Of a DNA stretch of 17,515 nucleotides, positions 1 through 17,515 are shown one piece after another (within the stretch, counting starts at the first letter, position 1; each line of letters starts with the position of its first letter). The translations under genes and the position numbers were made by a program. This DNA comes from Armatimonadia bacterium (GTDB lineage: Bacteria; Armatimonadota; Zipacnadia; Zipacnadales; UBA11051), in assembly GCA_039683575.1 (NCBI GenBank), contig JBDKRC010000352.1, positions 1 to 17,515 on the forward strand. Reading direction: 5' to 3'. The notes under the pieces are model-generated. The model made no database searches and was not told the origin of the DNA. It saw nothing but the letters and a program-made list of their open reading frames with translations.

Positions 1-590
1 AGGTCCGTGCGACCCTCGATGGAGATCTCGTTGTCATCGTAGAGATAGATGAGCTTGCCGAGCTTGAGGGTACCGGCCAGTGACGCGGCCTCGGAGGCGA
101 TACCTTCCATCAGGTCGCCGTCGGAGACGATCGCATAGGTGAAGTGGTCCACGAGCGAGGCGTCAAACACCGGGTTGAAGTCGCCGGCGAGATAGCGCTC
201 GGCCATCGCCATGCCCACTCCCATGGCGAAGCCCTGACCGAGAGGACCGGTGGTGGCTTCGACGCCGGGGGTGTGGCCGTACTCGGGATGGCCCGGAGTT
301 TTGCTGCCCCACTGGCGGAAATTCCGAACCTCATCGAGCGGCAAAGCGTAACCATACATATGCAGTAGTGCATAGAGCAGGGCGCTGCCGTGGCCGGGCG
401 AGAGGATGAAGCGGTCACGGTTGAACCAGTTCGGGTCCTCCGGGTTGAAGCGCAGGTGGCGGTCGAAGATCGCATAGGCCATCGGGGCGACGCCCAGGGG
501 CAGGCCGGGGTGGCCGGATTTTGCCTGCTCGACGGCATCAACCGCCAGGAAGCGCAGGGTGTTGATGCAAAGCTGGTCGAGGTTGTTCAT
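1..590 (-). CDS. tkt: Transketolase, N-terminal part (runs off the left edge of the window)
   Basis: Not in the ORF track because it has no stop in the window. Translated by hand from ATG at 590: [33 protein letters not shown]...[17 protein letters not shown]...[25 protein letters not shown]...SDGDLMEG...[10 protein letters not shown]. These are the canonical transketolase motifs, including the GDG-type ThDP motif. GGAGA RBS at 600-596. Confidence 0.97.
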
Positions 591-617
591 TCAAGTCTCC
601 AGTTACCAATATCCGGA

Positions 618-646
618 TTGTCAGTCGCCGCATTGTAGCATATCAT
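618..646 (+). promoter_or_regulatory. Sigma70-type promoter for pgl (TTGTCA-N17-TATCAT)
   Basis: -35 TTGTCA at 618-623, 17-nt spacer, -10 TATCAT at 641-646. Each box matches consensus at 5/6 positions. Lies 52 nt upstream of the pgl start. Confidence 0.65.
632..640 (-). promoter_or_regulatory. Extended -10 promoter candidate for tkt (TGcTACAAT)
   Basis: Minus strand reads TGCTACAAT (TGn plus a 5/6 -10 box) about 40 nt upstream of the tkt ATG. No clear -35. Confidence 0.5.
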
Positions 647-698
647 CCCCGGTAAGTGGAGAGCATGTGGCAAAGATATGGTCGGTAAGGAGTGGCTG

Positions 699-1442
699 AT
701 GTCACAGACAGGGGTACAGGCGGAGGTACGGATATGCACCGATGCCGAGGATATGGCGGCCAAGGTAGCAGAGGTGATTGTGCGGCAGGCGACATGCTGC
801 GCGGGGCAGATGGGCCGGTTCACACTAGCATTGTCCGGCGGGCGCACCCCGGAGACGTTGTTTGAGGTGCTGGCCCGGGACTTTGCGATGAAGCTGCCCT
901 GGCAAAAGACGCACTTCTTCTGGGGCGATGACCGCTTCGTGCCGCATGAGGACCCGCGCAGCAACTACCGGCTGGCGAAGCAGGTTCTGTTCGACCATGT
1001 GCCATGCCCGGCGGGGAACGTGCACCCGATGCCGATCTTCTTCAAGGACCCGGAGGACGCCGCGGCGGACTATGAGGCGACGCTCAAGGGCTATTTCCCG
1101 GGCCCGTGGCCGCGCTTTGACATCGCGCTGCTGGGAATGGGAGATAACGGGCACGTGGCCTCGCTCTTTCCCCATAGCCCGGCACTGCGGGAGCATTCGC
1201 GCTGGGTAGTGGCGGTGCGGGAGGAGGAGGCGGAGCCGCCGCTGCGGCTGACGCTAACCCTGCCGGCGCTGAACCAGGCAGCGCAGGTGCATTTCCTGGT
1301 CACCGGGGAGGAGAAGGCTGAGAAGGTGGCCGAGGCGCTGTCGCCGCAGGCGGACGTACAGGAGTGTCCGGCTGCAGGGGTTCGGCCGGAGCGGGGTGAA
1401 CTGGTTTGGTGGCTTGATGAGGCGGCGGCCGCGAAGCTGTAG
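699..1442 (+). CDS. pgl: 6-phosphogluconolactonase
   Basis: Motifs LALSGGRTP, FFWGDDRFVPHEDPRSNYRLA, LLGMGDNGHVASLFP and RLTLTLPALN (DevB/Pgl type). Start moved from 678 to ATG 699, which follows a TAAGGAG RBS (247 aa). Confidence 0.95.
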   Translation: MSQTGVQAEVRICTDAEDMAAKVAEVIVRQATCCAGQMGRFTLALSGGRTPETLFEVLARDFAMKLPWQKTHFFWGDDRFVPHEDPRSNYRLAKQVLFDHVPCPAGNVHPMPIFFKDPEDAAADYEATLKGYFPGPWPRFDIALLGMGDNGHVASLFPHSPALREHSRWVVAVREEEAEPPLRLTLTLPALNQAAQVHFLVTGEEKAEKVAEALSPQADVQECPAAGVRPERGELVWWLDEAAAAKL

Positions 1443-1470
1443 CCGTTCCTGACGATATTGCTGAGATACG

Positions 1471-1500
1471 AAAAGAGCCCGACTGAGGTCGGGCTCTTTT
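1471..1500. terminator. Bidirectional intrinsic terminator
   Basis: Perfect inverted repeat AAAAGAGCCCGAC-TGAG-GTCGGGCTCTTTT between the convergent pgl and prepilin genes, with a T-run on each strand. Confidence 0.9.
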
Positions 1501-1523
1501 GGCTTTCGGGGCAGCGATGCTAC

Positions 1524-2171
1524 CTAGGACTTGTCGTGGCAGACCAGCCGGGCGGCACTGGGGCCGGAGATCACGTTCTGCTTGGACAGCCACTTGGCAT
1601 GCCCGTCGTAGAAGGCGATGTTCATGCCGCCATTGTGGCGGTCGGCGAACTGGGTGATGTTGGCGGGAGAACAGATCGGGCAGTAGACGTACGGCATGGT
1701 CGTGACGGCGTTGGTTTTCTCGAAGAAGACGCCGGTCTCAGCCGGCTGCTTGATATCGCCGACGCTGTTGATCCAGGCGGCGTACTTGGTGCGGTACGGG
1801 TAATGGCTCTGAACGACACCATAGCCATGGGCGATAGTGCGAGCAGGCAGGCCATCGGAGGCGTAGTAGCCCGACACAACATCGGCGGCCGACGGACAGG
1901 CCCAGATCTGCTCGTTCTTGATGTACGGGTTGAGCTTCTGCATGCCGTACTTGTTGTCAGAGCCCTCGAAGAGAGCGTAGGGAAGCTGCTCATCGTAGTC
2001 CTGGACGTACTGCATCAGGGCGGTGCCAAGCTGCCTGGCGTTGCTCAGGCAGGCTGTCTGGCGGGCTTTCTCTCGGGCTTTGGCGAAGACGGGGAACAGG
2101 ATCGCAGCGAGGATCGCAATGATTGCGATCACGACCAGCAATTCGATCAGCGTGAAACCGCGGCGAGACAT
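1524..2171 (-). CDS. Prepilin-type N-terminal cleavage/methylation protein, DUF1559-like, with C-terminal H-X9-DG motif
   Basis: Class III signal [29 protein letters not shown], then [27 protein letters not shown], and C-terminal [26 protein letters not shown] upstream. Confidence 0.93.
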
Positions 2172-2204
2172 GATCAGGGGGCCTCCTGGGGGTTTGATGG
2201 CGAA

Positions 2205-2234
2205 AGTATACCCCTACGCTCTGCCGCTAGTCAA
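2205..2234 (-). promoter_or_regulatory. Sigma70-type promoter for the prepilin gene (TTGACT-N18-TATACT)
   Basis: Minus strand has TTGACT at 2234-2229, an 18-nt spacer and TATACT at 2210-2205, inside the 95-nt gap between the ATPase and prepilin genes. Confidence 0.65.
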
Positions 2235-2266
2235 ACTGTTCTGAGATTTGCCGCGAACGACACACT

Positions 2267-4003
2267 TTAGCCACGCCTGAGTAACGCGGTTACCTGATCG
2301 CCATAGTCTGTCATGCGGTCGGCGTAGATGCCAAGCAGGCTCTCGATGCTGGTAATGCCCTCCTTGAGCTTGCGGAGGGCGTCCTGCTCCATGGGCTGCA
2401 TGCCCTCGTGTATGGCCACCTCCCTGGCTTCCTGCTCGCTGGTGCCGCTTAGCACCATTTCGCGCAGGCGCGGGGTCATGCGCACCATCTCAAAGATCCC
2501 GACGCGGCCCTTGAAGCCGGTGTTGGCGCACTCTTCGCAGCCATTGCCGCGGTATAGCTGCTCGATGCCGTGCTTCTGGAATAGCTCCGAGAGGAAGGGG
2601 ACGTCGGCGACGGCCTCCTGCGCGGAGTAGGCCACTTTGCACTTCTCGCAGACGCGGCGGGAGAGGCGCTGGGCGATAACGCCACGCAGCGCCGAGGCGA
2701 CGAGGTAGGCCTCGATCTTCATCTCCTGGCAGCGGACGAGAGCGGAGGGTGCGTCATTGGCGTGCATGGTACCGAGGACGAGGTGGCCGGTGAGGGCGGC
2801 GCGGAAGGCCATGTCGGCGGTCTCAGTGTCGCGGATCTCCCCCACGAGGATGACGTCGGGGTCCTGGCGCAGGATGGAGCGAAGGTGCTCGGCAAAGGTG
2901 AGGCCGATGTCGGGACGGACGTAGGACTGGTTGATGCCGCCCAGTTGGTATTCGACGGGGTCTTCGACTGATTCGATGTTGACGCCGCCGCTGCGGAGGC
3001 GGTGGAGGGCGGAGTAGAGGGTGGTGGTCTTGCCCGAGCCGGTGGCGCCGACCACCAGTACCATGCCGCGGGAGACGTGGAGCATCGCATCCATGGCTTT
3101 GCCGATGTAGGCGGGGAAGCCAAGCTGGTCCATGCCCACGATGACCCGGGACTTGTCGAGGACACGCATCACGATCTTCTCGCCGAAGATGGTGGGACGC
3201 GAGGAGACGCGGACGTCCACGCGCTTGCTTTGGACGGTGGTGGTGAAGCGGCCGTCCTGGGGCAGGCGGGAGTCGGCGATGTCCATGTCGGCCATGATTT
3301 TGAGGCGGGAGGTGAGCGCGGACTTTACGGTCTCGGGCGGGGACATGACCTTGTGGAGAACTCCGTCAATACGGTACCGTACGAGGAGTCCCTGGCGCTG
3401 GGGCTCGATGTGGATATCGGAGGCCCGCTGCTCGACGGCCTGGGAGATAAGGGCGGCGGCCAGTTTCACAATGGCGGGGGCGTCCATCAACCGGGCGATG
3501 GCGTCCACACCGTCAACCAGGCCGTCGGCGCCCTCACCGTACTTGGCTTCGAGATCCTTGGTTTCTTCTTCGGAGAAGTGGGTCTCGATGGCCCAGGAGA
3601 TGTCGGCGTCGGCGACGCGGACTGGTTTGACGCGCAGGCGGGTGGCGCGGGCGACCTCGTCCTGGGCGTGGATGTCCTCGGGGTCGGACATGGCGACTTC
3701 GACGATGTCGCCTCGGCGCTTGAAGGGGATGGCGCGGATGCGGTCGGCGACTTCTCGCGTCAGGCAGTGCACGAGGGCGGGATCGATCTCGGTCTGCTGC
3801 AGGGACAGCATGGTTTCGGGCAGTTGCTTGCTGGCCTCGTCCACCTCTTCGCGGGCCACAAAGCCGAGGGTGACGACGGTCTCAAGAATCGAGGTGCCGC
3901 CCTGCTTCGCGGCCTGGTAGGCCGTCTGCGCCTGTTGTTTGGTTAGTGAGCCCTGGCGCACCAGGGCGATGATGATCTCACGTTCGCGCTCAAAATCGGC
4001 CAT
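2267..4003 (-). CDS. GspE/PulE/PilB-family type II secretion / type IV pilus assembly ATPase
   Basis: ASDIHIEP, RYRIDGVL, LPQDGRF, Walker A GATGSGKTTT, VEDPVEY, Walker B LRQDPDVILVGEIRD, His box TGHLVLGTMHAND, and tetracysteine CEKC...CEEC followed by GFKGRVGIFE. Start moved from 4147 to ATG 4003 (GGGAGAG RBS; 578 aa). Confidence 0.95.
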   Translation of the reverse strand: MADFEREREIIIALVRQGSLTKQQAQTAYQAAKQGGTSILETVVTLGFVAREEVDEASKQLPETMLSLQQTEIDPALVHCLTREVADRIRAIPFKRRGDIVEVAMSDPEDIHAQDEVARATRLRVKPVRVADADISWAIETHFSEEETKDLEAKYGEGADGLVDGVDAIARLMDAPAIVKLAAALISQAVEQRASDIHIEPQRQGLLVRYRIDGVLHKVMSPPETVKSALTSRLKIMADMDIADSRLPQDGRFTTTVQSKRVDVRVSSRPTIFGEKIVMRVLDKSRVIVGMDQLGFPAYIGKAMDAMLHVSRGMVLVVGATGSGKTTTLYSALHRLRSGGVNIESVEDPVEYQLGGINQSYVRPDIGLTFAEHLRSILRQDPDVILVGEIRDTETADMAFRAALTGHLVLGTMHANDAPSALVRCQEMKIEAYLVASALRGVIAQRLSRRVCEKCKVAYSAQEAVADVPFLSELFQKHGIEQLYRGNGCEECANTGFKGRVGIFEMVRMTPRLREMVLSGTSEQEAREVAIHEGMQPMEQDALRKLKEGITSIESLLGIYADRMTDYGDQVTALLRRG

Positions 4004-4068
4004 ATGGCTCTCCCGCGGAGTGGCAGTTCGGAAAGGGACGACTACGGATGGTCCGAAGCAGAAGATAT

Positions 4069-4097
4069 CTTCGCCATGGGGTATGGTACTTTCCTGC
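4069..4097 (-). promoter_or_regulatory. SigH-like promoter motif GCAGGA-N19-GAAG upstream of the ATPase
   Basis: One copy of the recurrent motif (see findings). Spacer is 1 nt longer than in most copies. Confidence 0.4.
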
Positions 4098-4197
4098 CAG
4101 GGGCCCGGCTCAAAGGGGTCGAGTTGCCCTGCCGCGGCAGTGAACATTGGGCGGGCGCGGGGGGGTCAATCCTACCGATGAGGACAGGTGAACGTTC

Positions 4198-4830
4198 ATG
4201 ATGAAGGCATACTGGCGGCTGCTATCTGGCCTGACGGTACTGGGGATGCTGGCCGGGACCATGGTGCTGGGCGGCTGCCGCGGGGGCGCGCCACCTGCCT
4301 CGTCCACGCTGCCGCAGACAACGGTGCCAAAGGAGACAAAGCCCGTGGAGACCATGACTTCAACAACCCTCAAACTCACGAGCACTTCGCTTCAGGATGG
4401 AATGCCGATTCCGGTGCGGTACACGGCCGATGGCAAGAACCTGTCGCCACAACTGGCCTGGCAGGATGTGCCGGAGGGGGTGGCCGAGCTGGCGCTTATC
4501 GTGGAGGACCCGGACGCGCCAAGCGGGGATTTCGTGCACTGGGTGGTCTACAGTATCCCCTCAAGCATGAACGGGCTTGCCGAGGGCCTGCCGACCGGGC
4601 ATCACCCTGACGCGCAGGTGCCTTTCGTGCAGGGGCGCAACGACTTTGGCAAGGTTGGGTACAATGGCCCGGCGCCGCCGCCGGGGAAGGTACACCACTA
4701 TCACTTCCGGCTGGTGGCTCTGGACCAGAAGCTGAACCTGCCTGCAAATGCCGACAAGAAGGACCTGCGGCAAGCGGTGCGCGGGCATATCATCGCCGAG
4801 GCGGAGCTGGTGGGAACGTATCAGCGGTAG
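4198..4830 (+). CDS. YbhB/YbcL family (PEBP / Raf kinase inhibitor-like) protein, probable lipoprotein
   Basis: YTADGKNLSPQLAW, ALIVEDPDAP, FVHWVVY, QGRNDFGKVGYNGPAPPPG.VHHYHFRLVALD. N-terminal hydrophobic stretch ends in a VLGGC lipobox, followed by a Pro/Thr-rich linker. Start could be 4198 or 4201. Confidence 0.93.
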   Translation: MMKAYWRLLSGLTVLGMLAGTMVLGGCRGGAPPASSTLPQTTVPKETKPVETMTSTTLKLTSTSLQDGMPIPVRYTADGKNLSPQLAWQDVPEGVAELALIVEDPDAPSGDFVHWVVYSIPSSMNGLAEGLPTGHHPDAQVPFVQGRNDFGKVGYNGPAPPPGKVHHYHFRLVALDQKLNLPANADKKDLRQAVRGHIIAEAELVGTYQR

Positions 4831-4908
4831 TGGTTGTCAATCATAGTAGGTATCCGCAGCAGACTGCAGAGGGGCTGAGAAAACCGGGGCATTTCTGTCG
4901 TGCGGCAC

Positions 4909-4935
4909 TTGACCGTGGCCCGGTTTTGGTATATT
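4909..4935 (+). promoter_or_regulatory. Sigma70-type promoter candidate (TTGACC ... extended -10 TGgTATATT)
   Basis: TTGACC at 4909-4914, TG at 4927-4928, TATATT at 4930-4935. The spacer is only 15 nt, so the call rests on the extended -10. Confidence 0.45.
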
Positions 4936-5103
4936 GATATGCTCTGCGGTTGCCATCGGCCGCACTATTATTGACCCCGCGGACATCCCAAACCTCATCT
5001 TGAGCCACGGGAGACGGGACAGGTACAAAGGGGCGCAGCCTCCTGGCTGGGGCCTTTGTACTGCGTTTCGGGCGGGATCCTCAACTCGACAGGAGCACCA
5101 GCA

Positions 5104-6069
5104 ATGTCTTCCATGAATGTCTATTTCAGCGATTACACCATCGCCGAGGAACTCGATATCGAGGAGAAGATCCTCAGCGAGGCCGGGTTTACGATTGTTC
5201 GCGCGCAGTGCAGCACAGAGCAGGAAGTCCTGGATACCATCGAGGGTGTTGACCCCGTGGCAATCGTTACGCAGTGGGCGCCGATTACTCCGGCGGTCAT
5301 GGACAAGTGCCCGAACCTCAAGGTAGTGTCGCGCAATGGCATCGGCGTGGACAACATCGACCTGGCCTACTGCAAAGAGCACGGGATCGCCGTCACGAAC
5401 TCGCCGAAATACTGTACACCTGAGGTTGCGGACCATGCCATGTCGCTGATCCTGGCGCTGGGCCGCAAGCTCGTCTTCACGACTGACAAGGTTCGCGCGG
5501 GCGAATGGGGCACGGATTACCTGATCCCGATCCGCCGGCTGAAGGAATGCACCATGGGCGTTGTGGGCATGGGCGGCATCGGCCGGGCAGTGGTGGAGCG
5601 CGCGCGGCCGTTCTTCAAGGAAGTCATCGGTTTCGATGCGTACGCCAAGGACGTCGTAGTGGACGGCAAGCCGGTTGAGATGGTCTCCCTGGATGAGCTT
5701 CTGAGCCGCTCCGACTTTGTTGACCTGCACGTCCCCGGCACCGCCGAGACCAAGCATCTGATGAACGCCGAGGCCTTCGCGAAGATGAAGCCGAGCGCGT
5801 ACATCGTCAATACCTGCCGCGGTATCGTGGTTGACACCGACGCCATCGTCGAGGCGCTGCGGACCGGTCAGATCGCCGGCGCAGGCCTGGACGTGCACGA
5901 GCAGGAGCCACTGCCGATGGATCACCCGCTGCGCAGCTTCCCGCAGGTCATCATCACCCCGCATGCGGCGTTCTACTCCGAGGAAGCCGTTGATCAGGTC
6001 CGCGCGGATACGGTGATCAACGTTGTGAACATACTGCAGGGCACGGCGCCGATCAACCGGGTCGTCTAG
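5104..6069 (+). CDS. D-isomer-specific 2-hydroxyacid dehydrogenase (SerA/CtBP-like, no ACT domain)
   Basis: RNGIGVDNID, EVADHA, Rossmann GMGGIG, and catalytic Arg/Glu/His in NTCRG, DVHEQEP, TPHAAFYS. Start moved from 5056 to ATG 5104 after AGGAG at 5091-5095 (321 aa). Substrate cannot be assigned. Confidence 0.93.
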   Translation: MSSMNVYFSDYTIAEELDIEEKILSEAGFTIVRAQCSTEQEVLDTIEGVDPVAIVTQWAPITPAVMDKCPNLKVVSRNGIGVDNIDLAYCKEHGIAVTNSPKYCTPEVADHAMSLILALGRKLVFTTDKVRAGEWGTDYLIPIRRLKECTMGVVGMGGIGRAVVERARPFFKEVIGFDAYAKDVVVDGKPVEMVSLDELLSRSDFVDLHVPGTAETKHLMNAEAFAKMKPSAYIVNTCRGIVVDTDAIVEALRTGQIAGAGLDVHEQEPLPMDHPLRSFPQVIITPHAAFYSEEAVDQVRADTVINVVNILQGTAPINRVV

Positions 6070-6092
6070 GCCTGCGGAATACTCGAATACGG

Positions 6093-6128
6093 AAAAGGGA
6101 CGGAGCATAATGCTCCGTCCCTTTTTTT
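6093..6128. terminator. Intrinsic terminator, strongest on + and probably bidirectional
   Basis: AAAAGGGACGGAGCA-TAA-TGCTCCGTCCCTTTTTTT, 23 nt after the dehydrogenase stop. Confidence 0.9.
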
Positions 6129-6209
6129 GTGTTCGCTTGTTCCGGCATGCAGAGCATGCCTGTGTTTGGTGTTCACCTGTTCCGGCATGCGGAGCATGCC
6201 TACCACGCG
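6129..6209. repeat. Tandem pair of palindromic REP-like repeats (family A), 40-bp period
   Basis: GTGTTCgctTGTTCCGGCATGCaGAGCATGCCT at 6129-6161 and GTGTTCaccTGTTCCGGCATGCgGAGCATGCCT at 6169-6201. Core palindrome is GGCATGC-NGA-GCATGCC. 6181-6209 matches the reverse complement of 14750-14778 at 28/29 nt. Confidence 0.85.
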
Positions 6210-6217
6210 GAGAGGGG

Positions 6218-7114
6218 TTAGGGATTGGGCGTCAGGGCGAAGCCGCCTGCTGCGGTGTCGGCGTCTACTGCCACGATGAAGACCTGCGGGGGCTCACTGG
6301 TGGCGGTGTCGAGGGACTGGTAGCCGTTCGCGGAGAGACGGAGGGTGTAGTTGCCGGGCGCGAGGGGCAGGCGGAAGGTGCCGTCTTCCAGATTGACGCC
6401 GCTGGTGGCGGCGGGCTCGGTCTGGCCCTCGGGGTAGGCTTCAACAACTGTGGTGGCCCAGGCTTCCTGCGGCAGGACGCTGCCGGCGAGCGCTCCGTAG
6501 CTGGGTTCGACGCTCTCCACCTGCGTGAGGCGGATGCCAGTGGGCTTGAGCATATAGCGGCCGTTGCCGGTGACGTTGATGGCGCGGGCGGGGTCGAAGT
6601 CCAGGACGATGGTGCTGGTGGTTCCGGCTTCGACGGTGAAGTCACCGACGATCTTCAGGCCGCTCTGCTGCCCGCTGGGCGTCACCAGCGGGAGGCGGAC
6701 CTCGGGAGCATCCGCGAGGGTGGCGTAGTTGACCGGCAGCTCGCCATTGACGTTGGGGGCGAGCACGAGGCGGAGTTGCGAATAGGTGCCAGCCGGGACC
6801 GGAGCCTGGCCCAGGAGCAACTGCTCGTAGTCAAGCTGCATGATGTCCACGACGCGGGCGGGGTTGAACGTGGCCACTACAGGCAGACCGGCGCCGGTCT
6901 CAGTGCCTTCGTCGCCCTCGGGAACGACACGGATTTCACTGATCGCCACCACAACGCTGTTGTAGCCGGACTGGTCGGTGATTGCCACCTTCAGAACGCC
7001 GGTGGTGCCGGTGCGCCCATCGCTATCACTCCCTCCGCCACCCCCGCAGCCCATGATCAGCAATACAGCGGTGCCCAGGCAGACCAGGGCCAGGATCCAG
7101 GATGTTCGTGACAT
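6218..7114 (-). CDS. DUF4382-domain lipoprotein with a C-terminal carboxypeptidase-regulatory-like (prealbumin-fold) domain
   Basis: Lipobox LIMGC plus Gly linker. DUF4382 pattern: LKVAITD, VPAGTYSQLRLVL, TPSGQQSGLKI, IVLDFD, GRYMLKP. C-terminal GALAGSV...DGTFRLPLAPGNYTLRLSANGY. Start moved from 7162 to ATG 7114 after GGAGG (298 aa). Confidence 0.85.
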   Translation of the reverse strand: MSRTSWILALVCLGTAVLLIMGCGGGGGSDSDGRTGTTGVLKVAITDQSGYNSVVVAISEIRVVPEGDEGTETGAGLPVVATFNPARVVDIMQLDYEQLLLGQAPVPAGTYSQLRLVLAPNVNGELPVNYATLADAPEVRLPLVTPSGQQSGLKIVGDFTVEAGTTSTIVLDFDPARAINVTGNGRYMLKPTGIRLTQVESVEPSYGALAGSVLPQEAWATTVVEAYPEGQTEPAATSGVNLEDGTFRLPLAPGNYTLRLSANGYQSLDTATSEPPQVFIVAVDADTAAGGFALTPNP

Positions 7115-7230
7115 AGTGTGTAATCCTCCAGCAGTTTCAGACGCGGGCGCGTTTGAGCGCAATGCGGCTAGCTCTGGGAGGAGTGTTCCCCGCGTGGTTC
7201 AAGGCATTGTCTGGGATGCCGCAAGACTGT

Positions 7231-7257
7231 GCAGGAGGGGGCCGGAGCGTGTTGAAG
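7231..7257 (+). promoter_or_regulatory. SigH-like promoter motif GCAGGA-N17-GAAG upstream of the macroglobulin gene
   Basis: GCAGGA at 7231-7236 and GAAG at 7254-7257. Copy of the recurrent motif. Confidence 0.5.
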
Positions 7258-7366
7258 GTTAGGTCAGTGGGAATAAAGAGGTCACGTGACGTCTCAAAGG
7301 TTCAGACGAGACCGAGAGCAATTGTTGACCACGCCGCTGACGGCGTAGTCGCAGGAGGCAGGAGCC

Positions 7367-10300
7367 ATGTCTGAGCGTACTCGATATCAGGAAGCTGTGG
7401 TGGTCATGATGGCGCTTTTGGCGCTGGTGACGGTGCTGGTGGTGTGCATGTCCCCGCTGCGCGCGCAAGATCTGCGGGCGCTGGGGATGCAGGTTGTGGG
7501 GCCGCGGGAGGTGCTGGCCGACAGCGTGGCGGCGGTGCGGGTCATCGTGACCGACCACGCCGCGCGCAAGCCGGCGCAGGGGGCCCTGGTGTCGATCCGG
7601 CTCGCGAAGCCGGATAATAGTCTTTCCGAGCTCTTGCTCAACGCCCGCGCTGATGGGCGCGGGACCGTTGACATGAGCTTTGAGGTCCCGGCAGTGGCGC
7701 CGGGGGCGTACGAGTTTGTCATCCGCGCGCGATATGGCGGGGATACCGAGGAGACGCGGCAGGCGGTGCGGGTGACGGCTGGCAACCAGGTGTTGCTGAC
7801 GACCGATAAGCCGCTGTACAAGCCCACCCAGGTGGTGCATGTGCGGGCGTTGGCGCTGCGCAAGCCGAGCTTGAGGGCGCTGAAGGGCGAACAGTTGACC
7901 TTTGAGATCAGCGATCCGAAGGGCAACAAGGTCTTCAAGCAAAAGGCCCAGACGAACGACTTCGGCGTGGCCTTTACGGAGTTTCAGCTTGGTGACGAGA
8001 TCAATCTCGGCGACTATCGCGTGGTGTGCCTGCTCGGCGACGAGCGGGTTGAGAAGAACATCACGGTCAAGCGGTACGTGCTACCGAAGTTCCGGGTGAC
8101 TGTCACTCCCGACAAGCAGTACTACCTGCCGGGTGAGACGGCGCGGGGAACGGTGCAGGTGGACTACTTCTTCGGCAAGCCGGTGACGGACAGCAAGGTC
8201 AAGCTGACGCTGAAGACGTTTGACGTGGCTTTCAAAGAGATCGCGGTCCTGACCGGCAACACGGACAGCAAGGGGACGTGGAAGTTTGAGACGCGGCTGC
8301 CGAACGAGTTTGTGGGCCAGCCGCTTGAGCAGGGAAAGGCGTTCCTGCAGTTCGAGGCGGAGGTCACGGACCAGGCCGAGCATACCGAGCGGGCGGTCGT
8401 GTCATCGCGGGTAGCGGCGGCGCCGCTGGAGATCCATGCCGTACCGGAGAGCGGGACGCTGGTGCCGGGCGTCGAGAACATCGTGTATGTGATGGTCTCG
8501 CGCCCGACGGGCGAGCCGGTGAAGGCGCGGGTGCGGTACGAGTTCGCACAGGTGCAGGGGGTGACGGTGAAGGTACTGTCGGAGAAGGAACTCGTGACCG
8601 ATGAACTGGGTCTTGCGGAGCTGAGGGTAGTTCCGGAAGTGGCCGCGAACGCCGGGAATGCAATGGGCAAGCGCGCCGGGCGAGGGTGGGGCCCGCAGTT
8701 GGTGGACTTTGACATCGCGTCGGGCATTGAGCTTATCGTCAGCTTCAGCGCCACGGCAACCGACGGGACGAAGGCTGAGCAGCAGGCGAAGCTGCCGGTG
8801 GGCGGAGGCAGCGCGGACACGGCGCTGCTTCTGCGGACGGACAAGGTGCTGTCGCGGGTGGGTGACACCGTCGAGGCTGTGGCTTACACGGGGGCGCAGC
8901 GGGGCACGGTGTACTTCGATGTGGTCAAGGACCGGCAGACGATGCTCACGCTGGCGGCTGACATCGAGCAGGGGACGGCGAGGGTGCGGATTCCGCTGAC
9001 GCCAGAGCTTAGCGGAACGGTGTGGGTGTCGGCGTACCGGATTCAGCCCCATGGAGAGATTGTGCGCGCGACGCGGCCGGTGTATGTGAACCCAGCCAAT
9101 GACCTCAACATCGCAGTGCGGCCGGACAAGGACGTGTACCGCCCCGGACCGGATAACATCGCGAAGATCAACTTCGCTGTGACCGATCCGCAGGGGCGGC
9201 CAGTGGCGGCGGCGCTGGGTGTGAATGTGGTGGATGAGAGCCTGTTCGCCATTCAGGAGATGCAGCCGGGGCTTGAGAAGGTGTACTTCTATCTCGAAAA
9301 GGAACTGACGACGCCGCGGTACGAGATACATGGGTACGAGATGCCGAACCTGATCGGCGGGCCGGTGCGACGCGGCGAGGCCATACCGCTGGAACAGGAC
9401 GCCCTCAAGCAGGAGGCGGCGCGGGTGATGATGGCGTCGGTGAAGGCGCCGGAGACCGCGGTCTTCTCGCAGGACACGTATGCCGAGCGGCTGGAGCAGA
9501 TGCGGCAGAAGGGGCTGGAGCAACTGCGGCCGCAGGCGCAGAAGATACAGCAGGCGATCGAGAAGTACAACCAGACGCACCAGGGGCATATGCTCAAACC
9601 GAAGGACCTGCTGACGCCGGTGGTGCAGGCGGGGCTGCTGAAGGAGAAGGACCTGTTGGACCCGTGGGGGACGCAATTTGCGCTGGCGGCGGTGGACCCG
9701 CAGCAGGACGTGCTATGGAATGTCATTCTGTGGTCATGGGGCCCCGACAAAGAGAAGGGCACGGAGGATGACCTGTATGTGCTGAGCGGGTCGCCGTGGA
9801 CGGTCTACACGAGCCTGGACGAAGCAAGGGAGATGCGGTGGGACGGCCGCTTCCTCAAGGGCGGGGTTGTAATGGCGCTGCCAATGGCGGCGGCGGCGCC
9901 AGGGGTGGTGCGCGAGGCAGCGATGGACAAGGCCGTTGCGACGAATGCAGCGGCAGCGCCGGGAGCGGGCGAGAAGCCTGTACGGGTGCGGCAGTTCTTC
10001 CCCGAGACACTGCTGGTGGAGCCGGCGCTGATCACTGACGGCAATGGCAATGCGACGCTGAACGTGCCGATGGCAGACGCGATCACCTCGTGGCGGATCA
10101 CGGCGCTCGCCAACAGCATGTTGGGCGCGCTGGGCTCGACCACGGGTAACCTGCGCTGCTTCCAGGACTTCTTCATCGACATTGACCTGCCGGTGGCGCT
10201 GACCCAGGGCGACCGGGTCTCGGTGCCGGTGGCGGTTTACAATTACCTGCCAGGGCCGCAGAAGGTGCGGCTGGAACTGACGAAGGCCGACTGGTTCGAA

Positions 10301-12088
10301 CTGACCGGGCCGGATAAGCACGAGTTGGAGATCGGCGCGAACGACGTGGACGTGCGGTACTTCACGATTACCGCCAAGAAGATCGGGAGTGGCAAGCTGC
10401 TCGTGCATGGCTATGGCAGCAAGATGAGCGATGCCATCGAGCGGGTGGCCGAGGTGGAGCCGAACGGGAAGCTGTTTGAGGTGAGCGCGAGCGGGCGGCT
10501 GACCGGCAGTAAGACCGAGACGCTGAACATCCCCGCCGAAGCCATCGCAGACGCCAGCAACATCCTCGTGAAGGTCTATCCCGGCATCTTCTCGCAGGCC
10601 GTGGAAGGGCTGGACAGCATCCTGCGCATGCCGTCGGGGTGTTTTGAGCAGACTTCGTCCACCACCTACCCGAACGTGCTGGTGCTGGACTATATGAAGA
10701 CCATCGGGCGCATCTCGCCTGAGATCCAGATGAAGGCCGAGGGGTTCATCAACAACGGCTATCAGCGTCTCGTGACCTTCGAGGTGCAGGGCGGAGGGTT
10801 CTCGTGGTTCGGCGACGCGCCGGCGAACAAGGTGCTCACCGCCTTCGGGCTGATGGAGTTCCACGACATGGCGCGGGTACATGAGGTGGACCCGAACCTG
10901 ATCGCACGGACGCAGCAGTGGCTCCTGAGCCAGCAGGGAGCGGACGGGGCGTGGGAGGCGGACAAGGCGTACCTGCACCAGGAGGCGTGGGGGCGCATCC
11001 AGAACAGCAAGCTGCCGCCGACGGCCTACGTGGCCTGGGGCCTGACCTACAGCGCGTGCAAGGAGCCGGGCGTGGCGAAGGCCATTAGCTACCTGCGGGA
11101 GCATGCGGACGAGACCAAGGATGCGTACGTGCTGGCGATGGTCGCCAATGCGCTGGTGAATGCGGACCTGCCCACAGGGGCGCTCGACAAGAGCACCGAG
11201 GCGGTGCTGGACCGGCTGGTGGGGATGGCCAAGCGCAAGGACGGACAGATGTGGTGGGAGACGCAGATGACGGGTATTACCCACAGCAGCGGGCAAAGCT
11301 CCGACCTGGAGGCAACGGGGATGGCGGCACTGGCGCTGATCGCCGCGGGGCGCAACAGCGAGGCGACTGAGGTGCTCAACTATCTCATCGCCCAGAAGGA
11401 CCCGCAGGGGACGTGGTATTCGACGCAGGCGACAACGCTGGCGCTGCGGGCGCTGATGGCCAGCCAGAAGGCGAGCACGAGTCTGGTCAATGGCGAGGTC
11501 AGCGTGATGATCAACGGCCAGCAGGCGGCGGCGTTCGGGCTGACACCGGAGAATGCCGACGTGATGCGCCAGGTGGATGGGCGGAAGTTCATCAAGCCGG
11601 GCGCAAACGAGGTCACAGTGAAGTTCGAGGGCAAGGGCAGTACGCTCTACCAGGTGGTGGGCAAGTACTACCTGCCATGGGAGAAGCTGCGACCGGCTGC
11701 GCGCGAAGAGCTGGACATCAAGCTCGCCTATGACCGCACCACGCTGAACAAGGACGACATGGTGACAGCGGACGTGACGGTGAAGAACAACCTGCCGGGG
11801 ACCACGAGCATGATCATCGTGGACCTGGGCATTCCGCCGGGGTTTGAGGTGCAGAGTGAAGACTTTGCGAACCTCGTTGAGAAGGGGACGCTGCAGAAGT
11901 ACAGCCTGACCGGGCGCCAGATCATCTGCTATCTGGAGAAGCTGGACCCGCAGCAGACGGTGCAGTTCAGTTACCGGCTGCGGGCGAAGTTCCCGATCAA
12001 GGCGCAGACGCCCAAGAGCCGAGTGTATGAGTACTACAACCCGGACCGGCAAGCAGAAGCGCGGCCGGTGGACATGGTGGTGCAGTAG
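7367..12088 (+). CDS. Alpha-2-macroglobulin family / thioester-containing protein (MG domains, bait region, TED, receptor-binding-like C-terminus)
   Basis: 1573 aa with an N-terminal signal peptide. MG2 motif TTDKPLYKPTQVV; YVLPKFRV; VVDES; post-bait VRQFFPET and DAITSWRITA; thioester MPSGCFEQ (Cys codon 10640-10642); GTWYSTQAT; C-terminal SMIIVDLGIPPGF...RVYEYYNP. AGGAGG RBS at 7353-7358. Confidence 0.96.
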   Translation: MSERTRYQEAVVVMMALLALVTVLVVCMSPLRAQDLRALGMQVVGPREVLADSVAAVRVIVTDHAARKPAQGALVSIRLAKPDNSLSELLLNARADGRGTVDMSFEVPAVAPGAYEFVIRARYGGDTEETRQAVRVTAGNQVLLTTDKPLYKPTQVVHVRALALRKPSLRALKGEQLTFEISDPKGNKVFKQKAQTNDFGVAFTEFQLGDEINLGDYRVVCLLGDERVEKNITVKRYVLPKFRVTVTPDKQYYLPGETARGTVQVDYFFGKPVTDSKVKLTLKTFDVAFKEIAVLTGNTDSKGTWKFETRLPNEFVGQPLEQGKAFLQFEAEVTDQAEHTERAVVSSRVAAAPLEIHAVPESGTLVPGVENIVYVMVSRPTGEPVKARVRYEFAQVQGVTVKVLSEKELVTDELGLAELRVVPEVAANAGNAMGKRAGRGWGPQLVDFDIASGIELIVSFSATATDGTKAEQQAKLPVGGGSADTALLLRTDKVLSRVGDTVEAVAYTGAQRGTVYFDVVKDRQTMLTLAADIEQGTARVRIPLTPELSGTVWVSAYRIQPHGEIVRATRPVYVNPANDLNIAVRPDKDVYRPGPDNIAKINFAVTDPQGRPVAAALGVNVVDESLFAIQEMQPGLEKVYFYLEKELTTPRYEIHGYEMPNLIGGPVRRGEAIPLEQDALKQEAARVMMASVKAPETAVFSQDTYAERLEQMRQKGLEQLRPQAQKIQQAIEKYNQTHQGHMLKPKDLLTPVVQAGLLKEKDLLDPWGTQFALAAVDPQQDVLWNVILWSWGPDKEKGTEDDLYVLSGSPWTVYTSLDEAREMRWDGRFLKGGVVMALPMAAAAPGVVREAAMDKAVATNAAAAPGAGEKPVRVRQFFPETLLVEPALITDGNGNATLNVPMADAITSWRITALANSMLGALGSTTGNLRCFQDFFIDIDLPVALTQGDRVSVPVAVYNYLPGPQKVRLELTKADWFELTGPDKHELEIGANDVDVRYFTITAKKIGSGKLLVHGYGSKMSDAIERVAEVEPNGKLFEVSASGRLTGSKTETLNIPAEAIADASNILVKVYPGIFSQAVEGLDSILRMPSGCFEQTSSTTYPNVLVLDYMKTIGRISPEIQMKAEGFINNGYQRLVTFEVQGGGFSWFGDAPANKVLTAFGLMEFHDMARVHEVDPNLIARTQQWLLSQQGADGAWEADKAYLHQEAWGRIQNSKLPPTAYVAWGLTYSACKEPGVAKAISYLREHADETKDAYVLAMVANALVNADLPTGALDKSTEAVLDRLVGMAKRKDGQMWWETQMTGITHSSGQSSDLEATGMAALALIAAGRNSEATEVLNYLIAQKDPQGTWYSTQATTLALRALMASQKASTSLVNGEVSVMINGQQAAAFGLTPENADVMRQVDGRKFIKPGANEVTVKFEGKGSTLYQVVGKYYLPWEKLRPAAREELDIKLAYDRTTLNKDDMVTADVTVKNNLPGTTSMIIVDLGIPPGFEVQSEDFANLVEKGTLQKYSLTGRQIICYLEKLDPQQTVQFSYRLRAKFPIKAQTPKSRVYEYYNPDRQAEARPVDMVVQ

Positions 12089-12090
12089 CG

Positions 12091-12118
12091 GCAGGAACTT
12101 CTGAACCGGATGGTGAAG
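12091..12118 (+). promoter_or_regulatory. SigH-like promoter motif GCAGGA-N18-GAAG upstream of mscL
   Basis: GCAGGA at 12091-12096 and GAAG at 12115-12118, 48 nt before the mscL start. Confidence 0.5.
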
Positions 12119-12166
12119 CTAACGTTATTGTACTATAAGCCACCAATACGAAGGGGAGTGAACCGG

Positions 12167-12601
12167 GTGCTGAAAGAGTTCAAGGAATTTGCGCTGAAGG
12201 GGAATATGTTGGACCTGGCGATAGGCATCATCATCGGTGCAGCCTTCGGCACTGTGGTAAAGTCGCTGGTGGAGGACGTCATCATGCCGCCCATCGGGCT
12301 GCTGCTGGGCAATGTGAACTTCTCGGACCTGTATGTCAACCTCTCCGGGCAGCAGTATCCTTCGCTTGCCGCTGCGACGGCCGCCGGTGCACCGGTGATG
12401 CGTTACGGGAATTTCCTCAACCAGATCATCAGCTTTGTGGTTGTGGCCTTCGCGGTCTTCATGATCGTCAAGGTGATCAACCGGATGCGGCGGGAGAAGG
12501 TCGAGGAGCCGACGGAGAAGTGCTGCCCGTTTTGCTGCAGCGACATTCCCGTCGCGGCGACGCGCTGCCCGCAGTGCACGTCGGAGCTAGAGGCGCACTG
12601 A
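12167..12601 (+). CDS. mscL: Large-conductance mechanosensitive channel MscL with a C-terminal Cys-rich (zinc-ribbon-like) tail
   Basis: (M)[43 protein letters not shown]...[11 protein letters not shown]; tail CCPFCC...RCPQC. Start placed at GTG 12167 after AAGGGGAG (144 aa). Confidence 0.96.
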
Positions 12602-12620
12602 GAAGCAACTCATCGGTAGG

Positions 12621-12656
12621 CAGAAGGGCCCGGCAGTGATGCCGGGCCCTTTTCTG
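12621..12656 (+). terminator. Intrinsic terminator after mscL (possibly bidirectional)
   Basis: AAGGGCCCGGCA-GTGA-TGCCGGGCCCTT, 12-bp stem with a TTTT tract. Confidence 0.85.
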
Positions 12657-12669
12657 TTCGTAGGGTAGC

Positions 12670-12737
12670 GAGGCGGGCGAGACGCCCGCACTACGCGGGG
12701 TGGCTGGCTGAGGCGGGCGAGACGCCCGCGCACCTAC
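12670..12737 (-). repeat. Tandem pair of GTAG-headed REP-like palindromes (family B), 40-bp period
   Basis: GAGGCGGGCGAGACGCCCGC occurs exactly at 12670 and 12710, each followed closely by CTAC. On the minus strand this reads GTAG-(n)-GCGGGCG-TCT-CGCCCGC. Confidence 0.85.
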
Positions 12738-12745
12738 GGCCGTGG

Positions 12746-13555
12746 CTACAGCAGGAACTGGTCGAGATACTTTTTGCTTAGCAGCAGCATCTTCGTGCGC
12801 ATTCTGTGGGCGCGGTCTCCCCAACCCCACACGTCCCCGTGCGGTTCGAAGGAGAGGTACCCGCTGTAGTCGGCCTCATACAGGAAGGCCATGACCTTGC
12901 CCCACTGGATGTCGCCCATGCCGGCGGGCGGCTGGGCGGCGAGCTCGCCGTTGTGGTAGAGGTGCTCTTTGATGTGGACGTAAGCGATCTTGTCGCCGTG
13001 GCGGCGGAGGACTTCGAGGTAGTCATCGCCGTGGTGCATCCAGTTGGCAGGATCGAACTTGATGCCTACGTCCGGCAGGCTTTCCCAGACGGCCTCGTAG
13101 GAGTAGAGGCTGGTGAAGAAGCTGTTGCCATGGACGGCGTAGAAGGCCGGCCGGAGGCCTGCCTGGCGCATCTTGTCCATGAACGGGGGGAAGACTTCGG
13201 TAAAGGCGGCGACATTGGCGGCGAGGTCCCCATCCGGGACCTGCCCGCCTCCGGTGACGAACACCTCGGCGCCGAGGGTGTGCGCGAACTCAATGGCCCG
13301 GTTGAGCATCAGGTGAGCTTCCTGGCGTTCGGCGGCGTCGGGGGAGGTGTGGTTCCACCCCCAGAGGCCCAGAGCGGAGGCTTTCACGCCATAGTCGTCG
13401 AGAATCGTCCGCATCTGAACGACCGTGTCGGCGGTCACGTCTTTGAAGGTCGTCCACCAGTTGAACTCCAAGCCGGTGAAGCCGTGGTCCGCGGCGAAGA
13501 GGGCGTCTTCTTTGAGCTTCTGTAGGTCATTGCTACCGATAAAGCCGAGTTTCAT
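12746..13555 (-). CDS. Sugar phosphate isomerase/epimerase family protein (xylose isomerase-like / AP endonuclease 2 TIM barrel)
   Basis: AADHGFTGLEF, AIEFAHTLGA, GIKFDPAN, IAYVHIKE, GMGDIQW, YSGYLSFEPH. GGGAGG RBS upstream. Confidence 0.88.
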   Translation of the reverse strand: MKLGFIGSNDLQKLKEDALFAADHGFTGLEFNWWTTFKDVTADTVVQMRTILDDYGVKASALGLWGWNHTSPDAAERQEAHLMLNRAIEFAHTLGAEVFVTGGGQVPDGDLAANVAAFTEVFPPFMDKMRQAGLRPAFYAVHGNSFFTSLYSYEAVWESLPDVGIKFDPANWMHHGDDYLEVLRRHGDKIAYVHIKEHLYHNGELAAQPPAGMGDIQWGKVMAFLYEADYSGYLSFEPHGDVWGWGDRAHRMRTKMLLLSKKYLDQFLL

Positions 13556-13603
13556 CAGGGGCCTCCCAAGGGTAAGAGGAACAAGTAGCTCGTGTGCCTG
13601 TTT

Positions 13604-13641
13604 CTTCTCTGCGGCAGGTGCGAGACCTGCCTGAGCCGAAG
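13604..13641. promoter_or_regulatory. Overlapping divergent SigH-like promoter motifs
   Basis: Plus: GCAGGT 13614-13619, N18, GAAG 13638-13641. Minus: GCAGGT 13630-13625, N17, GAAG 13607-13604. Each points at one of the flanking divergent genes. Confidence 0.5.
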
Positions 13642-13672
13642 TGAGTAAGCATTGAAATCGTGGAGGTGTCGC

Positions 13673-14740
13673 ATGTTTCGTCTACTGTCGCTGTGCACGC
13701 TAAGCTTGTTGGTCTTGTCTGCTGTGAGTGAACCCTTGATGGCGCAGAACCAGGCGCCCACCAAGACCCTGTTTGTCACGTTGCTCACCAAGACTCAACA
13801 GCCGATGAAGATACCGGGCATGGAGAACATGCCCCAGATGCCGGGCATGCCGACCGGAGCGCCGACGTGGAACGTCATCGGGCGCGCGAAGTACGGCGAG
13901 AAGCCTGTGGAGCCGCTGTTTGTGACCGTGCCGACGGACCTGAAGCTGCCAGACAACAAGCTGATGCTGCATCTCCCCAAACCGGCTACGACAGAAGGCG
14001 GTCCAGGCCGACCCGGCGGGCAGGGCGAGACGAAGAATGTGGAAATGGTCAACAAGCTGTACTGGCACCCGGACGAGGCCAAGGGGCCGGTCACCGAGAG
14101 CTTCAAGATCAAGGGTGGCAAGATGAGCGGGGGCGGGATGCCGGGGATGGCCATGCCCAATCTCGACGATATCATCATCGCGCAGGAGGGGTATGAGGCT
14201 GAGGGCAACGAAAGCAAGCTCCCGGTGAACGTCAAGGGACAGGGCAACTATGTGTGCAACACCGGCGGGACGGCGACGCTGGACGGCTTCCTGCCGCCGC
14301 TGCAGGTCACCTCGCCCGACATGAGCAAGCTCACGCCCGAAGAGGGCATACTGGTCAAGTGGCAGCCTATTGCAGGGGCGCGGGGCTATCTGATCTCGGC
14401 CAACGGCATGAATATGGACAATGCTGACGAGGACAACATGAAGATGACCACGATCTCGTGGTTCAGTACCCTGGTGCAGCCGCCGATGCGCATTCGCGGC
14501 GGCTATCAGCAGGAGACGACCATCGCGGACGATCTGGCCAATGGGATACTGCTGCCGGGAAATACCACAAGCTGCAAGATCCCGGGCGGGATCTTCAATG
14601 ACGTGATGATGCTGATGATCCGCGTTGAGGCCATCGGCAACGACTTCTACAGCAAGGCCGACGGCAAGACCGTCTTCGGCACCATCCGCTCGGAATGGGA
14701 TGGTATAGGGATGATGATGAAGATGGGCGGCGAAGGGTAG
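13673..14740 (+). CDS. Secreted Met/Gly/Pro-rich hypothetical protein
   Basis: ATG 13673 follows GGAGGT at 13662-13667. Sec-type signal peptide MFRLLSLCTLSLLVLSAVSEPLMA/Q. GC3-biased codons, 355 aa, followed by a terminator. No family recognised. Confidence 0.85.
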   Translation: MFRLLSLCTLSLLVLSAVSEPLMAQNQAPTKTLFVTLLTKTQQPMKIPGMENMPQMPGMPTGAPTWNVIGRAKYGEKPVEPLFVTVPTDLKLPDNKLMLHLPKPATTEGGPGRPGGQGETKNVEMVNKLYWHPDEAKGPVTESFKIKGGKMSGGGMPGMAMPNLDDIIIAQEGYEAEGNESKLPVNVKGQGNYVCNTGGTATLDGFLPPLQVTSPDMSKLTPEEGILVKWQPIAGARGYLISANGMNMDNADEDNMKMTTISWFSTLVQPPMRIRGGYQQETTIADDLANGILLPGNTTSCKIPGGIFNDVMMLMIRVEAIGNDFYSKADGKTVFGTIRSEWDGIGMMMKMGGEG

Positions 14741-14749
14741 TCCTCCGAG

Positions 14750-14778
14750 CGCGTGGGAGGCATGCTCCGCATGCCGGA
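14750..14778 (+). repeat. REP-like palindrome, family A (third copy)
   Basis: CGCGTGGGAGGCATGCTCCGCATGCCGGA, 28/29 identical to the reverse complement of 6181-6209, with a GTGG head. Confidence 0.85.
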
Positions 14779-14795
14779 CTAACCTTCAGTGAATC

Positions 14796-14834
14796 CAGCG
14801 GGGCGCACCATTCGGTGCGCCCCGTTGTTATTCT
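14796..14834 (+). terminator. Intrinsic terminator
   Basis: CGGGGCGCACC-ATTC-GGTGCGCCCCG followed by TTGTTATTCT. Confidence 0.75.
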
Positions 14835-14835
14835 A

Positions 14836-14888
14836 CAGTAGGGCAGGCGGCTCGCCTGCCGGACGCGGGCGAGCCGCCCGCGCTACTG
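14836..14888. repeat. Inverted REP doublet (REPIN-like), family B
   Basis: CA-GTAG-GGCAGGCG-GCT-CGCCTGCC-GGA-CGCGGGCG-AGC-CGCCCGCG-CTAC-TG: two GTAG-headed hairpins in inverted orientation. The right arm differs from the 12670/12710 core only in the loop. Confidence 0.8.
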
Positions 14889-14891
14889 GCA

Positions 14892-17216
14892 CTAGACCAG
14901 CCGTCCTCCGCCTTCCGCCACCACCTTCCCGTTTTCCCACCTCACAGCCACTGGTCCCTCAGGGGTTAGCAACCTCGCCTCAGGCTCCGTACGCGGGCCG
15001 AAATGCACCGGGTGGAGCTGGACCCCATCTTGCTGCAGGCGCGCGCCCCAGAGCTTCGCCTGGAGCCACGGAAGGGGATGTGCGGAGGTGGCCACGCCAT
15101 GGTCGCCGGAGCCGTCGCGGTTGGCGGCCCAGCTTTCGGCCCACGCGTCGAGATACTCGGGCAGATTGAACCGCATCGCCACATAGCCCAGGAGCCTGCC
15201 CAGCGAGTTCTGGTGCCACATCGCCTTCGGGTACGGCAGGTCCCACCACTTGCCGCTGTAGGCGTCGAAGTGGCGCGGCTGGCCGTTGAAGTCGTGCTGG
15301 TACCCCCAGCCCATCACTCCCTCCCCCGGCGGCTTCGGTCCTCCTGCCTCGAACTGCTTCACCCCGGTATCGTGCCTGAAGCGCACCGCCATCAGCCAGT
15401 CGGCGAAGCGCTTGACGGTCGAGAGCAGGGCTTCGTCATCCGGGAAGAGCTCCAGGTAGTCCAGGACGCCCTCGGTGGCCATGAGGCCCATCCAGGGCTT
15501 GGTGATGTAAGCGCCCCACTGGTGCAAGCCGGTGCCGCCGGCCTGATCGCCGAAGCTGCCGTTGGGCCGCTGCGAGTGGTGCACCATCATCGCGCCCTCG
15601 TGGGCGATGCGGCGGTAGTGTTCATCGGCGGTGTAGCGGTAGAGCATGACGGCGCTGCGGACGTACTTGGCATCGCGGCCGACCGCCAGGCGCGGCCAGG
15701 AGTTCTTCTGCAGCCAGTGGGCATTGTCTACGACGGCCTGTGACGTCTCGAGCAGATAGGGCACGCCTGTTTCGAGATAGGCGGTGATGGGGCCGAGGAG
15801 ACGGTTCATGGGCTCGGCGAAGGCGTGGTGGCCGAAGCCGTGCATCCGCACGAGCTTGGCGGCATGGTCAATGGCGATGTCGGTGAAGCTCCAGGCAGCG
15901 CGCAGGGCGTTGTCGTAGTCCGCGGTGTCCCCGGACAGGTAAGCCAGCAGGAACATGGCCCAGGGAGCCTCACCCTCCCAGCCAGCCTCGCTGCGGCCAC
16001 GGTCGAGAGGACCGGGATGGGGGTTGGCGTGGCGCGGCAGGGCGCCGTCCTCAAAGCCGCCCTTGACGATGTAGTCACGGCAGTACTTGCGGCAGGATTC
16101 GAGGGTTTGATCGTAGGCGTTGGAGACCGGCAGGAGGGAATCGGGGAAGAGTTCCTCGCAGACGCCGTACCACCACGCGGGCGCGACATAGCGCGCAACT
16201 CTCGGCGAGCGGTCCGAGAGGCTCAGCGAGAAGCGCAGCGTGCGGGCCATGCCGCGCGGGAACATGCGGTCGGTGGAGTGGTAGAGGAAGGGGTCACCGG
16301 TGGTGGTGCGGGCCCAGGCGCCGCTGTAGAGGTCCACGCCCTCGTAAGGCTGCCAGACGAGGAAGCCGTCGGCGGCGTCGAGATGGCCGGGCTGCCCTGC
16401 TGTCGCCAGACGACCGGCTTCGCTGACGTCAAAGCGCACCCCGCCGAGTTCCGGCAGGCCCTGCTCGCCGGTCCAGGGGCCGCGATGGGAGCCGAGGTCG
16501 GCGGTGCCGTCGTCATAGCGGATGCCGACCACGGGGACCACGTCGGCCAGATCCTCCCCATCGTCGAAGAACTTGCTGTTGACGTGGTGGGCATAGACCT
16601 CGCAGACGCCGTTGCTGTGCAGGCGCGCGTAGATCCGGCCGTTGAGCCAGTTGTGGTGATGGAGGAACTCGTTGTTGTAGCTCTGTCCCTGCCGCATCTC
16701 GGTCATGCCGAAGCCCTTGCGGGGAATGGCCCCGCCCATCTCGACCACGAGGCACTCAGGCGTCTCTTCCAATACCACCATCCGGCAGCACTCCCACCAG
16801 TGAACCTCTCCGTCGTGCCGCAGGCCCATGGCGAGACCGACGGAATGACCGCCCCAACTGATCCGGAGCAGGTGCCGCTCCCACATGAGGCCCTCTTCCT
16901 CGCACTTCGCGAACAGCTCAGCCTCAGCGCTGGGGTGCGCAGTCACCGGAGAGGCAGGCGGGGTGACGGATAGCTCTTCAGGCGGAGTGTTTTCGGCATC
17001 TGCGACCAGCAGCAGCCTTCGTGGCGAGCCCTCGGCCTCCCCCGGCCACTGCCCCAGCGGCTGAACGTACGTGGGCGTGTTGCCCAGCGCGAGGGGCCTG
17101 GCAGCGGCTCTCGGCCACGGCAGGGAGGCAATGCAGAGCCCGGCGGGCTCATCCGGCCCCAACCGTTTCAGTTTCAGTTCATCGAGGTACCCGAGCAGCA
17201 AATCTGACGACGACAT
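14892..17216 (-). CDS. Hypothetical protein, probably YetA/PcRGLX (exo-rhamnogalacturonan lyase)-like with an alpha/alpha-toroid C-terminus
   Basis: Long ORF with GC3 bias. Start moved from 17306 to ATG 17216 (AAAAGGAG upstream; 774 aa). N-terminal LPWPR...VQPLGQWP...EGSPRRLLL and central GMARTLRFSL recall YetA-like proteins. C-terminal helical repeats (YLSGD, YLETG..YLLE, YRYTADEHY) and KPWMGL suggest a toroid. The CDS is secure; the family is tentative. Confidence 0.7.
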   Translation of the reverse strand: MSSSDLLLGYLDELKLKRLGPDEPAGLCIASLPWPRAAARPLALGNTPTYVQPLGQWPGEAEGSPRRLLLVADAENTPPEELSVTPPASPVTAHPSAEAELFAKCEEEGLMWERHLLRISWGGHSVGLAMGLRHDGEVHWWECCRMVVLEETPECLVVEMGGAIPRKGFGMTEMRQGQSYNNEFLHHHNWLNGRIYARLHSNGVCEVYAHHVNSKFFDDGEDLADVVPVVGIRYDDGTADLGSHRGPWTGEQGLPELGGVRFDVSEAGRLATAGQPGHLDAADGFLVWQPYEGVDLYSGAWARTTTGDPFLYHSTDRMFPRGMARTLRFSLSLSDRSPRVARYVAPAWWYGVCEELFPDSLLPVSNAYDQTLESCRKYCRDYIVKGGFEDGALPRHANPHPGPLDRGRSEAGWEGEAPWAMFLLAYLSGDTADYDNALRAAWSFTDIAIDHAAKLVRMHGFGHHAFAEPMNRLLGPITAYLETGVPYLLETSQAVVDNAHWLQKNSWPRLAVGRDAKYVRSAVMLYRYTADEHYRRIAHEGAMMVHHSQRPNGSFGDQAGGTGLHQWGAYITKPWMGLMATEGVLDYLELFPDDEALLSTVKRFADWLMAVRFRHDTGVKQFEAGGPKPPGEGVMGWGYQHDFNGQPRHFDAYSGKWWDLPYPKAMWHQNSLGRLLGYVAMRFNLPEYLDAWAESWAANRDGSGDHGVATSAHPLPWLQAKLWGARLQQDGVQLHPVHFGPRTEPEARLLTPEGPVAVRWENGKVVAEGGGRLV

Positions 17217-17266
17217 GAGAAGTAACAGCTCCTTTTGATACCGGCTTGTTAGCCAACAACGGGTCA

Positions 17267-17334
17267 GTTCAGCATGACTGCAGTGGTATCCTCCCGCCGC
17301 GGCCAAGCAGGTCCGGACAAGTTGCCCGCCGAAC
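17267..17334. promoter_or_regulatory. Back-to-back divergent SigH-like promoter motifs
   Basis: Minus: GGAGGA 17294-17289, N18, GAAC 17270-17267. Plus: GCAGGT 17307-17312, N18, GAAC 17331-17334. Confidence 0.45.
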
Positions 17335-17370
17335 CAAGACCCATTCCCATTGGCCAGGTGGAGGTCCGCG

Positions 17371-17515
17371 ATGTCCCAGTTGCCTGTCGTGAGTTTTGAG
17401 CAGTATTACCAGCATGAGGCCCTGACCGCGCACCTGAAGGCTGTCGCGGCCGCCAGGCCCGATCGAGTGAGGCTGCACAACCTTTGCACCACTGCCGAGG
17501 GCCGCGAGGAGTGGC
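17371..17515 (+). CDS. M14 family zinc carboxypeptidase, N-terminal fragment (runs off the right edge)
   Basis: Not in the ORF track. GGAGGT at 17360-17365 precedes ATG 17371. Translation MSQLPVVSFEQYYQHEALTAHLKAVAAARPDRVRLHNLCTTAEGREEW fits the M14 N-terminal pattern (F..YY...EL...L......P....L..IG.S.EGR.IW). The HxxE zinc motif would lie outside the window. Confidence 0.7.
   Translation, partial: MSQLPVVSFEQYYQHEALTAHLKAVAAARPDRVRLHNLCTTAEGREEW

What the first reader, a model, noticed from the sequence alone, without database searches (positions are those of the whole stretch)
4069..17334. Recurrent SigH(Spo0H)-like promoter motif upstream of seven genes
Seen: G[CG]AGG[AT]-N17-19-GAA[GC] occurs in intergenic DNA, each time pointing at the next start codon about 30-110 nt away. 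Copies: ATPase (4097-4069, -), macroglobulin (7231-7257, +), mscL (12091-12118, +), epimerase (13630-13604, -), Met-rich protein (13614-13641, +), YetA-like gene (17294-17267, -) and M14 peptidase (17307-17334, +). A weaker CCAGGG-N18-GAGT (4097-4124, +) precedes the YbhB gene. I did not find the motif upstream of tkt, pgl, the prepilin or the dehydrogenase, which have sigma70-like boxes instead. Established: Firmicute SigH promoters read RNAGGA-N17/18-GAAT. Inference: a SigH-like sigma factor drives a very large, near-housekeeping regulon in what appears to be a non-Firmicute, with a relaxed -10 (GAAG/GAAC).
Basis: partly seen in the sequence, partly recalled or inferred. Interest (0 to 1): 0.7.

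Follow-up and report, generated by a model that had tools for sequence, protein, structure and literature searches.

The report
SigH-type promoters dominate an Armatimonadota genome
The repeated two-box motif is a real promoter class that looks like the target of a SigH-type sigma factor, and in this uncultured Armatimonadota bacterium it sits in front of roughly 700 genes, mostly for secreted enzymes and pilin-like proteins rather than core housekeeping.

Summary
They are the only matches to the pattern on either strand of the window, and all are intergenic.

Genome-wide, the motif refines to GnAGGw-N14/15-G-n-c-GAA, which is AGGw-N17/18-GAA. It scores at least 11 bits in 736 of 3239 upstream regions, against 50 in shuffles and 14-18 in coding controls. 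Its orientation is that of a promoter. In tandem intergenic regions 285 hits point with the downstream gene and 9 against it, and 417 convergent regions hold only 7.

The genome is Armatimonadota. It encodes two sigma factors that pass NCBIfam SigH equivalog cut-offs. One lies beside the tRNA-tuf-rpmG-secE-nusG-rplK cluster.

Across 151 genomes of the phylum, 58 of the 61 genomes enriched for the motif have a SigH match. A SigB/F/G control family does not track the motif.

tRNA genes, dnaK and rpoB use canonical TTGACA/TATAAT boxes. The regulon is therefore very large but not housekeeping. It is biased to glycoside hydrolases, peptidases, prepilin-like proteins and sugar catabolism.

- The base after GAA carries no information.
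- N19 spacing is not part of the class.
- The weak YbhB copy fails.

Dependence on SigH and the transcription start sites remain untested.

The parts
4070..4097 (-). SigH-type two-box motif (GCAGGA-N19-GAA) 66 nt upstream of the type II/IV secretion ATPase gene. The spacing is atypical.
   Evidence: 12.5 bits. N19 is not enriched genome-wide and accounts for 3 of 766 PWM sites.
2267..4003 (-). T2SSE/MshEN ATPase gene (PilB/GspE family)
   Evidence: Pfam PF00437 4e-124 and PF05157. The start at 4003 comes from my gene caller, with an RBS seen.
7231..7256 (+). SigH-type promoter motif (GCAGGA-N17-GAA) 110 nt upstream of the alpha-2-macroglobulin gene (7367-12088)
   Evidence: 11.8 bits. Pfam A2M/TED/MG2 domains.
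12091..12117 (+). SigH-type promoter motif (GCAGGA-N18-GAA) 49 nt upstream of mscL (12167-12601)
   Evidence: 16.0 bits. Pfam MscL. The motif is kept at the same distance in 1 of 4 orthologous loci (L103, 15.2 bits).
13605..13630 (-). SigH-type promoter motif (GCAGGT-N17-GAA) 49 nt upstream of a xylose-isomerase-like TIM barrel gene (12746-13555, -)
   Evidence: 15.3 bits. Pfam AP_endonuc_2.
13614..13640 (+). SigH-type promoter motif (GCAGGT-N18-GAA) 32 nt upstream of an unknown 355-aa protein gene (13673-14740). Its -35 box lies in an inverted repeat with that of the divergent promoter.
   Evidence: 15.1 bits. No Pfam hit.
17268..17294 (-). SigH-type promoter motif (GGAGGA-N18-GAA) 51 nt upstream of an unknown 774-aa protein gene (14892-17216, -)
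Evidence: 13.7 bits.
17307..17333 (+). SigH-type promoter motif (GCAGGT-N18-GAA) 37 nt upstream of a gene that starts at 17371 and is cut by the contig end
Evidence: 16.8 bits.
4097..4124 (+). It is not a member of the class.
   Evidence: PWM score under 5 bits.
618..646 (+). Sigma70-type promoter (TTGTCA-N17-TATCAT) upstream of pgl (678-1442)
   Evidence: Pfam Glucosamine_iso.
2205..2234 (-). Sigma70-type promoter (TTGACT-N18-TATACT) upstream of the DUF1559 prepilin-like gene (1524-2171, -)
   Evidence: Pfam N_methyl and SBP_bac_10.

Best explanation
The motif is the -35 box (G-n-A-G-G-w) and -10 box (G-n-c-G-A-A) of a promoter class read by RNA polymerase carrying a SigH (Spo0H)-family sigma factor. 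This Armatimonadota genome encodes two such sigma factors. The -35 box would be read by the conserved region 4.2 helix and the GAA box by region 2. Transcription would start about 9-12 nt after GAA, giving the 20-40 nt leaders implied by the peak motif-to-start-codon distance.

The class marks about 700 mostly monocistronic genes, roughly 22% of genes that have their own upstream region. It is about twice as frequent as recognisable TTGACA/TATAAT promoters. It excludes tRNA genes and the core genes checked.

The class therefore defines one giant regulon that can be switched by the amount or activity of a single sigma factor. That regulon holds secreted polymer-degrading enzymes, peptidases, prepilin-like proteins, sugar catabolism genes and many unknowns.

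Shown here: the motif, its statistics, its orientation, the presence, synteny and conservation of SigH, and the co-occurrence of motif and SigH across the phylum.

Inferred: that SigH, rather than another factor, reads the motif; the start sites; and the physiological signal.
For: (1) Enrichment and spacing. Intergenic, gene-directed matches number 159 of 316 (N18) and 56 of 123 (N17), against 6-19 for each control spacing. PWM hits of at least 11 bits occur in 736 of 3239 upstream regions, against 50 in dinucleotide shuffles and 18 and 14 in sense and antisense coding controls.

(2) Orientation. Tandem intergenic regions hold 285 co-oriented hits and 9 opposed. The 471 divergent regions hold 217 and 214. 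The 417 convergent regions hold 7.

(3) It is the promoter, not an add-on. Only 16 regions have both this motif (at least 11 bits) and a sigma70-type match (at least 12 bits), out of 736 and 349.

(4) The primary sigma keeps canonical specificity. TTGACA-N17-TATAAT sits about 40 nt upstream of many tRNA genes, and the SigH-type motif occurs at 1 of 45, weakly. dnaK scores 18.8 bits and rpoB 16.0 bits on the sigma70 PWM.

(5) Two SigH-family genes are present. C263:940-1587 scores 256.7 bits and C81:8442-9131 scores 230.1 bits on NF006148 (cut-off 208). Both also pass NF006145.

(6) Positional orthology. The order sigH - tRNA Thr/Tyr/Thr - tuf - rpmG - tRNA Trp - secE - nusG - rplK is seen in a related Armatimonadia contig. 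The own sigH is followed by the same three tRNAs before the contig ends. The cysS-nusG context of Firmicute sigH is described in PMC3364868 (passages read).

(7) Promoter-reading parts are conserved between Armatimonadota and Clostridia SigH. Region 2 is conserved and K191, D194, N195, A196, R199 and K203 of the 4.2 helix are invariant, at 37-41% overall identity.

(8) The geometry matches C. difficile SigH promoters, AGGA/T-N17/18-GAA(T/A), and the purine three bases before GAA fits the same pattern (Table 3 passages of PMC7438776).

(9) Phyletic co-occurrence in 151 genomes of the phylum. The 106 SigH-positive genomes have a median motif/control ratio of 2.6, and 58 reach 2.5 or more. The 45 SigH-negative genomes have a median of 0.83, and 3 reach 2.5 or more; two of those three are only 80% and 88% complete. 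Families without SigH (f9 0 of 13, f13 0 of 3, f14 0 of 4, f21 0 of 5, f33 0 of 9) have ratios of 0.8-1.3. The control family SigB/F/G is present in 142 of 151 genomes, including all the f9, f13, f14 and f33 genomes sampled.
Against: - No transcription start sites and no expression data tie the motif to SigH. The metatranscriptome contigs were too sparse.
- SigH presence is not sufficient for enrichment of this exact pattern. SigH-positive families f5, f11, f28 and f30, and the four SigH-positive f15 genomes, show ratios near 1.
- Kin are not independent, and the SigH-less families may share one loss.
- The T of the Firmicute GAAT is not conserved here.
- Neither sigH gene carries the motif upstream. 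There is therefore no sign of autoregulation, and nothing says which paralogue reads the motif.
- Promoter conservation is low: 1 of 4 mscL orthologues keeps the motif.
- The proteins fall below the cut-off of the narrower model TIGR02859 (242.9 and 219 bits against 294.8).
- Gene coordinates come from my own crude caller.
Confidence: 0.78

Rival explanations
1. The motif is a promoter class, but it is read by a different alternative sigma factor of this genome: one of the roughly 13 ECF-type factors, the SigB/F/G-like factor or the FliA-like factor. Its co-occurrence with SigH would then be phylogenetic coincidence.
For: The genome has 18 sigma70-family genes. SigH-positive families f5, f11, f28 and f30 lack enrichment of the exact pattern. 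There is no direct experiment.
Against: - SigB/F/G is present in the motif-less families.
- From recall, not tested here: the known consensus sequences of SigB/F/G, FliA and ECF factors (GTTT/GGGTAT, TAAA/GCCGATAA and GGAAC/CGT types) do not resemble AGG...GAA.
- The geometry equals that of published SigH promoters.
- 58 of the 61 motif-enriched genomes have SigH.
- ECF regulons of about 700 promoters are not known (recall).
Confidence: 0.12
2. The two boxes are the binding site of a global transcription factor, or a phylum-specific variant promoter read by the primary sigma factor RpoD. RpoD here carries an unusual Ig-like insertion.
For: RpoD has two Big_5 domains inserted between regions 1.2 and 2. 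The motif is the most frequent upstream signal in the genome.
Against: - The motif is asymmetric, has a fixed 17/18 spacing and is strictly oriented toward genes.
- Motif-bearing regions lack sigma70 boxes; only 16 regions have both.
- tRNA genes, dnaK and rpoB show that RpoD-type promoters are canonical in this genome.
- RpoD regions 2, 3 and 4 match the standard families.
Confidence: 0.06
3. The motif is a chance or compositional artefact of a GC-rich genome.
For: Short degenerate boxes occur often by chance. In-phase spacings are common inside genes.
Against: - The excess is specific to two spacings and is 10- to 15-fold.
- Shuffle and coding controls stay low.
- Orientation is 285 to 9.
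- The motif exceeds the reversed-pattern control in many genomes.
Confidence: 0.01

Closest known systems
SigH (Spo0H) and its promoters in Bacillus subtilis and Clostridioides difficile
   Same: - The sigma family is the same by NCBIfam equivalog models.
- The gene neighbourhood next to rpmG-secE-nusG-rplK is the same.
- The region 2 and region 4.2 residues are conserved.
- The promoter geometry is the same, AGGw-N17/18-GAA with a purine three bases before GAA.
- Both control a broad set of genes rather than one pathway. SigH of B. subtilis is said to affect about 10% of the genome (PMC3364868, passage read).
   Different: - The phylum differs. Armatimonadota are not known to sporulate (recall).
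- There are about 700 predicted promoters here, against 41 to about 53 assigned in C. difficile (PMC7438776, passage read).
- The T of GAAT is not conserved, and C is preferred just before GAA.
- There are two paralogues.
- The sampled members are hydrolases, peptidases, pilin-like proteins and sugar catabolism genes, not sporulation or division genes.
SigH-like/ComX competence sigma factors of non-sporulating Firmicutes
   Same: They belong to the wider SigH family and act outside sporulation. They drive genes of a type IV pilus-like machine (PMC3364868, passages read). Here a T2SS/T4P ATPase and 69 of 157 prepilin-like genes carry the motif.
   Different: - Those factors are highly diverged; the paper gives 21-24% identity to B. 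subtilis SigH. The proteins here pass SigH equivalog cut-offs.
- Their regulons are small.
- Here only 4 of 12 T2SSE/T2SSF genes with their own upstream region have the motif, near the genome-wide rate.
Phage-encoded SigH-like sigma with AGG-N19-GAA promoters
   Same: A SigH-like sigma factor is paired with a two-box AGG...GAA promoter outside the Firmicutes.
   Different: That system is a phage takeover system on other DNA. I did not check it here. This one is chromosomal, cellular and phylum-wide.
Large general regulons of alternative sigma factors (RpoS in E. coli, SigB in B. subtilis)
   Same: One alternative sigma factor controls hundreds of scattered genes (recall).
   Different: The sigma family and promoter differ. 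Here the alternative class outnumbers recognisable primary-sigma promoters about 2 to 1.

Membership tests
SigH (Spo0H) sigma factor family | Scores above the curated cut-off of NCBIfam SigH equivalog models | tested here: met
   NF006148: 256.7 and 230.1 bits, cut-off 208. NF006145: 242.4 and 218 bits, cut-off 212.
SigH (Spo0H) sigma factor family | Scores above the cut-off of the endospore-former model TIGR02859 (spore_sigH) | tested here: not met
   242.9 and 219 bits against a cut-off of 294.8. The proteins belong to the family but lie outside the sporulating-Firmicute core.
SigH (Spo0H) sigma factor family | Short two-domain architecture (region 2 plus region 4, about 200-230 aa) | tested here: met
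   The proteins are 215 and 229 aa, with Sigma70_r2 hits. A 58%-identical relative has Sigma70_r2 plus Sigma70_r4_2.
SigH (Spo0H) sigma factor family | Gene located next to the rpmG-secE-nusG-rplK cluster, as in Firmicutes | tested here: met
   The full cluster lies downstream of sigH in L020. In the own genome the three tRNAs follow sigH and then the contig ends. The Firmicute context is taken from PMC3364868.
SigH (Spo0H) sigma factor family | Controls entry into stationary phase, sporulation or competence | not testable with these tools
   No expression or genetic data are available. The metatranscriptome contigs were uninformative.
SigH-dependent promoter | -35 box R-n-A-G-G-A/T | tested here: met
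   PWM values: G .91, n, A 1.0, G 1.0, G 1.0, A .38/T .41.
SigH-dependent promoter | -10 box R-n-n-G-A-A-T | tested here: inconclusive
   G .69 at -3, and GAA at .93/.99/1.0. The final T is not conserved (T .29). The Firmicute consensus is recalled, and was seen in four printed C. difficile promoters.
SigH-dependent promoter | Spacing of 17-18 nt between AGGw and GAA | tested here: met
   N18 to N17 is 544 to 219, with N19 at 3 and N16 at 0 of 766 sites. The same spacing is counted in four C. difficile promoters printed in PMC7438776.
SigH-dependent promoter | Transcription start about 9-12 nt after GAA, and dependence on SigH | not testable with these tools
   The only hint is a weak excess of A (.35) 11 nt after GAA. 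There are no raw-read RNA data.

The most novel reading that the evidence does not exclude
In much of the phylum Armatimonadota, the orthologue of the Firmicute 'sporulation' sigma factor SigH acts as a second, quasi-principal sigma factor. Its single promoter class replaces operons and dedicated transcription factors as the main way to co-regulate hundreds of scattered scavenging genes.

This would explain the long-noted 'disorganised', operon-poor and regulator-poor genomes of Chthonomonas and Fimbriimonas. It would also suggest that a starvation or scavenging regulon, not sporulation, is the ancestral job of SigH.
Probability: 0.4. Interest if true: 0.8.

Novelty: new variant of a known kind. 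Interest (0 to 1): 0.66.

Why it matters
SigH is textbook knowledge as a Firmicute factor for transition state, sporulation and competence. Here a clear orthologue, in conserved gene context, sits in a different phylum together with its recognisable promoter. That promoter is the commonest promoter signal in the genome.

This gives a concrete, testable mechanism for how Armatimonadota coordinate scattered genes. Published genome papers only pointed to 'abundant sigma factors' (PMC4959169, passages read) and to very few transcription factors (PMC4072686, passages read).

It also yields a ready promoter model for annotating transcription units and regulon membership in hundreds of uncultured genomes. 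And it bears on what SigH did before sporulation evolved.

Four full-text searches listed no paper that pairs Armatimonadetes or Armatimonadota with SigH or with a promoter motif. The library lacks most subscription journals.

Tried and rejected
- RNA evidence. One search for RNA runs found four metatranscriptome runs from one study, holding 7-15% of the sampled words. Laying them gave only short Logan contigs of 160-1000 nt. One contig bridges the 13556-13672 promoter region. No start sites or strand information could be read, so nothing can be said about transcription.
- Footprinting. mscL orthologues were found in 4 of 16 other genomes of the class. The motif is kept in 1 of those 4, so footprinting gives no support. 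It suggests fast promoter turnover.
- Sub-classes. I looked for two sub-motifs that might match the two SigH paralogues, by cross-tabulating spacing, the W base and the base after GAA. I saw no obvious association by eye, and no test was run.
- Autoregulation. There is no motif upstream of either sigH gene.
- Competence or pilus core regulon. 4 of 12 T2SSE/T2SSF genes with their own upstream region carry the motif. This is close to the 22% genome rate, so there is no special link.
- Back-to-back geometry. 109 of 471 divergent regions have the motif in both directions, with no preferred distance between them.
- Relaxed patterns cannot show enrichment without gene calls, because in-phase coding matches swamp them. 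I therefore did not test whether SigH-positive families without enrichment use a drifted motif.
- The neighbours of the second paralogue (a weak, below-threshold CvpA/Colicin_V match; a small protein; glyQ) give no hint of an anti-sigma factor.

Full report
**Observation**

A regex scan of both strands finds these seven matches to G[CG]AGG[AT]-N17-19-GAA[GC] and no others. All lie in intergenic DNA and point at the next start codon, which is 32-110 nt after the GAA.

Pfam annotation names the genes behind the copies:
- a T2SSE/MshEN ATPase
- an alpha-2-macroglobulin
- MscL
- a xylose-isomerase-like TIM barrel protein
- a gene cut by the contig end, whose 48-aa fragment gives no hit, so 'M14' was not verified

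**Is it more than chance?**

The window is contig C352 of a 6.23-Mb, 352-contig genome with 63.5% G+C. I wrote a simple codon-usage gene caller, which gave 4769 genes and 88% coding.

Genome-wide, intergenic matches directed at a gene number 159 of 316 for spacing 18 and 56 of 123 for spacing 17. For spacing 19 the figure is 11 of 307, and it is 6-19 for each of the spacings 14-16 and 20-22.

Aligning the sites shows further information at a G three bases before GAA and a C one base before it.

An iteratively refined two-block weight matrix gives G-n-A-G-G-w, a gap, then G-n-c-G-A-A. The base after GAA carries no information. Of the 766 sites, 544 are N18, 219 are N17, 3 are N19 and 0 are N16.

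At 11 bits or more the matrix hits 736 of 3239 upstream regions of at least 50 nt. Dinucleotide shuffles give 50, and length-matched coding pieces give 18 (sense) and 14 (antisense).

Orientation settles the matter:
- 2067 tandem intergenic regions hold 285 hits pointing with the downstream gene and 9 against it.
- 471 divergent regions hold 217 and 214.
- 417 convergent regions hold 7.

In the divergent regions, 109 carry the motif in both directions and 202 in one direction.

**What it is not**

The motif is not the housekeeping promoter.
- Motif-less upstream regions are enriched for TTGACA and TATAAT.
- A sigma70 matrix built the same way hits 398 regions at 11 bits or more, against 28 in shuffles.
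- Only 16 regions carry both classes, counting the SigH-type at 11 bits or more and the sigma70-type at 12 bits or more.
- Of 45 tRNA genes, many have TTGACA-N17-TATAAT about 40 nt upstream, and only one has a weak hit (10.5 bits) of the new motif.
- dnaK (18.8 bits) and rpoB (16.0 bits) have strong sigma70 boxes. Two groEL genes and rpsJ have neither class directly upstream.

**Which factor reads it?**

The genome has 18 sigma70-family genes. Two of them pass the curated cut-offs of the NCBIfam SigH equivalogs NF006148 and NF006145. Both fall below the cut-off of the narrower endospore-former model TIGR02859. The others are an RpoD, a SigB/F/G-type factor, a FliA/WhiG-type factor and ECF-like factors.

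Relatives of the SigH protein are found mainly in contigs titled Armatimonadota, Armatimonadia, Chthonomonadales and Fimbriimonadales, at 45-60% identity. Clostridia come next at 37-41%. The organism is therefore an Armatimonadota bacterium.

In a 982-kb contig of a related Armatimonadia genome, the gene order is sigH, tRNA-Thr, tRNA-Tyr, tRNA-Thr, tuf, rpmG, tRNA-Trp, secE, nusG, rplK. In the window's genome the same three tRNAs follow sigH before the contig ends. This is the neighbourhood described for Firmicute sigH (PMC3364868, passages read).

An alignment of five Armatimonadota and five Clostridia sequences keeps region 2. It also keeps a K-x-(I/V)-D-N-A-x-x-R-x-x-x-K helix in region 4.2 invariant.

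The C. difficile SigH-dependent promoters printed in Table 3 of PMC7438776 read AGGA/T, then 17 or 18 bases, then GAA(T/A) (passages read). I counted four of them. This is the geometry found here.

**Co-occurrence across the phylum**

In 151 genomes drawn evenly from the phylum, I counted the strict pattern GCAGGW-N14/15-GNCGAA against the tool's own reversed-pattern control. I also searched the same genomes for NF006148.

| Group | Genomes | Median motif/control ratio | Genomes at ratio 2.5 or more |
|---|---|---|---|
| SigH match | 106 | 2.6 | 58 |
| No SigH match | 45 | 0.83 | 3 |

Two of the three enriched genomes without a SigH match are only 80% and 88% complete.

Families with no SigH match have ratios of 0.8-1.3. 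These are f9 (0 of 13), f13 (0 of 3), f14 (0 of 4), f21 (0 of 5) and f33 (0 of 9).

The SigB/F/G family, used as a control, is present in 142 of 151 genomes, including all the f9, f13, f14 and f33 genomes sampled. It does not track the motif.

Against my reading:
- SigH-positive families f5, f11, f28 and f30, and the four SigH-positive f15 genomes, show no enrichment of this exact pattern.
- Related genomes are not independent.
- The SigH-less families might represent few losses.

**What the regulon holds**

I took the first 20 kb of each of the 20 longest contigs. They hold 256 called genes, of which 166 have an upstream region of at least 50 nt. Of those 166, 46 carry the motif at 11 bits or more.

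Pfam on these 46 gives:
- PcRGLX-like, heparinase, GH38, GH20 and GH123 enzymes, and other large secreted proteins
- eight DUF1559 prepilin-like proteins
- M14, M20 and TldD peptidases
- GDSL lipases
- KDPG aldolase, a PfkB kinase, GFO/IDH/MocA and zinc dehydrogenases, and MTHFR
- 12 proteins with no family

The ten genes with a strict sigma70 pattern include pyruvate kinase, an EPSP-synthase-family enzyme, a glycosyltransferase, a GntR/LacI-type regulator and two recombinases.

Genome-wide comparison of the motif class with the other classes:

| Feature | Motif class | Other classes |
|---|---|---|
| Hydrophobic N-terminus | 42% | 24-31% |
| Proteins of 800 aa or more | 13.8% | 5-9.5% |

The motif class also holds 69 of the 157 genes with a prepilin-type N-terminus.

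The regulon is therefore very large but accessory, and the sampled members look like a scavenging and cell-surface set. It is not 'near-housekeeping'.

**Literature**

Four full-text searches listed no paper that pairs Armatimonadetes or Armatimonadota with SigH or with a promoter motif.

Passages of PMC4959169 describe the Chthonomonas genome as disorganised, with related genes scattered, and propose abundant sigma factors as a possible regulatory mechanism. Passages of PMC4072686 report very few transcription factors in Fimbriimonas. A single promoter class in front of hundreds of scattered genes fits both remarks.

I did not check it.

**Verdict**

It is wrong on 'near-housekeeping' and on the form of the -10 box.

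That SigH itself reads the motif is a strong inference, which I put at about 0.78. It has not been demonstrated.

Noticed in passing
G000:C113:20779-22854 (-), locus L001:1006-3081: The primary sigma factor RpoD (691 aa) carries two Big_5 bacterial Ig-like domains inserted between region 1.2 and region 2. This is an unusual filling of the non-conserved region.
   Followed up: partly
window 1374-1400 (+): A 12.7-bit SigH-type motif lies inside the 3' end of pgl. It points antisense into the prepilin gene (1524-2171, -). It could be an antisense promoter or a chance hit. A second intragenic hit (11.8 bits) lies at 14302-14328.
   Followed up: no
window 13614-13630: The -35 boxes of the two divergent promoters form an inverted repeat (GCAGGT, five bases, ACCTGC). 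Genome-wide, 109 of 471 divergent regions have promoters of this class in both directions, with no preferred distance between them.
   Followed up: yes
whole genome G000: 157 genes encode proteins with a prepilin-type N-terminus by a simple regex. This is a very large family of DUF1559-type pseudopilins. 69 of them sit behind SigH-type promoters.
   Followed up: partly
G000:C81:8442-9131 (+), locus L013: The second SigH paralogue lies between a gene with a weak, below-threshold CvpA/Colicin_V match plus a small ORF and glyQ. It has no ribosomal-cluster context and no obvious anti-sigma gene. Copy number of SigH across the phylum ranges from 0 to 3.
   Followed up: partly
window 1-17515, runs X1-X4: Metatranscriptome libraries labelled wastewater hold short contigs 95-100% identical to parts of the window. 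This organism or a close relative is therefore present in those samples. Transcription is not shown.
   Followed up: partly

Follow-up and report, generated by a model that had tools for sequence, protein, structure and literature searches.

[quoted passage not shown] This domain, spanning residues ~704–825, is confirmed as a self-contained unit that shares homology with the globular heads of major pseudopilins of the GspG type. A first-pass annotation of the DNA had proposed that a pseudopilin-head module is fused into a thioester A2M directly ahead of the bait linker, and this arrangement was borne out, as was the placement of the module between the VVDES block (residues 621–625) and the Ala-rich stretch ending in VRVRQFFPET (residues 872–881). 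The interval originally assigned to it, 9533–9778, is in frame, covers residues 723–804 and contains the strings quoted for it, but the folded unit is wider.

A2M-family proteins are textbook spring-loaded protease traps, and P0001, to judge from its sequence, is an exported single-chain A2M-type thioester trap. The features of its gene are as follows.

7367–12088, forward strand: gene of the A2M-family thioester protein P0001, 1573 residues (open reading frame list and translation)
7394–7450, forward strand: hydrophobic N-terminal segment, residues 10–28, putative export signal or signal anchor (Kyte–Doolittle 3.03)
8075–8086, forward strand: YVLP, residues 237–240, in the MG2–MG3 linker, putative channel side of the plug-in-channel trigger (aligned to YVLP of A2ML1)
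8831–9250, forward strand: Pfam A2M_BRD domain, residues 489–628, ending in the first half of MG6
9245–9475, forward strand: LNK-like conserved helical segment, residues 627–703 (positioned as the LNK described in PMC9156758)
9476–9841, forward strand: GspG/T2SSG-like pilin-head module, residues 704–825 (Pfam, AlphaFold, Foldseek, VIA-align and profile search against the PDB)
9734–9775, forward strand: predicted calcium-site loop, residues 790–803 (alignment to GspG chain 29jd_A)
9842–9982, forward strand: disordered Ala/Gly/Pro-rich linker, residues 826–872, probable bait proper (model of residues 560–1000)
9983–10009, forward strand: RVRQFFPET, residues 873–881, equivalent of the BR-C/Nt-α′ plug, where the second half of MG6 begins
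10589–11458, forward strand: thioester domain, residues 1075–1364 (Pfam TED_complement, 7e-50)
10637–10651, forward strand: thioester motif GCFEQ, residues 1091–1095 (translation)

The assignment of P0001 to the A2M family, and of its trigger, follows from the canonical order of its Pfam domains, from the invariant GCFEQ motif and from the RQFFP and YVLP motifs, which align with the plug and channel motifs of A2ML1 and are themselves invariant. MG2, MG3, A2M_BRD, A2M, TED_complement (7e-50) and A2M_recep all score above their cut-offs, in that order. The domain order, the Cys-x-Glu-Gln motif (here GCFEQ) and the presence in MG6 of an LNK and a flexible bait ending in the plug are thus those of the A2M/thioester superfamily. 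Searches of P0001 against solved A2M-family chains with phmmer gave E-values of 1e-10 to 1e-16, and a database protein 98% identical to it is labelled “MG2 domain-containing protein [Armatimonadia bacterium]”. GCFEQ is invariant in 33 of 33 sequences and was seen in 72 of 81 relatives (P0001 included); the other nine are open reading frames in which it was not detected, several being truncated at the end of a contig. Y237, L239 and P240 are invariant in the same proportion (33/33), the A2ML1 YVLP corresponding to Tyr214–Pro217 in the numbering of PMC9156758 through our own offset of +18. RVRQFFPET aligns with VRKYFPET of human A2M, VRQYFPET of A2ML1 and the FPES region of C3, and its R873, R875, F878, P879, E880 and T881 are again invariant (33/33); the A2ML1 plug is given in PMC9156758 as Arg730–Pro734. 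Residues 10–28 form the sole hydrophobic 19-mer found in a Kyte–Doolittle scan of the whole protein. Ahead of the module, the A2M_BRD region is modelled as β strands (pLDDT 79–92 in a model of residues 560–1000), and the LNK-like segment, with 49% mean identity to P0001 over 32 relatives, is predicted to be helical, but its pLDDT stays under 50 when it is modelled apart from the remainder of P0001.

The likeness to GspG was found to lie beyond chance by Pfam on the segment, by phmmer and by a profile of 81 modules run against the PDB. The Pfam result depends on what is submitted: the isolated segment (residues 701–834) reaches T2SSG (PF08334) with E 2.6e-4, its 21.5 bits lying just above the cut-off of 21, whereas the whole protein stays below it (16.0 bits, E 0.013). 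Among the 81 modules, 56 reach T2SSG on their own at E ≤ 1e-3 (best 4.2e-10) and 25 do not. When the segment was compared with 1.84 billion representatives, phmmer returned 37 matches at E ≤ 1e-3, including bona fide pseudopilins with prepilin N-termini, such as P0016 (E 6.5e-6) and P0029 (E 1.9e-4). The single module sequence had only one weak match in the PDB, a GspG with E 0.63, and the 81-module profile had eight at E ≤ 0.01, all of them GspG-type major pseudopilins (best E 1.6e-10).

Structure prediction points to the same family. The AlphaFold model of the isolated module (pLDDT 92.4, pTM 0.84; pLDDT 90–96 within the model of residues 560–1000) consists of a long helix, an α–β loop and a four-stranded sheet, and lacks the hydrophobic helix with which pilins begin. 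The pilin-like fold anticipated at first reading is thus predicted, and the ten top Foldseek matches are all GspG, EpsG or PulG (probability 0.57–0.98). Their scores are middling (E 0.02, TM 0.38–0.47), with no structural match to the module model at E ≤ 1e-3. VIA-align gave Z-scores of 7.0, 6.8, 6.7, 6.5 and 5.9, values below 8 being middling by the tool's own guidance, over 86–99 residues with an rmsd of 3.5–4.0 Å; the best structures were 3gn9, 3g20, 3fu1, 4lw9 and 1t92, and all fold matches were pilins. A feature search of the ESM Atlas retrieved T2SSG/GspG neighbours at sub-threshold values only (0.77–0.78).

As far as the alignment can tell, the module also keeps the calcium-binding loop of GspG-type pseudopilins. 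Its predicted ligand positions are W791 (backbone), D794, E796 (backbone), T799, D801 and D802. The calcium ligands of OutG/PulG are listed in PMC13081927 as D117, T/S122, D124 and D125, onto which D794, T799, D801 and D802 map one-to-one with the same spacing. D794, D801, D802 and the neighbouring G792 are each conserved in 81 of 81 modules and T799 in 77, and the two backbone-ligand positions, W791 and E796, vary. Taken with the fold-determining residues, the set D765, W767, G792, D794, T799, D801 and D802 is kept in 75–81 of the 81 modules. The module has in common with GspG, PulG, OutG and EpsG its head fold, the DPWG turn and the D, T, D, D calcium loop at identical spacing.

Unlike the pseudopilins of type II secretion systems, the module has no prepilin leader, no N-methylation motif and no hydrophobic α1N helix, and it is embedded in a 1573-residue protein outside any T2SS operon. 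Pfam N_methyl has no match in P0001 at E ≤ 1, no hydrophobic 19-mer occurs in its residues 29–1573, and the VDES-to-FPET stretch of 96 module-bearing relatives likewise contains none. Pilins need a hydrophobic N-terminal helix for membrane insertion and polymerisation. Since this helix is absent, the module cannot be a pilus subunit, and the earlier suggestion that it might dock the protein onto a pseudopilus fails as far as co-assembly is concerned.

The linker that follows the module is of a very different nature. It is modelled without secondary structure, at a pLDDT of 28–34 in the context of residues 560–1000. In the relatives, its identity to P0001 is 26% with 18% gaps; the stretch from the D-D-[LIV] of the module to the xFPE motif measures 48–123 residues (median 73), cannot be aligned and is made up of 17% A, 15% G, 9% R, 8% E, 8% P and 6% M. 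Disorder and hypervariability are properties of baits, and this linker is likely the true bait. The module itself had been proposed as a possible bait, a suggestion that its invariant fold and calcium site, in front of such a linker, do not support. The mean identity of the module to P0001 is nevertheless only 31–35%, against 51–60% for MG2, BRD, MG6b/7 and TED. This lower conservation is compatible with a passive spacer and just as much with diversifying selection on the surface (recognition or decoy); it argues against a constant docking interface with the body of the A2M.

The module layout is old, common and widespread in uncultured bacteria: of the 401 genomes sampled in the phylum, 113 have it, and it is present in metagenome-assembled genomes of more than 10 phyla. 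The best 80 loci, from more than 10 phyla, each carry a single module (80/80), and so do nine of nine strong orthologues missed by the single-sequence search; no loss was seen inside the clade. This retention of one module per locus suggests purifying selection on its presence.

Comparison with known members of the family places the module more precisely. Domain order, thioester and the combination of LNK and bait in one MG6 insert are common to P0001, A2ML1, CD109, insect TEP1 and human A2M, and the plug (RQ[YF]FP) and channel (YVLP) motifs are shared with the A2ML1/A2M group. The host is bacterial for P0001 and metazoan for A2ML1, CD109 and TEP1. Metazoan A2M inhibitors carry an unstructured bait peptide, whereas P0001 has a folded pilin head and then a longer disordered linker. 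That classical A2Ms have no such module, as stated at the outset, agrees with the alignments, in which A2M, A2ML1, CD109 and C3–C5 match P0001 only from residue ~869–874 onward; none of the solved chains of the A2M family has an equivalent of the module. The thioester motif differs as well, GCFEQ in P0001 corresponding to the Cys-Gly-Glu-Gln that PMC9156758 gives for A2ML1.

The closest positional parallel is found in complement. According to PMC9156758, C3, C4 and C5 have, like P0001, a small folded domain between the LNK and the segment threading the LNK/MG2/MG3 channel. C3 could be aligned from its residue 761 (numbering of chain 9rf3_A) onto the FPET region of P0001, and the alignments indicate that the module occupies the position of the anaphylatoxin (ANA) domain. 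The activating cut of C3, C4 and C5 falls between the folded domain and the threaded segment, and a cut at the corresponding place is proposed for P0001. The fold is in contrast pilin-like, with no Pfam ANATO match at E ≤ 1, and the domain lies some 50–120 disordered residues from the plug in the P0001 family, against about a dozen in C3, C4 and C5. The C345C/NTR domain of complement is also absent (no Pfam match at E ≤ 1), P0001 ending after A2M_recep.

Bacterial traps are known from enterobacteria, where ECAM/YfhM of E. coli and the A2M of Salmonella are exported, monomeric thioester proteins, yfhM being paired with pbpC. P0001 differs from ECAM/YfhM in that the bMG-type Pfam models stay below their cut-offs (14.5 bits against 26.2 for bMG10), TED_complement and A2M_recep fit best, a pilin head is inserted and the gene has no conserved partner.

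These observations can be assembled into a scheme that is put forward with moderate confidence: the module would form a knob, stabilised by calcium, which first presents the bait and, once a protease has been trapped, shields that protease; the cut would fall in the linker. The trigger itself, a plug held in the LNK/MG2/MG3 channel, is borrowed from the mechanism described in PMC9156758, and the role of the module is one that we infer from its position. Before cleavage, the knob would sit on the entry side of the channel, hold the bait out and prevent it from slipping. A protease would then cut the disordered, hypervariable linker (residues 826–872) and leave the module itself uncut; the thioester would be exposed and the protease captured covalently. 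After cleavage, the module would remain attached on the LNK side, where the trap opens, and would add bulk around the bound protease.

An unlikely alternative gives the pilin head a part in recognition or docking: it would have one specific binding partner, be it a target protease (for which it would be an exosite), a glycan or part of a type IV filament or T2SS machine, and would thereby recruit the trap, or bring prey to the bait. An invariant scaffold with a fast-evolving surface (31–35% against 51–60% identity in the core) is what recognition domains display, and a homologue of the prepilin α1 helix, found at the same site in a related GCFEQ clade, hints at a tie with pilins. The gene neighbourhood was initially read in the same direction. 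A GspE/PilB ATPase (2267–4147, reverse strand) and a prepilin (1524–2171, reverse strand) do lie upstream of the A2M gene, as had been described, at a distance of 3–6 kb, and the 6.2-Mb genome has only 11 T2SSE-family genes. A link to them finds no support in the related loci, however: within flanks of about 7–10 kb fetched on either side of the A2M gene, GspE was near in 1 of 20 and a prepilin in 4 of 20. No neighbour was conserved, whether by tblastn of all 12 window neighbours against the 20 loci, which revealed no common partner, or by all-against-all clustering of open reading frames, in which no cluster outside the A2M gene was common to more than 4 of 21 loci. Prepilin genes are moreover very abundant in the genome (at least 151 matches of DUF1559 type), and are therefore likely domain donors and likely chance neighbours. 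Co-assembly into a filament, one form of docking, is excluded by the missing hydrophobic N-terminal helix, and the module is unlike the only T2SSG-scoring open reading frame of the genome (E 2.2).

The preferred scheme, with an uncut knob, has also to be set against a reading in which proteases attack the module itself, because it mimics pilins that are targets of competitors' proteases or because it is a calcium gate that unfolds without calcium, is cut and fires the trap. This is distinctly improbable. PulG deprived of calcium becomes disordered and is degraded in vivo, according to PMC13081927, the calcium ligands are invariant in the modules, and under the mechanism of PMC9156758 cleavage anywhere N-terminal of the RQFFP plug should free it; a fast-evolving surface would also fit an arms race. 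A separate, long, disordered and hypervariable linker nevertheless already has all the properties of a bait, a folded calcium-bound domain makes a poor protease substrate, and the module bears no likeness to the T2SSG-like protein of the organism. Mimicry of the organism's own pseudopilin is not supported by a BLASTP comparison with the single T2SSG-scoring open reading frame (E 2.2).

The module could finally be a tolerated passenger, a fragment of one of the numerous pilin-like genes lodged in a permissive loop, with no function beyond that of a spacer. The MG6 bait insert of relatives does accept large additions (3–4 tandem modules, a CarboxypepD_reg domain or hydrophobic segments), the module is less conserved than the core and donor genes abound. 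Such a reading is very improbable in view of the single intact copy kept in 80/80 and 9/9 loci across more than 10 phyla, with the calcium-ligand and fold residues kept in 75–81 of 81 modules and no loss seen within the clade. Release of the module by two cleavages as a diffusible signal, as C3a from C3, would suit the ANA position and the low confidence of the preceding segment, but is a pure analogy of minimal likelihood, with no candidate receptor and no conserved processing site noticed upstream of the module in an unsystematic look.

The finding is a domain-architecture variant of one protein and not a multi-gene system. No paper describing a pilin-head domain in an A2M was found in a literature search, and no conserved neighbour genes accompany the architecture. 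To our knowledge, the only folded domain known so far at the trigger site of A2M-family proteins is the anaphylatoxin domain, which defines the complement factors. A pilin head at the ANA position represents an independent bacterial solution to the same design, spread over more than 10 phyla of mostly uncultured bacteria and sharing the plug-in-channel trigger motifs. It amounts to a natural experiment on how a folded domain beside the bait affects triggering, specificity or shielding, and shows that pseudopilin heads, in soluble form, are portable and can be used as extracytoplasmic modules. The engineering of A2M-based protease capture tools may profit from it, and the expression and testing of P0001 should be straightforward.

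A different insert occupies the site of the module in the related GCFEQ clade mentioned above (TM-type), with about four membrane-spanning segments. Pfam found nothing meaningful in this insert, and its last segment is a clear homologue of the DUF1559-type prepilin α1 helix in 3–4 of the six sequences examined. In quick trees the TM-type rows form a grade below the module clade; AU tests reject neither “TM-type one clade” (p 0.52) nor “all module-bearing rows one clade” (p 0.34), and for this reason no ancestry is claimed between the two types. On a rather far-fetched reading, the pilin head of one type and the α1 helix of the other would be complementary remnants of a whole pilin once inserted in the bait region, and the family would in that case be functionally connected with pilins, membranes or calcium sensing. 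The trigger might then be pinned to the membrane, or gated by the calcium-dependent folding of the pilin head, and the family would be more than a generic protease trap. Two other relatives, P0033 and P0040, combine three pilin-like modules with a CarboxypepD_reg domain.

The longest gene in the window codes for a member of the alpha-2-macroglobulin (A2M) family, called P0001 here.

Genes of the window discussed in the text
7367-12088, plus strand: A2M-family gene, 1573 aa (P0001)
1524-2171, minus strand: prepilin of the N_methyl and DUF1559 type, upstream of the A2M gene
2267-4147, minus strand: GspE/PilB-type ATPase with an MshEN domain, adjoining the prepilin, also upstream of the A2M gene

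The Pfam domains of P0001 are MG2, MG3, A2M_BRD (aa 489-628), A2M (aa 884-971), TED_complement (aa 1075-1364, E 7e-50) and A2M_recep (aa 1479-1564), and its thioester motif is GCFEQ (aa 1091-1095). The sole hydrophobic segment is N-terminal (aa 10-28), and the protein is thus exported, or anchored through its N-terminus. The first-pass annotation had placed a GspG-like pilin head at 9533-9778, just before the bait region. Both content and place were as described, since this interval encodes residues 723-804 and runs from the VVDES block to the Ala-rich stretch that ends in VRVRQFFPET.

The resemblance of this module (aa 704-825) to pseudopilins is real. The isolated segment aa 701-834 scores 21.5 bits against Pfam T2SSG (cut-off 21; E 2.6e-4; profile positions 19-101 of 108), and just 16.0 bits are reached inside the whole protein. 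Of 81 aligned modules (that of the window and 80 excised from related loci), 56 reach E<=1e-3 alone, with a best value of 4.2e-10. When the module segment was compared by phmmer with 1.84 billion representative proteins, 37 matches were obtained at E<=1e-3, including true pseudopilins with prepilin-type N-termini, P0016 (E 6.5e-6) and P0029 (E 1.9e-4). Among the 20 matches of at least 632 aa, which were scanned with Pfam, 18 belong to the A2M family and carry the module between A2M_BRD and the A2M domain, as in P0001; T2SSG is passed by 12 of these 18 (21.4-57.4 bits). As a single query against the PDB, the P0001 module matches GspG only, at E 0.63. The 81-module profile retrieves eight PDB sequences at E<=0.01, all of them GspG-type major pseudopilins: 29jd (1.6e-10), 3g20 (3.5e-10) and PulG 1t92/5o2y (4.9e-9), followed by 5wda, 2kep, 4lw9, 3gn9 and 3fu1.

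The AlphaFold2 model of aa 701-834 (26 aligned sequences; mean pLDDT 92.4, pTM 0.84) comprises a helix of 34 residues, a loop containing two short helices, and four strands. Foldseek returned no PDB match at E<=1e-3, yet major pseudopilins fill all of its top ten rows (E 0.02-0.18, probability 0.57-0.98, TM 0.35-0.47). With VIA-align, the best Z-scores were obtained for 3gn9 (7.0), 3g20 (6.8), 3fu1 (6.7), 4lw9 (6.5) and 1t92 (5.9), over 86-99 residues with an rmsd of 3.5-4.0 Å, and the minor type IV pilins rank after these five major pseudopilins. A pilin-like fold is therefore predicted, as anticipated in the first-pass annotation, with middling scores (Z below 8 is middling according to the tool's note), so that the fold assignment leans on its accord with the sequence evidence. 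Several pilin parts are missing: Pfam finds no N_methyl motif in P0001, no hydrophobic 19-mer occurs beyond aa 28, and none lies between VDES and FPET in any of 96 module-bearing relatives. Aligned with P0016, the module begins roughly where the membrane helix of that pilin ends. Processing by prepilin peptidase and pilin-like polymerisation are thus impossible for this module.

According to a 2026 preprint (PMC13081927), calcium in OutG/PulG is coordinated by D117, T122 (S in PulG), D125 and possibly D124 through their side chains, and by residues 114 and 119 through their backbone carbonyls; calcium-free PulG is disordered and undergoes degradation. An HMMER alignment with GspG 29jd_A brings W791, D794, E796, T799, D801 and D802 of P0001 onto the six ligand positions, with identical spacing. 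D794, D801, D802 and G792 are kept in all 81 modules and T799 in 77 of them, plus one Ser; the two backbone-ligand positions vary freely. This predicted calcium site is clearly under selection.

From aa 873 onwards, P0001 aligns to human A2M from residue 730 (6tav_A), to A2ML1, CD109, C5 and C4, and to C3 from residue 761 of 9rf3_A. In the solved A2M and complement structures, the aligned stretch comes immediately after the bait or anaphylatoxin (ANA) region. As stated in the A2ML1 structure report (PMC9156758), MG6 carries LNK and bait as a single insert, and complement factors have the anaphylatoxin domain in place of the bait. R875-Q-F-F-P879 of P0001 is aligned with the A2ML1 plug and Y237-V-L-P240 with its YVLP motif (PDB chain and PMC9156758 numbering are offset by +18, as derived from the alignments), and neither motif varies in any of the 33 family members aligned. 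The trigger is thus conserved, with the module at the ANA position. The surroundings were modelled with AlphaFold from 18 sequences (mean pLDDT 68.6).

Elements of the AlphaFold model of P0001 aa 560-1000
MG6a: strands, pLDDT 79-92
aa 627-703: LNK-like helices, pLDDT below 50
aa 704-825: module, pLDDT 90-96
aa 826-880: no secondary structure, pLDDT 28-34
aa 881-1000: MG6b/MG7 strands

The calcium loop ends 48-123 aa (median 73) before the FPE motif, which was located in 77 of 81 relatives, and the intervening stretch, enriched in Ala, Gly, Arg, Glu, Pro and Met, cannot be aligned in sequence. Over 32 relatives, mean identity to P0001 is 49-60% for MG2, BRD, LNK, MG6b/7 and TED, 31% for the module (35% for its core) and 26%, with 18% gaps, for the linker (aa 826-872). 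By its disorder, length and divergence, the linker thus behaves as a bait, and the identity values point to a module with a fixed scaffold and a drifting or diversifying surface.

We are highly confident of the anatomy: an A2M with intact thioester and trigger motifs, in which a pilin head with a conserved calcium site takes the ANA position and is joined to the plug by a linker that is disordered and hypervariable. Proteases would cut the linker, the plug would retract and the trap would fire, as in A2ML1. The module could be a calcium-stabilised knob on the entry side of the channel, which would hold the bait out and afterwards give steric cover over the bound protease; this double role is proposed tentatively. 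The fast evolution of the module surface would also suit a recognition or docking surface, and likewise a decoy or calcium-gated bait. The remaining alternatives are that the module is a tolerated passenger or that it is a released fragment. No relevant paper on a macroglobulin with a pseudopilin-type domain was found in the full-text literature, the coverage of which leaves out most subscription journals, and to this extent the architecture looks uncharacterised so far, as first supposed. Pilin-head A2M proteins are already in public databases under generic names, such as 'MG2 domain-containing protein [Armatimonadia bacterium]' for a protein 98% identical to P0001.

With the single module as query, a match at E<=1e-3 was obtained in 113 of the 401 phylum genomes sampled (75 of 208 genera); the matches listed all lie in long open frames, mostly of 1500-1760 aa, the shorter ones being apparently cut at contig ends. 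The HMM search found the module in all nine strong orthologues missed by this query. Scanning a single genome for each species gave at least 568 relatives among 599 candidate stretches; each of the best 80 has one module, in a sample biased to module bearers since the ranking query contained the module. The record titles name Armatimonadota (several classes), Planctomycetota (Pirellulales, Phycisphaerae, Sedimentisphaerales, Thermoguttaceae), Hydrogenedentota, Poribacteria, TA06, WOR-3, KSB3/Vecturithrix, Omnitrophota, Cloacimonadota, Acidobacteriota and one Bacillota MAG. In a quick tree built on the C-terminal 690 aa, the module-bearing A2Ms group across phylum boundaries, with Acidobacteriota, Planctomycetota, KSB3 and Poribacteria nested among Armatimonadota, which suggests their horizontal transfer.

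Some relatives (P0006, P0009, P0028, P0030, P0033) have three to four tandem modules. At the start of two multi-module A2Ms, P0006 (1986 aa) and P0028 (1406 aa), Pfam recognises zf-HC2, the zinc finger of anti-sigma factors (E 6e-12 and 2e-11), which suggests that some such traps act as membrane sensors coupled to an ECF sigma factor. One to four T2SSG-like heads also occur in free-standing proteins devoid of a prepilin N-terminus (P0012, P0015, P0018, P0025, P0031, P0032, P0035, P0041), and lipoprotein-like signals are seen in some of them. It seems that the pilin head serves generally as a portable extracytoplasmic module.

Five further GCFEQ A2Ms of the phylum (loci L130-L134) retain the VDES-to-FPET frame, 252-308 aa apart, with no HMM match to the module even at E<=10. 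In place of the pilin head, these and L140, a related clade, have about four hydrophobic, membrane-spanning-like segments at the bait site (genomes G056, G142, G246, G094, G251 and G071). In three to four of these six sequences, the last segment runs into a DUF1559 prepilin motif and is a clear homologue of the alpha1-helix of such prepilins. In 396 of 401 genomes, residues ~175-245 of the L131 insert (P0049; L131:2018-2803, minus strand) match prepilin-like frames 200-500 aa long, with 45-61% identity and E values of about 1e-11 to 1e-13, and the insert is 58% identical to the window's own prepilin over 33 aa. In quick trees, these sequences form a grade below the module clade; AU tests rejected neither alternative grouping (p 0.52 and 0.34), and no order of events between the two types is therefore claimed.

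The GspE/PilB ATPase and prepilin reported nearby are indeed present upstream, and their tie to the A2M gene is not supported. In 20 module-positive genomes chosen for long contigs, each locus being taken with some 7-10 kb to either side of the A2M gene, GspE recurs in one, a prepilin in four, and every other neighbour in 0-2; these others include PEBP, 2-hydroxyacid dehydrogenase and DUF4382 protein genes, next after the ATPase, and MscL and TIM-barrel isomerase genes downstream. All-against-all ORF clustering of the 21 loci gave, outside the A2M gene, no cluster in more than four loci, and the neighbourhood is thus not part of the feature. The source genome (6.2 Mb) contains 11 T2SSE-family ATPases and, with 150 of 244 candidates scored, at least 151 matches to DUF1559. 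Its single T2SSG-scoring ORF (G000:C151, L143:3933-4400, minus strand, 83 bits) is not similar to the module by BLASTP (E 2.2); by eye, its N-terminus is unlike the prepilin-type N-termini of P0016 and P0029.

Two long ORFs, 13652-14740 (plus strand, 362 aa) and 14892-17306 (minus strand, 804 aa), match no Pfam family at E<=0.1 and may not both be real genes in this GC-rich DNA. The MscL gene (12110-12601, plus strand) begins 22 nt past the A2M stop codon, an adjacency seen in 0 of the 20 related loci, and may be co-transcribed with the A2M gene.

Follow-up and report, generated by a model that had tools for sequence, protein, structure and literature searches.

The window analysed here was a stretch of 17,515 nucleotides from an uncultured soil or water bacterium of the Armatimonadota, and the gene at its centre of interest, P0001, encoded an animal-like alpha-2-macroglobulin (Table 1). 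Its neighbours within the window were a PEBP-family gene, two open reading frames without Pfam matches, and MscL.

Table 1. Features of the P0001 gene and its product, with positions in the window
Feature	Position	Strand	Residues and basis
Whole gene P0001	7367..12088	+	Open reading frame and translation; 1573-aa alpha-macroglobulin / thioester-containing protein
Predicted N-terminal export signal	7367..7465	+	Residues 1-33; cleavage after L-R-A judged by eye
MG2 and MG3	7790..8275	+	Residues 142-221 and 236-303; Pfam PF01835 (4.6e-25) and PF17791 (5.8e-08)
Bait-region domain A2M_BRD	8831..9250	+	Residues 489-628; Pfam PF07703 (9.5e-10)
Pseudopilin (GspG)-like module	9479..9820	+	Residues 705-818; inserted before the bait; D-P-W-G ... 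G-P-D ... T-x-D-D conserved
Probable bait proper	9857..9973	+	Residues 831-869; disordered, Ala/Pro/Gly-rich; AF2 pLDDT <50 (segment residues 203-241)
Arg...Phe plug R-V-R-Q-F-F-P-E-T	9983..10009	+	Residues 873-881; follows the bait; conservation in 60 sequences
A2M (MG7)	10016..10279	+	Residues 884-971; Pfam PF00207 (9.9e-19); also recovered in the genome-wide domain search
TED	10589..11458	+	Residues 1075-1364; Pfam PF07678 (7e-50), covering 12-310 of 312
Thioester site P1089-S-G-C1092-F-E-Q1095 ... P1102	10631..10672	+	GCFEQ at residues 1091-1095, nt 10637-10651
His1204-Gln-Glu1206, at the column of the acyl-imidazole-forming His of C3 and its Glu	10976..10984	+	Alignments, conservation and coupling
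C-terminal MG8 / receptor-binding-type A2M_recep	11801..12058	+	Residues 1479-1564; Pfam PF07677 (2.1e-16)

Pfam recovered the domains MG2, MG3, A2M_BRD, A2M, TED_complement and A2M_recep in that order, which is the plan of the alpha-macroglobulin and complement superfamily, while the CUB halves gave no Pfam match. The layout of a C3/C4 opsonin was not found, as neither an anaphylatoxin (ANATO) nor a C345C domain was among the 8 Pfam families detected in P0001 at E ≤ 0.01, and the Pfam search found none of the bMG1, bMG2, bMG3, bMG5, bMG6 and bMG10 domains of the YfhM/ECAM type. The closest proteins of known structure were animal ones: the best 60 of 69 whole-protein sequence matches in the PDB were all animal, led by CD109 (E 1.1e-68), A2ML1 (5e-63) and A2M (1.5e-62), with C3 well behind (2.4e-35), and all 44 matches to the TED were animal as well. 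The N-terminus contained the stretch ..LVVCMS.., with Val at -1 and, by eye, no canonical lipobox. The N-termini of the homologues varied yet remained Sec-signal-like, with a charged start, a hydrophobic core and a small-residue site. Export of P0001 is predicted from these features; the protein is probably monomeric, although that state and its location in the cell are conjectural.

The bacterial macroglobulins characterised so far, YfhM (ECAM) of E. coli and SaA2M of Salmonella, are regarded as reacting with amines. Like P0001 they are bacterial, exported proteins with a CxEQ thioester, and both are described as monomeric covalent traps in PMC7864068 and PMC4498604. The resemblance of P0001 to YfhM was otherwise distant, with an identity of only 22% and a best BLASTP E of 9e-8. 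YfhM is composed of bMG1, bMG2, bMG3, bMG5, bMG6 and bMG10, matches TED_complement only partially, and begins with a lipoprotein-type ..LAGC; in a profile alignment (probability 96) it was gapped at the eight residues around the histidine discussed below. As part of an overall explanation that we consider probable, P0001 is an exported thioester protein of the alpha-macroglobulin family that is built like the animal proteins and unlike YfhM.

The thioester site itself was strictly kept. The G, C, F, E and Q of the motif and the prolines P1089 and P1102 were invariant in 62 sequences, and of 150 cluster representatives all but one carried GCFEQ (149), the exception being a fragment without that region. 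The C3 thioester was reported to need two flanking prolines (PMC6983669), and a Cys1092-Gln1095 thioester would be expected to form in P0001. The AF2 model of the TED was all-helical and confident (pLDDT 91, pTM 0.90). A Foldseek search with it returned CD109 (9fx3) as the best match (E 1.8e-15, TMq 0.83); its matches also included A2ML1 (TMq 0.81), C4dg (1hzf, TM 0.81/0.79) and C3d (1c3d, 0.78/0.78), and the TM of about 0.8 against CD109, A2ML1, A2M, TEP1, C4dg and C3d indicated the alpha/alpha-toroid fold.

A preliminary description of this DNA had placed GCFEQ with Cys1092 and, 112 residues further on, His1204 and Glu1206 (codons 10976-10984), and these positions proved exact. It had also set the latter pair against a C3 segment, which turned out to be the very string that HMMER printed from the C3d chains, with HQE aligned on HQE. 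The bare H-x-E motif occurred three times in P0001 (residues 339, 562 and 1204) and the TED contained 5 histidines; the motif alone is not significant, and the evidence lies in the homologous column and its conservation. A 101-aa query aligned with C3d over 80 residues with one single-residue gap (E 4e-4 to 4e-3), placing the column at His133/Glu135 in the numbering of 1c3d. In alignments of the whole TED, His1204 stood opposite the CD109 histidine (..VIHSELQG.., E 7e-30) and, in the human A2M chain of 1474 residues, opposite position 1088 (..LLNNAIKG.., E 1.9e-22), while Glu1206 aligned with both Glu135 of C3d and the CD109 glutamate, so that an acidic residue was kept at +2. With the 45-aa query, the spans matched with C4-B were of equal length (query 4-34, chain 1102-1132); if this match is ungapped, His1204 falls on chain residue 1125, which we take to be the isotypic histidine of C4B. 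The assignment to A2M is in line with PMC7864068, where Asn1088 is given as the equivalent of the histidine in C3, C4B and A2ML1. The HMMER alignments with C3, CD109 and A2M upheld the register of the earlier description, and the fold was C3d-like.

It is highly improbable that this register is wrong, or that the gene is a decaying relic, such that His1204 would be irrelevant. Two observations lean that way: the 45-aa query, although it also placed HQE on HQE of C3d, reached an E of only 0.26 and was non-significant alone, and, among the inner parts of the TED model, the loop that carries the histidine was predicted with the lowest confidence, with a mean pLDDT of 81 over TED residues 121-130 and 68 over 131-140, below the rest of the model. 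Against this, three independent alignments agreed, those with CD109 and A2M spanning the whole TED and that with C3d spanning 80 residues. The reading frame was intact, with relatives elsewhere in the phylum forming open frames of 1500-1750 aa without stops, and the column was conserved: across the query and its 120 best homologues, with TED identity down to 54%, the histidine was kept in 120 of 121 sequences and the glutamate in 112.

In the bacterial family at large, the column divided by clade. Among 149 cluster representatives it held His in 73, Ala in 23, Asn in 18, Asp in 7 and Arg in 6. Glu or Asp at +2 was coupled to the histidine, being present in 51 of the 73 representatives with His versus 6 of the 76 without it, and in 32 of 41 loci with His versus 0 of 39 without. 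A tree of 81 TEDs, built with the loop columns removed and without animal C3, A2M or CD109 sequences among its rows, split into two halves by column residue (SH-aLRT 93): one half of 45 rows had 41 His and 4 Ala, and the other of 36 rows had 20 Asn, 6 Asp, 4 Ala, 4 Arg, 1 Gln and 1 His. An Asn-type relative occurs in the Terriglobales and an Arg-type one in the Planctomycetota. The family was found in at least 519 species genomes and at least 1555 clusters at 50% identity (E ≤ 1e-30) from many bacterial phyla.

The split bears on a purely structural reading, in which His and Glu are conserved for the fold, confer little hydroxyl reactivity, and leave the thioester amine-preferring like that of A2M or YfhM; the pair might pack the TED against MG8, allowing the thioester to form and stay shielded. 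The clades without the histidine tolerate Asn, Asp, Ala or Arg at the column and still keep GCFEQ, and a Trp at +4 accompanied the histidine in 53 of the 73 representatives, a co-occurrence that suggests a packed local motif. The A2M position was reported to lie at the interface of the TED and the receptor-binding domain, and the N1088H substitution mostly broke thioester formation and gained little hydroxyl reactivity, which according to PMC7864068 depends on factors besides the histidine. However, the histidine raised hydroxyl reactivity wherever it was tried, in C3, C4B and A2ML1 (PMC7864068; PMC9156758), and the pair that is coupled in the bacterial family corresponds to His1126 and Glu1128 of C3, reported as critical for binding specificity (PMC6983669). 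We therefore consider the structural reading quite unlikely. The C3-like reading of His and Glu in the preliminary description was borne out as far as register, the co-varying glutamate and both prolines go, and judged from sequence, a His-assisted, hydroxyl-capable thioester would be a reasonable expectation for P0001; the further step to an opsonin or adhesin fared less well, as discussed below.

Upstream of the TED, the 39-residue bait was hypervariable, with an identity of 9/38 to 14/39 to the 8 closest homologues in one alignment, while the stretch directly after it was identical to the same 8 homologues at 11-14 of 14 positions. In the plug that follows, R875, F878, P879, E880 and T881 did not vary among 60 sequences, and R873 was kept in at least 90% of them; the corresponding Arg730 and Phe733 were reported as strictly conserved across all human family members (PMC9156758). 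With this disordered, fast-evolving bait and the conserved plug behind it, P0001 has the sequence marks of a protease-trapping alpha-macroglobulin.

Directly before the bait, P0001 carried a pseudopilin-like module. Pfam T2SSG matched residues 718-802 at E 0.001 and 19.5 bits, under the 21-bit cut-off. Because a regular expression for the motif proved overly strict, matching 33 of the 69 full-length genes, the module was sought with a Pfam scan, which detected T2SSG in the matching stretch of 28 out of 68 related loci at E ≤ 0.01, 17 of them above the cut-off. The AF2 model of the module comprised a long helix and three strands (pLDDT 96-98), and its best ten Foldseek matches were all major pseudopilins of T2SS, with 3g20_A at the top (E 0.015, prob 0.99, TMt 0.49). 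Among 60 sequences, residues D765, W767, G792, P793, D794, T799, D801 and D802 were each kept in at least 90%. A full-text literature search for a macroglobulin combined with a pseudopilin gave no description, and the module has no known counterpart in the characterised macroglobulins; its role could alter the picture proposed here.

One of the proteins nearest to P0001 is A2ML1, which shares the domain plan, the thioester and a histidine (His1084) at the C3 column, and which is reported to be a covalent trap triggered at its bait (PMC7864068; PMC9156758). The equivalence of His1084 to His1204 was drawn through C3, A2M and a statement in PMC7864068. A2ML1 differs in being animal and glycosylated, in having GCGEQ instead of GCFEQ, and in having no pseudopilin-like insert. 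This monomeric inhibitor was reported to need His1084 for glycerol reactivity, which H1084N abolished; the histidine was also required to conjugate acetylated thermolysin, and proteases lacking amines were inhibited by this means (PMC7864068). A2M likewise shares the domain plan, bait and thioester, but it has Asn opposite His1204 and Ala opposite Glu1206, and is described as a tetrameric cage for which covalent capture is not needed (PMC7864068). C3 and C4B share the thioester, the His-x-Glu (HQE in P0001 being the same as in C3), the flanking prolines and the TED fold. They differ in having anaphylatoxin and C345C domains and a convertase site where P0001 has its bait, and their similarity to P0001 is far lower than that of CD109. 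CD109, a GPI-anchored and furin-processed protein, was the best match in both sequence and fold. Its H-x-E is common to both proteins (VIHSE versus YLHQE in P0001), but the TED identity is about 29%, and P0001 instead carries what looks like a plain signal peptide, together with the GspG-like insert. CD109 is described as a protease inhibitor (PMC12927315).

Following these parallels, we propose that a protease would cut the disordered bait at residues 831-869, setting free the R-x-x-F-P-E-T plug; the protein would change shape and the Cys1092-Gln1095 thioester would be laid open. His1204 would then attack the thioester to give an acyl-imidazole, assisted by Glu1206, as in C3, C4B and A2ML1; PMC9156758 describes the acyl-imidazole mechanism. 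Both amines and hydroxyls (Ser, Thr, Tyr, sugars or water) could then take over the acyl group of Gln1095. The likeliest use of this reaction would be covalent capture of the attacking protease, and the histidine would allow more kinds of protease to be tethered, in the way demonstrated for A2ML1. Taken as a whole, a bait-triggered, His-assisted covalent trap is the reading that we favour with reasonable confidence; the acyl-imidazole step, the hydroxyl reactivity and the target are carried over from the animal proteins. Points against it are the low confidence of the model in the loop with His1204, the small gain of N1088H in A2M, and the lack of a linked protease or other partner gene at the 81 loci.

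To compare the genes around P0001 and its relatives, 572 open reading frames with a length of 110 aa or more, taken from the window plus 80 loci, were clustered; the flanks covered extended only some 3.7 kb to the upstream side of the gene and 6.3 kb to the downstream side. Leaving the macroglobulin aside, the commonest neighbour cluster occurred in only 7 of the 81 loci, and a conserved operon partner was rejected. There was no evidence for a link with a T2SS-type ATPase gene (2267-4147, minus strand), which was not a recurrent neighbour. No protease, receptor, convertase or regulator gene was recurrently linked in the 81 loci. In E. coli, yfhM adjoins pbpC, whereas the window held no PbpC-type partner; because such a partner or any other conserved neighbour is missing, the cell-wall-guard model of YfhM is not implied for P0001.

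The preliminary description had gone from the histidine to an opsonin or adhesin in preference to a protease trap. According to this reading, the activated thioester, assisted by His and Glu, would esterify surface sugars, and the protein would tag the surface in the manner of an opsonin, or be anchored to it covalently, instead of inhibiting proteases. Candidate surfaces are those of competitors, predators and hosts, as well as the envelope or matrix of the cell itself. The His-x-Glu is identical to that of C3, P0001 is predicted to be exported, the pseudopilin-like module could contact a surface or filament, and the lack of a conserved neighbour is compatible with such a role; PMC7864068 leaves open a 'complement-like membrane deposition' even for A2ML1. 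On the other hand, the same histidine operates in A2ML1, which is an inhibitor (PMC7864068), and the nearest solved relatives, CD109, A2ML1 and A2M, are all protease inhibitors. The long, disordered and hypervariable bait is easier to reconcile with attack by many proteases than with a site reserved for a convertase, anaphylatoxin and C345C domains were missing from the Pfam matches, and the genes that would be expected beside an opsonin (receptor, convertase, regulator) were not linked at the 81 loci. Because A2ML1 uses this histidine, the bait is disordered and hypervariable, and an anaphylatoxin domain is lacking, a protease trap able to react with hydroxyls is the likelier reading; the opsonin or adhesin we regard as unlikely, while still rating it above the structural reading. 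The TED adhesins of Gram-positive bacteria (SfbI / Cpa type) belong to a domain family unrelated to the alpha-macroglobulin TED, and none turned up in any search. These are bacterial surface proteins, and what likens them to P0001 is a Cys-Gln thioester, through which they bond covalently to a target (PMC13685950).

The ordinary expectation for P0001, that it guards the cell against proteases, is unchanged by the hydroxyl-capable trap that we prefer. That a histidine can switch a thioester from amine-only to hydroxyl-capable is textbook complement chemistry, and C3, C4B, A2ML1, CD109 and TEP1 are grouped as His-type, hydroxyl-reactive thioester proteins. The switch was demonstrated in one human protease inhibitor in 2020 (PMC7864068). 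A literature search, which extended to sources other than the supplementary phylogeny of PMC9156758 (Supplementary Fig. 13, Note 6), gave no relevant account of the present family or of a bacterial macroglobulin with a catalytic histidine. A far-reaching and rather doubtful proposal is that an animal-type bacterial branch carries a switch between C3/C4B and A2M chemistry, with the His clade as a 'complement-like' system and the branch as the stock of the animal CD109-like proteins. If so, a foreign protease would cut the bait and the His-clade protein would esterify the nearest hydroxyl-bearing surface or enzyme, with the built-in pseudopilin-like module holding or presenting the bait. The bacterial branch could then be the source of the animal CD109-like proteins, reversing the usual story of transfer from animal to bacterium. 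What the comparison shows, at the level of predicted proteins, is a widespread, uncharacterised bacterial family with a C3-type His-x-Glu in one clade and an A2M-like Asn in another. This bears on the origin of animal thioester proteins, and the two clades offer a natural, easily expressed pair for studying how thioester specificity is set.

On re-reading of the open reading frame, GCFEQ, His1204 and Glu1206 were exactly as placed and translated in the preliminary description. The bare H-x-E motif carries no evidential weight, because it occurred three times in the gene product (P0001) and the thioester domain (TED) contained five histidines; homology carries that weight. When the TED was compared with all PDB sequences by HMMER, 44 matches were obtained, every one animal, representing CD109, A2M, A2ML1, TEP1, C3, C4, cobra venom factor and frog A2M. 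In these alignments, YLHQEAWG of P0001 was paired with VIHSELQG of CD109 (E 7e-30) and with LLNNAIKG of human A2M (E 1.9e-22), where the partner of His1204 was residue 1088 of the 1474-residue chain, the Asn1088 that PMC7864068 equates with the His of C3, C4B and A2ML1. With a 101-residue query, the alignment to the C3d/C3dg chains (E 4e-4 to 4e-3) spanned ~80 residues, was interrupted by one gap of a single residue and placed HQE on HQE, and a 45-residue query around His1204 gave the identical C3d register; the counterparts of His1204 and Glu1206 were His133 and Glu135 in 1c3d numbering. The register claimed earlier relative to C3 and A2M was thus confirmed by the alignments to CD109, A2M and C3d/C3dg. 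PMC6983669 gives His1126 and Glu1128 as critical to the binding specificity of human C3, and Pro1007 and Pro1020 as necessary for a stable C3 thioester; the counterparts of these prolines, P1089 and P1102, were invariant in 62 aligned sequences. The proposed comparison of a predicted TED with C3d also held at the level of the fold, as an AlphaFold2 model built with 61 homologues (pLDDT 91, pTM 0.90) matched CD109, A2ML1, A2M, TEP1, C4dg and C3d at TM ~0.8. The least confident inner part of the model was the His loop (block mean pLDDT 81 and 68).

Features of the alpha-macroglobulin gene (residues of P0001) and of the surrounding window
Feature	Nucleotides	Residues	Strand	Remarks
T2SSE-type secretion/pilus ATPase with MshEN domain	2267-4147		-	626 aa; 3 kb upstream, opposite strand
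ORF	4837-6108		-	423 aa; no Pfam family at E<=0.001
ORF	6110-7111		+	333 aa; no Pfam family at E<=0.001
Alpha-macroglobulin ORF	7367-12088		+	One long ORF, 1573 aa
MG2		142-221	+	Pfam
MG3		236-303	+	Pfam
Bait-region domain		489-628	+	Pfam
Pseudopilin (GspG)-like domain	9479-9820	705-818	+	Between bait-region domain and bait; conserved across family
A2M/MG7 domain		884-971	+	Pfam
Complement-type TED, full length		1075-1364	+	Pfam E 7e-50, model positions 12-310 of 312
GCFEQ thioester motif	10637-10651	1091-1095	+	Translation
His-Gln-Glu	10976-10984	1204-1206	+	112 residues beyond Cys1092
Receptor-binding-type MG8		1479-1564	+	Pfam
ORF	13652-14740		+	362 aa; no Pfam family at E<=0.001
ORF	14892-17306		-	804 aa; no Pfam family at E<=0.001

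Conservation was examined first in a close set of the query and its 120 best homologues, whose TED identity ranged from 98% to 54%; in this set GCFEQ was present in 121/121, the His in 120/121 (the remaining one Asn) and the Glu in 112/121. The closest named relative of P0001, an Armatimonadia MAG protein, was 98% identical. This is a large family: among 1.84 billion cluster representatives, a full HMMER scan with the TED found 4953 matches at E<=1e-3, of which 1555 reached E<=1e-30. Scanning a single genome per species for a sequence pattern yielded at least 598 matches and at least 519 confirmed relatives in Armatimonadota, Chloroflexota, Hydrogenedentota, Acidobacteriota, Planctomycetota, Poribacteria, Zixibacteria, WOR-3, Moduliflexota and others. 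Within Armatimonadota the gene was patchy (29 of 81 sampled genomes, including the window's own, at E<=1e-40), and it was not found in the single other genome of the window's family, which is 96% complete.

The column of His1204 was occupied in 80 related loci by His (41), Asn (20), Ala (8), Asp (6), Arg (4) and Gln (1); the presence of GCFEQ in 80/80 was by construction, because the selection pattern included GCFE. In the 150 best cluster representatives, chosen independently of the motif, GCFEQ was found in 149, the exception being a fragment, and the column held His in 73, Ala in 23, Asn in 18, Asp in 7 and Arg in 6, with others scattered. The 80 TEDs and the query, placed in a maximum-likelihood tree (loop columns excluded, quick search), fell into two halves, with an SH-aLRT of 93 on the dividing branch, which was not starred. 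One half comprised 45 rows (41 His, 4 Ala) from Armatimonadota, Anaerolineae, Hydrogenedentota, WOR-3, Zixibacteria and Poribacteria, and the other, drawn largely from Acidobacteriota, Planctomycetota and Moduliflexota, 36 rows (20 Asn, 6 Asp, 4 Ala, 4 Arg, 1 Gln, 1 His). By taxon, His marked Armatimonadota, Anaerolineae, Hydrogenedentota and WOR-3, Asn Acidobacteriota, Arg Planctomycetota, Asp Moduliflexota, and Ala Hebobacteria and others, with GCFEQ kept in all. An acidic residue at +2 accompanied the His, in 51/73 cluster representatives with His versus 6/76 without, and in 32/41 loci with His versus 0/39 without. Column conservation, clade split and +2 coupling indicated that His-x-Glu is a selected, clade-level trait. 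The bacterial family divides in a manner like that of animals, where C3/C4B and A2M are split at this column.

The 255-residue stretch separating the bait-region domain from MG7 was modeled with AlphaFold2 and 59 homologues, giving a confidently folded module (residues 709-818, pLDDT 96-98) and a 39-residue disordered stretch (residues 831-869, pLDDT <50), followed by R-V-R-Q-F-F-P-E-T, in which R875, F878, P879, E880 and T881 were invariant in 60 sequences. In the eight closest homologues of the alignment, the disordered stretch was identical at 9/38 to 14/39 positions and the 14 residues past it at 11-14/14. Disorder and variability before a conserved segment are the signature of a bait region, and the segment matched the Arg730 and Phe733 plug, which PMC9156758 reports to be strictly conserved in every human member of the family.

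The preliminary description had read the His as possibly pointing to an opsonin or adhesin rather than only a protease trap. The His register stood; the dichotomy did not, as PMC7864068 describes A2ML1 as a monomeric protease inhibitor with His at this column. In that study, A2ML1 H1084N lost glycerol reactivity and kept glycine reactivity, and coupling of A2ML1 to acetylated thermolysin, and its inhibition of that enzyme, required the His; a mainly structural role for the His/Glu pair of P0001 is, beside this precedent, quite improbable. The same source holds covalent capture to be essential to monomeric inhibitors, and therefore broader reactivity would mean a wider protease range. The His is insufficient alone, as A2M N1088H was mostly unable to form the thioester (PMC7864068). 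Because of the bait signature, the A2ML1 precedent and the lack of anaphylatoxin and C345C among the Pfam matches of P0001, the gene probably encodes a covalent protease trap, triggered through its bait, whose thioester would be His/Glu-assisted and able to react with hydroxyls. Surface tagging or adhesion, which the His had first suggested, appears unlikely on the same grounds. We infer the chemistry, location and target of P0001 alike; by eye, its N-terminus looks like a Sec signal, as do those of its homologues.

By its sequence, P0001 does not belong to the characterized bacterial macroglobulin type. E. coli YfhM (K-12 record), the gene of which adjoins pbpC, has bMG1, bMG2, bMG3, bMG5, bMG6 and bMG10 domains and only a partial TED match. 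It was 22% identical to P0001 (best BLASTP E 9e-8) and showed a gap opposite eight residues around His1204 in a profile-to-sequence alignment (probability 96). Whole P0001 matched CD109 (1.1e-68), A2ML1 (5e-63) and A2M (1.5e-62) in the PDB, and there was no bacterial structure in the best 60 of 69 matches. The genome that contains the window also carries a second macroglobulin-family gene of different build with a bMG5 match (contig C327, locus L084, 3..3380, minus strand); its contig stops 5 residues short of the His column, and an intact CAEQ is present at residue 1019 of the 1126 residues on the contig.

The macroglobulin gene lies among unrelated neighbors in the window (63.6% G+C), namely a transketolase fragment, 6-phosphogluconolactonase, a T2SS/T4P-type ATPase, a PEBP-family gene and MscL, together with ORFs lacking Pfam matches. 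No neighbor was recurrent, the top non-macroglobulin cluster being found in 7 of 81 loci; the ATPase did not recur across these loci, and no tie between it and the pseudopilin-like insert was seen.

That insert matched Pfam T2SSG (GspG) at residues 718-802 with E 0.001 and 19.5 bits, slightly under the 21-bit cut-off; in the matching stretch of 68 related loci, T2SSG was found in 28 at E<=0.01, 17 of them above the cut-off. The AlphaFold2 model showed a long helix and then three strands, and the ten best Foldseek matches in the PDB were all type II secretion major pseudopilins, a weak but consistent result (best match 3g20_A, E 0.015, probability 0.99, TM 0.49 on target). D-P-W-G, G-P-D and T-x-D-D in the module were at least 90% conserved. 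The His mechanism and His-bearing protease inhibitors are already known. A full-text literature search found no description of a macroglobulin-pseudopilin combination, and a search covering few subscription papers found no animal-like bacterial macroglobulin family with a clade-level His/non-His split and such an insert. Homologues are publicly annotated as alpha-2-macroglobulin family or MG2 domain proteins and in one case as GspG.

Other added domains were observed among the relatives. In 19 of 68 related genes (L034, L045, L047, L050, L052, L057-L062, L065, L067-L070, L073, L077 and L081), mostly from Acidobacteriota of the non-His half, an extra CarboxypepD_reg (transthyretin-like) domain lay on the bait side, in the region 540 to 200 residues ahead of GCFEQ. 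In the precomputed Pfam list, homologues of ~1830 aa carried an added DUF4159 (PF13709; P0086, P0096, P0102, P0104, P0107 and P0120), and one DUF4159-bearing homologue was named Candidatus Poribacteria.
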